Shown here: piece by piece, positions 1 to 64,000 of the stretch | How positions within the stretch are numbered: position 1 is the first letter of the stretch | How the letters are laid out: each line of letters begins with the position of its first letter | Made by a program: the position numbers and the translations under genes | Notes under the pieces: model-generated | Seen by the model: the letters and a program-made list of their open reading frames with translations, nothing else | The model's database searches: none | Told to the model about the DNA's origin: nothing | Virus record (IMG/VR): IMGVR_UViG_3300049460_000134 | Coordinates: 51,556-115,555 of that record | Reading direction: 5' to 3' (one strand) | Length of the DNA: 64,000 bases | DNA from: a virus

Positions 1-106
1 CATCGTCGGTCTCATCCTCCTGGGAGCGGCAATCGCGTGAAAAATTCACGCAGCCCACGAATTCACTGACTATTATTGTCAGTAAACATTGACTGAAGGT
101 TTGGAA

Positions 107-586
107 ATGGCAAGAAAAACCCTTGATGAAGCCGAAAAGGCAAGGCTTCAGCGTATTGCCGACCGCATTTTCGAGAAGGTGAAGGCACTCGACGGCATCT
201 ATTACGTCGAAGGCATGCATCAGCTTCCGGTTCTGCGGCACGACAGTGAATACCGCCAGGCGCCGATCGATAGCTCGATCGAGTTCCTGCTCTCCTCCGT
301 CCGCGTTGGCGGCCGCGGACAAATCATCTTCTGCTTCGAGCCGGCTGATAACCGTGAATTCAAGCATATTGAGGTCGAACAGCGGAAGATGGACGACGTC
401 TTCCCTCTTTTCGGTCCCGCCTATGCTGAAGCAATCGGCTCCGAGCAAGAGAACTTCGAGGCTCTGATCAACGAGACGTCCGAGGCGCTCGAGCTTGAGG
501 ACGAAGCCGCCGAGATCCGCAAGGCTCAAGAAGCTGAAGAGGCTCTCGAAAACAATCGCAAACTCCAAAACTACGGGAGATTCTAA
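107..586 (+). CDS. Hypothetical protein with C-terminal LQNYGRF tag
   Basis: ATG at 107 (the track start at 89 lies inside an operator); acidic coiled-coil C-terminus ending NYGRF. Confidence 0.8.
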   Translation: MARKTLDEAEKARLQRIADRIFEKVKALDGIYYVEGMHQLPVLRHDSEYRQAPIDSSIEFLLSSVRVGGRGQIIFCFEPADNREFKHIEVEQRKMDDVFPLFGPAYAEAIGSEQENFEALINETSEALELEDEAAEIRKAQEAEEALENNRKLQNYGRF

Positions 587-1179
587 TGGCAAAGATCCGC
601 ATTGGCGGTCTCGATGGTTCGCTGCGCAACTTCGGCATAGCGAAGCTGGACTATGAAACGGACACCGGCGAGCTCGAGCTGGTTGGTCTGAAACTGATCG
701 AGACGGAAAAGACGAAGGCAAAGCAGGTGCGCGCCTCGTCCGATACCTATGAGCGCGCCAGGACGCTCGCGACCGAGGCAGACGCCTACCTCGAGGACTG
801 CGATATCATCTTCGCCGAAATCCCGTTCGGCGGTAAATCCTATGACGCCGTGCTTGGCTTCGGGATTGTGATTGGCGTCTATGGCGCGCTCTCGCTGAAG
901 ACCCCGCTGATCGAGGTCGCTCCGGCTGAGACGAAGAAGGCAGCCGTCGGCACGCGCACTGCGTCGAAGGAAGAAATGATTGCCTGGGCATTTGAGAAGT
1001 TCCCGGATGGTCCGTGGCTGCGACACGCCAAGAACGGCAAGGGCTACAGCAAGGGCGATCCGACCAACGCAAACGAACACCTGGCAGACGGCTGCGGCGT
1101 TGCCTTTGCAGGTATCAAGACGCCGGCGTTCCGCCAGGCTGCCGCAATGCTCGCGACTTCGCTCAAGAAGGCAGCATAA
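586..1179 (+). CDS. RuvC-like Holliday junction resolvase
   Basis: N-terminal IGGLDGSLRNFG, FAEIP and EHLADG acidic catalytic motifs of the RuvC/RNase H fold. Confidence 0.8.
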   Translation: MAKIRIGGLDGSLRNFGIAKLDYETDTGELELVGLKLIETEKTKAKQVRASSDTYERARTLATEADAYLEDCDIIFAEIPFGGKSYDAVLGFGIVIGVYGALSLKTPLIEVAPAETKKAAVGTRTASKEEMIAWAFEKFPDGPWLRHAKNGKGYSKGDPTNANEHLADGCGVAFAGIKTPAFRQAAAMLATSLKKAA

Positions 1180-1252
1180 TCGTAAAATCAAGCCTGTTTA
1201 GTCAGTAAAAACTGACTTACAATGAGCACACCTTTCACTGCAGGAGCACCGA

Positions 1253-2215
1253 ATGCTTTTCGAACGCCAGGTCGAGCGTCTGCCCGACCATTATCCGTGG
1301 ACACAGGACTACATCGAAGCCATGCAGGATGGCTTCTGGACCGCAAAGAAGTTCACTTTCGACACCGACAAGACCGACTATGAGCTCAATCTCAATGAGG
1401 CTGAGCGCCAGATGGTCACGCGCTGCCTTGCAGCGATCGCCCAGATCGAGGTCTCCGTGAAGGAGTTCTGGAAACGCCTCGGCGATCATCTTCCGCATCC
1501 TTCGATTAAGGATCTCGGGATCACGATGGCCTACATCGAGGTCATCCATAACAACGCCTACGAAAAGCTCCTGAAGAAGCTCGGTCTGATCGACGTCTTC
1601 AAGGACAACATGAGTGTTCCGGCTGTTGCTGGGCGCGTCGGCTATCTCAACAAGCACGGCGAGCGCGTCTACAGCGACAACCGCAAGCAATACATCTACA
1701 GCCTGATCCTTTTCACGATGTTCGTGGAAAACGTCAGCCTCTTCAGCCAGTTCTACGTGATCCTCTGGCTCAACCGCTTTCAGAACGTGCTCAAGGATGC
1801 TGCGCAGCAGGTGAAATACACGCGCAACGAGGAGCTTCTACACGCCCAGGCCGGCGCCAAGATCATCATGACGCTCCGCAAGGAATATCCGGAGCTGTTC
1901 GATCAGGAAATGGAACGCAAAATCAAGCACGAATGCCACGTCGCGTTCGGCGCTGAATGCGAACTCATCAACTGGATGATCGGCGATTTCCAGGGCGACA
2001 AGCTCAATGCCGAAGTGCTCAAGGGCTACGTTGCTCAGCGCTTCAACGAAAGCCTCGAAATGGTCGGCTACGAGCCGGTCTTCCACGTCGACAAGTCCGT
2101 CCAGGAGGCGACCTTCTGGATGACCGAGGGGCTCTACGCTCCATCGAAGGTCGATTTCTTCCACTCTGAACCCACCGAATACGCGCAGGCCGACTCTGCG
2201 GACGACGAATTTTAA
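1253..2215 (+). CDS. nrdB: Ribonucleotide reductase class I beta subunit (R2)
   Basis: Ferritin-like metal-ligand motifs EVIHNNAY, ENVSLFSQF and RNEELLH; C-terminal DFF..PTEY. Confidence 0.93.
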   Translation: MLFERQVERLPDHYPWTQDYIEAMQDGFWTAKKFTFDTDKTDYELNLNEAERQMVTRCLAAIAQIEVSVKEFWKRLGDHLPHPSIKDLGITMAYIEVIHNNAYEKLLKKLGLIDVFKDNMSVPAVAGRVGYLNKHGERVYSDNRKQYIYSLILFTMFVENVSLFSQFYVILWLNRFQNVLKDAAQQVKYTRNEELLHAQAGAKIIMTLRKEYPELFDQEMERKIKHECHVAFGAECELINWMIGDFQGDKLNAEVLKGYVAQRFNESLEMVGYEPVFHVDKSVQEATFWMTEGLYAPSKVDFFHSEPTEYAQADSADDEF

Positions 2216-2229
2216 AAGGACTGAAGATT

Positions 2230-3912
2230 ATGCGACAAGATTATGCCTGGCTGAACCAGGTGGCTCTAACTACGCTCTCGCGCGGCTATCTGCGCGAGGG
2301 CATCGCGCCTGAGAACCTCAAGGAAGAGGCGATCGCGCGTGTCAATGCCATCGTAGATCGTGCAGAAGAAATCCTCGGTTTTGAACTGCCGACGCTGCGC
2401 CTGGGCGTCAAGCGCGGTTGGGTCTCACCCGCCTCTCCGATCTGGTCGAACTTCGGCGCTGGGCGCGGTCTGCCGATTAGCTGCAACGGCAGCTTCATGG
2501 CCGACGACATGGACTCCATTCTCTTCAAGAATGCCGAGATTGGCATGATGACGAAGGAAGGCGCTGGCACTTCTGTCTATATGGGCAAGCTGCGTCCGTT
2601 CGGCTCTGCTATCTCTGGCGGTGGACGCTCGGAAGGTCCGACGCATTTCGCTCGGCTGCCGCAGGAACAGGTGACTGTCGTCTCGCAGGGCAACACGCGC
2701 CGCGGCAATGCAGCCGTCTACCTCGATATCGAGCATGAAGACGCCGAGCGCTGGCTGGATATGCGTTCGATCTCTGGTGGCGTGCACCATCCGATCCAGC
2801 ATCTTTCGTTCGGCGTGGTCATCGGCGACGACTGGATGAACGCGATGCTCGCCGAAGAAAAGGGCGGTCCTAAGCGCAAGCTGATGGCGAAGATTCGCAA
2901 CAAGCGGCGCGAGACTGGCTTTCCCTACATTGTCTTCCGCGACAACGCCAACAATGCTCGCCCGGAAGTGCTGAAGCGGCTTGGTCTGCTGATCTATGCC
3001 TCGAACCTGTGCACTGAGGTCATGCTGCCGTCCGGTCCCGACGAAAGCTTCGTCTGTGATCTGTCCTCGGTCAATGCGCTCTATTACCACGAGTGGAAGA
3101 GCACGCCGTTCGTCCGCGAAATGATCTACATGCTCGACGCGGTGATGACGGAATACATCGAGAAGATCCGCGGTGTCCGGCTGCTCGCTGATGCGCTTCG
3201 CTTTGCAGAACGCTGGCGCGCTCTTGGTCTCGGTGTTCTCGGCTGGCATTCGCTGCTGCAATCGCAGATGATCGCCATCGAAAGCGATGAGGCTCGAGCG
3301 CTGAATATCGAAATCAGCGAGTATCTCGCCACCGAGTCACACGCCGCATCCCGCGACCTCGCCGAACGTCTTGGAGAGCCGGAAGGGCTGAAGGGCACTG
3401 GCTACCGCAACCTGACGGTTAATGCGATCGCGCCTACCACATCCTCGTCGATCATCTGCGGCCAAGTTTCGCAGCAACGCGAGCCTTGGACTGCAAATAT
3501 CTTCGAGAACGACAATGCCAAGGGCGTTTTCACGCAGCGCAACGTGTTCCTTGAGGAGCTGCTCGAAAGCAAGGGGCGCAACGACCAGCAGACTTGGCTC
3601 TCGATCTTGCAGAATGCCGGCTCCGTGCAACATTTGGACTTCCTGACGCAGCACGAGCGCAACGTCTTCAAGACCTTTGCCGAGATCGACCAGGCAGAGC
3701 TGATCCGTCAGACTGCGGACTGCCAGAAGTATATCGATCAGGGCATCAGTCATAACATCATCCTGCCGCCCGAAGCGACGATGAAGGAAGATATCGATCT
3801 GATCGTGTTGGCGTGGAGAAGCGGTTTGAAATCGCTCTACTATCGCAAGGGCTTGAACAAGGCACAGGAACTGGCTCGCCAGAATGCTTCCTGCGTGGCG
3901 TGTGAGGCGTAA
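2230..3912 (+). CDS. nrdA: Ribonucleotide reductase class I alpha subunit (short, no ATP cone)
   Basis: ISCN, SNLCTE, APTTSSS and KSLYY motifs; C-terminal CVACE. Confidence 0.95.
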   Translation: MRQDYAWLNQVALTTLSRGYLREGIAPENLKEEAIARVNAIVDRAEEILGFELPTLRLGVKRGWVSPASPIWSNFGAGRGLPISCNGSFMADDMDSILFKNAEIGMMTKEGAGTSVYMGKLRPFGSAISGGGRSEGPTHFARLPQEQVTVVSQGNTRRGNAAVYLDIEHEDAERWLDMRSISGGVHHPIQHLSFGVVIGDDWMNAMLAEEKGGPKRKLMAKIRNKRRETGFPYIVFRDNANNARPEVLKRLGLLIYASNLCTEVMLPSGPDESFVCDLSSVNALYYHEWKSTPFVREMIYMLDAVMTEYIEKIRGVRLLADALRFAERWRALGLGVLGWHSLLQSQMIAIESDEARALNIEISEYLATESHAASRDLAERLGEPEGLKGTGYRNLTVNAIAPTTSSSIICGQVSQQREPWTANIFENDNAKGVFTQRNVFLEELLESKGRNDQQTWLSILQNAGSVQHLDFLTQHERNVFKTFAEIDQAELIRQTADCQKYIDQGISHNIILPPEATMKEDIDLIVLAWRSGLKSLYYRKGLNKAQELARQNASCVACEA

Positions 3913-3913
3913 G

Positions 3914-4156
3914 ATGAGTATTCACGTTCTCATCCGATCCAATCCACCCTGTCCTTCCTGCCTCAAGACAAAAGCGCTCCTTGAGCGGCGCGGTCTGGCC
4001 TTCACGGCAGAAGATCACGAGACGCCGGAGAAGGTTGAGACCTTCGTCGCTGCCGGCCATCGCACCTTTCCGCGCGTCTTCATTGACGACAAGCTGATAG
4101 GTGGCTTCGAAGATCTCGAACGCCATCTTGCTTCGCTGGAAGATGACGATTTCTGA
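3914..4156 (+). CDS. Glutaredoxin/NrdH-like redoxin
   Basis: CPSC, TFPRVF and IGGF motifs; follows nrdA. Confidence 0.9.
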   Translation: MSIHVLIRSNPPCPSCLKTKALLERRGLAFTAEDHETPEKVETFVAAGHRTFPRVFIDDKLIGGFEDLERHLASLEDDDF

Positions 4157-4337
4157 GAAATAGCGCTTGCGTCCCAATCGCGCATCGTTATAAATGCTCT
4201 TGTAAGTAAATACTGACTGACACGAAAGCGATGTGTCAGTCAGTTCCAGCGATCGAAGATCAACCGCTCTACGAGGTGTCGCCTTATGAACCGCTAAGTC
4301 GGGTTTATCAGTCAAAATTGATTAAGAAAAAGACGTC

Positions 4338-4473
4338 GCCAGGAGCCGTCAGAAAATAAACCTGGCTCTTATGTGAGTGGAGCGCGAAGGCTGAGCTAAA
4401 GGCCTGTTGTATTCGCGATGCAGCGAAACGAGAAAACCGGATTCTCGCGTAGCGGGCTCCGCTCACATAAGAG
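4338..4473 (+). ncRNA. Candidate structured RNA (18-bp closing stem enclosing three hairpins)
   Basis: 4366-4383 pairs with 4456-4473; internal hairpins at about 4388-4405, 4406-4424 and 4429-4447; no ORF. Confidence 0.5.
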
Positions 4474-4544
4474 ACCTGACGAGGACTGCGGTGAAGTCTC
4501 TCGCTTACAAGCGTGGCTAGGGTTCGAGTCCCTTAAGGGTCGCC
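4473..4544 (+). ncRNA. tRNA-like element (atypical or degenerate)
   Basis: T-arm AGGG-TTCGAGT-CCCT, GG-containing D-like loop, GACC/GGTC acceptor pairing; anticodon loop of only 6 nt (TTACAA); no CCA. Confidence 0.45.
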
Positions 4545-4571
4545 TGTTCAACACCTACTGAGGAGAAGCGC

Positions 4572-4856
4572 ATGTCTGCCACCATTCTTGCATTCAAGCC
4601 GCGTTCTAAGCCAGAGCCGGAGTCCGTAAAGCAGCCGGCGCCTAACCAGCTCGAGATTTCAAAGTTTGAGTGCGATCACCTCGACCGCGTGATTGATCGC
4701 GCCGTCCATGTGCTTGACGTCATCCACTCTGGTCCGGCGCTCATCAAGCAGTTCCTCGCCGGCCAGCGCACGATCGCCTCCACCGTCAAGCACGGCGGCG
4801 TCGAATACGAGCTGCAGATCAGCCTCGTCGAAAAGCATTCCCCTCGCTTCGCATAA
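4572..4856 (+). CDS. Hypothetical protein
   Basis: AGGAG SD and ATG. Confidence 0.7.
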   Translation: MSATILAFKPRSKPEPESVKQPAPNQLEISKFECDHLDRVIDRAVHVLDVIHSGPALIKQFLAGQRTIASTVKHGGVEYELQISLVEKHSPRFA

Positions 4857-4868
4857 TAGGAGATTCCA

Positions 4869-5114
4869 TTGCGAAACTTTCTTTCTCGCCTTTTCCGCCG
4901 CAACCAGACGATCGTCACGAACGTCTCGGTCAATCACCAGGTCAACGTGATCCGTGATGACGCCGACTATATCGACGCGCTCGAAAACCGGATCGCCGAT
5001 CTCCTGGTCGCCAACACCGACTACGTGATGCGCCTTCAGGCTCGCGGCATTCGCGTCAAGGAGCTCGAGACGGAAAACGCCGAGCTGCGCGCACAGATCC
5101 CTGTTGCGGCATAA
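4869..5114 (+). CDS. Hypothetical coiled-coil protein
   Basis: AGGAG SD, TTG start. Confidence 0.65.
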   Translation: MRNFLSRLFRRNQTIVTNVSVNHQVNVIRDDADYIDALENRIADLLVANTDYVMRLQARGIRVKELETENAELRAQIPVAA

Positions 5115-5119
5115 CGCAC

Positions 5120-5326
5120 ATGGGGCTTTCGGCTAACGGGAAGCCTATAACGCCCTACCAAGGCTCGTGGGCATGGAAAATGGAGCAGCGCCGCAAGCTC
5201 GGCGCGCTTCGCGAGCAAGAAACCACCCTCTTCATCAATGGCAACAATCGCGAGGCTGCAGAGCGTCGCGACGAAGCCGCAGATCTCGAAAGGAGCTTAC
5301 ATGGCGGACAGACGCCTAACGACTGA
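5120..5326 (+). CDS. Hypothetical protein
   Basis: Operon packing. Confidence 0.5.
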   Translation: MGLSANGKPITPYQGSWAWKMEQRRKLGALREQETTLFINGNNREAAERRDEAADLERSLHGGQTPND

Positions 5327-5531
5327 AGACAGGCATACGCCGAAGTTGAAGCAGATCGCCGGTCTCATCCAGGGACTGACCTTCCGCGAAATGCAGCATA
5401 TCTCGGAATTGCTGAGGGATGAGCTGCAAGTGAGCGGCTCAATGCCTGTTACCGATGCGCTGCTAAAAGTTGCCGACAATCTTCTCGGCTTCGACACGCA
5501 GACCGGAATTCCCTTTCGTTCCGCTTCCTGA
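5301..5531 (+). CDS. Hypothetical protein
   Basis: AGGAG SD before ATG at 5301. Confidence 0.6.
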
Positions 5532-5550
5532 AACAATAAGGACACCTCCT

Positions 5551-6546
5551 TTGACCTTTCTCATCAATGACCCTGTGACGAAGATCACCGGCGACTACAG
5601 CTTCGACGGCACGGTCGTCGCAGCATTCGACAAGCAGGACGGCAAGCAACGCTACGTCGTCGAGGACGATCGCGGCGCGCTGCATATCTACAGCGAACAG
5701 AACCTCCGGCTGATCGGCAACATGGCTGATCACCAGTATCTGCGTGTCCTCAAGAAGCTGCTCGACAAGGGCGTCTATCGCGAAGGTCGCAACGGCGGCA
5801 CTTATGGTCTCTTCGGCGAACAGATGCGCTTCGACCTCTCTCGCGGCTTCCCGCTGCTGACGACCAAGAAGGTTCACTTCCACTCCATCGTCGTTGAATT
5901 GCTCTGGTTCCTCCGCGGCGAGACGAACATCAAGTTTCTGAAGGACCATAACGTCTCGATCTGGGATGAATGGGCTGACGAGAAGGGTGATCTTGGTCCG
6001 GTCTACGGCGCGCAGTGGCGCACCTGGCCGACGATCGAGCATCAGTGCGCCGATATCTACTATCCCGGCCACATCGACCAGATCCAGAAGGTGATCGACG
6101 GCCTCAAGCGCGATTCATACGGTCGCCGGCACATCGTCTCGGCATGGAATCCGGCTGAGATCGATGAAATGGCGCTTCCGCCCTGTCACTGCCTCTTCCA
6201 GTTCTTCGTGTCTGACAACAAGCTGAGCTGCCAACTCTACCAGAGGAGCGCAGATTGGTTTTTGGGGGTCCCATTCAACGTTGCCTCATACGCGCTGCTG
6301 ACCATGCTGATTGCGCGCGAAACCGGCCTTCAGCTTGGCGAATTCGTGCATAGCTTCGGCGATCTGCACCTCTACGCCAATCACATCGAGCAGGCCAAGG
6401 AGCAGCTCACTCGCGAGCCGCGCAAGTTGCCGAAGGTGCTCATCAATCCGGACATCGACAAGCACATCTTCGACCTGGAAGTCGGTGACGTCGCTCTCGT
6501 CAACTACGATCCCCATCCAGCGATCAAAGCGCCGGTCTCAGCGTAA
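5551..6546 (+). CDS. thyA: Thymidylate synthase with N-terminal DfrB/R67-like SH3 domain
   Basis: [27 protein letters not shown] and PFN motifs; probable TTG start at 5551 gives a ~57-aa N-terminal domain resembling R67 DHFR. Confidence 0.92.
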
Positions 6547-6630
6547 GATATCCACGCGCAACCCAACATTTCTTGCGCTATTGTGTCAGTAACAATTGAC
6601 TGATAGCGCGAGCAAAGATAAGGACGATCC

Positions 6631-6834
6631 ATGTCAGAAAAGATCGACATTCACATCGACCACTACATCGCCCAGGAAGGCGGTGTTGGCTTCTACTATT
6701 CGGTGATGCCATCGACTGAGCTGTTTGGACCGTTCGAAACTGCACAACTCGCCGCTGAAGGTGCTCTCGCAGCGCTTCAAGGGGCGATGGACGACATTGT
6801 AATGGCCGCACTCGGCATCGAAAAAGGAGAGTAA
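6631..6834 (+). CDS. Hypothetical protein
   Basis: SD and ATG downstream of a promoter/operator. Confidence 0.65.
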   Translation: MSEKIDIHIDHYIAQEGGVGFYYSVMPSTELFGPFETAQLAAEGALAALQGAMDDIVMAALGIEKGE

Positions 6835-6836
6835 AC

Positions 6837-7304
6837 ATGGGCGGCACGCTCATTGAACAGACCAAGGTTATCGTGAGCAAGGTTCACGAGAAGGCATTCA
6901 TTCCGACATACGGATCTGACGAGGCGGCCGGCGCTGACCTTTACGCTGTTGTCGATGGTCCGGACGCTATCCCGGTTCCGGTCGGCGAGCGCGTGCTCGT
7001 CAAGACCGGCTTGTCGATCGAGCTCCTGCCTGGCTACGAAGCCCAGGTGCGTCCTCGTTCCGGTCTGGCACTGAAGCAGGGCATCACGGTCCTCAACACG
7101 CCTGGCACGATCGACAGCGACTATCGCGGCGAGGTTGGCGTCATCCTTTATAACGCTGGCAACCGGACGTATTTCGTCAACCACGGCGATCGCATCGCTC
7201 AGTTGGTGATTGCGCCTGTCGTGCGCGGTGTCTTCGTTGTCGGCGAACTCAGCGACAGTAACCGCGGCGAAGGTGGCTTTGGCTCGACTGGAGTTTCCGC
7301 CTAA
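6837..7304 (+). CDS. dut: Trimeric dUTPase
   Basis: AGADL, RPRSG, GTIDSDYRGE, RIAQL and RGEGGFGSTG motifs. Confidence 0.97.
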   Translation: MGGTLIEQTKVIVSKVHEKAFIPTYGSDEAAGADLYAVVDGPDAIPVPVGERVLVKTGLSIELLPGYEAQVRPRSGLALKQGITVLNTPGTIDSDYRGEVGVILYNAGNRTYFVNHGDRIAQLVIAPVVRGVFVVGELSDSNRGEGGFGSTGVSA

Positions 7305-7924
7305 TGCTCTACGGCATCTGCGGTGCTCATCGCAGTGGAAAAACCACACTTGCCAAGCGCGTCGCGGAAGAACTTGGTATCGAGTTCATCGATACCTCGT
7401 TCGGCTCCATCAGCAAGGGCAAACGCAATCCGGTCGCTCCCATGACTCTCAGGGAGCGGCTCGACATTCAGGTTCACGGCCTGGAACGCCACCTGGAGCT
7501 CATCCTTCAGGCAAGCCGGCCGGCAATCGTCGATCGCACGCCGCTCGACATGTTCGGCTATCTCCTCGCAGAATTTCACATGACCTCCGATCGCCATGCT
7601 GATGCGGACGTCCTGGAAGGAGCTGCCTACCTCGCCGAGCAATACCTCGAGGCTGTGAAGCTCAACTACGACATGGTCTTCTTCACGGAGATCCTGCCGG
7701 TCTACGAGGTCGATACCTCGAAGCCGACGCCGCCAAACAATCGTGCCTTCCAGCTTCACCTGGACGCGATCATCCGCGGCGGTCTGCATCGGCTCCATGA
7801 CGAGATCAACCATGCCGTTGTGCCAGCGATACCGCTTGCGGAGCGCGTGGAACAGGTCTCGGAACTGATCGTGGAGCGGATGAACGAAATCGACGACCAG
7901 CGCAAAGCCGTCGGATTCCACTAA
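7304..7924 (+). CDS. P-loop nucleotide kinase-like protein (AAA_28/NadR-like)
   Basis: GAHRSGKTT Walker A; IVDRTPLD. Confidence 0.75.
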   Translation: MLYGICGAHRSGKTTLAKRVAEELGIEFIDTSFGSISKGKRNPVAPMTLRERLDIQVHGLERHLELILQASRPAIVDRTPLDMFGYLLAEFHMTSDRHADADVLEGAAYLAEQYLEAVKLNYDMVFFTEILPVYEVDTSKPTPPNNRAFQLHLDAIIRGGLHRLHDEINHAVVPAIPLAERVEQVSELIVERMNEIDDQRKAVGFH

Positions 7925-8020
7925 GCCACACGAAAAAGCCACGCGCATCCCAACTGCGCGTGAGCTATTCAGTAATTATTGACTGACAACAAACAAGAAC
8001 AGACACAAGGAGACAGAAGC

Positions 8021-10357
8021 ATGGAAGTTTCGCAGCTTGCGCAGCTCGACACACACGCCGTCATCGGCGGTGAAGATCCTGAAGCGTTCGGCATGGCTGA
8101 TACTCCAGAATTCTATCAGATGCTCTCAGCCAGCATCTATCGCGACAAGATCCGCGCAGTCGTGCGCGAGACGATCTGCAATGGCTGGGACGCGCATATC
8201 ATGGGCGGCTGCACCGACAAGGCAGTGCAAGTTACACTCACGGACGAGGAGCTTGTCATCAAGGACTTCGGTCCCGGCATTCCGCATGAGAAGATGCGGC
8301 CGATCTATTGCATCTACGGCGTTTCGACGAAGGTGAAGGATGAGAGCCAGACCGGCGGTTTCGGTCTCGGATCCAAGTCGCCATTCGCCGTCACCGATCA
8401 CTTCTCCGTCGTCTCGTGCTTTGCAGGCACACGCTCTGTCTATGCCATCTCTCGCGGTGGCAAAGCTACAAGCGGCAAGCCTGACATGCGCCGCATGGTC
8501 GCCGTGCCGACAACCGAAAGCGGCGTCACTGTCACGGTCCCGATCAAAAAGGAAGAGCGCGAGAGCTTTGCCAAGCACATTCGCGCCGTTGCAAAGCAGG
8601 GCGGCATGCTGGTGACGCTGAACGGCGAACTTCTGGAGCGCTTCGATTACGAGGAGGCGCGCAAGACTGAGTTCTGCGTCGTCGCGCCTCACTGGATGCA
8701 CGAAAGCCGCATCTATACGCTCTACGGCACCGTCCTCTATCCGGTGATGACGACCGACCCTGATATCTCCAAGCTGACACGCGATATCGAAGGCCTGATC
8801 GGCTACGGCTCGACGCTGGTTATCGTTGCCCCGCCGAATTCAGTCGAAGTCACGCCGTCGCGCGAGTCCCTCTCTTTTACGGATGGAACCACCGACACCA
8901 TCAAGCGGCTGCTCGACAAGGCATGCACGCGCATCAGCAAGGCAATTCCGGCAGCTACTAAGCTCGCTGTCGATGCACGCGTTGCAAAGAACGGCCGCCT
9001 AGCGCTCGCGAGCAAGATCCACGCGATCAGAGAGGTGCCTGAGAAGGTTCTCTCCAGTGCGCTCGCGATCGCCGAGCACGCCGTCCGCTCGAATCCTGAT
9101 AACCATATCCAGTATGATCGACAGCGGCGCCTATGCCTTCAGGCAGCGCAGCGACTGTTCAAAGATGATCGCCGCACCTTCCGCCGTGCGCTGAAGCGTG
9201 GTTACAACGCTGGCGAGGACAGCTTCAAGGCGTCGAGCAAGCCGCTCATCCGCATTGCCTCGAAGATGGGCATGCTGAAGGATGCGCACCTCTTCAACAT
9301 CTACGCCTATCGCTACCAGACGATCGGCTCCAAGACCAATCCGCTGAAGGAGCACGACACCGGGGTCGTTAGGCCTGTCCTTTGCGTGGCGCGCAATCTG
9401 CGCGATCTGCGACCGACGATGAGCGGTGCAAGCAGCGGTTTTCCGCCGGACAAGGATAGCTTCATCGCCGGCCTGGTCATGCGCCAGTGGACTGCGGAGC
9501 GCCTGAAGCAGCTTCGCGCGCTCGCCGAGCACTACAAGCTGAAGCTGGTCATCTTCGATTACGAAGCAGCGAAGAAGCCGAAGAAAGCACCGGTCAAGCG
9601 CGAAAAGATCGTCGACAAGTATTTCGCCCTTGGTGATTTCAGGGGAACGACTTGCGAAACGGCAAACCTCGAAAATCCGAAATACTTCCTGATGAGCTTT
9701 GCGCGCGAAGGCATGCGTTCGCCCTTTCAGGATGAAGGCCATCAATACCACCACCTTCTTGCGAAGCGCTATCCGGAGACGGCTGTCATTTCGTCCAAGA
9801 CAGACGCTGAGAAGCTGATGAAGCGCGGCGCAGTCAATCTGACCGGTGTCATTGCCAAGCGCATTGCGGAGCTCGCTGGGGTCCGTGAGGTCCAATACGC
9901 TTACGCGATCCGCGAAGGCCTGATGTGCAACGGCAATTATCACCACTACCCATCAGACCTGGCCATTTCGTTCGCCAAGCTCGACATGCGGATTGCAAAG
10001 CGCCTGTTCCCCGACAAGGCGACGCCTGGCGCTCTCGCTGAAGAAGGCTTGCTTCTGAACGACGTGATGAACTCGCTGCGGCTCGATTATCAGGACCGCA
10101 ACTGCGGCGGCAATGAAGCCAAGCTCAAGATCTGGACGTCTGCGAGAGAGACCTACAAGGCCATGACCACGTCATATGCCGACCAGAAATTCAGTTACTT
10201 GAGCGTCCTGGCAGGCATCAGAGTTACCGGCGGCATCAAACGCAAGATCGATGATCTCCACGACATCATCGTCTTTTTGCAGGACCGCGAGAGTAAGTCA
10301 AAATTGACTGAATCCCTTTTGAACCCAATTGCTAACGCCCAGAAGGAGGCAGCATGA
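8021..10357 (+). CDS. rIIA: rIIA-like protein (GHKL ATPase N-terminus)
   Basis: RETICNGWDA, DFGPGI and GGFGLGSKSPFA motifs; adjacent to rIIB. Confidence 0.88.
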   Translation: MEVSQLAQLDTHAVIGGEDPEAFGMADTPEFYQMLSASIYRDKIRAVVRETICNGWDAHIMGGCTDKAVQVTLTDEELVIKDFGPGIPHEKMRPIYCIYGVSTKVKDESQTGGFGLGSKSPFAVTDHFSVVSCFAGTRSVYAISRGGKATSGKPDMRRMVAVPTTESGVTVTVPIKKEERESFAKHIRAVAKQGGMLVTLNGELLERFDYEEARKTEFCVVAPHWMHESRIYTLYGTVLYPVMTTDPDISKLTRDIEGLIGYGSTLVIVAPPNSVEVTPSRESLSFTDGTTDTIKRLLDKACTRISKAIPAATKLAVDARVAKNGRLALASKIHAIREVPEKVLSSALAIAEHAVRSNPDNHIQYDRQRRLCLQAAQRLFKDDRRTFRRALKRGYNAGEDSFKASSKPLIRIASKMGMLKDAHLFNIYAYRYQTIGSKTNPLKEHDTGVVRPVLCVARNLRDLRPTMSGASSGFPPDKDSFIAGLVMRQWTAERLKQLRALAEHYKLKLVIFDYEAAKKPKKAPVKREKIVDKYFALGDFRGTTCETANLENPKYFLMSFAREGMRSPFQDEGHQYHHLLAKRYPETAVISSKTDAEKLMKRGAVNLTGVIAKRIAELAGVREVQYAYAIREGLMCNGNYHHYPSDLAISFAKLDMRIAKRLFPDKATPGALAEEGLLLNDVMNSLRLDYQDRNCGGNEAKLKIWTSARETYKAMTTSYADQKFSYLSVLAGIRVTGGIKRKIDDLHDIIVFLQDRESKSKLTESLLNPIANAQKEAA

Positions 10358-11724
10358 CAAATAAGGTTCGCATTGCCGGTGCTATCGCATCGAACACCGG
10401 CGTAACGTTTTATCTCGACAATGGCGGCGAGCTTAACCTCGCCAAAGACCACCCGACGACGATCAAGGTCATGGACCTCGTAGTCGAGGCGCTGAAGCGC
10501 AATGAACAGGTTACGATCAACCTGGATGACTTCTCGGTCGAGAAGAAGCTGGAGAAGCAGACCAGGGGCGCGATCCGTCTCGTTCGCGGCGCTTTCTCGA
10601 AGATCAAGGCGATGCTCGGTGGTTCGACCGAAGACGCCGACGTCGAAAAGCTTGGACAGGTTCGACTTGCATCGCCGGCGAGTCCCGCCGCGCCTGTCAG
10701 CTCGCCGATGCCGATCGAGCCGGAAGAGCTGCACGCCATTGTCGACGGCAAGATCATTCCAGGCGTAGAAGCGCTCTCGACGCACATCGAGCACGCCGTC
10801 GAGACCAACGACACCGAAGGCTTGCAGCGCTTCATGGAACGCATTGCAGCCGTCATCGACACGCGCTCACACTCTGTCAAGGAGCTGCTTAATTTCATGA
10901 GGCGCGGTGATCTGCCGATCGCGAAGGACGGCTCGATCGTCGCTTACAAGGTGCTGCAGTCGAGAGCCACTGGCTTCGTCGATTGCCACTCGAAGAAGGT
11001 GACGCAGAAGCTCGGCTCTTTCGTGCAGATGGACGAAAAACTCGTCGATCCGAACCGTCGCAACGAATGCTCGACTGGCCTGCATATCGCGCGCCGTGCT
11101 TATCTCAGCGGCTTTGGTGGCGACATCATCACACTGGTCAAGGTCGCACCTGAAGACGTGATCGCGGTTCCGCCAGGTGAGCCGAACAAGATGCGCGCCA
11201 AAGGCTATCACATCTGCGCTGTGCTGCCGAAGGACGTTCACCAGACCCTACGCAACAACCAGCCGATGACTGGCAATGAGAAGGCGGCAAAGCTGCTCGC
11301 TGACGTGATCGCCGGCAATCACACGCCCATCCTCGAGTTCGTCAATATCGGCTCTGCAATGGGCGGCAATGTGACCGTCACGCCCGTCGAAGGCGCCAAG
11401 AAGATTGCTCGTGCTGCAGTCGGCACCTCTGGCACCGCAAAGGCGCTCGATGACAAGGCGCCTGAAGAGAAGGTCGAGCTGTCGCTCAAGGAAGTCCGGA
11501 AGAAGGTCGATGATGCTTACGTAGAGGCCAAGAAGGTCAAGAAGCCAAAGGCAGTGAAGACTACGAAGGCCAAGGCTCCTGCGAAATCGGCACCTGTCGC
11601 ACGGCAGATCCCTGAGAAGTATCAGAAGGCGCTCGATCTGATTGCAGCCGGTCAGTCCCAGCGCGAGGTGGCGAAGCTCCTCAACGTCTGCCCCAAGACG
11701 ATGCGCAAATACCTGAAGGGCTGA
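10354..11724 (+). CDS. rIIB: rIIB-like protein
   Basis: LPIAKDGSIVAYK, CSTGLH and KVAPEDVIAVP motifs; C-terminal HTH. Confidence 0.88.
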   Translation: MTNKVRIAGAIASNTGVTFYLDNGGELNLAKDHPTTIKVMDLVVEALKRNEQVTINLDDFSVEKKLEKQTRGAIRLVRGAFSKIKAMLGGSTEDADVEKLGQVRLASPASPAAPVSSPMPIEPEELHAIVDGKIIPGVEALSTHIEHAVETNDTEGLQRFMERIAAVIDTRSHSVKELLNFMRRGDLPIAKDGSIVAYKVLQSRATGFVDCHSKKVTQKLGSFVQMDEKLVDPNRRNECSTGLHIARRAYLSGFGGDIITLVKVAPEDVIAVPPGEPNKMRAKGYHICAVLPKDVHQTLRNNQPMTGNEKAAKLLADVIAGNHTPILEFVNIGSAMGGNVTVTPVEGAKKIARAAVGTSGTAKALDDKAPEEKVELSLKEVRKKVDDAYVEAKKVKKPKAVKTTKAKAPAKSAPVARQIPEKYQKALDLIAAGQSQREVAKLLNVCPKTMRKYLKG

Positions 11725-11725
11725 C

Positions 11726-11878
11726 ATGACGCGCATTGAAGCTCGCATCCAACGCAATCGAGTGATCGCCAGGTTCCTTTTCGTGGCGGCACTCATCGCT
11801 CTCGCAGCCGACTTCGCTCAGCAAGCCGGCCTCATCCCTCACCTCGAGCCTGCACCGCTCACACGGAGTATCAAGTGA
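11726..11878 (+). CDS. Small membrane protein (50 aa, not in ORF track)
   Basis: MTRIEARIQRNRVIARFLFVAALIALAADFAQQ...; fills the rIIB-HNH gap. Confidence 0.5.
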   Translation: MTRIEARIQRNRVIARFLFVAALIALAADFAQQAGLIPHLEPAPLTRSIK

Positions 11879-12282
11879 GTAGGCCTTCGCTCTACGGGAC
11901 TTGGGGCTCGATGATGCAGCGCTGTTACAACACAGAACGCGATTCCTACCCCAAATACGGTGGTCGCGGCATCAAGGTCTGCGATCGCTGGCACGACTTC
12001 CGGAACTTCGAGGCGGATATGTCGCCTCGACCAGATAACACAAGCCTCGATCGTATCGACAACGAAGGAGACTATGAACCTTCAAATTGTCGATGGGCTA
12101 CGCGCACTGAACAAGCGCGCAACCGCATGTCGAATGTTCCCCTCGAATTTGAAGGCGTCACCAAGCTTGAGTGCGAATGGTGCGAGGAGAAGGGAATGAA
12201 ACCAGGAGCCATCAGAAAACGTCTGAGACGCGGCTGGACCGTCGAGCAGGCTATTTCTCTACCACAAGGAGTTAGACTTTGA
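11875..12282 (+). CDS. HNH homing endonuclease-like protein
   Basis: YGGRGIKVCDRW and SLDRIDNEGDYEPSNCRWAT motifs. Confidence 0.85.
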   Translation: MSRPSLYGTWGSMMQRCYNTERDSYPKYGGRGIKVCDRWHDFRNFEADMSPRPDNTSLDRIDNEGDYEPSNCRWATRTEQARNRMSNVPLEFEGVTKLECEWCEEKGMKPGAIRKRLRRGWTVEQAISLPQGVRL

Positions 12283-12935
12283 ACACTGAACGCAAATCCA
12301 ATTACATGCACACTTCGAACGGCAAGAAATACTGGCCGCTCGATCCGCGCCCTGAAGAAGTCCACCTCGAGGTCGTGGCGCACCACCTGGCAACGCGTGC
12401 TCGCTACAACGGCGCAACGCAGCATCCGGTCTTCAAGTCGCGCATCCTTTTCTCGGTGGCTGAACACTCGGTTTTGGTGTCTCGCTTCATCGAGGAAGAG
12501 CTTGGTCGCCCTGATCTGGCGCTCGAAGGTCTCATGCACGACGGCTCCGAAGCGTTCAACGGCGATCTCATCCGGCCGCTGAAGTATGACGACAGCTTCC
12601 GTGCGCCATTCCAGCGCGTCGAGGTTCTGAACGAGAAGGCCAATGCTCTGCGCTTCGGTCTGGTCTATCCCTATCCGGAAGAGATCAAGATCGCCGACGA
12701 GGCTGTTACCGCGGCTGAAGTCAATCAGATCATCGTCAAGGCGCCTGAAGATGACTGGAGCTTCGGCAAGCTGCATGACGACACGCGCGTCGCGCCATAC
12801 GAGATCGAAATGCTCCTGCCCTACGAGGCCAAGGTGCTCTTCCTCGATCGCTTCTATGAATTGGCTCGTCGGCGGAAGGTTGAGGGATATGAAAGATATT
12901 TCGACGCCTCGCTTGCATCCCAATCTGCTGCGTGA
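12279..12935 (+). CDS. HD-domain 5'-deoxynucleotidase (YfbR/YfdR-like)
   Basis: RYNG, SVAEHS and LMHDGSEAFNGD motifs. Confidence 0.85.
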   Translation: MNTERKSNYMHTSNGKKYWPLDPRPEEVHLEVVAHHLATRARYNGATQHPVFKSRILFSVAEHSVLVSRFIEEELGRPDLALEGLMHDGSEAFNGDLIRPLKYDDSFRAPFQRVEVLNEKANALRFGLVYPYPEEIKIADEAVTAAEVNQIIVKAPEDDWSFGKLHDDTRVAPYEIEMLLPYEAKVLFLDRFYELARRRKVEGYERYFDASLASQSAA

Positions 12936-12947
12936 CATTGTCAGTAA

Positions 12948-13208
12948 ATGCTGACTGACAACTTTAAGCAATCGAACGACGAATGGGTGAGCTTCAACTC
13001 GGAGCTCACCCGTAAACTTGAGACGGTGATGGAGCGGTGGGTGACGAACCACACGCAAGGCAAGATCACCGATCGCGAGCTTTACATCCTGACGAGTGCG
13101 CTCTGGGACACATGCTCAGGGCTCACACAAGAACAGCCTTTGCGCCTCCTCGAGCAAATCAACAAGGAGCTGCGCCTGAAGATGAAAGCAGAACGGTCCA
13201 AGGCATGA
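12948..13208 (+). CDS. Hypothetical protein
   Basis: Operon packing. Confidence 0.6.
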   Translation: MLTDNFKQSNDEWVSFNSELTRKLETVMERWVTNHTQGKITDRELYILTSALWDTCSGLTQEQPLRLLEQINKELRLKMKAERSKA

Positions 13209-13780
13209 GCGAGAAGTTCGACAAAGATTCCTGGATCCTCTCTGCGATCAAAGCGAAATACATCGTGCCGCAGGAAGACGGCACGATCTACCGCCGCATT
13301 AGCTGCACGCGCGACGGCAAGCGCATGAGCGCTGAAGTCCGCAGCGTCAAATACACGACGCACAAGAAGTCCGGTCGCGTGTTCTTCAACATGACCTGGC
13401 TCGGCATCACGAAGTCGGTGCTCGTCAATCGCGTGATCGCGCTGGCCTTCCTGCCGAACCCCGACAATCTCCCCCAGGTCAACCATGTGGACGGCGAGAA
13501 GCAGCACAACTACCTGCGTCAGCCGACCGAAGAGCTGAAAGCCAAGTGGGGTGAATACCAGCTCGAATGGTCCACCGGCCAGGACAATGAGAAGCACGCT
13601 CACCGCACCGGTCTGAAGACAGGCCGCGGATCTCAGAATTCGAACGCCAAGCTGACCGCCAACGACGTCGTGGCAATCCGCGCATCCCAGGCGGGAGCTG
13701 CTGATCTCGCCAAACAATACGGCGTGGCGCGCTCGACCATCACCAACATCATCAACAAGAGGACATGGACGCACGTATGA
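13205..13780 (+). CDS. HNH endonuclease with C-terminal HTH
   Basis: VNRVIALAFLPNP, QVNHVDG, LEW..N..HA and NAKLT motifs. Confidence 0.85.
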   Translation: MSEKFDKDSWILSAIKAKYIVPQEDGTIYRRISCTRDGKRMSAEVRSVKYTTHKKSGRVFFNMTWLGITKSVLVNRVIALAFLPNPDNLPQVNHVDGEKQHNYLRQPTEELKAKWGEYQLEWSTGQDNEKHAHRTGLKTGRGSQNSNAKLTANDVVAIRASQAGAADLAKQYGVARSTITNIINKRTWTHV

Positions 13781-14127
13781 TCGACATTTTCGTCTTCGGC
13801 TCAAACCTAGCCGGCCGACATGGCGCTGGCGCTGCAAAGTTCGCAGTCGAACACCACGGCGCGGTCTACGGTCGCGGCATTGGTATCCAGGGTCACAGCT
13901 ACGGCATTCCGACGAAGGACCAGTTCATCAAGACACTGCCGCTCAACATCATCGAGCGGCACGTCGAAGTCTTCAAGACGTTCGCGCGCAACCATGATGA
14001 GCTGACCTTCTACGTCACGCCGATCGGTTGCGGTCTCGCCGGCTACAAGCGCGAGCAGATCAAGCCGTTCTTCGAGGACATGCCGTGCAACTGCCGCTTC
14101 GCTGAAACCTGGGAGGAGGTGGAATGA
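13777..14127 (+). CDS. Phage A1/macro-like protein (IFVFGSN family)
   Basis: IFVFGSNLAGRHGAGAA and FYVTPIGCGLAG motifs. Confidence 0.75.
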   Translation: MIDIFVFGSNLAGRHGAGAAKFAVEHHGAVYGRGIGIQGHSYGIPTKDQFIKTLPLNIIERHVEVFKTFARNHDELTFYVTPIGCGLAGYKREQIKPFFEDMPCNCRFAETWEEVE

Positions 14128-14354
14128 AGATGAACTGGCAAAAGGCGCGGAGCGTCGAACGCAGCCGTGCGTGCTTTGAACCCATGCGCACCGCAGAACT
14201 TCCATCCGAAGAGCTTAGAGAGTTTCAGCGTCGCCCTAGTGGCGAAAAGCATGAGGCTACAATGACAATTCCAAAGGAAACACAAGAGAGACGCAGACAA
14301 CATCGCAGAAGCGGTCCAGCTCGCGGTCGCAATTTCAAAGGAGCGATCGACTGA
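14124..14354 (+). CDS. Hypothetical basic protein
   Basis: GGAGG SD, ATGA overlap. Confidence 0.45.
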   Translation: MKMNWQKARSVERSRACFEPMRTAELPSEELREFQRRPSGEKHEATMTIPKETQERRRQHRRSGPARGRNFKGAID

Positions 14355-14459
14355 TGGAGCCTTTCGTCCTCGGTCTCATCGCAGCCATCGGCGCCGCACT
14401 CGTCTTCATCCCTCTCCTCGTCACCTGCTCTTCCTGTTTTGAAATCTGGAGAACCATCC

Positions 14460-15029
14460 GTGGAACCAATTATTGCAGCCCTCGACACCGAAACCACCGG
14501 CCTAAGGCCGGGAGATCATAGGTTCGTCGAAATCTATATCAGCCTTTGGCGCGGCAGCACCAAGATCTACGAATATCACACGTTGATTGATCCGCAGCGC
14601 TCCATCCCGGCTGACGTCCAGGCCATTCACGGCATCACGCCGTCTGACGTCGCCGGCAAGCCGACCTGGCAGCAGGTAGCGAAGAACGTCCAGGCGGTGC
14701 TCGCCAAGGCTGACGCTCATATGGCGCACAATGCCGCGTTCGATATGGAATTCATCGAAGTCGAGCTGAAACGCCTGAAGCTCGACATGCCGAAGCGACC
14801 GGTCATCGACACTATGGACTATGTCTGGGCAACGCCGGACGGAAAGAAGCCTTCGCTCCTGGAGCTCTGCACGGCTTGCGGCATTGCTTACGACAAGAGC
14901 CAGGCTCACCGCGCCGACTACGACGTTGGCGTCATGGTGCAAGCCTACCACAAGGCGATCGAATTCGGCTTTGCACAGCCGTTCGTGAAGCCGGCAGCGG
15001 AAACTGAAGAAACCGCTCTTGCTGCCTGA
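14460..15029 (+). CDS. DEDDh 3'-5' exonuclease (DnaQ-like)
   Basis: LDTETTG, AHNAAFD and HRADYD motifs. Confidence 0.92.
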   Translation: MEPIIAALDTETTGLRPGDHRFVEIYISLWRGSTKIYEYHTLIDPQRSIPADVQAIHGITPSDVAGKPTWQQVAKNVQAVLAKADAHMAHNAAFDMEFIEVELKRLKLDMPKRPVIDTMDYVWATPDGKKPSLLELCTACGIAYDKSQAHRADYDVGVMVQAYHKAIEFGFAQPFVKPAAETEETALAA

Positions 15030-15122
15030 CATATCCACCCGAACCCCTGCGTGCGCTTCGCTATAACGTATTTGTAAACGAAAACAACGCGCTAGCGAAG
15101 CGCACAGCAAGGAGCTTTTGAA

Positions 15123-15938
15123 ATGAAGAACGCACAAATGGCAGGAAACGTAGTCAACGGCGTGTCGGCAGAAAGCATCGATGATCTCCTCGAAGATCTC
15201 GACCTGGGCATCGAGCCGGCGCGTGGCGAAGAAATTGAAACGATCGTCGCCTCGGAAGAAGTGATCGAGGACGTCGATACGATCGTCGAGGAAGTTGTTG
15301 CCGCTGACGTCTCCGGCGACGACGATCTGTCCATCGACGAACTCGAAATGGGCATCGAGCGCGCTCAGGGCTACCAGGAGCAGGACGGCGGTGAGCAGCT
15401 CGCCGGCAATGCGACTGAGACCGTAGCTTCGAAGAAGGCAAACGCACCGAAGGCAGACTCGACTGTCAAGACAGTGAAAGCGCCGCGTGCATCTACGCCG
15501 CGTCAGCCGCGCGACGTGTCTGCGATCGCCGCTGAAGTCTTCGTCCTCGAAGGCGACGCCTCGCAGATGTCGGCTGACGAACTCGAAAGCAACAAGAAGG
15601 CGGTGATCGACGCTGCGCCGACGCAGAAGAAGATCGCCGAGAAATACGAAAACCTCTTCATGTCGCTCTCGGTCGGCAAGCAGCCTTCGACCTACGTCGT
15701 CCAGGCGTTCAAGTTCCTGGACCAGAAGAAGACGCTGTCCTCGACGGATATCGTCGCGATGCTTAAGGGCTCCTACAAGCAGGGCACTGCTCAGAGCCAG
15801 GCCGGTCAGATCATGAAGCTCTTCGAGGCGACGAAGATCGCGACGCGGACCAAGAACTCGCTGGAGCTGAACGACAACTCGGTCATCGCCGGCAAGCTGC
15901 GCGACATTCTCAACAACGCGAACAAAGCCGCCGCGTAA
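15123..15938 (+). CDS. Acidic N-terminus plus probable winged-helix C-terminal domain; paralog of 36111 and 38916 products
   Basis: C-terminal GTAQSQAGQIMKLF...LELNDNS aligns with ATASTQASSNMRIL...YELTDT. Confidence 0.7.
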   Translation: MKNAQMAGNVVNGVSAESIDDLLEDLDLGIEPARGEEIETIVASEEVIEDVDTIVEEVVAADVSGDDDLSIDELEMGIERAQGYQEQDGGEQLAGNATETVASKKANAPKADSTVKTVKAPRASTPRQPRDVSAIAAEVFVLEGDASQMSADELESNKKAVIDAAPTQKKIAEKYENLFMSLSVGKQPSTYVVQAFKFLDQKKTLSSTDIVAMLKGSYKQGTAQSQAGQIMKLFEATKIATRTKNSLELNDNSVIAGKLRDILNNANKAAA

Positions 15939-16014
15939 GCGACGGCTCATTCACCGGAGCGGCGGCGCGTCCCAGGCGCGCTGCCACCATCAACCACCCC
16001 TGAAAGGAAAGATC

Positions 16015-16278
16015 ATGAAGAAACTCGCAGTAGCGGGTGTGGCTGTTCTCGTCTCATCGTGCAGCAGCCTATTGCCATCCTACGACTACGCCAAGGTGCG
16101 GTCGAACGAATACAAGATGACTGACCATCCGTGGAAATCGGCGAAAGACTGCGTTCGCAAGGAGCCGAAAGGCAAGTTCGACGCGCGCTGTGACATTCCG
16201 GTCGTTGGCTATCGTGGCGACGGCGACATCACACCTCACTTCGGCGTCGGCTCCAGCGCTGGCGGCTTCAGCTTCTAA
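16015..16278 (+). CDS. Putative lipoprotein
   Basis: MKK, hydrophobic stretch and VSSC lipobox. Confidence 0.65.
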   Translation: MKKLAVAGVAVLVSSCSSLLPSYDYAKVRSNEYKMTDHPWKSAKDCVRKEPKGKFDARCDIPVVGYRGDGDITPHFGVGSSAGGFSF

Positions 16279-16289
16279 GGAGCACGACA

Positions 16290-16736
16290 ATGCCACAGAC
16301 AATTAATGGCAGTAAGTTTCCGGCCATCGGCGACGAAGTCGTCTTCCTCGCGGCGAACGGCCATGACTACCAGCTCGAGGCAGCGAAGAAGGTCTTCGTC
16401 AAGGACCAGATCCTCACGGTCAAGGATATCTTGATCGGCGACTGGTATAGCAGCATCGAGTTCCTCGAGCGGCCAGGCCAGACCTTCAACAGCGTCATGT
16501 TCGAGCTCCTCGGCGATGACGTGCAGCCTGAAGAACAGCCGGAGGAGCTGGTGACGCTCCAAGTCACCGAGGCGCAGCGCGACACTATCCTCGCGGCTCT
16601 GCGACTGTGGAAAAACGATCTGGTTGGCGAGTCTCCGGACAACGCCATGCTCGATGACATCGCCACGAACGGCGGGCAGCACGAGAAGCTGGATGATGAG
16701 GCGGTTGATGTGCTCTGCGAGGCGATCAATGTCTAA
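16290..16736 (+). CDS. Hypothetical protein
   Basis: AAGGAG SD. Confidence 0.7.
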   Translation: MPQTINGSKFPAIGDEVVFLAANGHDYQLEAAKKVFVKDQILTVKDILIGDWYSSIEFLERPGQTFNSVMFELLGDDVQPEEQPEELVTLQVTEAQRDTILAALRLWKNDLVGESPDNAMLDDIATNGGQHEKLDDEAVDVLCEAINV

Positions 16737-16962
16737 CATCACCAACGCTGGTCGCGCAGCCTGGGCTGCAATCGCACTCGGTGCCTTCAAGAGCGTCTGC
16801 CAGTGCGACGAAGACGAGGTCGCCAACATCAAGGATCTCATCACGGATCTCTTGCACCTGGCACGCCGGGAGTTCGGCGTCACCGGCGACGATCTCTATC
16901 ACCTCACCCTCTCGGCAGCAGACATGCACTTCGCCGAGGAAATCGAAGATCCGGAGGAATAG
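16729..16962 (+). CDS. Hypothetical protein
   Basis: GAGG SD; DLITDLLHLA motif. Confidence 0.65.
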   Translation: MSNITNAGRAAWAAIALGAFKSVCQCDEDEVANIKDLITDLLHLARREFGVTGDDLYHLTLSAADMHFAEEIEDPEE

Positions 16963-16964
16963 AC

Positions 16965-17408
16965 ATGTGGATCGCATTTGACGACAGACAGCGCGCCGTC
17001 ATCAAGAAGGTGCTCCGCGATCGCATCGACGCTCACACCGAGGGCGACGTGGTCGATGCTACGGTCGCTGACGAGGTTTCGGCGCTCATTCACATTGAGC
17101 GCACGGAGAAGACCTTCGATCCGGCTGATCCCTACCGCGCCTACCTGCAGACGCAGGCTGACGACGACATGGAAGTCGATGACGACGCCATCGTCTCGCC
17201 AGGCGACGATCCTGGTGCCTTTGTGCACGCCTGGATTTGGGTCCGCAACGATGAGGCCGGCGTGCCGGATGAAGACGAGGACTGCTGCGACACCTGCGGC
17301 TCGCCGCTCGACGAGGCCGGCGACGGCTATGATGGCAAGTGCGCAGACTGCGCCGACAAGGCGGATAAAGACACCTACCCCGCCAACTGGACGAAGGACG
17401 ACGGCTAA
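16965..17408 (+). CDS. Acidic protein with C-terminal Zn finger
   Basis: GGAGG SD; CDTC...CADC. Confidence 0.7.
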   Translation: MWIAFDDRQRAVIKKVLRDRIDAHTEGDVVDATVADEVSALIHIERTEKTFDPADPYRAYLQTQADDDMEVDDDAIVSPGDDPGAFVHAWIWVRNDEAGVPDEDEDCCDTCGSPLDEAGDGYDGKCADCADKADKDTYPANWTKDDG

Positions 17409-17423
17409 AAGAATAGCGATAAC

Positions 17424-17450
17424 AATGGCGGGCTCGAAAACCCGCCATTT
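17424..17450 (+). terminator. Intrinsic terminator-like hairpin
   Basis: AATGGCGGG-CTCGAAAA-CCCGCCATTT. Confidence 0.55.
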
Positions 17451-17656
17451 CTAGTCGGCGCGTCCCATGGCAAGCCTCGACTTAGGGATGTCCTGTCTTA
17501 TTTACCCTTTAGTAAATATTGACTGACCGTCCGCATCGCCGAGACTGGCGGTCAGATTGGATTTTAGAATAAACGATTAACCATCATCAGTATCCACCCG
17601 AAATCCTCTATAGCGTGTATCAATGTATGAACGCGCTAACGAAGTAGAAAGGTTGA

Positions 17657-17974
17657 GTGATGGGATTAATATACGATGAAACATCTGTCCGCGCCGCGAG
17701 TAATATTCGCGTTCACGATATGGACGGCACGAAGAACTATCTAAAGCACTATGGCTATAAATTAGAGCTTAGTTTCTTCGCCAAAAACGGCACACGCCAA
17801 GAGCGGTGGCAAGCCGAGAAAGAGCTTGTCATCTGCGAGCGGAAGCCGACCTATTGGGAAAAACATCCTAAGTTTGTCGGAGAGGATGCGCGCCGAGGAA
17901 TGGAGGCACTGAACAGGGCATTGGAAAGAGGCGAGCGCCCGTTAGACACTCGCCGAGAAATGCACTTGGGTTAG
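17657..17974 (+). CDS. Hypothetical protein
   Basis: Downstream of a promoter motif; lower GC. Confidence 0.6.
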   Translation: MMGLIYDETSVRAASNIRVHDMDGTKNYLKHYGYKLELSFFAKNGTRQERWQAEKELVICERKPTYWEKHPKFVGEDARRGMEALNRALERGERPLDTRREMHLG

Positions 17975-18333
17975 GCTGCTACGATCGTCGGCTCAAACTC
18001 CGACGAGTCTTCTCTGATGGTGATGCCGGCACCGAAAACCATTACGTATCGGGCAAAGTCGTCTAATTGGTCGGCGATCGCGGTCGCCAGGGTCTCGGTA
18101 TCTACAACGCGTCCACGCTCTGCGAAGAAGCGTGCCGCGTTTGCGACAATGAAGGATTGGTATTCATTGACAGTCTGTTCGAACACTCGCCGGTGCATTT
18201 CTGTTATCTTCCTTTTCAGATCATCGCCTAGGATAAAATTCCTACCATCTTTGCAGATCGGTTGCAACTGCCCAAAAAGTTGTCCCCGGCCCAGGCTTGG
18301 CGCTGAGATAGCAAGCGCCAAATGTTCCGACAA
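17971..18333 (-). CDS. Hypothetical protein (counter-oriented, lower-GC insertion)
   Basis: 120-aa ORF converging on the 17657 gene. Confidence 0.5.
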   Translation of the reverse strand: MSEHLALAISAPSLGRGQLFGQLQPICKDGRNFILGDDLKRKITEMHRRVFEQTVNEYQSFIVANAARFFAERGRVVDTETLATAIADQLDDFARYVMVFGAGITIREDSSEFEPTIVAA

Positions 18334-18446
18334 TAGGGTGCTAGAAAAAAGTGAGCATCCCTACGTTTAGTGAACTATTATGATGCACTAATTAAACAGA
18401 TATCAATCGATAGCGTTGCCGCTATGTTACAGTTAGGAGAGGTAGA

Positions 18447-18770
18447 ATGCTGACCAACGCCGCAAAAACGATCAACAATGAGTTGCGCACAGGCAATGGG
18501 CAAAAAGAGTTCTCGGTTCAGCAGGGCGACTGCGGCATCGTCATCCGCAAGGATGGCACTGTGGATATCTTTCAGTATGGCATGGACGTCGAGACATTGG
18601 AGACGGTCGGTCAGTCAGATATGACTGACGAGCAGCGCCAGATTCTGAAAAATGGGGAGCTTTTGTTTGCGCTAGGTGTCGTAGCTCAGAACGAGGTTCT
18701 CAAGCAGGGCATTCTCGACGCGGCAAAGGTCGAAGGTCTCATTGGTTATGAGGCCGCCAATGCCAACTAG
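18447..18770 (+). CDS. Hypothetical protein
   Basis: GGAGAGG SD. Confidence 0.7.
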   Translation: MLTNAAKTINNELRTGNGQKEFSVQQGDCGIVIRKDGTVDIFQYGMDVETLETVGQSDMTDEQRQILKNGELLFALGVVAQNEVLKQGILDAAKVEGLIGYEAANAN

Positions 18771-19182
18771 GAAGATGATCTACAAGGCGCTCGAAGCGCT
18801 GCCCCACCAAGAGCGGGATGTCGAACGTATATTCGAGGTCATCCGTGATGTGATCGAGCGCTCTCCCGGCTCGGTCGAAGAGCTATTTCCAGGCATGGCG
18901 CTCGTTCCACGGCAGTTGTCGCGGAAGGAAATCTCGACCAAGGCAGCCAAGGCGTCTGTCGAACGGCGCCAGCGCCAGACCGACGAGCGATACAACGAGA
19001 TTGTGCCGCATCTGCGGCGCTGGCTCGAGGAGGATCCAGAGATCACGCTCTCGAAGATCCGCCAGAAACTGACCGACATGGGCTTGAAGCCACTCCGGTC
19101 TGACAAGTGGAACCGCGCTTCCATCCTCTTCATGCTGAAAAAGGCAGGACTACGAAACGACGATGAACAGAAAGAGACTTGA
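18760..19182 (+). CDS. Putative DNA-binding protein (recombinase-type C-terminal helix motif)
   Basis: ITLSKIRQKLTDMGLKPLRSDKWNRASI. Confidence 0.55.
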   Translation: MPTRKMIYKALEALPHQERDVERIFEVIRDVIERSPGSVEELFPGMALVPRQLSRKEISTKAAKASVERRQRQTDERYNEIVPHLRRWLEEDPEITLSKIRQKLTDMGLKPLRSDKWNRASILFMLKKAGLRNDDEQKET

Positions 19183-19396
19183 GTTCGCAGCCGAGAAGTT
19201 CCTGCTCTCTATGGGGCAGGAGTTTCTCAAGGCCAATCCAGACGCCACCTCCCCTATCAAGAAGCTCGCCGACTACTCTCCTGAGCAGCGCTCACTGCTG
19301 ATGAGGGCGGTCGGCCATACCATTAAGGCGTCGCTGCCAGCGGCCGACGGCGAGTTCCAGGCCTGGCTAGATCGCCAGCGCCAGGCCGCCGAGTAA
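19163..19396 (+). CDS. Hypothetical protein
   Basis: Operon packing. Confidence 0.6.
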   Translation: MNRKRLEFAAEKFLLSMGQEFLKANPDATSPIKKLADYSPEQRSLLMRAVGHTIKASLPAADGEFQAWLDRQRQAAE

Positions 19397-19478
19397 TCGT
19401 TTGCGGCAATGTGTCAGTAAAAATTGATTGACGATATCCGCACGACCGGCTAGGCGTGCGGTCAACCAGGAGAAACAA

Positions 19479-19694
19479 ATGTTCGCCATTTTGAAAGGTA
19501 TCGCCGAGCGGCAGAAGAAGGACGACGACAGGCAAGCCGTCTTGCGCTTCCGTTCCGGCGCCGTATCGCATGTCGAGGAGTGGATCGAGGTCCGCACCAA
19601 TCTTGTCAAAGTCGTTGTCAACTACAGCCAGAAGTCCACGGAAGTCTCGTTCCTGCCGGAAGCCGTCGAATCCGTCGAATACAGGTGGCGATAA
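19479..19694 (+). CDS. Hypothetical protein
   Basis: AGGAG SD, ATG at 19479. Confidence 0.65.
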   Translation: MFAILKGIAERQKKDDDRQAVLRFRSGAVSHVEEWIEVRTNLVKVVVNYSQKSTEVSFLPEAVESVEYRWR

Positions 19695-19939
19695 TGGCTC
19701 TACCGCTCGCGAACGCCAACCTCCCTATCTTGCCCCTCGATCGTGAGAGTGATTGGTCCAAGGGCATCAACTTCCTCACCGAGCATCGCTATGGCCTGAG
19801 CGTCATGAGGCCAAACATCTACGGCAGCGCCGGCGCCGACAGCTTCGAGATCCGCCAGGCCAAGAAGACCGCCGACAAACTGAGCGAGGAAGAGCTCGCT
19901 GAGCGTCGCAAAGATCAGCCGAACTTCGCCAAGTTCTAA
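19694..19939 (+). CDS. Hypothetical protein with C-terminal QPNFAKF (tag variant)
   Basis: TAATG coupling; C-terminal motif. Confidence 0.65.
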   Translation: MALPLANANLPILPLDRESDWSKGINFLTEHRYGLSVMRPNIYGSAGADSFEIRQAKKTADKLSEEELAERRKDQPNFAKF

Positions 19940-20016
19940 TACGCACTATCCGCGCGCTTCCCTGCGTGCGCTGTGCGATAAGTAATTATTGACTGACAAA
20001 TCAAGGAGATAGTCGA

Positions 20017-20604
20017 ATGCACTATAGCAGTGTCGGCATGATCGCGATCCAACAGGCCAAACTGTTTGCGATCGCCGCCCACGCAGCCGTCGGCCAGAAG
20101 CGCAAATACGGCGGTGAGGACTACATCACGCATCCGGTGCGCGTCGCTGAAATGGTCAAGCAGCTCCGTGGCCACACCTGGGAAATGGTGGCGGTAGCAC
20201 TCCTGCATGACGTCGTCGAAGACACCGCGATCGACCATGAGCTGATTGCCGACCTGTTCGGCACCACAGTCGGCGGCATGGTTCGCTCGTTGACGAACAT
20301 CGACAAGGCGGCCGGCAACAGCAAGCACCGGCTCGAGCTCGATATCCAGCGCCTGAAGATGGCGACGCCCGAGACGAAGACCATCAAGGTCGCGGACATC
20401 TACGACAACCTCTACAACCTGGTCGAGCTCGACTTCCGCCACGCACGCTACTTCGTGCCGAAGGTCAAGCGGATCATGCTTGAGGCTCTGCACGACTGCA
20501 GCGACGCCTGCCTCTGGGGTCTAACGATGATCCGCGTCAACGACATGGAAGCTCAGATCGCCAAGATCGAGGCGGGGCAGCAGGAGGCGAAACTTGCCAG
20601 CTAA
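20017..20604 (+). CDS. Small alarmone hydrolase-like HD protein (SpoT/Mesh1 HD)
   Basis: AH..GQKRK...YITHP, ALLHDVVEDT and IKVADIYDN motifs. Confidence 0.85.
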   Translation: MHYSSVGMIAIQQAKLFAIAAHAAVGQKRKYGGEDYITHPVRVAEMVKQLRGHTWEMVAVALLHDVVEDTAIDHELIADLFGTTVGGMVRSLTNIDKAAGNSKHRLELDIQRLKMATPETKTIKVADIYDNLYNLVELDFRHARYFVPKVKRIMLEALHDCSDACLWGLTMIRVNDMEAQIAKIEAGQQEAKLAS

Positions 20605-20803
20605 CATCCTGAAGACCATGCCGGTGATCACTCGTTGGACCCAATGCACGCTTTGCGACCATGTTCAGATGGACGTGATCGTATGCGTCGAGCCGACCGC
20701 CGTCGCCGAAATGGAATGCGGTCATACCTATGCGGACGGTCGCGAGATCTCTGCCAACCGCGCCTTTGACGCCGACGTGCGCCAGATCATCGAGCACGCA
20801 TGA
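20594..20803 (+). CDS. Small Cys/His-containing protein
   Basis: GGAGG SD, TTG start; CTLC...CGH. Confidence 0.55.
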   Translation: MPANILKTMPVITRWTQCTLCDHVQMDVIVCVEPTAVAEMECGHTYADGREISANRAFDADVRQIIEHA

Positions 20804-21030
20804 AGAAGCAGCGGAACAAGATGCGCGCAAACCAGAAGAAAGCGCGCGAGAAACAGACACAGCGAGTCACCAGCGCGCGCCGTGAGCTTCCGAGGTCTCA
20901 GAGTGCGTCGCGCGACCGGATGCTCGCTATGAACGCTGCTATGAGCGGTCACTCATTGGCTGCAGGCCTTGGCGCCGTCGCTCTCGCCCAGGCTATGTTC
21001 TGGGGAAAAAGGAAGGCCGATGTTTCTTAA
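20800..21030 (+). CDS. Hypothetical basic protein
   Basis: ATGA overlap. Confidence 0.55.
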   Translation: MKKQRNKMRANQKKAREKQTQRVTSARRELPRSQSASRDRMLAMNAAMSGHSLAAGLGAVALAQAMFWGKRKADVS

Positions 21031-21337
21031 GGTCGAGAAACCAAGCTCCACGCTCTACGCCGCGCACGAAGCGGAGAAGGAACGGATCATTGCCGCCGCG
21101 ATCTTCTTCGGCGGCATTGTCTCGCTTCCACCGCCGGCCAGGCACCATACCATCATTCAGACGATGGATCGCGGCATGCACCTCGACGGCGCGGCTGTCT
21201 TGCCGCAGATGCAAGGCTTCATCACCAGCACAGGCCGCTACGTCAACCGCGTCGAGGCCTACTACCTCGCATATAGCGCCGGTCAGCTCATCAGCGAGAC
21301 CAAAGGACCGGAGCTCTACTCGGAGGATTTGTGGTGA
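21020..21337 (+). CDS. Conserved phage hypothetical protein
   Basis: PARHH, QGFITSTGRYVNR and LYSEDLW motifs. Confidence 0.75.
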   Translation: MFLKVEKPSSTLYAAHEAEKERIIAAAIFFGGIVSLPPPARHHTIIQTMDRGMHLDGAAVLPQMQGFITSTGRYVNRVEAYYLAYSAGQLISETKGPELYSEDLW

Positions 21338-21675
21338 TCCACACTGAAGTTCTGCGAAAGGGCGAGGCACGCTTCAACATGGTTGGTCAGAGGCTGCCGG
21401 ACAGCCTTCACGACACCGACCAGGAGATTTCCCCTGGTCTGGCCTATCGCCTCTATCGGTATTGCTACGTGCGCCTCACCGAGAATGGCTTCAATCTGGA
21501 GGGCTGGAAGGTCCACGTCTACACGATGGACGGCGATCTGCCACGCTCCGATCGGTATTACTGCGTCGAGTTCGTCCACCAGAAGGGCGGCATGATCGGC
21601 TTGCAAGGGATTCTAATCGGCAAGGGTGGCTGGCCTACCCTCGATCACGGCGTCAGCACAGGAGAAGGATATTGA
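21331..21675 (+). CDS. Hypothetical protein
   Basis: GGAGG SD. Confidence 0.65.
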   Translation: MVIHTEVLRKGEARFNMVGQRLPDSLHDTDQEISPGLAYRLYRYCYVRLTENGFNLEGWKVHVYTMDGDLPRSDRYYCVEFVHQKGGMIGLQGILIGKGGWPTLDHGVSTGEGY

Positions 21676-21956
21676 GCCTACCTGTTCTTCCGACCGGCTG
21701 GGAATGGATCGAGGGGATATCGACGAACGGCGACATCTACCTCGCCTTTAGAGGCAGGCCAGCGGTTGACTTGGAGGTAGGCATTTTCGTCTGCGGCCTT
21801 GGTATGAACCACTGGCGCGTCATCGAGCGCCCATCGCGCATCATTCTCGGCAAGAAACGCATGAAAGAGATCCGTAACGACATCCAGCTCGGCAAATACA
21901 CGATCGCCGACCTTGTGCCGGCGCCAGCAACGCAGAAGAATTGGGGAAGATTTTGA
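21672..21956 (+). CDS. Hypothetical protein with C-terminal KNWGRF tag
   Basis: TTG start at 21672 overlapping the upstream stop. Confidence 0.65.
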   Translation: MSLPVLPTGWEWIEGISTNGDIYLAFRGRPAVDLEVGIFVCGLGMNHWRVIERPSRIILGKKRMKEIRNDIQLGKYTIADLVPAPATQKNWGRF

Positions 21957-22300
21957 GCGACAACGAACACCTTTCCGAGCGCACCGACCGAATCCGCCAG
22001 CTCAACGACCAGCTCCGGCGCACAGGCAAGGGCGGTCAGATCGTCGCGACAGGCGCGCTCACTCAGGCCGATCCAGAGCTGATCTACCAGGCTTCCGTCC
22101 AGGTGCGCGACTATGCGGCTTTCGACACTGGCGATGATCCTTATGGCGAGCATGACTTCGGCTCGTTCGTGATCGGCGGTCAGAAATTCCATTGGAAGAT
22201 CGACTATTACGATCGGAGCATGGAGTTCGGCGCTGACGATCCGGCTGATTCCGCCAATTGCGTTCGCGTGCTCTCTATCTTCTACGCCGAGGACTACTGA
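21953..22300 (+). CDS. DUF3768-like protein
   Basis: IRQLNDQLR, DDPYGEHDFG and WKIDYYD motifs. Confidence 0.8.
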   Translation: MSDNEHLSERTDRIRQLNDQLRRTGKGGQIVATGALTQADPELIYQASVQVRDYAAFDTGDDPYGEHDFGSFVIGGQKFHWKIDYYDRSMEFGADDPADSANCVRVLSIFYAEDY

Positions 22301-22629
22301 TGAATCGGCACGACTCCCTTATCGCCTCGAGCCAGTGCGACAACATCATCGCCCTCCTCTTCTTCGAGGATACGGACGAGGTGATTAAGGTCGTCGAGCC
22401 GAGCTACCGGATCGACCTGATTGATCCGATTTCGAATGTGACGCACCGGTCGAAGCGCTTCAACGCCAAGGACGACACCGACGCCAAGCGAAAGTTCCGG
22501 ATAGTCTGCCAGCAGGCCGTCACGACAACCTTTCAGGAGGCAGTCGCTGAAATCGCGCCGGAGCCTGAGCCGCAAATCCAGGAACCAAGCGCTCCTGCCC
22601 CTAAGCCTGCCCAATGGGGACGCTTCTGA
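22300..22629 (+). CDS. Hypothetical protein with C-terminal AQWGRF tag
   Basis: TGATG coupling; Pro-rich linker before the tag. Confidence 0.7.
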   Translation: MNRHDSLIASSQCDNIIALLFFEDTDEVIKVVEPSYRIDLIDPISNVTHRSKRFNAKDDTDAKRKFRIVCQQAVTTTFQEAVAEIAPEPEPQIQEPSAPAPKPAQWGRF

Positions 22630-22955
22630 TGGCGATCCGCGTGGTCCAAGAGGTGACTGATAGAGGCTATCGCTTCACCTGGGAGGAAGAGACCAAGGAG
22701 ATCGAAACTGCCTCTCACGGTCGCGTGATCGTCGTTAAGGGCTGGCAAGCAGTTGTCGAGGCGCAGAAAGGCGACATTGTCAGCACGACTGATATCTTTC
22801 CCCTACCCGACAAGTTCACGGCGACCCAGGCTGAGTTTGTGAAGCTGACCAACACCTATCCTGCCTACAGATATGAGGCAGGGCAATTTCCGACGGTCAT
22901 CATCAAGAAGCCACCCAAGGACTACGAAAAACTCCCCAATTACGGCCGCTTTTAG
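22629..22955 (+). CDS. Hypothetical protein with C-terminal YEKLPNYGRF tag
   Basis: TGATG coupling. Confidence 0.7.
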   Translation: MAIRVVQEVTDRGYRFTWEEETKEIETASHGRVIVVKGWQAVVEAQKGDIVSTTDIFPLPDKFTATQAEFVKLTNTYPAYRYEAGQFPTVIIKKPPKDYEKLPNYGRF

Positions 22956-23017
22956 CCACGCGTAACCCAACGGGCGCTATGCGAAAACAATCATGTCAAC
23001 AGCAACAAAGAGGTTAC

Positions 23018-23239
23018 ATGAGCAATCGCATTAAGCTTCCGAAGCGCGTCAAGCAGGCACTCGAACAGGTCGGGAGCTACAGGCTCGAGCAGGGTGGGAA
23101 GCATGTTCGGATCTACGTTAACGAAGTGCTGGCAGGAATCGTGCCACATGGAGTGCGAGGCGACGGCGAGATCCCTGGACGCGCGATGCTGAACGTGGTC
23201 TCCCAGATTCGAAGAGCAGGAAGGGCGGTGACATGCTGA
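23018..23239 (+). CDS. HicA-like small protein
   Basis: LEQGGKHVRIY pattern of the HicA dsRBD fold. Confidence 0.45.
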   Translation: MSNRIKLPKRVKQALEQVGSYRLEQGGKHVRIYVNEVLAGIVPHGVRGDGEIPGRAMLNVVSQIRRAGRAVTC

Positions 23240-23496
23240 CAAGAATTGGCGTTTGGGTCTGGCGACTGATGAAGCTCGGCGTGGCTCTTGGCGCGATAGC
23301 TGCCGTAAGAGAGGTAGGCAACAATGCCGTCTATCACTTTTCGGGCCCCGAGAGTTCACCAAGCAATTGGGTGCTCGTGCGGCAGCTCGAAAGCGGCATT
23401 CAGGTGCTCGATACCTCAACCGGTCGGCTCTGCTTTATCCTGAATGACCCTAAACTGTTCGCGCCTGACTGCTCTCGGACGGCGGTGACGAAGTGA
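23233..23496 (+). CDS. Hypothetical membrane-anchored protein
   Basis: N-terminal hydrophobic helix; LDTSTGRLC. Confidence 0.55.
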   Translation: MLTRIGVWVWRLMKLGVALGAIAAVREVGNNAVYHFSGPESSPSNWVLVRQLESGIQVLDTSTGRLCFILNDPKLFAPDCSRTAVTK

Positions 23497-23750
23497 CCGA
23501 GACAGAAGACTTCAACGAGAAGGAGACGAAGCGGAAAGTGCTCGTGCGCAACGAGCAGCGGAAGCTTCGTGCCAGCTTTGGGAACACCATAGGCGGTGGC
23601 GTCGTTTCTGTCGGAACCGCCGGTCCTGTTGTAGCCTGGTTTGCAGGCACTATATCTCAGCTACCGGTCCTAGGAATCATGATTTGGTTCTGCATCGGCG
23701 TTGTGATACACAGTTTGGCAATGGACGTCTTAGAAGGGATGGAAATCTGA
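23493..23750 (+). CDS. Small two-TM membrane protein
   Basis: NEQRKLRA followed by two hydrophobic helices. Confidence 0.6.
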   Translation: MTETEDFNEKETKRKVLVRNEQRKLRASFGNTIGGGVVSVGTAGPVVAWFAGTISQLPVLGIMIWFCIGVVIHSLAMDVLEGMEI

Positions 23751-23893
23751 TGGACTTCAACCAGGCCTATACTACGACCGGCGTTGTCGTTCTCGCTGCG
23801 CTTTGCGGCGTGCTCTTCTATCGGAAGCTGGCGCGCGCGAACTGGAACGTGATGGAAGCGCTCAACAGCTTCATCCATATGACGCGCATCTGA
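23750..23893 (+). CDS. Small membrane protein
   Basis: TGATG coupling. Confidence 0.5.
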   Translation: MDFNQAYTTTGVVVLAALCGVLFYRKLARANWNVMEALNSFIHMTRI

Positions 23894-23900
23894 TTTTGCC

Positions 23901-23926
23901 AAGGGCGCTTGACGGCGCCCTTTTTC
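23901..23926 (+). terminator. Intrinsic terminator
   Basis: AAGGGCGC-TTGACG-GCGCCCTTTTT. Confidence 0.7.
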
Positions 23927-24069
23927 GGCTCTAGTTGTGTCAGTAAATCCTGACTGACTCCTGACATATCCACCCGAACTCCTGTCTCAGACATGCGATA
24001 ACAAATCATCGAAAGAGACGACGCATGTCCGCATGCGTCAGTAAACACTGACTGACAAGAGGATTTGGC

Positions 24070-24579
24070 ATGACTGAACACATCATAAACGAGCAGCGCA
24101 TCGACGTTCCGGATGACATGACGGTCGTCCTCGAGACAGGCTTCGCCGGAGCATTCGATCACATTCGCTACCGCGGCGTCGAGATCTGCACCTACGAGCA
24201 GGATGACGACCAGGCTTACACCAGCGGATTTGCTGTCTGCATCAATGGCGACCCCGAGCATGTGAATGAGCTCGCCGAAGCGCGCACCATGATCGACGCC
24301 TACCACGCGGAAATGCTCCTGGCGTTCACTTGCAAAGACTGCGCGGTCAACACCTCGGCGATCGGCGAATATTACATGGTGACTGACGACCTCTGGGCGA
24401 AAGCAGGCATGGCGCCTGACGGCGGCATGCTGTGCATCGGCTGCCTGGAGACGCGGATCGGCCGGCAGCTCATTGCAAAGGACTTTCCGGACTATCCGGT
24501 CAACGCGATCGGCTTCTCTTCCAAATCGGAACGCCTCATGTCGCGCATCACATGCGCCGAAGTCCTCGAGGCTGCGTGA
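24070..24579 (+). CDS. Hypothetical protein with CxxC...CxxC Zn domain
   Basis: CKDC...YMV..DLW...LCIGCLETRIGR. Confidence 0.75.
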   Translation: MTEHIINEQRIDVPDDMTVVLETGFAGAFDHIRYRGVEICTYEQDDDQAYTSGFAVCINGDPEHVNELAEARTMIDAYHAEMLLAFTCKDCAVNTSAIGEYYMVTDDLWAKAGMAPDGGMLCIGCLETRIGRQLIAKDFPDYPVNAIGFSSKSERLMSRITCAEVLEAA

Positions 24580-24806
24580 TGGTGCGTTGGTTCGGCTCGA
24601 GACCAACCAATCCAGCCTCCGAGGCTGATAAGATCGACGTTCTGCTGCTGGCTCGGCGGGACGAAGGCGTGAAGATCGCCGCAAACAATCATGGCGTGGT
24701 CGAGCTGCTGTTTCAGCTCGGCATGCTCAAGCACAAAGGTAAACAGACGGTTCGTGCCACAAAGGCAGGCCGCGCATACTTGGAGAGATTCGAATGGGCG
24801 CGCTAG
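24576..24806 (+). CDS. Hypothetical protein (winged-helix-like C-terminus)
   Basis: Overlap with upstream stop; ATKAGRAYL. Confidence 0.5.
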   Translation: MMVRWFGSRPTNPASEADKIDVLLLARRDEGVKIAANNHGVVELLFQLGMLKHKGKQTVRATKAGRAYLERFEWAR

Positions 24807-25372
24807 GTCGCATCAGCAAGAAAATGCATAAGCACACCGCCAAGATCGACTCGCTACGGATGGGCTCGACTCCGAAAGATCCGCCACGGCGCAAGGAGCT
24901 GTTCATGCCGGCTGGATACCAGCCTGGCGAGCTGAACATCGTGCCGACGCCAGGCATGAGAAGCAACCGCATGTCGATGTCTGTTGGCGATCATGCGCGT
25001 CATGGGAGCCAGATCGTGCTCGTTGACATGGAGATCGCCAGGCATGACCTAGACGAGCGCATGGCCGGCTACGACGCCGAGATCATCTACGTCGATGAGC
25101 TGGAACAGGTCGTGCCACCACACGGACAGAAATATCCGAAACATGCCCTGGCGCGCAAAGGCTCGATCTTCCAAGGCATCTGCAATCGCACGGCATGCGA
25201 CAACGTCGACGCGCGCTTCTACAACAAGGGCACGTTTGGCTACTATTGCACGTCATGCGGCTGGGCAATCAACGGGCGCAAGACCGGCGACGAGCGGCTC
25301 TGCATCGAGGTCGATCACAACCTCACCCATGACGAAATGAACCAGCTCTACAGAGGACACACGTTCGCATGA
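24794..25372 (+). CDS. Hypothetical protein with C-terminal Cys cluster
   Basis: CNRTAC...YYCTSC. Confidence 0.65.
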   Translation: MGALGRISKKMHKHTAKIDSLRMGSTPKDPPRRKELFMPAGYQPGELNIVPTPGMRSNRMSMSVGDHARHGSQIVLVDMEIARHDLDERMAGYDAEIIYVDELEQVVPPHGQKYPKHALARKGSIFQGICNRTACDNVDARFYNKGTFGYYCTSCGWAINGRKTGDERLCIEVDHNLTHDEMNQLYRGHTFA

Positions 25373-25569
25373 GAGAGCACGCCGACGGCACACGCATTCG
25401 CCTGATTGAAATGACGGACCCTTATCCGGCCCCGGTCGGCACAGAAGGCACGATCACCGGCTACGAGCCGAGCATCGGCTATCTGAACGAGGCCTACCAC
25501 GTCAATTGGGACAACGGCAGCAGACTCAAGGTGCTGGTCGATGTCGATCACTGGGAGGTCATCGAATGA
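25369..25569 (+). CDS. DUF4314-like protein
   Basis: GTRIRLIEMTDPY..PVGTEG...VNWDNGS. Confidence 0.75.
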   Translation: MREHADGTRIRLIEMTDPYPAPVGTEGTITGYEPSIGYLNEAYHVNWDNGSRLKVLVDVDHWEVIE

Positions 25570-25952
25570 CGGTTAGCGATCAGCTCATCAAGGATCTCAC
25601 GTTCTCGCTGGCATGCGGCCATGACGAAGGCTACATCAGAAATCAGGCCTGGAGCCTTCACTGGCGACTTAAGGTGCGTCGCATCGAGGACAAGGCGCGC
25701 GATAACGTCTTCTCGATCGCTACCATCGCTCTCCGCGAGAACCTGTGCGGCCGCGGACACTTCACGGCGCTGATCCGGCACCTGGTCGAGCATCCAACGA
25801 TCGCCGGCCGGTCCCTGGACTGGCTTTACATCGAGCAGTGCCGCTTCAGGCTCGGTGAGCATTTGCGCCGCGAGCTCGGCTTCAAAATCGACGACGGCAT
25901 GGTCATAGACGCCTGGCGCCGCACGACCTCGCAGATGGAGCTCGGCCTATGA
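25566..25952 (+). CDS. GNAT-like small protein
   Basis: IATIALRENLCGRGHF resembles GNAT motif A. Confidence 0.5.
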   Translation: MTVSDQLIKDLTFSLACGHDEGYIRNQAWSLHWRLKVRRIEDKARDNVFSIATIALRENLCGRGHFTALIRHLVEHPTIAGRSLDWLYIEQCRFRLGEHLRRELGFKIDDGMVIDAWRRTTSQMELGL

Positions 25953-26302
25953 GCGCAATAGCGGCGCCACCACGCGATCCAGATGGCCTCTGGCATGAGG
26001 TCGCAACCAAGTTCAACGGCAAGCATTGGTATGTCCTGCTCGAAGGCAGAGGCCGCAATCGAAACCTGGCTTCGATCAACCGCCACATCGAAGGCGAGTG
26101 GGAAATGTTCGAACACGGCGCCTATGCCGATATCGAAGTGGTTTGGCTCAGCCTGAAGGACGTCAACGCGCCGGTCGTGGTTGCGGCGAAGCCGGAGATC
26201 GAATGGGAAGAGGCTGGCGATTTGCTGGATGAGGCTGAGATCATTCCAGCCGAGCCGCCGGTCGATCCATACGCCGCCCTGCCGAACTACGGGAGATTCT
26301 GA
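25949..26302 (+). CDS. Hypothetical protein with C-terminal YAALPNYGRF tag
   Basis: ATGA coupling. Confidence 0.75.
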   Translation: MSAIAAPPRDPDGLWHEVATKFNGKHWYVLLEGRGRNRNLASINRHIEGEWEMFEHGAYADIEVVWLSLKDVNAPVVVAAKPEIEWEEAGDLLDEAEIIPAEPPVDPYAALPNYGRF

Positions 26303-26520
26303 TGGGTGAGGACGACTATGATCTGCTCGATCGCGGCTGCACCTGTCACACAAGTCATCCACCCTGCAGCTTTTGCACGGAGCTCGGCGAGGATGAGATC
26401 GAGGTTTATCATGACGGCGGCGCCGAGGCTGTGCGCGATCGGCGTATCGCTCTGGAGAATGGCGAGACCTGGCCGCCACCGTCGCCATACGCCGACAATC
26501 CGGATTATGGGAGGTTCTGA
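26302..26520 (+). CDS. Cys/His-rich small protein with C-terminal YADNPDYGRF tag
   Basis: CTCH..PPCSFC. Confidence 0.75.
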   Translation: MGEDDYDLLDRGCTCHTSHPPCSFCTELGEDEIEVYHDGGAEAVRDRRIALENGETWPPPSPYADNPDYGRF

Positions 26521-26828
26521 TGATTGAATCCGGTGTTGGTCCAGAGTCCTGGCGCAAGATCTATCCGTCGTCTGAGTGGGAGACCTACAGGCGGCATCAG
26601 TTTCCAGCCGGCGACCGGCTCGTCATGGTCCGGCACAAGGAGAGCATGCGCGCCGCGGTGCTGTCGTTCTTTCACAAGGAAGGCGATCTGCATTGGATTG
26701 TCCATTGGGACGGTCACTCGATGGGCACGCTGACCTGCTTTGAACAGATGGTCGCGCGTGGTGTCACCGCCATGGACTCTGCGCCTGCCGCCGAATACGC
26801 GGAACTGCCTAATTTCGGCAGGTTCTAG
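26520..26828 (+). CDS. Hypothetical protein with C-terminal YAELPNFGRF tag
   Basis: TGATG coupling. Confidence 0.75.
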   Translation: MIESGVGPESWRKIYPSSEWETYRRHQFPAGDRLVMVRHKESMRAAVLSFFHKEGDLHWIVHWDGHSMGTLTCFEQMVARGVTAMDSAPAAEYAELPNFGRF

Positions 26829-26932
26829 GTATCTATTAAGCCAACAATTCCAGCAGCTTAGCCGACTCTATCCAGTCGGACGCCTTTGTGCGTCGCGCTA
26901 AGATGCATCATCAACAACGAAAGCGACACGAC

Positions 26933-27226
26933 ATGAAGAAGACGCTTTCCACCCTCTTAAAGCACTGCGCATCGCTCGGCATGACGTTCGTCTGCTACTA
27001 CGACGACTTCAGCGATCCAGACTACAGGGGCACGAGCCAGCCCGCCGCCAAGGAGGCGCTTGAGGCTTGCGACGTCATGAACCTCGTTGTCCTCGACAGC
27101 GAAGGCAAGCGTTGGGGCTGGGCGCTCATCGTCAATGAACACGGCCAGAATCCAGAAGAGCAGGTCGCCGACTACACGGCGAGGGATCCAATCAATTTTT
27201 GGTTCAATCCGGAGGAGGCGGCATGA
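26933..27226 (+). CDS. Hypothetical early protein
   Basis: ATG at 26933 after a promoter motif. Confidence 0.65.
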   Translation: MKKTLSTLLKHCASLGMTFVCYYDDFSDPDYRGTSQPAAKEALEACDVMNLVVLDSEGKRWGWALIVNEHGQNPEEQVADYTARDPINFWFNPEEAA

Positions 27227-27420
27227 GCACGGTCAAGATCCGGTTTACCAATATCGATGCGAGACCCAAGGAGGTTTCGTTCGACATTTCCAAGGATGGT
27301 GTCAAAGACGTGATGGCCTGGTATGGCGGCTATCACTCCGGCGATCGCTATTCCGTCCACATCGACGGCGCGAAGGTTAAGAAGGATCTGAACGGCGAGC
27401 TGGTCGGAGAGCTGGCATGA
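27223..27420 (+). CDS. Hypothetical protein
   Basis: GGAGG SD, ATGA overlap. Confidence 0.65.
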   Translation: MSTVKIRFTNIDARPKEVSFDISKDGVKDVMAWYGGYHSGDRYSVHIDGAKVKKDLNGELVGELA

Positions 27421-27671
27421 GCGCTGAAGCAACCGAGATCCAGGTGTTCGGCATGACCACCAACGGAAAGACAGGGGACAGCCGCATCGCTCAGCGCGGC
27501 GAGGTTGTCGAATACTATGACATTCTCGTGCGCGGCGATCCCGATGAGGAGACCGGCGAAATTCCGGAGATCGAGGAGTTCGAGGATCTGACCTATCTGC
27601 AGATGGTCGAGAAGGTCGCGGAGCTGGAGCGGAAATACGATCTTTGCTCCGAAGAGGTATGGGGATTCTGA
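27417..27671 (+). CDS. Hypothetical acidic protein
   Basis: ATGA overlap. Confidence 0.65.
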   Translation: MSAEATEIQVFGMTTNGKTGDSRIAQRGEVVEYYDILVRGDPDEETGEIPEIEEFEDLTYLQMVEKVAELERKYDLCSEEVWGF

Positions 27672-27895
27672 TGAAAAATCCAAAGTATTTCGTCCTCAAC
27701 GAGCACACGCTGGGCTACACAATCGAGGAGACGTCTGGCTGGTTTGGCATCTTGCACGCCAGCATTCTCAAGGGCAGCACCTACGACCGACTGAGTGGTC
27801 CAGTCGTGATCTCGCCGAGCGACACGCTGCGGCCTGCCACCAAGGCTGACTTCGATGAATATCGCGTATCCTGGAAGGGGCATTTGGATGACTGA
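27671..27895 (+). CDS. Hypothetical protein
   Basis: TGATG coupling; LRPATKADFDEYRVS. Confidence 0.65.
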   Translation: MKNPKYFVLNEHTLGYTIEETSGWFGILHASILKGSTYDRLSGPVVISPSDTLRPATKADFDEYRVSWKGHLDD

Positions 27896-28283
27896 ACTTA
27901 TATCTATCGCCGACGACGCGGCTATCGAGCCAGTCTTTGACTTCTCCTCGCCTGAAGACGTGCTGATCGAGGTCATCATGCACGACCTGGCCGGCTCCAA
28001 GACCGACTGGAAGAACTTCGGCATCGAGTCCACGACGATCATCAACGGCAAGGAAGGCGTGATCGGCGCTGCCGAGTATGAGCGCACCGAAGGCGGCTTC
28101 CTCGACTACACGATCAAGGACATGATCGACCCGCCTGGCGAAGGCTGGTTCGTAATCGTCGGTGTCACCGCCACCTATCATCGCGGCGATGGATGGATGA
28201 CCGATGACAATATGAGCTTCGAACATCAAACCGTGCGGCCTGCGACGCCGGACGAGATTGCCTCGGAGAGCGTGACTCAATAG
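27888..28283 (+). CDS. Hypothetical acidic protein
   Basis: Operon packing. Confidence 0.65.
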   Translation: MTELISIADDAAIEPVFDFSSPEDVLIEVIMHDLAGSKTDWKNFGIESTTIINGKEGVIGAAEYERTEGGFLDYTIKDMIDPPGEGWFVIVGVTATYHRGDGWMTDDNMSFEHQTVRPATPDEIASESVTQ

Positions 28284-28315
28284 CTTGCTGCCAATGATTC
28301 ACATGGGGGATAAGC

Positions 28316-28501
28316 ATGCTCAAAGGACCGCTTAAATGGTGGATCCTCTTCTTTCTCGTGATGGCCGCTGTGATCATCCACGATCAGAGCCGACGTCGCA
28401 TCAAGGACGGCGTAGACTGCACGAACATCAAAAATTGGGGTCGCCAAATCTGTGAAGACACTTGGCGCGACGGCTCTGGTAGCGACGACGTCAAGAGCTA
28501 A
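28316..28501 (+). CDS. Small membrane protein
   Basis: N-terminal TM helix. Confidence 0.5.
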   Translation: MLKGPLKWWILFFLVMAAVIIHDQSRRRIKDGVDCTNIKNWGRQICEDTWRDGSGSDDVKS

Positions 28502-28649
28502 GGCTCATTTCCGACAAGCGATAGTTATCGATAGTCAGCCACACCGGCGCCGAATCCCATGGACGACAGAACAGATTGAGCCGTTCGCTTCTTGATCGAG
28601 GCGAGCGGCATTTCTTTACAATGCGTTAACGCCACGGCGAGCCGCAGGG

Positions 28650-28665
28650 TTAACAAGTGGTTAAC
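28650..28665. promoter_or_regulatory. CtrA-box match
   Basis: TTAA-CAAGTGG-TTAAC (TTAA-N7-TTAAC). Confidence 0.6.
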
Positions 28666-28732
28666 GGCCATTCTCCTTGCAGACCCTATCTAGGGCTTCT
28701 ATTAGACCAGCCTGCAACAACAGAGGTCACAC

Positions 28733-29005
28733 ATGAAGTCCATTCTCACCGCCGCACTCGTCGCTCTCAGCGCTCTCCCCTCTTTCGCCTATGAGGCAGA
28801 CACGCCGAGCCGCGCCATCATGATCTATCCGGATTCCACGCCTGACGACCGCATCAACGTCTCCGGCATCATGCCCTGGAGCGATTGCGAAAAGGTCGTG
28901 GCACAGCCGGCAGACGAGAACAACAAAGGCTCGATCGTCTTTTGCGTGCCTGCCGACATGCGAGAAGGCTCGATCAGCGGCGCCGTGCCGTTCACGCGCA
29001 ATTAA
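28733..29005 (+). CDS. Secreted/periplasmic protein
   Basis: Signal peptide MKSILTAALVALSALPSFA. Confidence 0.7.
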   Translation: MKSILTAALVALSALPSFAYEADTPSRAIMIYPDSTPDDRINVSGIMPWSDCEKVVAQPADENNKGSIVFCVPADMREGSISGAVPFTRN

Positions 29006-29011
29006 GTGACC

Positions 29012-29039
29012 AGGCCGCCACGGAGCGGCCTTTTCTTTT
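29012..29039 (+). terminator. Intrinsic terminator
   Basis: AGGCCGC-CACGGA-GCGGCCTTTTCTTTT. Confidence 0.7.
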
Positions 29040-29108
29040 GGTCTGGTTAGTCAGTCAATATTGACTTACAATAACGGAAAGATTTCCCCTTTCTATTGGA
29101 GACACGAC

Positions 29109-29744
29109 ATGCCAGCGCCGAAAAATGACATCAGACAGTTCCGCTTTAAGGTGCGGATCACCGCTCTCGGGCGAGAAGAATACACCGGCAAGATCGCCAA
29201 GGTCTCCTTTAAGGACGGGCTTTCCGAGAATTTCGTCAGCTATCAAGAGGCGATGTCCGTCTGTGCGACTATCACCGCCGAGATCTCTCCGGATTACGGC
29301 GACGGCGATCTGAATTTCAGCCCCGCCAGCCCCGCCCTTCTTGCGGCTCAATTTGCTACCGAGCGCGAAGACGATGCGCCCGATACGGTAGCAACGAAGG
29401 TTGTCCTGCCCAATGTCGAACCGCTCGCCATCAAGACCATCCAGGGTTCTGAATACTTGCTGAGCGACAGCGACGCCGGCTATCTGCTCGACTTCGAGGA
29501 GGGCTGTGAAATCACTGTGCCGAGCGGTTTGAAGGAAGGCTTCTACTGCTCGCTGCGACAGGGCGGCGACGATCAGATCGAGGTCGCCGGTGATGATCCC
29601 GAGATCGGGCGTGCCGTGATCGTCGAGGAAATCGACGACCTGTTCTTCTCCGAAAAGCGCCTGGCGATCCTGCACCTGGCACGATTCCCTGATGGCAGCT
29701 TCCAGCTTACCGGCCGCACCGGCGAAGAGCAGGAGTCGGCGTAA
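29109..29744 (+). CDS. Putative virion fibre adaptor
   Basis: N-terminus resembles that of the 56098 product; C-terminal YLL..SDAG...ITVPSGL..GF...Q fibre-type domain. Confidence 0.55.
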   Translation: MPAPKNDIRQFRFKVRITALGREEYTGKIAKVSFKDGLSENFVSYQEAMSVCATITAEISPDYGDGDLNFSPASPALLAAQFATEREDDAPDTVATKVVLPNVEPLAIKTIQGSEYLLSDSDAGYLLDFEEGCEITVPSGLKEGFYCSLRQGGDDQIEVAGDDPEIGRAVIVEEIDDLFFSEKRLAILHLARFPDGSFQLTGRTGEEQESA

Positions 29745-31918
29745 TGCGTCACCCCTTCCTCTCCCGCTTCGATCATAGCGGCCGCTCCGGATCTTCCGGT
29801 GGCGTGCCGCGCTTCACCCTTGACTACGACTCGATCGCCGAAGATTTCGAGATCGGCTGGTCTGTTACCAGCCTCCTGATCAACGGCGATACCAACGATC
29901 CTAACTACACCAGCTTCGTCATCGTCGATGACCCGGATGGGAGGTTCTCGATCAGCGGAAGCACTCTGTTCCTTGCTGCTCTGGTGGATTACGAGACCAA
30001 GTCGAGCCACGACGTGTCGATCATGGCTATTCACGCTACCGACCCGACCAAGAACATCGTCAAGACCTTCACCATCCAGGTCGAGAACCTTGCAGAAGGC
30101 CTGCTTGGCCCGACCGTGGCGAGCTTCATCTCGGGTGCGGCGCCTGGCACGGTCGTTTGCGACATCACCGGTCTAGACGTCAGCGTGAACGAGCGGCTTT
30201 TGGCGATCCTGTATCCCGCGAACAACAAGGTTGTCATCAGTCCGGACGGCATGCAGCTCCTTGTGGGCACAAACCTTCAGTCGGCAGGACAGACGGAAAC
30301 CCTCAGCATTGTTACCAACCGTGGCCGGAATCTCAACATCGATGTCACCGCCCAGTCGGCAGAGCAGCCGATCTACCGCGTGGCAACGCGTCAGTATGGC
30401 ACCGGCTACAACGCCGAAAGCGTTGCGCTGACTGGCGATGGCTCGACCAAGACCTATACGACCTCGCTCGTCAACGAGAGTGGTCGGCAGATGGATACGG
30501 TCGCGATCGCATTCCAGGGCTGGGGTCTCATCACGACTGGCACGCAGCCTGTCGGGAACGACAACACCATGTCTGGCACGATCACCTACAATGGCGTGAC
30601 GCAGAACTTTCAGGACGTTGTGGTGCCCAATGGTGACGACACGCAGAATGCGGATCTTGCTCTCTCGACGCCGATCCCGGCAGGCGCAAGCTTCAGCATC
30701 AACCTTAGCTCTCCGGTCGCAAGCGGTGCCAAGTATCCGCCGCGGCTTGGCTTTGCTGGCGTGCTGACCAAGGCTCTCGAGTCCGAGCTGGAGCCTGCCT
30801 TCTACGGCATCGGTGACTCGATCGCGACCAACAATGGCGCAGCACTCATGAACGCCTCGATCGGCAAGTGCCCTGTCTACCAGGCGTCGATCGTCGGAAC
30901 GACCGCACAAGCCTATGGCGAGAATACCGCCAACTTCCTGCGCCAGAAGAACCTGGCAAAGCGGCTTGGTGCGGACTTCTTCTGCGACTTCGGCACCAAC
31001 GACCTGATCGCCAGCAAGACGCCGGCGCAGATCCTCGGCTGGCTGAAGAACATGCGCGATCTCGCCAAGGCAGACGGTATCGGCTGGATCCAGACGACGA
31101 TGCTGCCGCGCGTCACCAAGAAGGCAGCGGTCGCCGTGACCAGCCTGACGTCCGATGGCATCAGCAACAGGATGAAGATCAAGGTTGCGGACGCGTCGAT
31201 CTTCACGATCGGTCAGGCCTACTCGGTGGCAGGCGCAACACCGGCTGGCTACAACGGCTCGACGATCTGTGACGGACTCGACCTTGCACAGAACGAGGCA
31301 ACCTTCATCTGCGCCAATGGTCTCGCGAGCCCCGCGACCGGCACGATCACCATCACGGCTCGTAATCCGACCAACACGGCCTACTGGCAGCAGCCGGCGA
31401 ACTCCAACTACAATCCAGGCGCGGCAAGCCCTCGTGGCGTGTTCAACACGGCAGTTCGAAATGGACCATCCAGCGGTGACTTCGACGCCTTTGTAGATTG
31501 GGCGGATGCCGTAGAGCCCTTCCGTGACAGCGGCCGCTTTGCCGTGGCTGGCGAAAAGGGCAAACTGCCGTTGCCTGTCATCGCGACCGTCATCGCCGGC
31601 GGCACCAGGACGACCACGCGTTTCAATACCGACTACGGCGTTGGGTCGAGCACGACGGCAAACGGTCTGGTGCAGTTCATCACCGGCGCCAATGCCGGCC
31701 AGCTCAAGGGCGCATCGAACAACACCGCCGGCGACATCACGTTGCTGACGGCTCTGACCGCGGCTCCGGCTGTCGGCGACAAGATGTGGGTTTGGCCTGG
31801 CGTCTGCTACCAGTCCGACGACGGTATCCACGACCGCGTCTCGACAGGCGGCATGGGTGGGCAGGTGCTCCTCGATGATGAGACCCAAGAGTTCCTCATC
31901 GAAGCGATTGCCGCCTAG
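29744..31918 (+). CDS. Cadherin-like domain plus SGNH/GDSL esterase, probable virion fibre or spike
   Basis: LVDYET cadherin motif; GDS, GTND and DGIH SGNH blocks; Thr/Gly-rich beta content. Confidence 0.75.
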   Translation: MRHPFLSRFDHSGRSGSSGGVPRFTLDYDSIAEDFEIGWSVTSLLINGDTNDPNYTSFVIVDDPDGRFSISGSTLFLAALVDYETKSSHDVSIMAIHATDPTKNIVKTFTIQVENLAEGLLGPTVASFISGAAPGTVVCDITGLDVSVNERLLAILYPANNKVVISPDGMQLLVGTNLQSAGQTETLSIVTNRGRNLNIDVTAQSAEQPIYRVATRQYGTGYNAESVALTGDGSTKTYTTSLVNESGRQMDTVAIAFQGWGLITTGTQPVGNDNTMSGTITYNGVTQNFQDVVVPNGDDTQNADLALSTPIPAGASFSINLSSPVASGAKYPPRLGFAGVLTKALESELEPAFYGIGDSIATNNGAALMNASIGKCPVYQASIVGTTAQAYGENTANFLRQKNLAKRLGADFFCDFGTNDLIASKTPAQILGWLKNMRDLAKADGIGWIQTTMLPRVTKKAAVAVTSLTSDGISNRMKIKVADASIFTIGQAYSVAGATPAGYNGSTICDGLDLAQNEATFICANGLASPATGTITITARNPTNTAYWQQPANSNYNPGAASPRGVFNTAVRNGPSSGDFDAFVDWADAVEPFRDSGRFAVAGEKGKLPLPVIATVIAGGTRTTTRFNTDYGVGSSTTANGLVQFITGANAGQLKGASNNTAGDITLLTALTAAPAVGDKMWVWPGVCYQSDDGIHDRVSTGGMGGQVLLDDETQEFLIEAIAA

Positions 31919-32220
31919 CGCGGCAGTTGGCCAAGGATCCACATGTTATGATCCTTGGCCCCACACTTTCGGCACCTAAGCATGTGCTTCAAGGAGCCAA
32001 TATACGTATTGGCTCCATATTTCCTGACCAGCTCCCAGCGATCCACCCATCCGTCATGCTCGCATTTGATGCAGTGTCCGCCGAGCGCATAATACTCAGG
32101 CAGATCATCAAAAACCGTGTGCTGTGGATCCATGAGTGGTCCCAGGTAGGTGATGCCGTCAGACGGTCGCCGCACCAGTTCCACACCTCGCCGGTGTTTC
32201 ATTGTTCCTATTTTGTTCAC
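31915..32220 (-). CDS. Zn-ribbon hypothetical protein
   Basis: CIKC...CRKC. Confidence 0.6.
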   Translation of the reverse strand: MNKIGTMKHRRGVELVRRPSDGITYLGPLMDPQHTVFDDLPEYYALGGHCIKCEHDGWVDRWELVRKYGANTYIGSLKHMLRCRKCGAKDHNMWILGQLPR

Positions 32221-32233
32221 TAAACAGCCGGAG

Positions 32234-32605
32234 TCAATTAGCCTCTGGTGATATGGCAGGTTTTCTTTTCCTCGAGCCCTTCAGTTTCAGCCGTGGCTCA
32301 GGGCGCAACTGGATATACTCTTCCAGCATCATGAGCATTTCAGCAGCCGCGGCGGCCGCCACGAACGCAGCTCTTGCCTCTTCCGGATCAACCTTGCCTT
32401 CCATAGCGGCCAGGCACACCAGTTGCGCGTTCTGCCACTCCTCGCCGCGGTCATCTTCAGGCCAGCGGAAGACCAGGCTGTAAGCCAGGTCGCCAAGGGT
32501 AGCGTGCCGGCGCATGTTCACGCCTTTGCGCTTCTCGATGCAGACGATGGCATCGCGGATGCTCATGTGCTCGCCAATGTATTCAGCCATACGCATTACC
32601 TCCAA
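32234..32605 (-). CDS. DUF982-like protein
   Basis: WP....EW..A...CLAAMEG...PEEARAAFVAAA. Confidence 0.7.
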   Translation of the reverse strand: MEVMRMAEYIGEHMSIRDAIVCIEKRKGVNMRRHATLGDLAYSLVFRWPEDDRGEEWQNAQLVCLAAMEGKVDPEEARAAFVAAAAAAEMLMMLEEYIQLRPEPRLKLKGSRKRKPAISPEAN

Positions 32606-32739
32606 GGGAGTCCAAGGTAGGCGTCACATGTTACGAATCCAAGAGCCATATTAGAGTCGCCTAAAAGAATCTTCCGAACATAGCCGCGAGCTTCCCAGCA
32701 GCGAGCATGCGATAACAAATCATCAAAGACGAAGAGAGA

Positions 32740-33130
32740 AAGAGAGCTAACAGTGAGATCGCCATGTGAACGATGAGGGTAGCTACCTCGACCGCAAATA
32801 GCTCGGCTCCGATTAAGCTCGTCACGCTCATACGGTAGGCAGACCGCTACAATAGAGGATGGGATAGATATGCGCCCTACCCTCCGGCTGCTGAGTCCGC
32901 TTTGTCGCCCACTCGCTTAGAGATCCGGGGTGAAATCAATCCACCTGTATGCCTTGCGCCGAACCCTTGACCCCGGCAGGCGCATTGTCACAGCGAGCCA
33001 TCGCTTGATTGCTCACGATCCACTCCCTACGCGGTGAAGAATGTAGCCTCGTTGTGAACCGAAGGACCGCTCGGAGTGAGATCAATGAACAATCGCCGCA
33101 AATAGCCACTTGGACGCCGTTCTCAAGTGT
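32740..33130 (+). ncRNA. Candidate ~390-nt structured non-coding RNA
   Basis: ORF-free; follows a promoter motif; many hairpins; duplicated GTGAGATC...TGAAC...CCGCAAATAGC module. Confidence 0.5.
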
Positions 33131-33173
33131 CGTATTCAGTAATTATTGACTGACAAACACGAAAGAGCGAGCT

Positions 33174-33395
33174 ATGAAGCGCAAACCGACAAAGACCATA
33201 GAATTCACAGCGGCTGAGCACCGCGTCATCACGGCAATCGTCAACGCTATCCAGTTCGGCGGCGACGTCGTCGTGGCAGCTCAGCGCGCCGAAGAGCGCA
33301 ACAACGATGTGAAGCCGGTCGCTGAAGGTTCCGAGGAGGAACTAATCATCTGGGGTAACATCACCGATCTCTTCCAAAAGATCCGGCTCGCCTGA
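33174..33395 (+). CDS. Hypothetical early protein
   Basis: Follows an operator. Confidence 0.65.
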   Translation: MKRKPTKTIEFTAAEHRVITAIVNAIQFGGDVVVAAQRAEERNNDVKPVAEGSEEELIIWGNITDLFQKIRLA

Positions 33396-33406
33396 AAGGA
33401 ACAACA

Positions 33407-33871
33407 ATGACCAAGGAACAAATCGCCGAGATCTGGGACCGGTATTTCGAGATCGTCAGCGAGGACGATGATGACGTCGTGCCGGTGCATGGCGAGCTGG
33501 CTGAGAAGCTCAAGGCTCTGATCGCTGAGGCGCCATACCAGGGCAAGGATCCGATGTTCTGCACTGGCTTCTGGACATACGAGGACGGCAACCGTGCCTT
33601 TGAGATCAGCCTCCACCTCAACAGCGGCGAATCTGCCATCTGCGACGCCGACGTCCCTGATGTGGATAAGCGCAGCGATCGCCTCGACAAGCTGCGCTGG
33701 GCCCAGATCCGCGCATTGCTGACGGTGGACGAGGCAAACGCCCTAGTCGAGTGTGCTGAGGCAATGGACCAGTTCGCCGACGAATGCGAGTCTCAAGGCA
33801 ACGAGGTGTCAGCAGACGAGCTTTGGACCAAGGCAGGACTCGTGCAAAGCATGATGGCGTGCGCTCCATGA
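33407..33871 (+). CDS. Hypothetical acidic protein
   Basis: AAGGA SD. Confidence 0.7.
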   Translation: MTKEQIAEIWDRYFEIVSEDDDDVVPVHGELAEKLKALIAEAPYQGKDPMFCTGFWTYEDGNRAFEISLHLNSGESAICDADVPDVDKRSDRLDKLRWAQIRALLTVDEANALVECAEAMDQFADECESQGNEVSADELWTKAGLVQSMMACAP

Positions 33872-34023
33872 TGACGGCAGCATATCAGACCAAGCTCCTC
33901 AAAGACCGTCGCACCTTGGCGCAGAGTAAGGTAAAGGCGTTGGCAGAGGGCGACGCCAAGCGAGCCGCTTACGAGAAGTGGATCGCCGAGCTCGACGAAC
34001 AGATAATGGCTCTAGGAGGCTAG
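33868..34023 (+). CDS. Small helical protein
   Basis: ATGA overlap. Confidence 0.5.
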   Translation: MMTAAYQTKLLKDRRTLAQSKVKALAEGDAKRAAYEKWIAELDEQIMALGG

Positions 34024-34496
34024 GTATGATTGGCACAATTGAGCTCATGGCGTTCTTCTTCGTCGGCGGACTGATGTTCTGCACCGGCGTTCACTTCGAG
34101 CGCTGGCAGGTTCGCCAGGAGCAGAGGAGAGAATGGAATGACCGCTGATCCACGCCTAACCCGATCATTCGGCATCAAGTGGCCGCGGATCTTCCCTGGG
34201 ACTATCTGATCCCTGGGTGTGTCACTGCCATCAAGAAGAGGCGCGAGCAAGCTGGGCACGACTTCATCCGGCTCTACGAGGCCTTCTACAAGAGCCGATA
34301 ACAGTTTCAGGTAGGGGATCTGTCCGTGCTTCCCCTACAGCGCGCAGCCGGCGGTCGTGCTACCAAACAACACCGGCAGACTGCAGCCGTTCTCTTTCGG
34401 CGGTGATGCAGCATAGAGAGCCACGCCATACCCCAGGCGTGTGAAGTAAAGAGCGACTGTTGGCTCTTTCTCTCTATAGCCAGGTAGAGCCGTGGC

Positions 34497-34964
34497 ATGC
34501 CATATCTCTCGCAGAGGGAGATACAGATGATTGACCAGGCGAAATACGACAAAGAGCTCGAGGAATGGCTCGAGAATACACCGACCTTGGCTCACGAGCG
34601 CCGCGCACTCGATAAGCTTAGAGCTGCCTACCAGGCGGTATTAAGCGATCCGCGGTTCAAACTCTCCCCTTGGCTTGCAAATGTGGTCCGCAGCGACGCC
34701 AATAACTATCTGTGGCTCGATATTCGCACGCATGCCTGGAACGAGAACGACGATGCGCAGTGGGTGATGAACTACGACCTTGGGCTCGGCGCCTATTTTC
34801 AATGGGTGAGAAACGACCAGGACCACCAAGTGGTGCGCAGCCGGATCGACGAGAAGGACGTAATCGACCTCGCCATTCAGTTCTGCCTGAAAGCGCTGGA
34901 GAAAGGATGGCTACCGCCACGGTCCTTGACAGGCCAGGCCACGGCACCACTCACAGGCGATTAA
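34497..34964 (+). CDS. Hypothetical protein
   Basis: 155-aa ORF; alternative start at 34527 with GGAG SD. Confidence 0.65.
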   Translation: MPYLSQREIQMIDQAKYDKELEEWLENTPTLAHERRALDKLRAAYQAVLSDPRFKLSPWLANVVRSDANNYLWLDIRTHAWNENDDAQWVMNYDLGLGAYFQWVRNDQDHQVVRSRIDEKDVIDLAIQFCLKALEKGWLPPRSLTGQATAPLTGD

Positions 34965-35075
34965 CAGCCAATCTCCACAACCTCATCCGCTTAACATTAG
35001 ACCGCCCTAATGTTAACTCGAAACCGCGCAGTTAACATCCAATCGTTTAGTGAACATCGCGCCATGCTTAATAGT

Positions 35076-35101
35076 TTAACCTTAGTTTAACACTAACTTA
35101 C
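35076..35101. promoter_or_regulatory. Tandem CtrA-box matches within a TTAAC-rich tract
   Basis: TTAA-CCTTAGT-TTAA-CACTAAC-TTAC; further TTAAC half-sites across 34960-35142. Confidence 0.55.
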
Positions 35102-35174
35102 CCTCAAATGACCGAAATCGAATTTTTCCCTCGAATGTTAAACTCCCCAGAGCACAACCTGCTGACAACGGAAT

Positions 35175-35470
35175 CGCTATAGAAGCTCACACAATCGATC
35201 CGCTCACGTCTAACGATACAGACAGCGCTCTCTATAGCGGATGAAGCTCAGCAACGCTCTCAGCGTCAAACAGCACACAGGTCTCGTCGTATCTAAACGC
35301 TATAGAAACCAGTGCAGAAAACATTCACAGCAACACCGGCTAGAAACAGCTCAATCCATAGAGAGACAGCGACCAGCATAGAGAGCCAATAGACCTAGAG
35401 AGAGGCTATAGAGCACATAAGCGCATAGCGGGGAGAGAGCATAGAGAGGTCCGCGGTATAGAGAGGGAGC
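35175..35470. repeat. Cluster of short (C)TATAGA/ATAGAGAG motifs
   Basis: About ten imperfect copies in an ORF-poor tract; also at 34413, 34470, 35804 and 36867. Confidence 0.5.
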
Positions 35471-35813
35471 TATTGCAAAGAGTCGATGGTGGAAATGCGT
35501 CGGCGCCGATCCTGTCTCGCCAGCCCAATCCACGCCTCGCCTCACCCATCCTGTGCACAGCCGACTTAACCCTTTCGCAACCCGACGCGCGACGCGCTAC
35601 TGTCATTCTGTGACGAGCAGGTGCTCACACGCAGCGAATGATCTGGGGCTGGGGCATTGGATCATCACCTTAGAGGCGGTCTTCACAGGATCGCCTCTCT
35701 TTTTGACCTCCAGGAAAATAGGAACCACGCCAACTCGCCGTCGCAGACGCCAAACCGTAGGGTGCTCCTAATTGCGGACGTGCCTGATGAGCCGGACCTT
35801 AGCCTCTCTATAG

Positions 35814-35879
35814 CCGCGGCATGCCACCTTAAGCCGGAGTGATCCTAGGATGACCGAGGCGTGCCTTGGAAATCCTCGG
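35814..35879. repeat. 10-bp-phased CC/CCNNGG array
   Basis: CC at 35814, 35824, 35834, 35844, 35854, 35864 and 35874; five of these are CCNNGG. Confidence 0.75.
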
Positions 35880-35892
35880 CGAGACCTTCTTT

Positions 35893-35963
35893 CCGAGTCC
35901 GTGTTCTCACTAATATAATCTTCTTATCTACGTATTATCTATTAGTGAGAACATGGCTCCGGA
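35893..35963. repeat. Inverted-repeat element TTCTCACTAATA..AT-rich..TATTAGTGAGAA (copy 1)
   Basis: Near-identical element in the opposite orientation at 50221-50297. Confidence 0.75.
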
Positions 35964-36110
35964 TATGTCCGGAATGTGTCCGTGGCTCTCCATACGCCGG
36001 AACGAGCCTAAACGTGCCGTGAAAAGCCGATTTCTATCCTAAAATCAAAGACTTATGTTCTTCTCATCGAAAGCGAGCGCACTCGAAGCGCGTCACAGAG
36101 GAGAAAGAGC

Positions 36111-36791
36111 ATGCAGTCCACGTCCAACCAGGCACCGGCCACGTCCAAGAAGATAGAGGCCTACGACTTCAAGCAGGCGGCACAGAGCCATACATCTGAC
36201 GAGTTGGCGGCGTTTGCCTTGCGTGTCGAGCAGGCGTTCACCGCAAGAGCGCAGTTCGAGCTCGACCAGACGAGCAACGCCGACGAGCCGATCCAGAAGA
36301 AGCTCGCCACCGCACGCAAGTCCTTCTCTATGCCGGACACACTGCGCGGCATGATCGAACTCAACCTCGATCCGGAGTTCATCAACGGCACGCTCTCCAA
36401 AGACGGCAAAGGCAAGCGCCTGAACGTCTATGCCATCAAGAAGGCGCAGCAGATCGTGGACTTCATGCTCGGCAAGGACAAGCTGCCGGAGGTGCTGATC
36501 GCCTGCCTCAAGTCGATGGTGGCATTCAAGGCGGCCGGCGAGAAGTTCACGGCAGAGTTTTCCAAGGCTGCAGTCTCAGACAAGATCAGGCTCGCGCCAT
36601 CTGCCGGCCTTAAGCTCCTTGTCAGGCACAACGTCGATAAGGCTACCGCCTCGACGCAGGCAAGTAGTAATATGCGCATTCTGCAGGCTCTTGGTCTGGT
36701 GAAGAACGTAGGCAGTGCACGCTCCGGTGTGTATGAGCTGACGGATACAAAGCAGGCGGTAGCGCTTGTGGATCTTCTGAGGTCAGCCTAG
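36111..36791 (+). CDS. Hypothetical DNA-binding-like protein; paralog of 38916 and 15123 products
   Basis: GAGGAG SD; block-wise similarity to the 38916 product. Confidence 0.8.
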   Translation: MQSTSNQAPATSKKIEAYDFKQAAQSHTSDELAAFALRVEQAFTARAQFELDQTSNADEPIQKKLATARKSFSMPDTLRGMIELNLDPEFINGTLSKDGKGKRLNVYAIKKAQQIVDFMLGKDKLPEVLIACLKSMVAFKAAGEKFTAEFSKAAVSDKIRLAPSAGLKLLVRHNVDKATASTQASSNMRILQALGLVKNVGSARSGVYELTDTKQAVALVDLLRSA

Positions 36792-36824
36792 GCCTCGCCG
36801 GCTAGGCGAAACTGCAGAGGGGAA

Positions 36825-36860
36825 GAGGCGGTAGGCACCCAAACCTACCGCCTCGCTTTG
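36825..36860 (+). terminator. Intrinsic terminator
   Basis: GAGGCGGTAGG..CCTACCGCCTC followed by a T-rich run. Confidence 0.65.
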
Positions 36861-36985
36861 TTTTGGCTATAGAGAGACCAAGGATATCCGTGGCAGCGGC
36901 CATTAGGAACCGGTGGGGTCCAAGGGACCGGCCGCTAGAAACCACGCATGTCCGCTCCAGGTGTAGGGGAAGGATTGGGTTGATG

Positions 36986-37032
36986 CCGCGGCGATCCTAG
37001 GCGATCCGTGGCAGGCCGCGGCAAACCTTGGC
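36986..37032. repeat. 10-bp-phased CCNNGGC array
   Basis: CCGCGG, CCTAGG, CCGTGG, CCGCGG and CCTTGG at 36986, 36996, 37006, 37016 and 37026. Confidence 0.8.
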
Positions 37033-37152
37033 TGAGGCATCGCCTCCCCTCTCCTATCCGTGCCTCGCCGGAGTGATCCAGAGATTGCCGATTGCATGCC
37101 TCTCTCTATCATCGTATCAGTAATTATTGACTGACAAACACAAGAGAGACAC

Positions 37153-37485
37153 ATGAAGATCATTACTGAAGCCGAACTGACGAGCGCTATCGAAGACTGC
37201 CTGTGCGAAGTGTTTGAGCTCGTCGTAGGCCAGCGCGCATATCTCGAAGTGCTCACGAATGAGACGGACTACGTCGGCACGCTCATCGAGTATGAGACGG
37301 ACCTTGGCTTTCACAACGCGACAAACGTCTTCGATCTGGACCTAGAGACGCGCAAGTATGCCTTTGAGCGCGCAGTGACTGCCGGCGATGCGAAACAGTC
37401 GTTCTTTGCATATGACAGCCTATCTGATGCGAAAGCACACGCCACGGCGCTGCTATTCGCAAAGCTCGACGGCTACGAAGAATAG
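37153..37485 (+). CDS. Hypothetical acidic early protein
   Basis: Own promoter and operator; GAGAG SD. Confidence 0.7.
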   Translation: MKIITEAELTSAIEDCLCEVFELVVGQRAYLEVLTNETDYVGTLIEYETDLGFHNATNVFDLDLETRKYAFERAVTAGDAKQSFFAYDSLSDAKAHATALLFAKLDGYEE

Positions 37486-37727
37486 GCCATAGCGAGCGTC
37501 GCTGACCGCGGCGCTTTCATTTGGCTTGTCGAGTGCCGTGGCGATCCTTGGAACCCGCCGAGGGGCAGTCCACGCCACACCAGGCCGGTCCAGTCCTCAT
37601 CCGGCCAGGCCAGGTCCACGGCACGTCAGGCCGCCTCACCCTGCAAGACCCCTGCAATGCCGATTTGATCGCCTTTAGCGACTTCGCTAAAACAATAATT
37701 AGCGAAACACGAAAGAGAGACACGCGC

Positions 37728-38051
37728 ATGACCAACGAACTCGTAAAGACCGCCGCCATTGCTCTGCTCAATCATCTGTCCACGATGAACGATGATGCCT
37801 TTGAGCGCGTCGATACCGACTACATCGACTATTCGCCTGACGCGCACTTCACAGTCGCCTTGTTCGACGCGATCGAGCCAGCCAAAGACCGCAACTACTT
37901 CGACATGATTACCGAGTTCACCTACGAGCTCGCCAGTGTCACCAAGAGCGATGACGATCGTGCCGACGTCGATCGCTTCTGCACCAAGCTCTTCTCCGCC
38001 CTCCTCCGTTTCGAAATGAGCGAGAACATCCAGAGTCTCGACGCCTCATAG
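37728..38051 (+). CDS. Hypothetical acidic early protein
   Basis: GAGAG SD, ATG at 37728. Confidence 0.7.
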   Translation: MTNELVKTAAIALLNHLSTMNDDAFERVDTDYIDYSPDAHFTVALFDAIEPAKDRNYFDMITEFTYELASVTKSDDDRADVDRFCTKLFSALLRFEMSENIQSLDAS

Positions 38052-38127
38052 CGCCGACAACATCCATTTGAACGCCTTTAGCGAATTCGCTAAATATTTA
38101 AGTGTCAACAACGTGAGAGCGAGACAC

Positions 38128-38298
38128 ATGCAAACGATCATTCCAGCGCCGACCGTCAGATACCACATAAAAGAAATGACGCCGCGCCAGTCGAACTTCG
38201 CAAGCCAAGCCCTGTCGCTTGCCAAGGAGACTGCCGCCTTCATTGCCTTTATCGTCTTCGTCTGTGCTGTCATCGCCGTGTGCGTGATAATCCACTAA
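38128..38298 (+). CDS. Small protein with C-terminal TM helix
   Basis: ATG at 38128 after a promoter. Confidence 0.55.
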   Translation: MQTIIPAPTVRYHIKEMTPRQSNFASQALSLAKETAAFIAFIVFVCAVIAVCVIIH

Positions 38299-38304
38299 GT
38301 CGAG

Positions 38305-38346
38305 AGCCAGGTCCGGACACCGCCATGTCACCGGACCTGGCTTTTT
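38305..38346 (+). terminator. Intrinsic terminator
   Basis: AGCCAGGTCCGG...CCGGACCTGGCTTTTT. Confidence 0.7.
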
Positions 38347-38467
38347 CATTGCCTGAAACCATGGCATGCCACGGTTGCCAAAATCAGGAACCGAGGCTAT
38401 TCGTGCCAAGGGGATCCAGTCCGGCGAGTCCCGCTGGCGATGCCTGTCAATATATGAGCGCTCGCTA

Positions 38468-38527
38468 CATCGCTCGACGCTTCATTAGTCGATGCTACAT
38501 TACGCGCTGCTGCATTAGTCGACGCTT
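38468..38527. repeat. Four imperfect 15-bp tandem repeats (CATTAGTCGACGCTT-like)
   Basis: Units at 38468, 38483, 38498 and 38513. Confidence 0.7.
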
Positions 38528-38621
38528 CGAAAGCGCACGCTCTCACACCTCTTGCTCAATTAGCGCATGCTCACAGACACGCGCTCGCGAGCCTGTCCGT
38601 TTCCGCACCAAAAACAAAGAA

Positions 38622-38648
38622 AAGCACACGCTTGTTTAGCGTGTGCTT
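38622..38648 (-). terminator. Terminator of the minus-strand island operon
   Basis: AAGCACACGCT-TGTTT-AGCGTGTGCTT; U-rich tract on the minus strand. Confidence 0.7.
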
Positions 38649-38666
38649 GTATCTGCTTTTGCTGTT

Positions 38667-38846
38667 TTATTCAGCGCTCATGCGCTCGCGTTCTGTGGTG
38701 CGCACATAGTCGCGCATGTCGAAATACTCGCTTTCATAGTCGCGCTCTAACAGCGCAACGTCTGAGGTGTTAGCAAACGACATGCTAAGCGCTTGTCTGA
38801 AGTTGTCGCGCTCGCGACGCTCTTTCTTTGTCATGTGTATGCGCAT
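38667..38846 (-). CDS. 59-aa protein lacking Gly/Pro/Trp (not in ORF track)
   Basis: MRIHMTKKERRERDNFRQALSMSFANTSDVALLERDYESEYFDMRDYVRTTERERMSAE; GAGAG SD. Confidence 0.65.
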   Translation of the reverse strand: MRIHMTKKERRERDNFRQALSMSFANTSDVALLERDYESEYFDMRDYVRTTERERMSAE

Positions 38847-38915
38847 TATCTAAATCTCTCGTTGGTGTTTCGTGTGAGTGTCAGTCAATTAAGACTGACA
38901 CTCGTTTCTGTGGTG

Positions 38916-39500
38916 TTACGCGCTCAGCTTCGCTTCAATGAGCGCAAAGATTGCGTTGTTGTTGACTGCATATTCAGTCTTGTTTTTCTGCTCAATCAGA
39001 TTGAGCGCATGCAGTGCGCGCATGCTCATGTTTGCATGTCGTGCATAGTTCGCGAATTGCGTGCGACGCTGATAGATGAGCGCTTTTTTGGTGTCGTCGA
39101 TTTTCGCGCTCGCGTTCAAGCTGTCTTCAATGTCGCGCACAGTGAAGTTTACATTAGCGTTCTTGAAGTTAACAAGCGTGCGCAACACTTCTTCGAGATT
39201 GCTCTTGAGGTGTTTTACATCGTCGCGCGTTGCGAACTTGAGCAAGCTATCAACACTGTTGATTGCTTTCATGCACATATACTTATTTTCGACGCGCTTG
39301 TCGTGCGAAAACACCTCAGAAACGTTGCTCTTCTTGAGCAACGCAGCAACGCTTTTCTGCGATACTGTGAGCGTTACATCAGTGATGAACTTGAGCGATG
39401 CAGCGCATGCACCATTTTTCAGTTCATCGTCATAGCGCTTGTTCAAATCTGCAGCGTATGCGTTGATCTTGACTTCGTTGTTCTTCGTTACTTCAGTCAT
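38916..39500 (-). CDS. Paralog of the 36111 product, depleted of GG/CC codons
   Basis: 194 aa with 1 Gly, 0 Pro and 0 Trp; flanked by operators at 38879 and 39584. Confidence 0.8.
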   Translation of the reverse strand: MTEVTKNNEVKINAYAADLNKRYDDELKNGACAASLKFITDVTLTVSQKSVAALLKKSNVSEVFSHDKRVENKYMCMKAINSVDSLLKFATRDDVKHLKSNLEEVLRTLVNFKNANVNFTVRDIEDSLNASAKIDDTKKALIYQRRTQFANYARHANMSMRALHALNLIEQKNKTEYAVNNNAIFALIEAKLSA

Positions 39501-40057
39501 TTGCTTGTCTTTCTTTCGTTGTGCTGTTTAATCAGCGTTGTTAACATGTTCACTAAACACTTATTCGCAAAAACAGTCAAGCGTATCAGTCAAAAATAAC
39601 TGACATTTTGCGAAAATAATTCGATGCACTCTATTTGACACATAGACGCGCACTGACGCGCGTTGTGTGTCGTGCGCTGTCATCTATCGTTTTTGTGCGT
39701 CGCTGCATCCCTCGTGCAACGTCGTGACAATGCGCGCGTGATTGATTCTCTAGTGTCGCGTGACAGTGTTGCTAGCGTGAGTTTTCGAGGTGAAAGCGAA
39801 GTCTTAGAAAAAAGTGCGTCGCTCGAAAGGGATGCCTCCTGCTGCGCCGACACTTCCCGGCTCGGACTACCTGTCCTCATTCCCGGCCTGGACGGACAGC
39901 ATAGGTGCGGTATGCCGAGGCCCCTCCCCTGCTCTCCCCTCTACCAGACCGCCCAGATTCCCGGATCCCGGACTACCTATCCTTATGTGTCAGTAACTAT
40001 TGACTGACATTCGACGCGCGGCTACAGTCGCCTCATCATCAACGCAGGATCTCTCCT

Positions 40058-40987
40058 ATGGAAATCACTAACTCCGGCAACCTCCAGGTCAGAACGCACG
40101 AGAACGGCGTTCAGGAATTCCTCGAGGCCCCGCTCAGCATGTCGCTGTTCAACGACTTTGAGGACCGGCTGCTGACACGCCACACGGACGGCCGCTACGT
40201 CTTCAGGGACGATCGCGGCAACGTGCTGATCTACATGAGCACTGGCCTCTCCGCGCTCGACGGCTTCCAGCGCGTCGGTCTGGAGCTCAAGAGCTACTAC
40301 GACGTGGAGCGCAACCTCTACCAGACCGCCTTCCCTCCCCTCTCCCTGACGATGAGCGACGTTCTCGTGCCGAACAGGCTTCTCCAGGAGCTGACATTCG
40401 TTCCGACCGAGGAGCCGTTCGTCTACAAGCGCACTGCTGGTCCGTTTGGCTTCCCTGTGCTCGATCTCTTCGGTCAGCTTGCCGACAGCATTCCCCTCGA
40501 GGACGCCGTAACAGCAGCCCCTGGCTATCTCAGCGGCGAGCCGACCGAACAGGAGCCTGTCACCGCCGGCTCGCTCTCGAATGCGGACGGCAGCTTCAAG
40601 ATTGACCTGGACGAAGGCGCGATCGAAATTAGCGAAAGCCAGAATTCGCTAACTCGCGTTTCCGTTCACTATGACGATCGCCGCGACCTGGTCTTCGTCG
40701 GCTATGACGTCTTGGATCACATCGACGACGACGGCGGCGCCCTGGCGCTCGAGATCGATGGCAAGGCGATCGTGCCGGCCTTTGGCTGGACGCACTACAC
40801 CTTCGAGGCGCTCGACAATCCGCTTGTGGACGAAGAGGCGCCGCTTGCTTCTGTCGCGAAAGAGCGAATTAGCGATCCGATCTGCGAAGGACCGGTCTTT
40901 CCGGATGGCAGCTTCACCAAGGATCAGATCGAAGAGGCTTTCCGCTTCCTCGTCGCCGACAAGCTCACCGATCGCAAGGCAGCCTGA
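40058..40987 (+). CDS. Hypothetical acidic protein
   Basis: 309-aa ORF after an operator. Confidence 0.7.
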   Translation: MEITNSGNLQVRTHENGVQEFLEAPLSMSLFNDFEDRLLTRHTDGRYVFRDDRGNVLIYMSTGLSALDGFQRVGLELKSYYDVERNLYQTAFPPLSLTMSDVLVPNRLLQELTFVPTEEPFVYKRTAGPFGFPVLDLFGQLADSIPLEDAVTAAPGYLSGEPTEQEPVTAGSLSNADGSFKIDLDEGAIEISESQNSLTRVSVHYDDRRDLVFVGYDVLDHIDDDGGALALEIDGKAIVPAFGWTHYTFEALDNPLVDEEAPLASVAKERISDPICEGPVFPDGSFTKDQIEEAFRFLVADKLTDRKAA

Positions 40988-41110
40988 GCATGGACGCTGT
41001 CTCGCTCGCCGGCGATACGACTGACCTGGTGGTGAAGTCCATTGACTTCACCTTGGTGCTCATCGTCGTGATCGCCTTCATGCTCCACGATACCAAGAAT
41101 AGGATCTGAA

Positions 41111-41395
41111 ATGACGGACACCGTCAAAGGACTGCCCATAAAGGGCTACAAGAACGAGCAGCCGATCCACCTGGTCGAGCTGGTCAACGAGAACAAGGTT
41201 CTCGAGGAAATGGTTCTGCGCCAGATCGACCGGCACGTCGCACTCGGCGCCGAGGTCAATGGTCGTGACGTGCAGATGGCTCGTGGTCTGATCGAGGATG
41301 CGTTCATGCGCCTCAACCGCGGCGTATTCCAGCCGCAACGTCTCGAAGGCGAGCTCGGCGGGGCTGTCCTTGCTGATATGCTGGGAGCTGCCTGA
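41111..41395 (+). CDS. Acb2-like cyclic-nucleotide sponge (anti-CBASS family)
   Basis: IKGY...N..K..E...R....A...IEDAFM..NR.VFQP pattern of the Acb2 family. Confidence 0.65.
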   Translation: MTDTVKGLPIKGYKNEQPIHLVELVNENKVLEEMVLRQIDRHVALGAEVNGRDVQMARGLIEDAFMRLNRGVFQPQRLEGELGGAVLADMLGAA

Positions 41396-41553
41396 TGAGC
41401 GTCGTCGCCCTACTCTACGTCTGGCTGGCGCTCTGGCTCCTGATCGGCATCTTTGTCGCCGGTCTGGTGCTGCTCTTCCTGCGGTTCATCTGGCGAACCT
41501 ATCGCTTTATCCAGAAAGAGCGATTTCGCGATTTAGCGAATGCACGATAAAAG

Positions 41554-41576
41554 AAAGGGCGCTTAGAGCGCCCTTT
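41554..41576. terminator. Bidirectional terminator
   Basis: AAAGGGCGC-TTAGA-GCGCCCTTT between convergent genes. Confidence 0.7.
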
Positions 41577-41577
41577 G

Positions 41578-41859
41578 TCATTTCTGCGTCTTCTTCCAGG
41601 CCGCGAAGCACTCCTCGAGGAGTTCCTTCATCGACATGCCTCTCGCGGTCGCGGTCATCTTGAACTCCCGGCTGAATGCGCCGTCCACCTTGAAGTTCAG
41701 ATCTTTGTAGATCTTCTTGACCTTCATGTTGTCGGCCACGAATGGCGTCTCGGCGGTATCGGCGATCGTCGCCAGCAGCTTGAACTCGTCGGCCTTCTTG
41801 CTTGGCGGCTTGCCTACCGGTGCCTTGGTAGCTGCCGTTTCAACTGGTGCCTTTGTCAT
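41578..41859 (-). CDS. Ribbon-helix-helix partition protein (ParG-like)
   Basis: LNFKVDGAFSREFKMTATARGMSMKELL; coupled to parA. Confidence 0.7.
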   Translation of the reverse strand: MTKAPVETAATKAPVGKPPSKKADEFKLLATIADTAETPFVADNMKVKKIYKDLNFKVDGAFSREFKMTATARGMSMKELLEECFAAWKKTQK

Positions 41860-42500
41860 GCTGCTTCCTCCGCGGCCTGGTTGATCCTGGTGACGATCTC
41901 GCTGGCGAGAGCCTCAGCGCGCTCGTTGAGCGACGGATACTTGGTCTCGGAGATCGCAAAGCCGGTGTTTTGAGCGGACTGATACCCTGCCCTGGTGCCT
42001 AGATCGGTATCGGCGACGTCGAAGCCCTGCTTCTTGATGAGCGCTGCTGCCTCGCGAACCGCGGCCTCACTGTCGGCCGTCTTGTTGAGGACGAAGAAGA
42101 TCTTGTCTCGGCTGACGCCTTTGGCCGCGAGCTCCTGGGCAAAGCCAAGCTGCGGCTTCAGATCGTCCACGGTCACGCCGGTCGGCACGATGACTTGGTC
42201 GGCGACCAGGGCAGCCTCGAGCGAGGTCTGAACAGAGTCCGGCGCGCCATCGACGATCAGGCAGTCGGCCGTCTCATTCTTCAGCTTCTTGACCGAGTTG
42301 AACGGCTGCGCCTCGATCTCCGGCTGGATCACACCGCGGATGCGTGCCGCCACCCAATCAACCGAAGTGAGCTGGTTGGTGTTGAAGTCGCAGATCTTCA
42401 CCGACCACTCAGCCGATGCGTAGGTTCTAGCCATCAGCCGAGCGAGCGTGGACTTGCCGACGCCGCCTTTCTGGGACAGGCACGCGATTATCAGGGTCAT
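41856..42500 (-). CDS. parA: ParA family Walker-type partition ATPase (type Ib)
   Basis: SQKGGVGKST deviant Walker A; IVDGAP; no N-terminal HTH. Confidence 0.92.
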   Translation of the reverse strand: MTLIIACLSQKGGVGKSTLARLMARTYASAEWSVKICDFNTNQLTSVDWVAARIRGVIQPEIEAQPFNSVKKLKNETADCLIVDGAPDSVQTSLEAALVADQVIVPTGVTVDDLKPQLGFAQELAAKGVSRDKIFFVLNKTADSEAAVREAAALIKKQGFDVADTDLGTRAGYQSAQNTGFAISETKYPSLNERAEALASEIVTRINQAAEEAA

Positions 42501-42684
42501 GGTCGCTAATTCCCGTTTGAACGATTTCGCTAAATCGTTACTTAGCGGATTCGGGTTAACGAGACACTACCAAATTTGAAGGGAGAGGTTGGCGCAGCCC
42601 ATTTGTGTCAACAACGAAACAACAAACGAGAGAGACCGGGATCTCAAACGAGAGATTTCTAGGGCTGCGCCGGGGTATTTAGTT

Positions 42685-43179
42685 TCACGAGCTGGTGGTT
42701 TTGTCGAGGTTCTTTCGGGACACAAGACGCATCTTTTTCTCCTCCTGGATGGACTTCATGAAGCCCCAGAGGAAGCCGTAGTCGAAGAGCACCGGTCGGC
42801 CTTCGTAAAGACCCCAATTGCGGTCGTGGCAGTCGCTGAAGAAGTGCGGCACGACGGATGGAATGTCCTTGGGGTCTATCCATTCGCAGCGCTTCTGGAT
42901 GAGGATTGAGCCCTGGCGTGAGATTCCGCAGCACGGCGCCAGCCAGTGCGCGTATGGGCTCTCACAGAGATAATTCCAGACCTTGTGCTCGATGACGTTG
43001 CAGAAGGCTGCCTGATCGGACGGCCGCTCGACCTTGATGACGAACTCGCTAGGCTGCCAGGAGCTCTCATAGACGGCGCGATGCCTGCCGCCGCCCAGGT
43101 ATTCGCCGAGCATGAAGCCGTTAAACTCCTCCTGGATCTCACGAAGGAAGTCATACATGGGTGTAGGAGAGTTGCTCAT
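42685..43179 (-). CDS. Protein kinase-like fold protein
   Basis: LGGGRHRAVY, VIKVE, DCHDRNWG and FDYG motifs. Confidence 0.7.
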   Translation of the reverse strand: MSNSPTPMYDFLREIQEEFNGFMLGEYLGGGRHRAVYESSWQPSEFVIKVERPSDQAAFCNVIEHKVWNYLCESPYAHWLAPCCGISRQGSILIQKRCEWIDPKDIPSVVPHFFSDCHDRNWGLYEGRPVLFDYGFLWGFMKSIQEEKKMRLVSRKNLDKTTSS

Positions 43180-43550
43180 AGCGGCTCAAACTCCGGCATA
43201 TCGAAGATTTCCTCGTAGATCTCCGGTGTCTGGGCGTCGAGCGCCTCCCAGGTCAACCGCATGGCGTCCTGGTTACACATCGTCTCGGTGCAGCAGGTGG
43301 CGATATCGACCTTGTGCTTCTCAGCCACGAAGCCGGCGAGGTCATTGCCACGCATCATCAGATCGAACCGATCGACCTTGGCGTTGCGCTTGGTTCGCGC
43401 AATCGCGAAATCGCTATTTACCGAATTCGTTGGATCGCTAGGTCCAAGCCCATAATCGGAGTCTCGAAATATGCAGTGCGTCGGCGTGCTCCCATGGGGC
43501 TCCCGATCGAGGAACCCCTTGAGCTGGCCTTTAAACCAGACTTGCATCAT
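43176..43550 (-). CDS. Hypothetical protein
   Basis: Operon coupling. Confidence 0.6.
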   Translation of the reverse strand: MMQVWFKGQLKGFLDREPHGSTPTHCIFRDSDYGLGPSDPTNSVNSDFAIARTKRNAKVDRFDLMMRGNDLAGFVAEKHKVDIATCCTETMCNQDAMRLTWEALDAQTPEIYEEIFDMPEFEPL

Positions 43551-44122
43551 GCCGCTTCACTCGACGGGACGGAGCCGATGACCGCGAAGAGCTTCTCAGC
43601 CAGGTCTTTGCGCGCAGCTTCCGGCGACAGACCGCGCGCCAGGCCGTCGTTCTTGATCTTGGCATGCGCATAGGCCGGATTGTAGGTGTCGAATTCGAAC
43701 TTGGAGGGGCCAGCGAGAGGATTCTCGATCTCCAGCACCAGAGCATCTTGTTCGCGCCAGTAGCGGCCTTGCTCGCGACGCACGGAGCCAAAGACGGAGT
43801 AGGAGCCCTTGGGGCGCGCGTTGTCGCTCATGATCGGGATGATATCGCCGCCAAACTTCTCCTCGAAGGCATTGCCGATCTCGCCGAGGATCTCGCGCAC
43901 CTGCCATTCACGGCCATTGATGGTGACAAATTCGAGCTTGCCGGCCTGAGTGAAGACCTGGTCAGCGGTCAATCCCAGGTAATCCATGGCAATCTTGCGC
44001 AATGGAAGGCCGTCATCGGCGAGCTCATGCCCGTAGGCGGCGTTGATGATTTCAGCGGCCGTGGTTTTGCCGGAAGTCGGGTTGCCGCAAAGGGCGATCT
44101 TGCGAGGGAGGTTTGACGACAT
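43547..44122 (-). CDS. dNMP kinase-like P-loop protein
   Basis: GNPTSGKTT; VREILGEIG. Confidence 0.75.
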   Translation of the reverse strand: MSSNLPRKIALCGNPTSGKTTAAEIINAAYGHELADDGLPLRKIAMDYLGLTADQVFTQAGKLEFVTINGREWQVREILGEIGNAFEEKFGGDIIPIMSDNARPKGSYSVFGSVRREQGRYWREQDALVLEIENPLAGPSKFEFDTYNPAYAHAKIKNDGLARGLSPEAARKDLAEKLFAVIGSVPSSEAA

Positions 44123-44207
44123 AGAAAAGCTCCTGCGTTTGTCAGTCAATATTTACTGACACTACAACAGGAGCTGATTTAGCGGAAGCACGAATTAGCG
44201 AATTCGC

Positions 44208-44390
44208 TTAAGCAGGATCGATTTCCTCAATGAAACCGGCCTGTTTGGCCTTGCGCACGAGCTTGGAAAGCTTGGCGTTGTCCTTCAATAGCTCGTCGAT
44301 CGAGTCCAGCAGGAACTTTTCCGTGACAGCGGCAAGACCGGTTGTGTTGAAGAAGTGGATCGGGTCCACAAGGCGACGTTCTGCGGTCAT
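44208..44390 (-). CDS. Hypothetical protein
   Basis: ATGA overlap with the helicase stop. Confidence 0.55.
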   Translation of the reverse strand: MTAERRLVDPIHFFNTTGLAAVTEKFLLDSIDELLKDNAKLSKLVRKAKQAGFIEEIDPA

Positions 44391-45985
44391 GCTGCTTTCC
44401 TCTGTGCTGCAAAGATGGACCAATCGAAATCCTGGTTGGCCGGCAGAATGCCTTCAGCGAAGCCAGGGGTGCTTTTGACAACGTTGCGCCGACTCGCGGT
44501 GTGCTCAGACAGCGAGATATTGCCAGCGCAGTTGTAGTCGGCGATGAATGCGACGTTCGGCATGCCCTTTTTCGCACGCAGACCGCGACCGATGCGCTGA
44601 CGCAGGGCGACTTCAGCCTTCCCACCGCCGGCGAGCTGCACCAGGCCGAGAGCAGGGACGTCAACACCAACATCAACGATGGTGGAGCCGATGATACCGT
44701 CGATCTCACCGCGGCCGAGCTCGCCAAGCGCCTTCTTGCGCTCTGCCTGGCTGGCCTTGCCGTTCAGGAAGACGACCCTCAGGCCGACGTGCTCCATCTT
44801 CCGAGCGAGCGCCAGACCGTGATCCTCGCGAATGATGAGCGTCAGAAAGGGCAGACCGTAGCGCTTTGCCATTAGAGCATCACGAATGATGTCCTTGTGC
44901 ATGTGCGCGTTCTTCAGGTAGCCGAACTCATAGGCGCGCTGCCAGGGCGACGTCCGAAAGATCTCCTTCGGCGCCTGGCTTTGGACGTATTTGAAATACG
45001 GCTTTGCCAGGATGCCGAGGTTGATGAGCTGCTCTTCGCTGATCCGGATGAGCACTGAGCCGAAAGCAGCCATCAGACGCATGTTGTCTTCGGCGTCGTC
45101 GCGCATAAACGGGGTCGCAGTCAGAGCAACGCGGATCGACGCGTTCTTGCAGAACTGCAGGATCTGGTAATAGCTGTCACCGCCGGCCTCGTGAGCCTCT
45201 TCGCCAATCACGACCTCGATCATTTCGAGGAAAGTGATGTAGCGATTTCGCCTTTTCGTCTTTTCGCGAACTCGCTCTTCCGCCAATTCGCGGATCTGCT
45301 CCTTCGGCATGTTCGAATCCTTCTTCTTCGAACGATGCTGGGACTTGGTAACAGCGATGATCTCTTCCTGGAGGTTCGGCTCCTTCAGCGCAGCAACGAG
45401 TGTCTGCACCATGCCGAGGTTGATGCCCTTGACCATCTTCTCGACGCCGTCACCGACCATGCCGGTGTTGATGCCGAGTTCGTCGAGCTGCTCGCCCATC
45501 TGATACATGAGCACGCCGCGCGTCGTCAGGAAGAGGGTAGGGCGCCTGAAGCGCATCATGATAAGCTTGGCGATCTTCGACTTGCCGCCGCCGGTGGCGA
45601 CCTGGATGATGCCGCGGCCATGTCGTTCGACGGCCTTCAAGGCTTTCATCTGGTAGTCGTAGCGCGGATCGTCATTGCCGAACTCGTCAACGATCGGGCT
45701 CTCCGGACCAAGCGGCTCGTGATGTGGCTTGCGAACGAGCTGAACCTTGAAGCCGCGGCGCGTCAGCTCGGCGTGGATCATGTAGGCGAAGCCAGCCGGA
45801 AAGCTCTGTGTCTTGAAGGCGTAGAACGACGAGCGACCATCCCATGTGCCCTGATTGAAGGCGAAGGACTGCTCAGCACCGGAGACCATGTAGGAGAGAA
45901 GTTCCGAAACGATACCTTCGACCTTCTCGGTAGGGTCGATCAGCTTCGCGTTCACGGCGTTATGCGCCAGTTTCACAAGGGTCAT
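44387..45985 (-). CDS. Superfamily 2 helicase
   Basis: ATGGGKS, EEAH, TATP, GVDVP and QRIGRGLR motifs. Confidence 0.92.
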   Translation of the reverse strand: MTLVKLAHNAVNAKLIDPTEKVEGIVSELLSYMVSGAEQSFAFNQGTWDGRSSFYAFKTQSFPAGFAYMIHAELTRRGFKVQLVRKPHHEPLGPESPIVDEFGNDDPRYDYQMKALKAVERHGRGIIQVATGGGKSKIAKLIMMRFRRPTLFLTTRGVLMYQMGEQLDELGINTGMVGDGVEKMVKGINLGMVQTLVAALKEPNLQEEIIAVTKSQHRSKKKDSNMPKEQIRELAEERVREKTKRRNRYITFLEMIEVVIGEEAHEAGGDSYYQILQFCKNASIRVALTATPFMRDDAEDNMRLMAAFGSVLIRISEEQLINLGILAKPYFKYVQSQAPKEIFRTSPWQRAYEFGYLKNAHMHKDIIRDALMAKRYGLPFLTLIIREDHGLALARKMEHVGLRVVFLNGKASQAERKKALGELGRGEIDGIIGSTIVDVGVDVPALGLVQLAGGGKAEVALRQRIGRGLRAKKGMPNVAFIADYNCAGNISLSEHTASRRNVVKSTPGFAEGILPANQDFDWSIFAAQRKAA

Positions 45986-46077
45986 AAAAATCTCACGTTG
46001 CCTGTTGCGTTCGGTTCCGGATATGATGTAAGTAAATACTGACTGACAAACGCCAACTATTCAAGGCTTAGAATAAG

Positions 46078-46836
46078 ATGACAGAAGTGGAGCCCCTGAA
46101 GGGCTATCCGAAATACGGGGAAGCGGATCCATCCACGCTGCAGCCGAATCCCTGGAATACAAACATCATGACGCCGGAGAACGAGCAGAAGCTTGAGGCG
46201 TCTATGAAGCGCTTCGGCATCTTCCGTCCGGTTGTCGTTCGCGAAATCGTTAATTCGCGAAATGGCGACAAAACTTTGCAGATCTTGGGTGGTCAACACC
46301 GCAACGAGATCGCGCAGCGGCAGGGGAGGGGAGTGGTCCCGATCGTCAATCTGGGGCCAATCGATGAGGAGAAGGCCAAGGAGATCGGTATCGCCGACAA
46401 CGCACGATACGGCGTCGATGATGCCATCGCGTTCGGCGAACTCATCAAAAGCCTCGCTCATGCCGACCAACTCGCTGACTTCCTTCCCTACACCCAAAAT
46501 GAATTCGACAGTTTCGTCACGTCGTCTGAAATAGACTTGGATTCATTGGATTTCGAAGAAAACTTCGAAAAAAGCGAGGAGAACGACACTTCTCCGCAGC
46601 CTGAGACTGAGAAGCCTGCCAAGACGCATACGATCCTGCGTTTCAAGTGCTCCAACCGCGACGCCGAAGACATCACCGCCAGAATCGAGGCTGTGAAACA
46701 GGCGCAGGGCTTCATCGGCTCCGACGATCTCACCAATGCCGGCGACGCGCTGGCTCACCTCCTTCTGCATGCCGTTAGTGGTCAGTCAAATTTGACTGAT
46801 GATCTCGAAGACATCGACGCCGGAGACGACGAATGA
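46078..46836 (+). CDS. ParB/Srx-N domain protein 1
   Basis: PNPWNTN, PVVVR, ILGGQHR and ADN motifs. Confidence 0.85.
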   Translation: MTEVEPLKGYPKYGEADPSTLQPNPWNTNIMTPENEQKLEASMKRFGIFRPVVVREIVNSRNGDKTLQILGGQHRNEIAQRQGRGVVPIVNLGPIDEEKAKEIGIADNARYGVDDAIAFGELIKSLAHADQLADFLPYTQNEFDSFVTSSEIDLDSLDFEENFEKSEENDTSPQPETEKPAKTHTILRFKCSNRDAEDITARIEAVKQAQGFIGSDDLTNAGDALAHLLLHAVSGQSNLTDDLEDIDAGDDE

Positions 46837-47015
46837 ACGTCCGGCCGAAGTTCGACGACTGCACAGGCTGCAAATACTTCCTGAAGAACCGCCGCAACCC
46901 GATCTGCGGCGAGTGTGACGCCGGCGAGTTCTTCGAAACCAAAACCAGAGTCCGGGAGAAGAGCCCGGATGAACTCATGAAGCTTTACGGGGAACTTTCC
47001 GACCATGACGAATAG
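46833..47015 (+). CDS. Small Cys-rich protein
   Basis: CTGC...CGEC. Confidence 0.6.
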   Translation: MNVRPKFDDCTGCKYFLKNRRNPICGECDAGEFFETKTRVREKSPDELMKLYGELSDHDE

Positions 47016-47676
47016 CCTAGCCGTCCAGATCCTCGATCTGGCTTCTCTCATCCCACACGCCAAGAACGCCAAGAAGCATTCCGACGAGCAGGTTGCCAAT
47101 ATCGCAGCCCTCATCAAGCGCCTTGGCTGGACGAGCCCGATCGTTGTCGACAAGGATCTGGTCATCATCGCCGGTCACGGCCGCCGCCTGGCCGCCCTGC
47201 ACCTCGGGATGACGAAGGTTCCGGTCATCGTTCGTGACGATCTCAGCAAGGAAGAGGCTGAAGCGCTTCGCCTGGCTGACAACCGCGTCGCATCGACCGA
47301 CTACGACTTGGCGCTGGAGCAGGAAGCTCTGCAGGCGCTCGCCGAATTCAACCTCGATCTCGACTTCTCGGTCATGGGCTACACCGAGCGCGAGCTCGAT
47401 TTCATGACCAACGACCTCGGCGCGATGGATGAGAGCCTCTTCGTCGAGGATATCTCCGAAGCCGTCCAGGGTCAGAAGGAAGACAACGAGAAGAAGGTCG
47501 AGGAGGTCGATGATATCGCAGCTCCGGTCGCCGACGCTCTTGGCTTCAAGCGCGTGACGATCGCCGAAAGCCGCGTCCTGCGCGATCTCATGGGTCGAAT
47601 GGAGCAGGCAACCGGCCTGCAGGGCGCTCCGGCGCTCATCGGCTTCATCCAGTCGAGCCTGGATCGCGCTGCATGA
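47005..47676 (+). CDS. ParB/Srx-N domain protein 2
   Basis: NAKKH, PIVVD, IIAGHGRRLAA and LADNR motifs. Confidence 0.88.
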   Translation: MTNSLAVQILDLASLIPHAKNAKKHSDEQVANIAALIKRLGWTSPIVVDKDLVIIAGHGRRLAALHLGMTKVPVIVRDDLSKEEAEALRLADNRVASTDYDLALEQEALQALAEFNLDLDFSVMGYTERELDFMTNDLGAMDESLFVEDISEAVQGQKEDNEKKVEEVDDIAAPVADALGFKRVTIAESRVLRDLMGRMEQATGLQGAPALIGFIQSSLDRAA

Positions 47677-48086
47677 CCGATGTGATCGACATCAAGACTC
47701 GTCGCCCCTGGGCTTTGGCACGCGCTGAAGCCCAGAAGGCCAGGCGCAAGGCCAAGCGCCAGGAGAAGAAGGAAGCCAAGGAAGGCATCGAGGAGCACAA
47801 GGCAGCCATGCTCGAGGTGCTCGATGGCGTGCGCAAACTCGTCGAGGCAGGCCGTCTGGAAGGGCTGCTGCTGATCGCACGCGAGCCGAAGACCAAGCAC
47901 TTCTTCACCGAAGTCGTCCTTGATGACCGCATCATCACGAACAATGACCTCCACTCGTTCGTCGGCTGCCTGGAAACCCTGAAGATCGAGCTGGCTGACG
48001 GCGCGGCAATGGCGCCGGCGCTGATGCTCGATGGCTCAACCATTGATCCGGAAATGGAGCCGCCGGAATACGAGGAATTCGAATGA
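47673..48086 (+). CDS. Hypothetical protein
   Basis: ATGA coupling. Confidence 0.7.
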   Translation: MTDVIDIKTRRPWALARAEAQKARRKAKRQEKKEAKEGIEEHKAAMLEVLDGVRKLVEAGRLEGLLLIAREPKTKHFFTEVVLDDRIITNNDLHSFVGCLETLKIELADGAAMAPALMLDGSTIDPEMEPPEYEEFE

Positions 48087-48727
48087 CCGTCTATACGATC
48101 AACAAATCCTTCACCTCATCGGTGGAGCGCACGGATCGCGTGCTTGAAATGGCTGAGAGCTTCGGCCTGGGACTGACCGACAAAGAGTTCACGATCTACA
48201 AGGATCTGGAGCTCAACGTTCCGCAAGGCTCGATCGTCTACATCAACGGCCAATCTGGCTCCGGCAAGTCGCTGCTCCTGCGCGAGCTGTCGGCCGCCAT
48301 GCGCGCCGGTGGTCTCAAGGTCGCCGACCTGAACGAGATTGAGCTGCCCGAAAAGCCGGTGATCGAGATTGTCGGCAAATCCACGAGCGAAGCGCTGCAC
48401 CTCCTGGCGCTCGCCGGTATCTCTGACGCCTGGATCTATATCCGCAAGCCGTCGGAGCTCTCTGACGGGCAGCGCTACCGCCTGAAGCTCGCAGTCCTCC
48501 TTGAGCAAGACGCCGATGTATGGGTTGCCGACGAGTTCGGCGCCGTTCTCGATCGCGTCTGCGCCAAGGTGATTTCTTTCAATCTCCAGAAGGTCGCTCG
48601 CCAGCACGGCAAAACATTCATGGTTGCCACCACGCACACCGATCTCGTCGATGAACTTGGTCCGGATCTGTCGATCTACAAGGAATTCAAGGAGCGCGTG
48701 CTGGTCAAAGAGAAGGCCGCGGCATGA
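48083..48727 (+). CDS. Soluble ABC-type ATPase (no permease)
   Basis: GQSGSGKS, LSDGQ, VADEF and TTH motifs. Confidence 0.9.
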   Translation: MTVYTINKSFTSSVERTDRVLEMAESFGLGLTDKEFTIYKDLELNVPQGSIVYINGQSGSGKSLLLRELSAAMRAGGLKVADLNEIELPEKPVIEIVGKSTSEALHLLALAGISDAWIYIRKPSELSDGQRYRLKLAVLLEQDADVWVADEFGAVLDRVCAKVISFNLQKVARQHGKTFMVATTHTDLVDELGPDLSIYKEFKERVLVKEKAAA

Positions 48728-49014
48728 ATTACGGTCAGGCACTCGAATATCTGAAACGCGGCGGCACAGCCAGGCGCAAAGCCTGGCGCAGCGGTTTCGT
48801 CTACCTGGAGCTCGGCTCACGCGATCAGTCCAAGCTTTTCGGCCGCAGTCGGATCGAGGCTGTCCTCGATGCCGACCTCTTCGAGAAGGGCGCGAAGGGA
48901 ACAACCACGCGCCTCCCGAACCTGAATTTGAAGAATGCCGACGGGACGACCATGACTGGCTGGCAGGCCTCTCAGGTCGATACCCTGGCTGATGATTGGG
49001 AGCTGATGGAGTGA
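48724..49014 (+). CDS. DUF2829 / Tad2-like protein
   Basis: MNYGQALEYLKRG..ARRKAW...GWQASQVDTLADDW. Confidence 0.8.
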   Translation: MNYGQALEYLKRGGTARRKAWRSGFVYLELGSRDQSKLFGRSRIEAVLDADLFEKGAKGTTTRLPNLNLKNADGTTMTGWQASQVDTLADDWELME

Positions 49015-49110
49015 TGGCGAAGTCGCTAATTCTATCTTTCGCTATTTCGCTACTGGTGAGCACTTGCAGCGCGACAGCACCAGTCTTCGCAAAACTCGAC
49101 GGAGCGCGCT

Positions 49111-49977
49111 GTGAGCGAATCTGAAGCGATTGTGACGTATAACAAGAACGCACGAGGGGTCTTTGCGCTCGCGAACGAAATGTTTGTTGAGCGAGGGGCG
49201 CGTTCGGATTGGGAATTGCTCCACGATCTCCATTACAAGGCAGAAGGTCTGCCGATTGGACCGCAGTTCTGGAAGCTGCATCTTCGAGGCGAAACCGTCG
49301 GCGTCCTGGTCATCGGCCAGCCGAAAGGCATGCTGAAGGAGCGCCATCGTGTGTTCCCGAACATGGCACCTGGCGCCAACGAGACGAAGCTGACCAACAC
49401 CAACCGGTTCCGGCACATCAACCAGAACTTCCGGGTGATCTCGCGCTTCGTGATCGACACCAGGTTCCGCGGTATCGGCGCCGGCTACCGGATGATGAAT
49501 CTGGTCAGCCGCATGGATGGGCATCGCTTCATCGAGATCCAGTCCTCGATGTCGAAGTTCAACATCTTCGGCCAGAAGGCAGGCTTCAAGTTCGTCCGAC
49601 CGATGAACGCCAACAAGTTCGAGAAGGGCATGAAGTTCTTCCGCTCGCACTTTCAGGCATCACCCCAGGACTTCGAGGCGATCGTCAACGAGATCGAGAT
49701 GTCGGCGAGCCGCGACAAGCTGTTTGCCGAGTGCAAGATCTTCTATCAGCGCCATTCGGCTCTGGAGAACACTGGTGCAGCTCGCGATCGTGCCGACGGC
49801 CGCGTTGCCTCGATGTCGATCCGCGATGTGGTGAAGGGCATTCAGCAGATGAGCCTCGCAAGCCCGATGTATGGCATCTGGGAAGCGCCTGATCTTGGCC
49901 GCGAGGTTCCAGCAGTCATGCCTCTGACGGCGTTTGACTGCCAGAAGCCGACTGAGCCGTTGCGGTGGAAGCCGTGA
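49111..49977 (+). CDS. Mom-like GNAT-fold acyltransferase
   Basis: LHY; ISRFVIDTRFRGIGAG acyl-CoA motif; SSMSKFN. Confidence 0.75.
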   Translation: MSESEAIVTYNKNARGVFALANEMFVERGARSDWELLHDLHYKAEGLPIGPQFWKLHLRGETVGVLVIGQPKGMLKERHRVFPNMAPGANETKLTNTNRFRHINQNFRVISRFVIDTRFRGIGAGYRMMNLVSRMDGHRFIEIQSSMSKFNIFGQKAGFKFVRPMNANKFEKGMKFFRSHFQASPQDFEAIVNEIEMSASRDKLFAECKIFYQRHSALENTGAARDRADGRVASMSIRDVVKGIQQMSLASPMYGIWEAPDLGREVPAVMPLTAFDCQKPTEPLRWKP

Positions 49978-50219
49978 CGCTCATTCTGCGCACCAAGAAG
50001 CAGCGTGAGATCGCGGATATCATTCTTCGAGCCGCAGACCAGGGAACGTTTCTGAACGTGACCGAAATCTACGAAATGCTTTCGTGGAACAATGCCTATG
50101 GCTCACTCCGGAAGACGATCAAGTCTTTCGAGGACCGGAACCTAGTGGTGAAGGAACGAGCCGGAATGTGTGTTCTGATTAAGCCTACTCAGGCCCTCTA
50201 TGACTGGTTCCGTAACTAA
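49974..50219 (+). CDS. Winged-HTH DNA-binding protein
   Basis: wHTH pattern SLRKTIKSFEDRNLVVKER. Confidence 0.6.
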   Translation: MTLILRTKKQREIADIILRAADQGTFLNVTEIYEMLSWNNAYGSLRKTIKSFEDRNLVVKERAGMCVLIKPTQALYDWFRN

Positions 50220-50220
50220 A

Positions 50221-50297
50221 TCCGGAGCCGTCTTCTCACTAATATATCTACTTAGATATTTAGATATGTATTTATATTAGTGAGAAGATGGACCGGA
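50221..50297. repeat. Inverted-repeat element (copy 2), upstream of terminase
   Basis: CCGTCTTCTCACTAATATA..TATATTAGTGAGAAGATGG. Confidence 0.75.
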
Positions 50298-50344
50298 TTG
50301 AAGCTACGTGCCATAATGTCAGTAAATACTGATTGACAAATTGA

Positions 50345-51022
50345 ATGAAGATGGAAGCTGAAACAAACACTCCGGCTGAAGAAGAGACCGGCACGAAGGC
50401 GCAAGGACGCAGGCTTACGGAAGAAGAATTCGCCGAAGCGCGCGAGCTCTATGAGCTCGGTAAAGCGCGCCTGGCTGAGATCGCCGACAAGCTGAACGTC
50501 ACGCGGCAAACCCTTTCGAAGAAGTTCAAGGACGCAGGCGTTGTTTGGGGCTCACGCGCTCACGAGACGCAAGCCGCGGTGTCTGCTGGTGTGAAGACTG
50601 CTGTCGCGGCAAACGCTGCTCAGACGGCTTCTGCGTTGATCGACCGGTATGCGGAACGCCGCAACGACTGGATCGAGGAAACGCGCGTCCAGGGATACAA
50701 GTCTCTGAAGCAGGCCGACATGCTCGCCAAGAAGATCGTCGGCGAGGCGGTCAAGAACCGTGCTTCGATGGCCTCGATCGACGACGACCTGAAGGCTGTT
50801 CAGCGCTTCCAGAAGATTCTCGTCGAAAACACGCTCACGCGCCTCGATGTCCTGCGCGCCGACGAAGTGATCGACGAAGACGATCTGCCGCAGATCCACT
50901 TCGAGGATCTGACCGACGACGATATCCTGTCGCATCACCGCGACAACGGTCTCATCCAGGAAGACGAGGACGCCGAGGAGATCCTGGCGTCCATCCATGC
51001 TTCCGAAGAGGAAAACCTCTGA
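50345..51022 (+). CDS. terS: Terminase small subunit (probable)
   Basis: N-terminal HTH; directly before terL. Confidence 0.7.
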   Translation: MKMEAETNTPAEEETGTKAQGRRLTEEEFAEARELYELGKARLAEIADKLNVTRQTLSKKFKDAGVVWGSRAHETQAAVSAGVKTAVAANAAQTASALIDRYAERRNDWIEETRVQGYKSLKQADMLAKKIVGEAVKNRASMASIDDDLKAVQRFQKILVENTLTRLDVLRADEVIDEDDLPQIHFEDLTDDDILSHHRDNGLIQEDEDAEEILASIHASEEENL

Positions 51023-52296
51023 TGGGAGCCAATGTCATTCTGAAAGCCCACAAGGGGCAGAAGCTCGTCCTGAAGGACCGCCGGCGTTTCAAGGTGATCG
51101 TCGCCGGCCGCCGCTGGGGCAAGACGCAGATTTCTAAGATCGCGCTGATTAAGGCTGCATGCACGCGCCGCAATCAGCTCGTCTGGTATGTCGCGCCGAC
51201 CTATCAGATGGCTCGACAGATCCTTTGGGAAGACCTGAAGCGCTGTATTCCGAAGAAGCTGATCGTCTGGAACGGCATCAACGAAACACGCATGACTATC
51301 CGGCTCATCAACGGCTCGCGGATTGAGCTGAAGGGCGCCGACAATCCGGACTCGCTCCGCGGTGTTGGTATCAACTTCCTCGTCCTCGACGAATTCCAGG
51401 ACATGAAGAAGGAGACCTGGGAAGAGGTTCTGCGTCCGACCCTGGCGTCCACCGGCGGCCAGGTCATCTTCATCGGCACGCCGAAGCAGTTCAACCACCT
51501 CTACGACATGTATGTCCTGGGTCAGCGTGGCGACACCTATGTCGACGAAAAGGGCAAGGTCGTCATCAACCAGTGGAAGAGCTGGCAGTTCCCGACGATC
51601 ATGTCGCCATTCATTCCGCGATCGGAAATCGAGCACGCTCGCCGCGAAATGGATCCGAAGACCTTCCGCCAGGAGTTCGAGGCAAGCTTCGAGAGCATGT
51701 CCGGCCGCGTCTACTACGCCTTCGAGCGTCGCGAGCATGTGAAGCGCTGCGAATTCGATCCGCGCAAGCCGATCATCATCGGCCAGGACTTCAACATCGA
51801 CCCGATGTCCTCGGTCGTTATGCAGATCCAGGACAACGGCGAGATCCATGTGATCGACGAGATCATCCTTTACGGCTCCAACACGCAGGAAACAGCCGAC
51901 GAGGTGGCTCGTCGCTATCACCGCCAGATGAACCAGATCACATTCTATCCAGACCCTGCCGGCAACAACCGGTCACATGGGCGAGGGGAGTCTGACCTCG
52001 ACATCCTGCGCGATGCCGGCTTTAAGCGGATCATCTTCAAGCGCAAGCATCCGGCCGTCTCCGATCGCGTCAACTCGGTCAACCGATTGCTGCGCTCGGC
52101 CGAAGGCACGATCCGAATGTATTTCGATCCGAAGTGCAAGAAGACGATCGAGGCGATGGAGCAGACGATCTACAAGCCTGGAACGCGTGAGGTGGATAAG
52201 AAGATGGGCGTCGAACACCCTGCCGACGCGCTCGGCTATTTCACCGATTACGAATATCCAGTCCGCAAGGTCGAGATTCTTGGTGTCAGCCTTTAA
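51022..52296 (+). CDS. terL: Terminase large subunit
   Basis: AGRRWGKT, LVLDE, GTP, GQDFN and HPADA motifs. Confidence 0.95.
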   Translation: MGANVILKAHKGQKLVLKDRRRFKVIVAGRRWGKTQISKIALIKAACTRRNQLVWYVAPTYQMARQILWEDLKRCIPKKLIVWNGINETRMTIRLINGSRIELKGADNPDSLRGVGINFLVLDEFQDMKKETWEEVLRPTLASTGGQVIFIGTPKQFNHLYDMYVLGQRGDTYVDEKGKVVINQWKSWQFPTIMSPFIPRSEIEHARREMDPKTFRQEFEASFESMSGRVYYAFERREHVKRCEFDPRKPIIIGQDFNIDPMSSVVMQIQDNGEIHVIDEIILYGSNTQETADEVARRYHRQMNQITFYPDPAGNNRSHGRGESDLDILRDAGFKRIIFKRKHPAVSDRVNSVNRLLRSAEGTIRMYFDPKCKKTIEAMEQTIYKPGTREVDKKMGVEHPADALGYFTDYEYPVRKVEILGVSL

Positions 52297-52355
52297 GGTT
52301 GCGTGTCAGTAAAAACTGACTTACAATTTCTGTTGACTGACACGAAGGCCTCATT

Positions 52356-53942
52356 ATGCAAGATTACGTCCTCCGCAATTTTTACGATCGCCGGCATCCA
52401 GACTATGCCCGTTCGATTGCGCATTGGCGTTTTCTGGAGAAGACCTACGAGGGCGGCCGCGACTGGTTTGAAGACAACATCTTCAAATACGTCAAGGAGG
52501 GCGCGAAGGAATTCAAGGCTCGCAAGGCTCGTGCCTACCGCTTCAACCATACACGCGAAGTCGTCGACCTGGTTGTGAAGTATCTATTCAAGGGCGCCAT
52601 CATCCGCAACACCGATGCGGCGCCGCAGTCCGTGCAGGATTTCTGGAAGAACTCCACCCTGCAGAACATGAACATCGCCCAGCTCATGCGCACCGGCACC
52701 ACCTCGTCCTCGCAGAAGGGCAGGGTGGCGATCGTCGTTGATAACAACGTTCGTCAGGACTCGATCTCTGTCGCCGAAGCCAAGCAATCCAAGATGCGCA
52801 TCTACGCCTATCCGGTCGATGTGACGGATCTGCTTGACTACGCCTTTGACGAAGATGGCGACGGCGGCCTGCTTTGGGTGAAGATCCGCGAATACGTGCG
52901 CGACGACATCGATCCGCTCAACGGCTCTGGTGACGTCATGGCGCGCGTTCGCCTGTGGACGCGCACCGGCTGGCAGCTTTATGTCGAGACCGAAGAGACG
53001 TTCGAAGCGATCGGGGCTGACGGCAAGCGCTATCAGCAAAAGAAGATCAAACTCGAGGATTCGGGTGAGCACAAGCTCGGCAAGGTGCCGGTGATCTTCC
53101 TCGATCACATCATTACCGACAATCCGTATCGCACGCCTGGTCTGATTGACGATATCGCCTATCTCGACCGCGCCGTCGCAAACTACCTGTCGAACCTGGA
53201 CGCCATCATCCAGGATCAGACCTTCTCGCAGCTCACCATGCCGGCGCAGGGACTGCTGCCAGGCGAGGAAGCTTACAACAAGCTGGTCGAACTCTCGACC
53301 AAGCGCGTCCTGATCTATGACGGCGGCACTGGCTCCAACGCAGCGCCCGAATTCATTTCGCCCGATCCGAAGCAGGCGCAGATGATCCTCACGGTGATCA
53401 ACAAGATCATCGGCGAAATCTACAACACAGTTGGCCTGGCCGGCGAACGCACCAAGGAAGACAACTCCGTCGGTATCGACAACTCGTCCGGCGTTGCCAA
53501 GGCCTACGACTTCGAACGCGTCAACTCGCTCCTGACCTCGAAGGGGCAGTCGATGGAGAAGGCCGAAAACGAGATCGTTGAGCTGGTCTGCCTCTGGGCA
53601 GGCGATACCGTTCCGGATGAGCGCCTGGTCAAGTATCCGGAAACCTATGACGTCATGCGTCTCATCGACGACCTGGCGATCGCAGAACAGCTCGCAACCG
53701 TGGACGCTCCGAAGGAAGTCCGCCGCGAGCAGATGCGCAACATCATCGACAAGATCTTCCCGCGTCTCAAGAAGGACATCCGCGCGAAGATCGAGAAAGA
53801 CATCGATGACTGGCTGGAAGGTGACGAACTTCTTCCGGTCCCTACCACCTTCGGCAAGCCTTCAGCGACCAAGTCGCCAGTCGCACCTTCCCGTCAGGGG
53901 CAGGTGACGAAGTCCTCGCCGAACAAACAGGCCGCCAAGTAA
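52356..53942 (+). CDS. Portal protein
   Basis: 528 aa after terL; SGVAKAYDF motif. Confidence 0.85.
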   Translation: MQDYVLRNFYDRRHPDYARSIAHWRFLEKTYEGGRDWFEDNIFKYVKEGAKEFKARKARAYRFNHTREVVDLVVKYLFKGAIIRNTDAAPQSVQDFWKNSTLQNMNIAQLMRTGTTSSSQKGRVAIVVDNNVRQDSISVAEAKQSKMRIYAYPVDVTDLLDYAFDEDGDGGLLWVKIREYVRDDIDPLNGSGDVMARVRLWTRTGWQLYVETEETFEAIGADGKRYQQKKIKLEDSGEHKLGKVPVIFLDHIITDNPYRTPGLIDDIAYLDRAVANYLSNLDAIIQDQTFSQLTMPAQGLLPGEEAYNKLVELSTKRVLIYDGGTGSNAAPEFISPDPKQAQMILTVINKIIGEIYNTVGLAGERTKEDNSVGIDNSSGVAKAYDFERVNSLLTSKGQSMEKAENEIVELVCLWAGDTVPDERLVKYPETYDVMRLIDDLAIAEQLATVDAPKEVRREQMRNIIDKIFPRLKKDIRAKIEKDIDDWLEGDELLPVPTTFGKPSATKSPVAPSRQGQVTKSSPNKQAAK

Positions 53943-53960
53943 GGCCAACCACTGAAGAAA

Positions 53961-54046
53961 CCGCCGAGATACTGGCGGCCTGAAGACGTGCATACCCGAA
54001 CGGCCAAGATACCGGCCAACCCCAAAGATCGCCCGAGATAATGGGC
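53961..54046 (+). promoter_or_regulatory. Three stem-loops with RAGATANN loops in the scaffold leader
   Basis: At 53961-53978, 54002-54017 and 54031-54046; the last abuts the AAGGAG SD. Confidence 0.6.
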
Positions 54047-54058
54047 AAGGAGTAAGAC

Positions 54059-54967
54059 ATGACTGACGTGCTTAAGAAGTATTCCGCTGGTCGCGCATTC
54101 GGCGCCTTTGCAGCGATGAACATGCCCCATATGCCGCGCATCGCATTCGAAAAGCCCGACGATCTGGGCAATGGCGCTGGCGACAACAACGGTGGTGGCT
54201 CTGATGACAATTCTGGTTCCGATGATTCCACTGGCGGTTCTGACGATGACGCTGCTGGTGATGACGACACTTCCGGCTCCGACAAGAGCGAGGCGGACAA
54301 GGCTCTCCTGCGCGAAGTCATGGAAAAGAAGGGCAAGATCAAGGATCTGACCGGCGAGGTTTCGACGCTCAAGGCTGAGCTGAAAAGGTTCGAAGGCATC
54401 AACCTCGATGAAGTCCGCGCGCTGATCGACGAAAAGAAGAATGCCGAGCTGCAGGCTGAAGAAGCCAAGGGCAACTTCGACCGCGTCAAGCAGATGATGG
54501 TCGAGGCGCACGAGAACGACAAGAAGACGCTCACCGACACGATCGCCGATCTGCAGACGCAGCTCCAGAAGGCCAACGGCCAGATCGATGAACTGACGGT
54601 CGGCCGCTCGTTCTCCGAGTCCAAGTATATCGTGGATGAACTCGTGCTGACGCCGGCCAAGGCTCGCCAGCTCTACGGCGCTCACTTCGGTATCGAAGAC
54701 GGCCAGGTCGTTGCTTACGACAAGCCGACAGGTGCCGACGCTCGCACGGTCTATACCGGTGGTGACGGCAAGCCGCTCGCTTTCGAGGATGCCATGAAGA
54801 AGCTGATCGAAGCCGATCCGGATCGCGATCGCCTGGTCAAGTCGAACATCAAGCCTGGCGCTGGTTCGGCCACCAAGAAGGTCGAAGACAAGACCGACAA
54901 GACCGGCGCCGACAAGACCTATGGCGTGTCGCGCATCCTCTTCTCCCTCAACAAAGAAGACAAATAA
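54059..54967 (+). CDS. Capsid scaffolding protein
   Basis: G/D-rich N-terminus and coiled coil; between portal and capsid genes. Confidence 0.8.
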   Translation: MTDVLKKYSAGRAFGAFAAMNMPHMPRIAFEKPDDLGNGAGDNNGGGSDDNSGSDDSTGGSDDDAAGDDDTSGSDKSEADKALLREVMEKKGKIKDLTGEVSTLKAELKRFEGINLDEVRALIDEKKNAELQAEEAKGNFDRVKQMMVEAHENDKKTLTDTIADLQTQLQKANGQIDELTVGRSFSESKYIVDELVLTPAKARQLYGAHFGIEDGQVVAYDKPTGADARTVYTGGDGKPLAFEDAMKKLIEADPDRDRLVKSNIKPGAGSATKKVEDKTDKTGADKTYGVSRILFSLNKEDK

Positions 54968-55105
54968 TCAGGTTTAGCCTGATTTATGGATGTCAGTCAA
55001 CAATTACTGACATTTTTTTCTTGCGTAGTCCAAGGTCGTCGGGTTAACATTATGTCAATCAATTTTGACTGACACCCGACGGCCTGATTTCGTAAGGAGA
55101 ATACA

Positions 55106-56008
55106 ATGCCGCTACTCGTGCAAGAAGCCGCGAAACTGTCCCAGGAGGACAAGGCTCGTGGCGTAATTGAGGAAATCATCGAACGCGATGATCTCTTCGC
55201 GCTGCTCCCGTTCCAGCATGTGAACGACAAGGTTTTCAGCTACGTCCGCGAAGGCACGCTGTCTGAAGGCGAATTCCTGGACGCCTACGAAGAAGTCCCG
55301 GAAGGCGCTGCAACGTTCGAAGAAGTCACTGGCAAGCTCAAGGTGCTCGCTGGCGACGTCGACATCGACAAGTTCACGGCTTCCACGCAGTCGAACCTCA
55401 ACCCGCAGATTGCTATCCAGCTCGCTGCGAAGGCAAAGGGTATCGGCCGCAAGTATCGTCGCACGCTCGTCAACGGTGACTCCTCGGTCAACGCCAAGAG
55501 CTTCGACGGTATCAAGAAGCTGACGCCTGCCGCCCAGACGCTCGTCGCTGGTGCCAACGGTGCTGCTGTTTCTCCCGAAATGCTCGATGAGCTGCTCGAC
55601 GCCGTTACCCTCGGCGCCGACGTGCTGATGATGCGCAAGGGCACCTGGCGCGCTATCCGCTCCATCATGCGCTCCTTCGGTGGCAACACCGGCGACATGA
55701 TCCAGATCCCGAACTTCGGCAAGCCCGTTCCGGCTTACGACGGTATCCCGGTCATCATCAACGACTACATCCTGGACGATGAAGTTCAGGGTTCGGCGAA
55801 CGAGACGACCTCGATCTACGCTCTGCGCCTCAACGAAGCTGACGGCTTCCACGGCGTTTACGGTGGTCCTTCCGCCGGCGTTCAGTTCGAAGACATCGGC
55901 ACGATCCAGAACAAGGACGCGAGCCGGTTCCGTCTGAAGTGGTATTCGGCGACTGCCCTCAAGGCAACTCACGCCGTTGCACGTCTGAAGGGCGTCCTCA
56001 ACGTCTAA
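55106..56008 (+). CDS. Major capsid protein
   Basis: 300 aa; highly biased codons; GDVDIDKF and FDGIKK motifs; followed by a terminator. Confidence 0.88.
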   Translation: MPLLVQEAAKLSQEDKARGVIEEIIERDDLFALLPFQHVNDKVFSYVREGTLSEGEFLDAYEEVPEGAATFEEVTGKLKVLAGDVDIDKFTASTQSNLNPQIAIQLAAKAKGIGRKYRRTLVNGDSSVNAKSFDGIKKLTPAAQTLVAGANGAAVSPEMLDELLDAVTLGADVLMMRKGTWRAIRSIMRSFGGNTGDMIQIPNFGKPVPAYDGIPVIINDYILDDEVQGSANETTSIYALRLNEADGFHGVYGGPSAGVQFEDIGTIQNKDASRFRLKWYSATALKATHAVARLKGVLNV

Positions 56009-56039
56009 TCTTGTTTGTCAGTAAAAACTGACTTACTAT

Positions 56040-56068
56040 AAGGGGCAGGGTCATTCCTGCCCCTTTTG
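56040..56068 (+). terminator. Intrinsic terminator after the capsid gene
   Basis: AAGGGGCAGG..CCTGCCCCTTTT. Confidence 0.8.
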
Positions 56069-56097
56069 CTGTTTCCTCCAACCATGATTGGCGAAGA

Positions 56098-57183
56098 ATG
56101 AACTACCTCAAACTCACGTCCAAAGGATTCGAGACCTACAATGGACACCTCAACATCATCCTCTTCCGCGACGGTATCTCGACCACGCCCGTTCCTGAGC
56201 GGATTGCCGACCGCATTGCTGCGGCTACGGCTTGCGTTGCCTGCGACGAGGATGGAAATACCGGCGAGACTCTCCAGCACGTCGGTATTCAAAATCGTCT
56301 CATCGATGACTCCAAGAACCGTGCTCCGGTAGCAAAGCGTCTAGCTCGTCAATCCGACAGCGAGCGCAGCGTCGAAGAGCGCGTCGATCTGTCCAAGGCT
56401 CTGAAGGCTCCGAGCGAAACACTCTACACGCGTCAGGATCTTGAACTGCTCGCTGACAAGGCCGGCATCAAGGGTCTGCGCGACATCGGCAAGAACTGGA
56501 AGGTCACTGGCCGCGCCATCCCTGAGCTGATCGAGAAGATCCTCAATGCCCAGGCGAAGTTCCTCAAGCAGCGCGAGCAGGCGCTCGAAAGCCGCGGCGC
56601 TACCAAGAACCGCGTCACGACGATCGCCCAGGAAGAAAAGGCTGTCGAAGTTGTCGAGGAAGTTCCGGCCGCCGCAAGCATCGAGGGACTAGCCGAAGCT
56701 TACACTGCCAATGGCGAAGTCGTTGTTACTGGCGTCCAGCTCGTCGAGCGTGCCCTGAAGAACTCCGGCAAGTCGCTGACCGGCTGGAACACGCTGACCG
56801 ACAAGGAGCGCAAGCCCTTCATCGATCGCGAGATCACCGCCCTTGAAGTCTTCAATTCCGCTCGCCTAAAGCCTGTCGTCACCGAAGCTTCGGCTGAAGA
56901 GAAGTCTGCTGAGCCCGAAAAGGCCGTCGAGCCTGAGAAGGCTGCCGAAGAGACCAAGCAGGAAGCTACTCCGGAAGGGGAGGGCGAGAAGCAGCCTGAA
57001 AGCACCGAGACGCCGGAAGGCGAAAAGGCGCCTGAAGACGAAACGCCTTCGGCCGACCAGGACGACGCTGACGAGGACAACGCCTCTGATGCCGACGACG
57101 AAGACGATGGCGTCGATTTCATCGATGAGGACGAAGAGGCCGGCGACAAGCCTGCCGACGAAGACGCCAAGAAGGACGCATAA
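56098..57183 (+). CDS. Virion-associated protein with long acidic tail
   Basis: Post-capsid position; N-terminal domain shared with the 29109 product. Confidence 0.65.
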   Translation: MNYLKLTSKGFETYNGHLNIILFRDGISTTPVPERIADRIAAATACVACDEDGNTGETLQHVGIQNRLIDDSKNRAPVAKRLARQSDSERSVEERVDLSKALKAPSETLYTRQDLELLADKAGIKGLRDIGKNWKVTGRAIPELIEKILNAQAKFLKQREQALESRGATKNRVTTIAQEEKAVEVVEEVPAAASIEGLAEAYTANGEVVVTGVQLVERALKNSGKSLTGWNTLTDKERKPFIDREITALEVFNSARLKPVVTEASAEEKSAEPEKAVEPEKAAEETKQEATPEGEGEKQPESTETPEGEKAPEDETPSADQDDADEDNASDADDEDDGVDFIDEDEEAGDKPADEDAKKDA

Positions 57184-57186
57184 CCA

Positions 57187-57990
57187 ATGCTGAAGCTCTA
57201 CCCCGAGAACTATGACGTCGCCGTGGACGTTCTCTTCACCGATCTGAATGGAGCGCCGGTCACTGTGACCGGTGTTGACGCGGTTCTGTATGATGGCGAT
57301 GACGAGATCGTTGCCAGCTTCATGAACCTGCCGTTCGACCAGCCAGACGGCAAGAAGACGATCACGATCCCGGCTGCATTCAACCTTCTCGGGGAGAGCG
57401 ATCTTTCGGTCGTGCGCGTGCTGCGCTCGACCCTTCACGCTGCAGCCGGCGATATCAACCGTTCGTTCGGCTATATCGTCGAAGGCGAGTCCCGCCTGGA
57501 GCTCCTCAACAATTCCTTCACGTCGCTTGAAGCTGCCGAAGCGGCAGCTCGCGACCTTCCAAACGTAAAGGCCTGGCTGGCTGCCAGCGACGAGCAGAAA
57601 GCAGCCGCTCTGATCCAGGCCTATTCGCGCGTCTCGCGCATCCAGGTTCGTTTCCCGCTGACACCTGAAGAGACGGACACTCGAGACTTTGACGAGCGCC
57701 AATATTGGATCGTTCGACCTGGTCAGTGGACCGAGATCCCGAAAGACCAGTTCCTCGGCTTCCCGAAAGACTTCCGCCGTGCGCTGCGCGCCGCCCAGGT
57801 CTCCGAAGCCAACGTCATCCTCACCGACAATCCTGTCACGCAGCGCCACCGCTCCGGCATTATCTCCGAGACGATCGGCGAAAGCTCTGTGATGCTGCGC
57901 GGCGGCAAGCTCGAGCTCGGCGTCGATAACGAGACGCTGCGCTGCCTCTCAGGCTATGTCTATTACGATGTGCGAGTTGTCCGCGGATGA
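57187..57990 (+). CDS. Head-tail adaptor
   Basis: KAAALIQA and SETIGESS motifs; synteny. Confidence 0.65.
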   Translation: MLKLYPENYDVAVDVLFTDLNGAPVTVTGVDAVLYDGDDEIVASFMNLPFDQPDGKKTITIPAAFNLLGESDLSVVRVLRSTLHAAAGDINRSFGYIVEGESRLELLNNSFTSLEAAEAAARDLPNVKAWLAASDEQKAAALIQAYSRVSRIQVRFPLTPEETDTRDFDERQYWIVRPGQWTEIPKDQFLGFPKDFRRALRAAQVSEANVILTDNPVTQRHRSGIISETIGESSVMLRGGKLELGVDNETLRCLSGYVYYDVRVVRG

Positions 57991-58757
57991 TTACCAATCT
58001 TCTGTCTGACAAGGCCGGCGCCGCCTATAATCGATATGGCCTCTTTACCGACGGCCTGAAATCCATTCACCGCGGCGCTTTGCTGCGCTCCGACTTCGGC
58101 TCTGCCTCGCTTACCGATCAACTGCGCAAGCACGCAATGCACCAGGGCTCCACCTTCCTGGATAGCGAGCTGGTTCAGATGCGGACCGACATTCAGGAAA
58201 TCGCTGAGATTGCGCGCACAGTGACGTTGCGCGAAATTCAGAGCAACGACACGTCAAATCTGACGGACGCGATTGTCGAGCATACTGACGCGTCTTACGA
58301 CTATTTCCAGACTGAGCTTGTGGTGCAGCAGACGCGTGACATCGCAACGCTGCAACGCGCGATGCAAAGGGCAGGGCTGGAAGTTAGCATTGCAGCTCGC
58401 TCGCGCGGCAAGTCCCACCGATCGGCACTGATGGAATACACCTTCGGCAACAAGGCCGACGTCGAGTTCTTCTTCCACGACCGCGCCTCGAGGAAATACG
58501 AAAGCCGTCTGTTCGTGCGCTCGCTCTACCGCCAGACGCTTCTGTCCGTTTACAACGAGACGGTTCTCTTCACGCTGGCCGATCACGGCATGACGCATGC
58601 GGTTGTCGAGCATCATTCGCCCGAATCCGAATTCCACGGCCTGATGATCGCGCTGTCATCCAGCAATGAGCTGCCGACCTATTCAGAGATCCGCGACAAG
58701 GTCTTTCACCCGAACGCCAATGCTTATCTGAGGATGGACACTGATGTTTCTGCCTAA
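57987..58757 (+). CDS. Minor head/morphogenesis protein
   Basis: C-terminal FHPN motif. Confidence 0.55.
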   Translation: MITNLLSDKAGAAYNRYGLFTDGLKSIHRGALLRSDFGSASLTDQLRKHAMHQGSTFLDSELVQMRTDIQEIAEIARTVTLREIQSNDTSNLTDAIVEHTDASYDYFQTELVVQQTRDIATLQRAMQRAGLEVSIAARSRGKSHRSALMEYTFGNKADVEFFFHDRASRKYESRLFVRSLYRQTLLSVYNETVLFTLADHGMTHAVVEHHSPESEFHGLMIALSSSNELPTYSEIRDKVFHPNANAYLRMDTDVSA

Positions 58758-59091
58758 TGGCTCCTGCACGCTGCGCCGCAAGGCTGGTCGCGACAAGTTC
58801 GGCCAGGCAAAGCTCTCCGATCCTGTGACGATCAGCTACGCGCCGGTCGATATGAACATGACCGTCGAGAAGACGTCCGTCCGCTCCGATAGCTCGGCGA
58901 CGCGCGGCCAGGCAGAACAGTTGGTCTCGGCCAATGCCAAGATCCTCGTTCCAGCCAAGACCGTCGTCGGCGCTGGCGACCAGCTTGAGATCGATGGTGA
59001 GAACTATCGCGTCTCTGGCCGGCACGCTCGCAAGAACGTCTTCGGCAATGTCGATCACATCGAACTGCTGTTGGAGGTCTTCCCGGCATGA
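58744..59091 (+). CDS. Head closure protein
   Basis: DKFGQ and GDQLEIDG motifs; synteny. Confidence 0.65.
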   Translation: MFLPNGSCTLRRKAGRDKFGQAKLSDPVTISYAPVDMNMTVEKTSVRSDSSATRGQAEQLVSANAKILVPAKTVVGAGDQLEIDGENYRVSGRHARKNVFGNVDHIELLLEVFPA

Positions 59092-59522
59092 TCGAAATGA
59101 AGGTGACAGGTGTCGCTGATACGATCCTGGGGCTGCGCAACACCGGCGAGCGCGTGGCAGCCAACGCCCGTAAGGTCATGCACCGCGCCGCCGACAAGAT
59201 TGTTGAGCGCGCACGCCTGATGGCGCCTGTCGACAAGGGCAACCTCGAGGACGCGATCCAGAAGCAAGTGACCTACGAAGGAAAGCGCAACCGTCTGGCG
59301 ATCGACATTGTGCTCCTCGATAGCGTCAACGGCGTCGATATCACCGATTACGGGCGCGAAATGCACGAGGGGATCTACAATCTCGGACCTCTGTCCGAAG
59401 AGAAGCAGTCCAGGACCGGCGTCCAGGTCGGACGCGAATTCATCACGCGTGCAGCCAAGGAACAGAAAGACAAGCTCGAGCCGGCTGTGCTCGCGGCCAT
59501 CAAGGACGGAGTAAAGATTTGA
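59088..59522 (+). CDS. HK97 gp10-like tail completion protein
   Basis: APVDKGNL and FITRA motifs. Confidence 0.75.
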   Translation: MIEMKVTGVADTILGLRNTGERVAANARKVMHRAADKIVERARLMAPVDKGNLEDAIQKQVTYEGKRNRLAIDIVLLDSVNGVDITDYGREMHEGIYNLGPLSEEKQSRTGVQVGREFITRAAKEQKDKLEPAVLAAIKDGVKI

Positions 59523-59938
59523 TCTGGGACATCATCACCGACAAGATCGTTGCGGCAGGCCTCGCCTCGGTCGAGCAAGATCAGGAAGACATTTTCATCC
59601 AGGACTTGCCGGCTGACATCAAGCGCGGCGTCGGTCTGTTTGCGCCGCTCAACGGCATTCAGATCAGCCCTTATCTGCCTGGCTTCTACAAGCCGGATCT
59701 TCGGATCATCGTGCGCGACTATGAGGTAGCGTCTGGAACAGCCAAGGCCAATCGGATCATGAAGATCCTGACGATCGACGCCGAGGAGATCTATGAGGCG
59801 ACCGACGAGCGTGGCCGCGTCATGCTGAAGGTGTTCTATCCGAAGCAGCTCCCAATCCAGTTTCCGCGCCAGGACGGCAATGGAATCGAATGGGCGCTGA
59901 GCTTCCAGACCGCATTTTCGATAAACGAACAGCCATAA
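59519..59938 (+). CDS. Tail terminator
   Basis: Synteny; RQDGNG.E. Confidence 0.6.
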   Translation: MIWDIITDKIVAAGLASVEQDQEDIFIQDLPADIKRGVGLFAPLNGIQISPYLPGFYKPDLRIIVRDYEVASGTAKANRIMKILTIDAEEIYEATDERGRVMLKVFYPKQLPIQFPRQDGNGIEWALSFQTAFSINEQP

Positions 59939-60052
59939 ACCCGTTCGGGTTGGCTTGTCAATAAATACTTACTGATATTACTTGCTTACGGCAGGCGATA
60001 TGCGTTACCATTATGCCAATCAATTTTGACTGACATCTGTAAGGAGAATTCC

Positions 60053-60568
60053 ATGCCTTCGAGCACCGAAAATGTGAAGCTTGGCGTTTGCAACGTCCTC
60101 TTCGACGCTTTTGACCTTGGCTTCACCAAGGGCGGCGTTGAAGTCGAAGTTGCAACCAACACCCACGAAGTTACCGTCGATCAGCTCGGCGAAACTCCGA
60201 TCGACGAAATTATCATGGGCCGCACGGTCAAGGTCACGGTCCCGATGGCCGAAACGACCCTTGAGAACCTGGTCAAGATCATGCCTGGCTCGCGCCTGGT
60301 TACGGATGCCACCACGCCGACCAAGAAGAAGGTCGTTGTTGCCACCGGCACCTCGATCTCGCTGCTCAAGACCGCAAAGACTCTCGTCCTGCGTCCGAAG
60401 GGCACCAACGGCGAAGACGACTTCACGGTTCTGAGAGCCATGACCGCCGGTGCGATCCAGTTCGCCTACCAGACGGACCAGGAACGCGTCTTCAACGTTA
60501 CCTTCAAGGGTTACGCTGACGAAGAAGGCGACCTGTTCTCTGTCGGCGACGACACCGCAGCCGCTTAA
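60053..60568 (+). CDS. Major tail tube protein
   Basis: LGFTKGGV, VDQLG and ERVFNVTF motifs. Confidence 0.85.
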   Translation: MPSSTENVKLGVCNVLFDAFDLGFTKGGVEVEVATNTHEVTVDQLGETPIDEIIMGRTVKVTVPMAETTLENLVKIMPGSRLVTDATTPTKKKVVVATGTSISLLKTAKTLVLRPKGTNGEDDFTVLRAMTAGAIQFAYQTDQERVFNVTFKGYADEEGDLFSVGDDTAAA

Positions 60569-60658
60569 TGTTCTTGCTTCGCGGCTAATTGTAAGTCAAA
60601 ATTGACTGACTATCTGAAAGGGTAGTCAGTCAATCTTGTTTTAGGGAACCCCTCACAC

Positions 60659-61012
60659 ATGTCCGAACAATTCTATCTCGACCTCGACGCCGTATCGCCG
60701 AACGTGGAATTCACGATCAAGCTGGCCGGCGTTGAACATAAGGTCAAGGAATCGTCTGTCGAAGATTTCATCGCCAATGCGCGTGCAATCGAGAAGCTGG
60801 CGCTGAATGCCTCGCCGATCGATGAGATCGAGCTGATCCTGTCCATCATCACGCGCGCTCTGCCCACCTGTGACGCTGCAGTGCTGAAGAAGATGAGCCT
60901 CGGCCAGCTCATGACCATCCGCGACTTCGTCATGACCGCCAATGGCGAGAAGGCTGAAGAAGTCGGTCCCGCAACGGCGAGTGCAGAGGGAAACGAACCG
61001 GCGGCGAAGTAA
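60659..61012 (+). CDS. Tail assembly chaperone (G)
   Basis: Between tail tube and tape measure; slippery GGGAAAC near the 3' end. Confidence 0.8.
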   Translation: MSEQFYLDLDAVSPNVEFTIKLAGVEHKVKESSVEDFIANARAIEKLALNASPIDEIELILSIITRALPTCDAAVLKKMSLGQLMTIRDFVMTANGEKAEEVGPATASAEGNEPAAK

Positions 61013-61386
61013 AGGGGATCGACTTCCCCTTTCTTTGGGCAAAGGTCATCAAGACCTACCACTTCGCCCATAGTGAACTCATGAAGATGCCGCTCAAGTT
61101 CTTCTGGCTCTACGTCCGGATGGTTGAGCGGCTCGAAGCAGACGAAGATATCCGGATGCTCGCCCTGATGACCTACTCTCAAACGGGCGAGGGGATCAAG
61201 GAGATCCACGAAAGGCTCTCGGAGCTGCGTGGTCAGATCCAGGTCTACCAGCCGGAAGTTCAGACGCTCAACCTCGACGATGACAGCCTCGATCCGACGT
61301 TCGACAAGGCTGCCCTGGATGCTCTCAAGGCCTCCATTCGCCGCGGTAAACCGAAGAAGGAAACTGAAGACGATAGCCAGGCGTAG
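60988..61386 (+). CDS. Tail assembly chaperone T portion, reached by -1 frameshift
   Basis: G GGA AAC at 60988-60994; the -1 frame is open from 60991 into the 61081 ORF. Confidence 0.75.
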   Translation, partial: GKRTGGEVKGIDFPFLWAKVIKTYHFAHSELMKMPLKFFWLYVRMVERLEADEDIRMLALMTYSQTGEGIKEIHERLSELRGQIQVYQPEVQTLNLDDDSLDPTFDKAALDALKASIRRGKPKKETEDDSQA

Positions 61387-61431
61387 TGCGCGCTTGGCTG
61401 TCAGTCAAATATGACTGATTGAAGGACGAAG

Positions 61432-64000
61432 ATGGCAATTAAGGTTGAACTGGAACTCGTAGACGGCTCTTTCACGACGCGCATGCTTCATGCCGGCGAG
61501 ACGGTAGCTCAGTTCAACAGGAACGTTGCGCGCTCCTCGCCAGAGCTGCGCCGGCTTGCCGCAGACGGTCAGTCCGTCGTTCGCTCCATTGGCAAGGCTG
61601 AAGAAGCCTCGCGCGGCTTCCTGGCGACCATGCGCGATGTCTCCATCGTCGTTGGCACCGCCTCGATCGCGCTTAACAAGCTCATCAACGTCCAGGACAC
61701 TTGGATCGGCTCGATCGTCAAGACGAACGCCGAATTCGAGCGCCTGGTCTATCTCATGCGTGGCATGTCTGACGCTGCAGATCCGGTCAAGGATGCGGCC
61801 AACCAGGTCAACTATCTCGTCGAGGCAGCCAAGAAGTCACCTTACTCGATGAACGCGCTGACACAGGCATTCGTCAAGCTGAAGGCGACTGGCACCGATC
61901 CGATGAACGGCTCGCTCCAGGCGCTCGAAGACGGTCTGGCTGCATTCGGTGGCAATGACGAATCTCTCCAGCGTGTCGCACTCGGTCTGTCGCAGATGTC
62001 TGGTAAAGGCGTCGTGCAGATGGAAGAACTCCGTCAGCAGCTCGCAGAAAGCATCCCATCGGCCATGAACCTCATGGCTCAGGCAATGGGCACCTCCGTT
62101 GCCACGCTGACGTCGCGGATCTCGACCGGCACGGTCACGGCTAAGGACGCCCTTGAGCAGTTCTATCGCCAGCTCGACCTGTCGTTCGGCGGTTCGGCTG
62201 CGCGCATGATGGACACATTCAACGGCCAGCTCACCATCCTGCAGTCCAACTGGCAGCAGTGGCAGCGCCAGGTCGGCGGCCTCGATGAAGAGACTGGTCT
62301 TGCTGCGAAGGGTGGTTTCTTCGATACGCTGACGACGAAGCTGCGCACCTTCAACGAAGCGCTCTCCGGTGTGAGCGGCCAGAACTTCGCACGCGAACTC
62401 GGCCAGGATCTAACTTCGCTCCTGAACGTGCTGACCGCTGTCATCACGAAGGCCTGGGAGTGGCGCGACGTCATCGTCACGGTTGCTGGTCTGACGATCT
62501 TCGGCAAGACGATGGCCGCCGGTGGTCGCGCTTTCATCGGCATGATCGACAACCTGAAGGCATCGCTGACGATGTATCAGGCGACGATGGCGAACTCTGT
62601 TCGTGCCGCAAATCTTTTGGCGGCCGCGCAGGATAGGGCAGGGGTCTCCGCAGCAAGTCTCGGCCGCCTGGCTGAAATGCGTGCCGCTTACGGTCTGCGC
62701 GCGCTCATGGGACTGGCCGGTTCGCTCGCTGGTCCGCTCGGCCTGCTCGGTATCGGAATTCTCGCTGTCGCCGATCACTTCGACCTCTTCGGTCGCAAGG
62801 CAAAGGGTGCGATTGAGGAGCTGCGCGAATTCGGCCGCGCATCGAACGAGCAGCTTGGTCTGGCACAGAAGTTTGTCGAAGGCCAGCAGCAGAAGCTTGC
62901 CAACCTCTATGGCATTCGTGATCGCGCCGTTCGCGCCGCCAAGAACTTTGGCCTGACGCCGGCTCAGGACGAAGCGAACGTCAAGCAGGCGCTGATCGAG
63001 TTCGAAAAGGAATACGGCGACGAGGTTCGTCAGATAGAAGCTCAGCTCTCCAAGGACCGCCAGTCGATCAACAAGGCGCGCATCTTCAACATGGAAGAAG
63101 ATGGCCGCAAGTATGTCGAGGATCAGATCCGCGAACTCGATCGCACGCTCGCCGTCGAACAGGTTGCCTACCGCAAGCGCCAGGAGCAGTTCGCCAAGGA
63201 CGCGGAGGCTCGCCGCGCCAACATGAAGACCTCCGGCGAATCCGCCGCGAAGATCGAAGAAGATCTGAACGAGCGCCTCTTCAAGAACAGCAAGGAATGG
63301 CTGGAGACGCAGGCAAAGACGGTGTCGAGCTATATCGACAGCCTGAACGCCAAGGCCAACAAGGGTCCGCTGACGCAGGGCGACACTGCACTCCTCGATA
63401 CCATGCTGCAGAAGATGGAAGAGATCCGTCAAAAGCAGGCGCAGCTCCGACCTGGCTTCATCCCGAATAGCGGCAAGGGTGACACCACCGCTCAGGATCT
63501 CGCGAAGGCGCAGAAGCAGCTTGCGGATGTGAAGGGTGATGTGAAGTCGCTCGGCGAACAGCTTTACACGGCCAACAAGGAACTCGCGGACTTCCAGGGC
63601 AAGTTCGCGCAGGGCGCCTTTGGCGACCAGTCGGTTACGGAAGTTCGGGAACTGAACGCTGCTATGACCGAGCAGCTCACCATCAAGAAGGCGCTCGATG
63701 ACGTTGTCGAGGGCAAGAAGGATATCGAGAAGGATCTCGAGAGCGCCCGTATCAAGCTGATCCAGGAGCGCATGGAGCTCCAGTCGAAGGCAATGGGTCG
63801 CGAGCTGACTGAAGGCGAGAAGATCGCCATGCAGATCAAGGAGGGATACTACAAGGGCTTCGGCAAGAACTCTCCGGCTCTGGATGCGATCAAGCTCACC
63901 AATCAGGGCTTGAACCTACAGGCACGCCAGGCGACCAACGCCGGCGATATCATGCGCCGCAACCTCTTCGGTCAGCAGACCGTCGGTCGCATCCAGACTG
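61432..64000 (+). CDS. Tape measure protein (truncated by window end)
   Basis: AAGGA SD and ATG at 61432; QMSGKGVVQMEELRQQL motif; Ala-rich helical sequence. Confidence 0.9.
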   Translation, partial: MAIKVELELVDGSFTTRMLHAGETVAQFNRNVARSSPELRRLAADGQSVVRSIGKAEEASRGFLATMRDVSIVVGTASIALNKLINVQDTWIGSIVKTNAEFERLVYLMRGMSDAADPVKDAANQVNYLVEAAKKSPYSMNALTQAFVKLKATGTDPMNGSLQALEDGLAAFGGNDESLQRVALGLSQMSGKGVVQMEELRQQLAESIPSAMNLMAQAMGTSVATLTSRISTGTVTAKDALEQFYRQLDLSFGGSAARMMDTFNGQLTILQSNWQQWQRQVGGLDEETGLAAKGGFFDTLTTKLRTFNEALSGVSGQNFARELGQDLTSLLNVLTAVITKAWEWRDVIVTVAGLTIFGKTMAAGGRAFIGMIDNLKASLTMYQATMANSVRAANLLAAAQDRAGVSAASLGRLAEMRAAYGLRALMGLAGSLAGPLGLLGIGILAVADHFDLFGRKAKGAIEELREFGRASNEQLGLAQKFVEGQQQKLANLYGIRDRAVRAAKNFGLTPAQDEANVKQALIEFEKEYGDEVRQIEAQLSKDRQSINKARIFNMEEDGRKYVEDQIRELDRTLAVEQVAYRKRQEQFAKDAEARRANMKTSGESAAKIEEDLNERLFKNSKEWLETQAKTVSSYIDSLNAKANKGPLTQGDTALLDTMLQKMEEIRQKQAQLRPGFIPNSGKGDTTAQDLAKAQKQLADVKGDVKSLGEQLYTANKELADFQGKFAQGAFGDQSVTEVRELNAAMTEQLTIKKALDDVVEGKKDIEKDLESARIKLIQERMELQSKAMGRELTEGEKIAMQIKEGYYKGFGKNSPALDAIKLTNQGLNLQARQATNAGDIMRRNLFGQQTVGRIQT

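Follow-up and report, generated by a model that had tools for sequence, protein, structure and literature searches.

An old gene duplication in a Rhizobium-type phage-plasmid with one copy in a GG/CC-purged unit

Two related genes and a GG/CC-poor island

The DNA analysed here, a window of 64,000 nucleotides, comes from a Rhizobium-type phage-plasmid whose 115.5-kb genome encodes ParA, ParB and RepC. It carries two genes that an earlier note, written from the letters alone, had proposed to be paralogs, and that we refer to as the ordinary copy A and the island copy B (Table 1). Both reading frames are present as that note described them, and a composition count reproduces what it had reported for B, namely a single glycine (codon GGT followed by G), no proline and no tryptophan in the whole protein. 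Orthologs of B were found by protein search in 15 relatives and in Chelativorans composti, and in these B relatives glycine, proline and tryptophan together make up 0-1.5% of residues, compared with 4-12% (mean 8.3%) in 150 representatives of the ordinary A family, which comprises 277 clusters at 50% identity. The earlier note had named a similar lack of these residues in orthologs outside GG-free DNA as an outcome that would speak against it; no A-family representative (0 of 150) is of this kind. The ribosome-binding site of A is a canonical GAGGAG.

Table 1. Positions of the features discussed, numbered from the first letter of the window
Feature	Positions	Strand	Description
Ordinary copy A	36111-36791	plus	226-aa ORF; normal composition (10 Gly, 6 Pro)
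Island copy B	38916-39500	minus	194-aa ORF; two domains, predicted winged helix C-terminal
GG/CC-poor island	38444-39828	none	16 GG/CC in 1385 bp; ~164 expected
Candidate promoter of the island unit	39552-39605	minus	-35 TTGACT (39580-39575), 17-nt spacer, -10 TTTAGT (39557-39552)
22-bp palindrome copy before the B promoter	39584-39605	minus	Member of a genome-wide palindrome family
Second island gene	38667-38846	minus	59 aa, no family match; syntenic small gene annotated in relatives
Intrinsic terminator of the island unit	38622-38648	minus	
Neighbouring zone	37631-38225	plus	Coding strand without GG, CC normal
Third protein	15123-15938	plus	Possible resemblance to the A-family recognition helix and wing, in the last ~53 residues only

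Against a genome-wide density of 118 GG/CC per kb, the island around B is unlike anything elsewhere in the genome. Of the 16 GG/CC that remain in it, 11 are GGTG/CACC, a word found 6.8 times per kb within the island and 8.0 times per kb in the genome, and all other GGNN contexts sum to 2 in 1180 bp of the island; GGTG is thus exempt from the ban in this lineage. The GC content of the island is 47% compared with 58% for the genome, and GCGC and CGCG, themselves common restriction sites, are abundant in it. Comparable islands of 0.7-1.3 kb with 0-5 GG/CC are found in the 15 relatives and in Chelativorans composti, down to 25% protein identity, and their edges are sharp and lie at the same syntenic spot even in lineages that share no more identity than this. 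Both strands are purged in the window and in 14 of the 15 relatives, the exception being L014, in which the coding strand of B has 0 GG and 10 CC. A megablast search of the island against the phage collection returned no match, so that only the protein search recovered relatives, and a search for related loci with a narrower alignment gave two genome loci.

Within the island, B belongs to what reads as a self-contained unit of an inferred promoter, two genes and a terminator, and the purge extends beyond it on both sides, reaching ~240 bp upstream of the candidate promoter and 170 bp past the terminator. The candidate promoter is of host type and conserved in the alignment of relatives, and it is the one feature that speaks for early or lysogenic expression of the unit; the immediate-early role conjectured in the earlier note would have B act before the rest of the genome is readable. 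The 22-bp palindrome that precedes it occurs at 29 places in the 64 kb. Two small genes in the neighbouring zone run convergently with B, and the promoter before each of them carries a 16-bp palindrome, TTAGCGAnTTCGCTAA; a weaker coding-strand bias against GG is seen downstream of B in most relatives. We considered this 16-bp palindrome as an operator for B and found it absent from the B promoter in the window, while half-sites are present there in relatives. Near the island, purine runs free of GG, among them GAAAGAAAGA and GAGAGA, form the ribosome-binding sites, and phased repeat arrays are present nearby.

A ban on nucleotides kept by continuing selection

The avoidance of GG and CC in B extends to positions where the protein sequence does not impose it. 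Among the 63 codons of B that stand before a codon starting with G, only one ends in G, compared with 29 of 80 in A, and the codons GCC, TCC, CGG and AGG are unused in B. Between B of the window and that of its nearest relative, L007, 114 of 585 nucleotides differ, and of the differing codons 50 are synonymous and 31 non-synonymous. Yet these 114 substitutions have created no new GG/CC, the count being 4 in both; when they are scattered at random instead, 35 ± 4.8 GG/CC result, and never fewer than 20 in 2000 trials. Because the junction and synonymous sites, the purged flanks, this simulation and the persistence of the ban at 25% protein identity all point the same way, the constraint must act on DNA or RNA. 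The ban therefore bears on nucleotides and not on amino acids, as the earlier note had claimed in stating that the constraint overrides protein sequence, and the island unit and its flanks are kept GG/CC-free by continuing selection.

This has a direct consequence for the protein. Glycine (GGN), proline (CCN) and tryptophan (TGG) cannot be encoded under a ban on GG and CC, and B has been rewritten as a result. Motif-free escape from sequence-specific nucleases has precedents in ACA-less mRNAs, which escape MazF, and in the avoidance of restriction sites and PAMs by phages. In these cases, as would be the case here, a gene is cleared of a short word and its product can still be made during an attack on other nucleic acids. 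Synonymous changes suffice to clear the words known to be avoided, which are 3-8 nt long. They do not suffice for a 2-nt word on both strands, and the set of usable amino acids shrinks.

Common origin and predicted fold of A and B

BLASTP finds no alignment between A and B, and an HMM of the A family searched against all ORFs of the genome matches A only, without picking up B directly, so the link between the two requires profile-profile methods. Their Smith-Waterman score is 60, compared with 34.8 ± 5.3 for shuffled sequences, of which none in 500 reaches 60. A B profile aligned by hhalign to an 11-sequence A profile gives a probability of 96.7% and an E value of 3.7e-10 over 178 columns, and B-family and 156-sequence A-family profiles give 98.1% and 1.2e-13 over 177 columns. 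The pairwise HMM alignment that the earlier note had put forward as a check is thus significant, and the two blocks that it quoted are those that hhalign aligns. That the likeness stems from unusual composition, or that two winged-helix proteins without a common origin have converged, fits the silence of BLASTP and of the A-family HMM but is hardly credible, since the hhalign match spans nearly the full length of both proteins and not the winged helix alone, helices and strands follow in matching order in the two predicted models, the synteny of the pair is conserved in all 16 elements, and the glycines that remain in the B sequences of P0004, RHEph10 and P0005 sit exactly on conserved A-family glycine columns.

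Every element examined contains both A and B. In a tree, the B sequences form one group, although this grouping may be aided by their shared odd composition, and its sub-branches mirror those of A. These sequence comparisons indicate that A and B stem from one duplication that predates the split between RHEph10-like, B1VFA-like and Chelativorans lineages. B does not carry the invariant recognition-helix signature of the A family, TAxTQxSS followed by L..LG: in the clade of the window it has ARHANMSMRALHALN at this place, B1VFA-type B has a closer form (AAQSQTS..AL..LN), and the glycine of the signature is replaced by asparagine in 12 of 13 island-family sequences. B is therefore a divergent sister group and not an ordinary member of the A family.

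We scored glycine replacement at the four best conserved glycine columns of the A family in these 13 island-family sequences. G101 has become asparagine in 10 of them and G195 in 12, and G143 is replaced by N, K, S, Q or D and G201 by N, S or H. The conserved glycines have mostly turned into asparagine, as the earlier note described, and in B of the window asparagines at positions 72, 116, 167 and 173 stand in for glycines. Prolines of the ordinary copy are replaced in B by alanine, threonine, glutamate or lysine.

Despite the loss of glycine, proline and tryptophan, B appears to keep its fold in structure prediction. Its AF2 model has a pLDDT of 89.8, with helices at 100-114, 121-128 and 152-165 and strands at 169-171 and 177-179, and contains a predicted three-helix bundle followed by a beta-hairpin wing. 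The best match of the B model is 2qvo_A (VIA Z 8.4, rmsd 3.2, 80 aligned), which is also the best match of the A model (Z 10.3, rmsd 3.3, 83 aligned), and the winged-helix match lists of the two overlap. Against ArsR, MarR, Fur, MukF and ORC winged helices, the B model scores Z 7-8. All these Z values, those to 2qvo_A included, are of a size common among winged helices. The winged-helix assignment made in the earlier note is supported for the C-terminal half of both predicted two-domain models, in which A and B resemble winged-helix regulators (ArsR/SmtB, MarR, AF1382 2qvo) in having three helices and a beta-hairpin wing.

Unlike known regulators, A and B have no sequence match to winged-helix Pfam families: MarR, ArsR (HTH_5) and HxlR gave no score above the gathering threshold for A, B or 54 A-family members. 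Neither protein has a significant family in Pfam or PHROGs, the A family being without a Pfam model, and a sequence search of solved structures returned nothing for A or B. KITE-type tandem winged-helix proteins such as MukE, ScpB and JetB offer a further comparison. The top Foldseek matches of B are MukE chains, which are full-length but weak (E 0.1-0.5, TM 0.3), and JetABC chains match at Z 7.2-7.8 in the C-terminal half only; the N-terminal half by itself is unmatched. No StbA chain (IncW plasmid R388) is among the sequence or fold matches listed. The third protein, whose C-terminus the earlier note had called more distantly similar, gives a weak hhalign match to the A family (Prob 35%, E 4e-4, 53 columns) and none to the island family.

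Taken as a pair, A and B amount to a natural folding experiment in which one fold is written with 20 amino acids and with effectively 17. With the same predicted fold in both alphabets, the stand-ins for glycine and proline can be read off, and at conserved turn positions it is asparagine that takes the place of glycine.

A putative reader of GG and CC

We suggest that an old A/B duplication was followed by the purging of GG/CC from the B unit, which would thereby escape a putative GG/CC reader, with B serving as a regulator; we give this reading as a whole a probability of roughly 0.55. A putative factor would read GG/CC on the DNA of the phage-plasmid and could belong to the defences of the host or to a DNA-marking module that the phage itself encodes, perhaps of the ParB-ABC ATPase type that lies beside the packaging genes. 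By escaping it, the B unit could supply a version of the A-type regulator while GG/CC-bearing genes are marked, cut or silent. Judged from its predicted fold alone, B most probably binds DNA and regulates the small cluster of promoters that surrounds it. Phage P1 offers a parallel, as the operators of its C1 repressor are scattered over the phage-plasmid genome. The present element is likewise a phage-plasmid with a recurring palindromic 22-bp site, which differs in that it could equally be a promoter element for a phage sigma factor.

As candidate readers we note an ABC ATPase (phrog_11143) and two ParB_N proteins, which are encoded upstream of terS, the ParB/ABC ATPase genes lying at 46078-48727 of the window. 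The ATPase has no GNAT domain detected next to it, and the annotations of the relatives include neither a methyltransferase nor a base-modification gene. Base-modification pathways (deazaguanine, hydroxymethyl or glycosyl) were considered and set aside, the relatives being without such annotated genes. Rhizobium phage RL38J1, which has glycosylated 5-hydroxycytosine, belongs to another family (PMC13326640). That a dinucleotide is banned outright, with GGTG cleanly exempt, looks like the work of a single reader and not of many defence systems. In its specific form, that an undescribed enzyme or binding protein of phage-plasmids or their hosts reads a 2-4-letter word (GG, and here not GGTG) on essentially all DNA in the cell, we offer this idea only tentatively. 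Were such a reader to exist, A and B would represent a natural, evolution-tested rebuild of a fold without glycine, proline and tryptophan. One point against this idea is that the strand asymmetry seen near the island fits reading at the level of RNA or of the template strand no less well than it fits a reader of duplex DNA.

One alternative places the reading on the transcript or the template strand: mRNAs of the B unit, like those of the small genes beside it, would have to be free of GG, with the loss of CC from mRNA as a secondary effect. The cause might be a GG-specific endoribonuclease, translation that does not tolerate Shine-Dalgarno-like runs of GG, or a polymerase block at marked CC in the template. 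The neighbouring zone, with its GG-free plus strand and normal CC, agrees with this account, as do the similar bias downstream of B in most relatives, the 10 CC regained by L014 and the GG-free local ribosome-binding sites. We nevertheless regard it as improbable, because both strands are purged nearly everywhere, the flanks are purged before the promoter and beyond the terminator, where B mRNA should not exist, and a GG-specific nuclease was not found here. We know of no nuclease with GG specificity.

By analogy with first-step transfer in T5, the island might instead be the piece of DNA that is first exposed or unprotected, stripped of GC-rich restriction sites and of CC/NGG PAMs. T5 and BF23 are hit by restriction-modification, CRISPR and Ssp only via sites in the first-entering DNA (PMC10644984), and in T5, as would hold here, DNA-reading defences require only a small part of a siphophage genome of ~115-120 kb to be free of their targets, and not the remainder. 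The packaging genes are related as well (TerL is 56% identical to that of T5-like phages), a gene is annotated as T5 A1 in relatives, and the ends of B1VFA are described as fixed, with direct terminal repeats of 3.6 kb (PMC12509600). The stretch in T5 is, however, a ~10-kb terminal repeat that holds A1/A2 and avoids 4-8-bp sites, whereas here it spans 1.4 kb, A1 is encoded at another place, and the ban takes out an entire dinucleotide and with it three amino acids. The island contains only B and the 59-aa gene and thus no T5-type A1/A2 content; in RHph_Y2_11, the island gene occupies 10.8-11.4 kb, ~40 kb away from the 'A1 protein' gene at 52.0-53.9 kb. The contig was assembled as a circle whose ends overlap by 127 bp; the B1VFA and V1VFA-S records begin at differing points, and the 3.6-kb repeat was not located in the B1VFA record. 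The abundance of GCGC/CGCG in the island and the single-reader appearance of the ban also speak against first-exposed DNA, which we consider an unlikely explanation.

Far less plausible is that no selection acts on the word at all and that a local, context-specific mutation pressure, such as deamination at CC in exposed single strands, erodes GG/CC while the protein tolerates the changes. The lower GC content of the island agrees with such a pressure, and glycine to asparagine is GGY to AAY, two G-to-A transitions. Mutation pressure does not, however, sit well with the sharp, syntenic edges that persist at 25% protein identity, with GGTG at its genomic rate, or with a protein that is under purifying selection and confidently folded in prediction, and a deaminase is annotated in no relative.

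Returning to the putative reader, a dinucleotide ban held for so long, from Rhizobium to Chelativorans hosts, implies a strong agent acting on GG/CC. Full-text literature searches on the depletion of GG dinucleotides in phages and on phage-plasmids that avoid dinucleotides gave no description of the phenomenon. Since RHEph10, RHph phages and B1VFA exist in culture, the ban is directly testable by recoding. In the RHEph10 record, the B gene is annotated on the wrong strand.

Paralogy and predicted fold of the twin proteins

The protein encoded at 36111-36791 (A, 226 aa, of ordinary composition) and that of the GG/CC-poor island (B, 194 aa) gave no alignment with one another by BLASTP. Their Smith-Waterman score was 60, compared to 34.8 ± 5.3 for shuffled sequences, none of 500 of which reached 60. 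Using hhalign, 13 B-type sequences aligned with 11 A-type sequences over 178 columns (96.7% probability, E 3.7e-10) and the B profile aligned with a 156-sequence A profile over 177 columns (98.1%, E 1.2e-13). The two blocks on which an earlier note had based its claim of paralogy fall inside the hhalign alignment, and the order of helices and strands is common to the AlphaFold models of B (pLDDT 89.8, pTM 0.85) and A (pLDDT 78.4, pTM 0.76). When A and B were compared independently with 48,161 solved chains, the best match for the C-terminal halves of both was the winged-helix protein 2qvo_A (predicted model of A: Z 10.3, rmsd 3.3, 83 aligned; predicted model of B: Z 8.4, rmsd 3.2, 80 aligned), followed in both lists by ArsR, MarR, MukF, JetB and ORC winged helices. 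Because such Z values are common among winged helices, they support this predicted fold but no function. The A family is large, with 277 clusters at 50% identity (E <= 1e-3); Pfam contains no model for it, and sequence search found no solved relative.

The earlier note had also named a third, more distant protein, encoded at 15123-15938. By hhalign, its family (44 homologs) matched the A family weakly and only over the last 53 residues, the recognition helix and wing region (35% probability, E 4e-4); with the B family there was no match. A quick maximum-likelihood tree of A and B sequences places the latter in one group (SH-aLRT 88) whose sub-branches parallel those of A on branches several times longer. 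This topology fits a single old duplication followed by rapid change in B, a grouping that shared composition may have helped.

A nucleotide-level ban and its effect on the protein

GG and CC together occur at 118 per kb genome-wide; the island contains 16 where ~164 are expected, and no other 500-bp stretch in the genome comes near this level. Eleven of the 16 are GGTG/CACC, which in the 1180-bp island core has a density of 6.8 per kb versus 8.0 per kb genome-wide, while other GGNN contexts total two there, so that what is banned is GG without a following TG. The island forms a full minus-strand transcription unit, and the purge extends ~240 bases upstream and 170 bases downstream of it. Just one of the 63 B codons ahead of a G-starting codon ends in G (29 of 80 in A; 52 of all 194 B codons end in G), GCC, TCC, CGG and AGG have zero use in B, and the non-coding flanks are likewise purged. 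The ban thus acts on nucleotides and, in line with the earlier note's proposal of a DNA-level constraint, overrides protein sequence. It is also under ongoing selection: between B and its closest relative, L007, there are substitutions at 114 of 585 bases (codon differences: 50 synonymous, 31 non-synonymous), and each copy has four GG/CC, all GGTG/CACC, versus 35 ± 4.8 (minimum 20 in 2000 trials) when the substitutions are placed at random sites.

An island of 0.7-1.3 kb was found in syntenic position at all 15 related loci (6 GenBank phages and 9 IMG/VR contigs), even at 25% B protein identity, and several loci have >1.1 kb with zero GG or CC. The trait reaches beyond Rhizobium phages, since a genome contig of the bacterium Chelativorans composti (L020, NZ_BAABGS010000017.1; 4761-5681 and 8485-9045) has A and B converging in the same way, together with an island free of GG/CC; its B ortholog (hhalign score 99.6%) has one Gly and no Pro or Trp.

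Gly, Pro and Trp together make up 4-12% of A-family representatives, none of which lacks them, and 0-1.5% of B-type proteins; this depletion is therefore not shared by relatives outside GG-free DNA. The four A-family columns in which Gly is best conserved were projected onto 13 B-family sequences. The proposed replacement of Gly by Asn holds at G101 (10/13) and G195 (12/13), with mixed residues at G143 (Asn, Lys, Ser, Gln or Asp) and G201 (Asn, Ser or His). Asn shares with Gly a tolerance of the left-handed backbone conformation found in tight turns. Conserved prolines of the A family become Ala, Thr, Glu, Lys or Asp. The lone Gly that the B-type proteins P0004, RHEph10 and P0005 each keep lies exactly at column G101, G143 or G195, and that of RHEph10 has the codon context GGTG.

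Strand asymmetry and candidate readers of the word

The coding strand of two small genes convergent with B lacks GG but has normal CC, and most relatives have this bias in a weaker form. In the B1VFA-like contig L014 (IMGVR_UViG_3300046692_000351), the coding strand of the B ortholog (~5001-5600) has 10 CC and 0 GG, so the two halves of the ban are separable; despite the regained CC, its protein remains without Gly, Pro or Trp. From these observations, the rule is stricter in one half, the absence of GG from the sense strand, i.e. of CC from the template, which keeps an RNA-level or template-level reading of the word alive beside a reader of duplex DNA.

One lead for a reader is a candidate DNA-marking module of two ParB_N proteins and an ABC ATPase (phrog_11143) directly upstream of the small terminase and packaging genes, in which no GNAT or acyltransferase domain was detected. 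A second lead, by analogy, comes from T5, where restriction, CRISPR and Ssp defences are effective only on sites in first-entering DNA (PMC10644984). A full-text literature search found no published description of a GG/CC-free island with a rewritten twin.

The host element and neighboring sequence features

The window covers bases 51556-115555 of a single contig of 115,555 bp, assembled as a circle since the same 127 bases stand at its start and its end. Its large terminase shares ~70% identity with that of Rhizobium phages RHEph10, RHph_N1_10, N1_15, N2_6 and Y2_11, 64% with that of B1VFA, V1VFA-S and RHph_X66, and 56% with that of T5-like phages infecting E. coli and Pseudomonas. B1VFA and V1VFA-S are described as siphophages with phage-plasmid features, the former with 3.6 kb direct terminal repeats (PMC12509600). 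Annotations in relatives include ParA, ParB-like proteins, RepC, a sigma factor, rIIA/B, two DNA ligases and a protein labelled T5 A1, but no DNA methyltransferase. Another window protein has homologs on 116-119 kb contigs of Rhizobium and Mesorhizobium genome assemblies, consistent with plasmid carriage.

Features in and around the island (window positions)
Feature	Position	Strand
Island	38444-39828	
Predicted host-type promoter (TTGACT, 17 nt, TTTAGT; conserved)		-
Ribosome site, purine-rich, without GG		-
B, 194 aa	38916-39500	-
Second gene of unit, 59 aa		-
Intrinsic terminator closing unit		-
Two small convergent genes	37631-38225	
Antisense frame across B, 268 aa	38793-39599	+
Four tandem 15-bp units, GCTNCATTAGTCGAY-like	38464-38538	
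TTCTAAGACTTCGC	39796-39809	-
18-bp direct repeat CGGACTACCTRTCCTYAT	39863-39880, 39969-39986	
22-bp palindrome, example sites	37115-37136, 38879-38900, 39584-39605, 39988-40009, 50317-50338, 52304-52325	
16-bp palindrome TTAGCGAnTTCGCTAA	37675-37690, 38078-38093, 44195-44210; weaker 42518, 49014	
Arrays of 3-4 CCNNGG sites, 10-bp period	35850-35879, 36996-37035, 37540-37565	
Two ParB_N proteins and 214-aa ABC-type ATPase (phrog_11143, E 3e-23)	46078-48727	

The tandem units lie within the island, past the terminator. TTCTAAGACTTCGC, at the upstream edge and invariant in 7/7 aligned relatives, may mark the functional boundary. The direct repeat lies in a very CC-rich spacer that separates the island from the 40058 operon; CCCCTAGGGG-like repeats are dense at the equivalent position in relatives. 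The RHEph10 record (L004, JX483881.1 99105-99785, gp148) annotates the island gene on the opposite strand; like the antisense frame in the window, this would seem to be a trap for annotation that stems from the odd composition.

A 22-bp palindrome, TRTCAGT-N8-ACTGAYA (consensus TGTCAGTAA..TTGACTGACA, with the -35-like hexamer TTGACT inside it), has 29 copies in the 64-kb window versus 0.27 expected, mostly just upstream of both early and late genes. It would be either an operator through which one repressor controls the whole genome, much as in P1, or an element of phage promoters. The 16-bp palindrome occupies the -35/-10 spacer of the two small-gene promoters and is also found near parA. Direct half-sites TTAGCGATTTAGCGAAATAGCTA at the B promoter in relatives are absent there in the window. 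The CCNNGG arrays precede the promoters of A and of the next two units, and probably serve a DNA-binding protein as docking tracks.

Follow-up and report, generated by a model that had tools for sequence, protein, structure and literature searches.

A GG/CC-depleted operon, most likely at the tip of the terminal repeat of a Rhizobium-type phage-plasmid

Our analysis of a 115,555-bp Rhizobium-type phage-plasmid revealed an island of 1384 bp from which the GG/CC dinucleotide has been almost entirely purged, and the evidence supports a depletion that is real, selected, and exerted at the nucleotide level on double-stranded DNA. Such a ban implies a factor that reads the GG/CC step on DNA. We tentatively regard the island, with somewhat less than even confidence, as the imprint of an undescribed GG/CC-reading chemistry or enzyme, either a packaging-coupled acyl mark on C or G made by a ParB–ABC–GNAT module or an early nuclease, with a tip cassette written in 17 amino acids having evolved in this phage superfamily to start the infection outside that system. 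We found no published description of a GG/CC-free cassette, and no precedent for such a ban, in the literature. New here are the 12-mer at which the island starts, its placement at the tip of the terminal repeat, and a predicted winged-helix protein with a paralogue of normal composition.

A GG/CC ban acting on the DNA

The island extends from 38445 to 39828 of the 64,000-nt window, the whole stretch of DNA analyzed, and its operon is read from the minus strand. It holds 7 GG and 9 CC steps, reproducing exactly the 16 that the original prediction had counted by hand, where base composition predicts about 160 (O/E 0.10 versus a window median of 0.73). Both CG (126) and GC (141) are enriched 1.6–1.9-fold, so that, as had been argued from their abundance, the depletion does not reflect low G+C; GCGC, CGCG, TCGA, and GTCGAC are plentiful inside the island. 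Both flanks, described earlier as GG/CC-rich, are indeed normal to rich, with 30 GG/CC in the 146 bp at 38299–38444 and 46 in the 229 bp at 39829–40057. When GG/CC-free gaps are ranked by length over all 115,555 bp of the genome, the top nine (89–297 bp) fall within the island, one of 89 bp being tied with an 89-bp gap outside it, and no other dinucleotide leaves a comparable hole. At the DNA level the island matched no plasmid, and only an 84-bp match was found in Rhizobium phages.

The few remaining sites are not a random sample. GGTG/CACC accounts for 11 of the 16, including all nine between 38605 and 39708, the same counts as in the original prediction, and the base before each of those GGTG words is A or T (W-GGTG). 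Within the strict core (38609–39708) the only GG/CC steps are those of eight W-GGTG/CACC-W words, while the ninth word, at 38608, straddles its lower edge. GGTG/CACC is as dense in the island (0.0079 per bp) as in the window on average, and this word is therefore not depleted. The proposed exemption of GGTG thus stands for the query and its 84%-identical relative L009, where 21 of 21 such words are preceded by A or T, but does not extend to the rest of the family, all other relatives being without GGTG in their islands.

Could the proteins themselves account for the depletion? When the protein was held fixed and codons were drawn according to genome usage, the 194-aa gene was expected to carry 42.1 ± 5.2 GG/CC and carries 4, the minimum among 5000 resamplings being 24; the 59-aa gene carries 2, with 14.4 ± 2.9 expected. 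The non-coding parts of the island contain 10 GG/CC, compared with about 68 expected. Amino-acid composition, raised at the outset as a trivial cause, is ruled out by these resampled values, which lie far above those observed, and by the purge of non-coding DNA. Roughly 25–27% of all point substitutions create a GG/CC step, and still none occurs in lineages whose 194-aa genes have diverged at about half of their positions.

The original prediction had pointed to orthologous loci as a check, and the depletion is present in 12 of them, as zero-GG/CC runs of 549–1350 bp at protein identities down to 26%. The trait is seen in phages of Rhizobium, Pararhizobium, and Pseudomonas syringae. Pseudomonas phage nickie, which has a gamma-proteobacterial host, contains a GG/CC-free run of 1137 bp, and its 184-aa island protein showed no link to the 194-aa family by BLASTP or HMM. 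In a profile search, glycine, proline, and tryptophan were absent from 45 of 64 family representatives. That the trait persists in phages of both alpha- and gamma-proteobacteria points to a reader that belongs to the phage itself. A strict island is absent from SSU5, in which the longest GG/CC-free gap is 154 bp and the local O/E about 0.5; a ban on 4-mers in that genome (CAGG and others) was considered and rejected, low G+C explaining the gaps.

The operon, its products, and its place in the genome

The minus-strand operon has the layout originally described, namely operator, 194-aa gene, operator, 59-aa gene, and terminator. A palindrome of the TCAGT-N8-ACTGA family (39583–39605) lies directly upstream of the −35 element of a sigma-70-like promoter (39552–39580, minus strand; TTGACT, 17-nt spacer, TTTAGT). 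This promoter was read by eye from the alignment and was not called by a consensus scan; its position is kept across the relatives, with TTGCAA at that place. The 194-aa gene (38916–39500, minus strand), which encodes one glycine and no proline or tryptophan, is preceded by a purine-rich ribosome-binding site without GG. A second palindrome of the same family (38878–38900) stands upstream of the 59-aa gene (38667–38846, minus strand), whose highly charged product contains none of the three residues. Next comes a terminator-like intrinsic hairpin followed by a T run (38622–38648, minus strand), and past it are overlapping repeat copies with a 15-bp period (38464–38523), also GG/CC-free. The sole conserved GG-containing word within the island is GAGGGAT (39707–39713, minus strand), found in most relatives about 60–100 bp from the 12-mer discussed below. 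Genome-wide, TCAGT-N8-ACTGA palindromes occur 16 times, against 0.12 expected.

Neither protein belongs to a family in Pfam, PHROGs, NCBIfam, or the protein atlas, and a literature search on phage proteins free of glycine, proline, and tryptophan returned nothing relevant. The 194-aa protein was modeled by AlphaFold with a pLDDT of 91.2 and a pTM of 0.86, and the model predicts an N-terminal helical domain and a C-terminal winged helix. Residues 99–194 superimpose best on the winged helix of 2qvo (Z 8.4, rmsd 3.2 Å over 80 residues), with the winged-helix domains of MarR, ArsR, MukF, and ORC matching at Z 7–8. Judged by this model, the product is a predicted DNA-binding winged-helix protein, with a helix-turn-helix and a beta-hairpin wing. 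A remote paralogue of 226 residues and normal composition (36111–36791, plus strand; hhalign probability 92.6%, E 4.6e-7) is encoded on the opposite strand, 2 kb from the 194-aa gene and inside the inferred terminal repeat. It is invisible to BLASTP, and only profile comparison finds it.

An invariant 12-mer, TCTAAGACTTCG (39797–39808, minus strand), marks the start of the island, sitting at its edge where the composition switches; each of the Rhizobium-phage relatives, B1VFA among them, has this 12-mer exactly once in its genome. Just outside lies a conserved, GG/CC-rich non-coding block (39829–39985) containing the blocks GTCCGTCC, AGGTAGTCC, and GGCAGCAG..GGCATC, which is possibly a packaging or cleavage recognition region. 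As an RNA element this block was rejected, Rfam giving sub-threshold chance matches and the block having no conserved fold.

Terminal repeats of 3605 bp (B1VFA) and 3939 bp (V1VFA-S) have been published. We mapped all 95,154 windows of 3605 bp in the whole B1VFA genome onto V1VFA-S, and those mapping to 3939 ± 1 bp formed a single block (179 of 95,154), the match being within 1 bp and not exact. The corresponding boundary interval in B1VFA, 43235–43413, contains the 12-mer at 43245–43256. We infer that the 12-mer marks the boundary of the direct terminal repeat and hence the physical tip, a position derived from these two relatives and extended to the query because the 12-mer and the block beside it are homologous there. 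The outermost part of the repeat would then most likely be the island, transcribed inward, which makes it plausible that the operon is both the first to enter and the first to be read. A "DTR (long)" has been published for the nickievirus Nican01, the record of which opens at the terminase gene and gives no end position; the B1VFA record does not open at its terminal repeat.

Logan contigs from rhizosphere metagenomes cross the 12-mer unbroken, as expected of circular, concatemeric, or repeat-ended DNA. In one run, X2, contigs over 35116–42396 have a k-mer depth of 16–19 compared with 11–12 on both sides, a weak hint of a repeat.

A candidate reader of GG/CC and alternative explanations

What could impose such a ban? 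The explanation we prefer, although we would give it distinctly less than an even chance, is that the cassette escapes a phage-intrinsic GG/CC factor, the favored candidate being the phage's own ParB–ABC–GNAT marking module. On this proposal, the long direct terminal repeat of the phage-plasmid ends in the island, a tip cassette that forms an operon complete in itself. Its host-type promoter would lie some 230–260 bp from the end of the DNA and point inward, and the cassette would probably enter the cell and be transcribed ahead of all other phage DNA. Its winged-helix protein probably acts on the TCAGT-N8-ACTGA palindromes found throughout the genome. A lineage-intrinsic factor would act on GG/CC in double-stranded DNA elsewhere, and the cassette would have to escape it, GG/CC being forbidden in every part of the unit, from the promoter and leader through the two genes and their spacer to the terminator. 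The preferred candidate for that factor is the set of two ParB proteins, an ABC ATPase, and a GNAT acyltransferase encoded beside the terminase genes. If GG/CC were marked at packaging, the cassette would be the only ordinary stretch of the incoming DNA, which the host's RNA polymerase and regulators could read without delay, and the 226-aa paralogue of normal composition may take over later.

The candidate "writer" module (46078–49977, plus strand) lies directly upstream of the terminase genes. Pfam identifies two ParB_N proteins and an ABC_tran domain in it. Its GNAT-fold protein has PDB matches to Mu Mom, which modifies DNA, and to TmcA and NAT10, both cytidine acetyltransferases, among others; JGI labels the homologues "ABC-type ATPase with predicted acetyltransferase domain". 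The annotation of the relative Y2_11 lists no DpdA, Que, or methyltransferase genes. Confinement of the W-GGTG exemption to one lineage fits a drift in enzyme specificity.

Several points temper the proposal of a mark. SSU5 carries the same module yet has no strict island. If a mark blocked the host polymerase, the remaining early genes, and those for replication too, would have to be expressed by another route. In addition, restriction palindromes are avoided genome-wide in the query (GTAC, none of 155 expected; CAGCTG, none of 45; CACGTG avoided too), in a layer separate from the island ban, and GG/CC-containing palindromes showed no significant sparing from this avoidance in four genomes. 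In nickie, where 24 of 44 6-mer palindromes are purged, these comprise 6 of the 13 containing GG/CC and 18 of the 31 others (Fisher p = 0.52), and the Rhizobium phages have TGGCCA and GGATCC at low levels. Since they are purged like the others, GG/CC sites seem to be exposed to restriction at some stage, which counts against a blanket protective mark.

An alternative, possible but rather unlikely in our estimate, is that the leading DNA is kept free of targets. Owing to two-step or transcription-driven entry, the tip cassette would lie alone in the cytoplasm for a while, without sites for a GG/CC-reading cutter. This cutter could be a nuclease, whether encoded by the host, delivered with the phage, or produced by it, or else a CRISPR system with the PAM CC or GG; the products of the cassette would protect the rest of the genome or admit it. 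A segment of this kind, first injected and avoiding such targets, was the second choice of the original prediction, and we consider it about as likely as the main reading given there, a virion modification from which the operon is exempt. Location at the repeat tip with inward transcription fits, zero tolerance is what lethal cleavage would produce, and loss of sites is a genome-wide habit of these phages, as the GTAC, CAGCTG, and nickie counts above indicate. There are also precedents. In T5 and BF23, restriction–modification, CRISPR–Cas, and Ssp restrict only through sites in the first-step-transfer DNA (PMC10644984; bioRxiv 10.1101/866236), and Davison proposed that the host-degrading nuclease of T5 spares that DNA because its sites are absent there. 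T5 first-step-transfer DNA is, however, under no ban on 2–4-mers, and GCGC, TCGA, and GTCGAC abound in the island. Nucleases that recognize a bare 2-bp GG/CC site are not known to us, and a host possessing one would need to shield roughly a million sites in its own DNA. Reading by a PAM (CC for type I-F, NGG for type II-A) would fit loss from both strands, but leaves the W-GGTG exemption unexpected and the conservation between Rhizobium and Pseudomonas phages unexplained. There is no nuclease gene in the cassette. The annotated homologue of T5 A1 lies far from it (genome positions 13501–15348) and is absent from B1VFA, nickie, and SSU5; A1 was rejected as the GG/CC reader on the grounds that B1VFA and nickie have islands without it.

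A mechanical or structural need, in which the last-packaged and first-ejected kilobase must lack GG/CC for termination of packaging, docking to the portal or tail, or ejection, would agree with the tip position and with a strand-symmetric ban that includes non-coding DNA. We nevertheless judge it very improbable: the banned length (850–1350 bp) tracks the transcription unit and keeps no fixed distance from the tip, GAGGGAT is tolerated within the first 60–100 bp, the second copy of the repeat is internal, and no physical effect strong enough per site is known to us. Equally improbable is a ban at the level of RNA, by which the transcript and antisense read-through would avoid an endoribonuclease or an RNA-binding repressor, or would be translated without Shine–Dalgarno sequences. 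The unit's limits do coincide with promoter and terminator, and the ribosome-binding sites are purine-rich without GG; still, for the RNA of one strand, loss of a single word of the pair would be enough, whereas GG and CC are missing from both strands, and the ban extends 150–200 bp upstream of the promoter and past the terminator. Local hypermutation that erased GG/CC without selection, for example by a CC-specific deaminase for which the leftover CACC would resemble a disfavored context, is the least credible of these explanations, given enrichment of CG and GC in place of the expected products TC, CT, and TT, conserved proteins with a confidently predicted fold (pLDDT 91), a ban kept over the divergence of the whole family, and sharp boundaries at a conserved motif.

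Several further causes were rejected. Protection as a guanine-oxidation "sink" would exert too weak a selection per site, and UV damage is at odds with TT not being depleted. Z-DNA, xenogeneic silencing, Chi sites, and tRNA-level causes were dismissed, codon junctions and non-coding DNA being banned as well.

What is the relevance of the island? A complete, long-held ban on one dinucleotide is a clear sequence signature of an unseen DNA-reading factor, and it offers handles on that factor: the word itself (GG/CC, with W-GGTG exempt in one lineage), a probable repeat tip at the 12-mer, and candidate ParB–ABC–GNAT genes. If the reader is the phage's own mark, the island would show what this widespread module does. 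Should it instead prove to be a nuclease or a defense, a new phage family would come under the rule known from T5, by which vulnerability is confined to the first-entering DNA, and the finding could help to explain how these phages keep their own leading DNA unharmed. In addition, a pair of paralogous putative regulators, with and without glycine, proline, and tryptophan, amounts to a natural experiment in the design of proteins from a reduced alphabet.

Comparison with known systems

The closest parallel is the pre-early DNA of T5 and BF23, which likewise lies in a long direct terminal repeat at the genome end (for the island, as deduced from B1VFA and V1VFA-S) and carries host-promoter-driven genes read before the rest, as we propose here. 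Because targets are open to restriction–modification, CRISPR, and Ssp only in this part of T5, selection keeps it free of them. Like T5, with its A2 protein, the island encodes a predicted DNA-binding protein. Unlike in T5, where the pre-early region takes up 9.6 kb of a 10-kb repeat, the island occupies about 1 kb of a roughly 3.6-kb repeat, and its cassette is without homologues of A1, A2, and dmp, encoding only the 194-aa and 59-aa proteins. The first-step-transfer DNA of T5 is, moreover, normal in composition. Entry in two steps, with an injection stop signal, is a feature of T5.

In T7, whose genome entry is driven by transcription, host promoters lie a few hundred base pairs from the entering end and point inward, and the anti-restriction gene 0.3 comes first. 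The inward, host-type promoter near the end and the idea of a first product that conditions the rest recall this arrangement, but T7 is not known to have a word ban, and the island's product is a predicted winged-helix protein and not a DNA mimic. As in restriction-site avoidance, short DNA words have been removed by selection. Such avoidance concerns specific palindromes of 4–6 bp across the genome, whereas the island ban concerns a non-palindromic 2-bp step in one transcription unit, and costs three amino acids while GCGC and TCGA palindromes abound there.

Mu Mom and the DpdA 7-deazaguanine phages provide the comparison for a mark. For the ABC ATPase–GNAT module (COG2401), DNA acylation is itself a prediction, the substrate included, and the GNAT-fold protein of the present genome matches Mom, TmcA, and NAT10 in structure. 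If, as in those phages, the writer were phage-encoded and recognized a short sequence context, this would explain why the banned word is intrinsic to the phage and drifts between lineages.

Selection on nucleotides in the cassette

The cassette at window 38445-39828 is genuine, under strong selection and highly unusual, and its position and anatomy are fairly clear. It contains 7 GG and 9 CC dinucleotides in 1384 bp against ~160 expected (observed/expected, O/E, 0.10), which reproduces exactly the counts of the original prediction, as does the share of GGTG/CACC among them (11 of 16). These 11 are always preceded by A or T. Because the density of GGTG/CACC in the island equals the window average, this word has escaped depletion without being enriched. 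CG and GC are 1.6-1.8-fold enriched. Genome-wide, the nine longest GG/CC-free gaps all lie inside the island (one is equalled in length by an 89-bp gap outside it), and no comparable hole is seen for any of the nine remaining strand-symmetric dinucleotide classes. Roughly one in four of the point substitutions possible in the island would introduce GG or CC.

The target of selection is the nucleotide sequence and not the make-up of the proteins. Of Gly, Pro and Trp, the 194-aa protein contains a single Gly residue and the 59-aa protein no residue at all; the remaining phage proteins average 7.5% Gly, 4.3% Pro and 1.0% Trp. An explanation by amino-acid composition, raised in the original prediction as one that could undo it, fails: with protein sequences fixed and codons drawn at genome usage (5000 resamplings), the 194-aa gene has 4 GG/CC against 42.1±5.2 expected (minimum 24) and the 59-aa gene 2 against 14.4±2.9, while the island's three non-coding parts have 10 against ~68, neighbouring intergenic DNA being normal.

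Family alignment places a sigma-70-like promoter on the minus strand at 39552-39580, a conserved position, with a -35 element TTGACT/TTGCAA, a 17-nt spacer and a -10 element TTTAGT. A 5' leader of ~45 nt from the putative transcription start, with a purine-rich ribosome-binding site lacking GG, is followed on the same strand by the 194-aa gene and, after a spacer, the 59-aa gene and a hairpin terminator, immediately 3' of which overlapping GCTACATTAGTCGAC-like copies form a repeat of 15-bp period free of GG/CC (38464-38523). The model of the 194-aa protein (pLDDT 91) comprises an N-terminal helical domain and a C-terminal winged helix that matches many winged-helix domains (Z up to 8.4). Two kb away on the opposite strand, a 226-aa ORF (36111-36791, plus strand) of normal Gly/Pro content is, on profile alignment with the 194-aa protein (hhalign probability 92.6%, E 4.6e-7), its remote paralogue, the two forming a natural pair in which one fold is written in 20-letter and 17-letter alphabets.

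Conservation in a phage-plasmid family

The window covers positions 51556-115555 of a single 115,555-bp contig from rhizosphere metagenomes. The contig begins and ends with the same 127 nt and is therefore a circular assembly. We assign the query to the phage-plasmids of the RHEph10 group based on its gene content (RIIA/RIIB, ribonucleotide reductase, helicase, terminase, portal and ParA), on the identity of its portal to those of Rhizobium phage RHEph10 (73%) and of SSU5-like phage-plasmids and Pseudomonas phage nickie (~50%), on a relative carried by Pararhizobium qamdonense as a 115.6-kb circular plasmid, and on the B1VFA/V1VFA-S branch, which has parA, parB and repC and has been called phage-plasmid-like (PMC12509600).

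Depletion at orthologous loci, a check suggested with the original prediction, is present in 12 (RHEph10, RHph_Y2_11, N1_15, B1VFA, the Pararhizobium plasmid and seven viral contigs), where stretches of 549-1350 bp at the corresponding gene lack GG/CC altogether. Aligned over the island gene, these lineages and the query disagree at about half of the nucleotides, and the B1VFA island protein has only 26-27% identity to the query's. A profile search of 1.84 billion representatives yielded 58 relatives of the 194-aa protein; together with earlier hits, 45 of 64 family representatives are free of Gly, Pro and Trp, and most others have 1-5 such residues. Nickie has a single 1137-bp GG/CC-free run (103938-105073) and no other anomaly, and its 184-aa island protein has no homology to the query family detectable by sequence. 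The predicted GGTG exemption holds for the query and its 84%-identical relative only, the islands of the other relatives having no GGTG. In the enteric branch, represented by Salmonella phage SSU5, the trait is relaxed or absent: this phage has no strict ban, and no GG/CC-free gap in it exceeds 154 bp. Its syntenic genes for proteins of 216 and 67 aa (minus strand, 95.1-97.0 kb) lie, likewise without a ban, in a 35-37% G+C patch with O/E ~0.5, the 216-aa protein having 10 Gly and 1 Pro.

The predicted operators do precede both island genes but are not specific to the island. They belong to a genome-wide family, TCAGT-N8-ACTGA, with 16 copies in the window against 0.12 expected (79, 6586, 7969, 12941, 18611, 23940, 24038, 33136, 37117, 38881, 39586, 39990, 44142, 46782, 54993 and 61401). 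The palindrome, usually including TTGACT and free of GG/CC, also stands ahead of the two flanking divergent units and of numerous further operons, several copies lying just 5' of ORFs, and resembles an operator or promoter element used throughout the genome. Contigs from three metagenome runs part from the window exactly at palindrome 37117 (also at 32724 and 35598), which suggests that related strains exchange modules at these sites.

The cassette at an inferred DNA end

The promoter-distal edge of the island carries an invariant 12-mer, TCTAAGACTTCG (39797-39808, minus strand), found once per genome in all Rhizobium-phage relatives; in B1VFA the GG/CC-free run begins at it. A GG-rich block adjoins its outer side; it is conserved, but not in RNA fold. 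Direct terminal repeats of 3605 bp in B1VFA (fixed termini by PhageTerm) and 3939 bp in V1VFA-S have been reported as lengths without positions (PMC12509600). We aligned the two complete genomes and sought 3605-bp B1VFA windows equal to 3939±1 bp in V1VFA-S. Among 95,154 testable windows 179 fit, in a single block (start 39631-39809, end 43235-43413; predicted length 3940) whose end interval includes the 12-mer at 43245-43256. The 334-bp gap between the published lengths arises because the V1VFA-S island has a 333-bp insertion relative to B1VFA, with an extra 85-aa ORF (V1VFA-S record 23910-24167). It follows from this single block that the island would form the last 0.85 kb of the terminal repeat, at its boundary, its genes being read from this end towards the interior. 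The query, by homology, should have its island at the tip as well.

A non-coding, iteron-like array of CTCTCTATAG-type repeats (window 35240-35500; B1VFA locus L004, 8520-8800; GG/CC O/E ~0.4) lies 3.7-4.4 kb from the 12-mer, in B1VFA just past the inferred inner repeat boundary, and may be an origin, partition site or stop signal. The divergent early unit 1.3 kb from the island includes a 94-aa ORF (41111-41395, plus strand) with an Acb2/Tad1 hairpin domain (Pfam E 6e-10), likely a cyclic-nucleotide sponge of anti-CBASS/anti-Thoeris type.

Candidate readers of GG/CC and known systems

What reads GG/CC? The ban is strand-symmetric, extends 5' of the promoter and past the terminator, and is indifferent to reading frame, so the reader must act on double-stranded DNA. 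We favour a phage-intrinsic one, because the trait is conserved across alpha- and gammaproteobacterial hosts and the exempt word is lineage-specific. Two accounts are about equally alive. It is conceivable that the phage marks GG/CC at packaging, in which case the tip cassette would be the only unmarked DNA on arrival. The candidate writer is a plus-strand module directly upstream of the terminase genes (46078-49977; two ParB_N proteins, a 137-aa ORF, an ABC ATPase, a 96-aa ORF and a 288-aa protein). This last protein, 60-89% identical across >100 relatives and far more conserved than the island proteins, folds as a GNAT, with PDB matches including the ATP-dependent cytidine acetyltransferases TmcA and NAT10 and phage Mu Mom. 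However, SSU5 has the module without a strict island, and palindromes containing GG/CC are purged as much as other palindromes.

Alternatively, the first-entering DNA may avoid a target, as in T5 and BF23, where restriction-modification, CRISPR and Ssp systems are effective only against sites carried by first-step-transfer DNA (PMC10644984; bioRxiv 10.1101/866236). Yet T5 first-step-transfer DNA itself has no ban on any 2-4-mer word, and a PAM would leave the W-GGTG exemption (W, A or T) and the host breadth unexplained. To our knowledge no nuclease reads a bare dinucleotide, which also counts against such avoidance, as does the placement of the T5 A1-like gene: the query's homologue (66% identity to the RHph_Y2_11 protein annotated as A1) lies elsewhere in the genome, outside the window (G000:C1:13501-15348), and tblastn finds none in B1VFA, nickie or SSU5. 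Explanations at the tRNA or mRNA level are unlikely, and so is a mutational origin, given that CG/GC rather than deamination products are enriched and that the island proteins are conserved and well folded.

We found no published description of a dinucleotide-free, Gly/Pro/Trp-free phage cassette. Classic restriction avoidance is a different phenomenon and forms a separate layer in the query genome, whose 115.5 kb lack GTAC (155 expected), CAGCTG (45) and CACGTG (11); RHph_Y2_11 has no GTAC or TGGCCA, and in nickie 24 of the 44 6-mer palindromes that could be tested are purged. Its gene content sets the island outside the T5 type. It comes closest to T5 pre-early DNA and the T7 leading end, which it would resemble in position, inward host promoters and the vulnerability of leading DNA.
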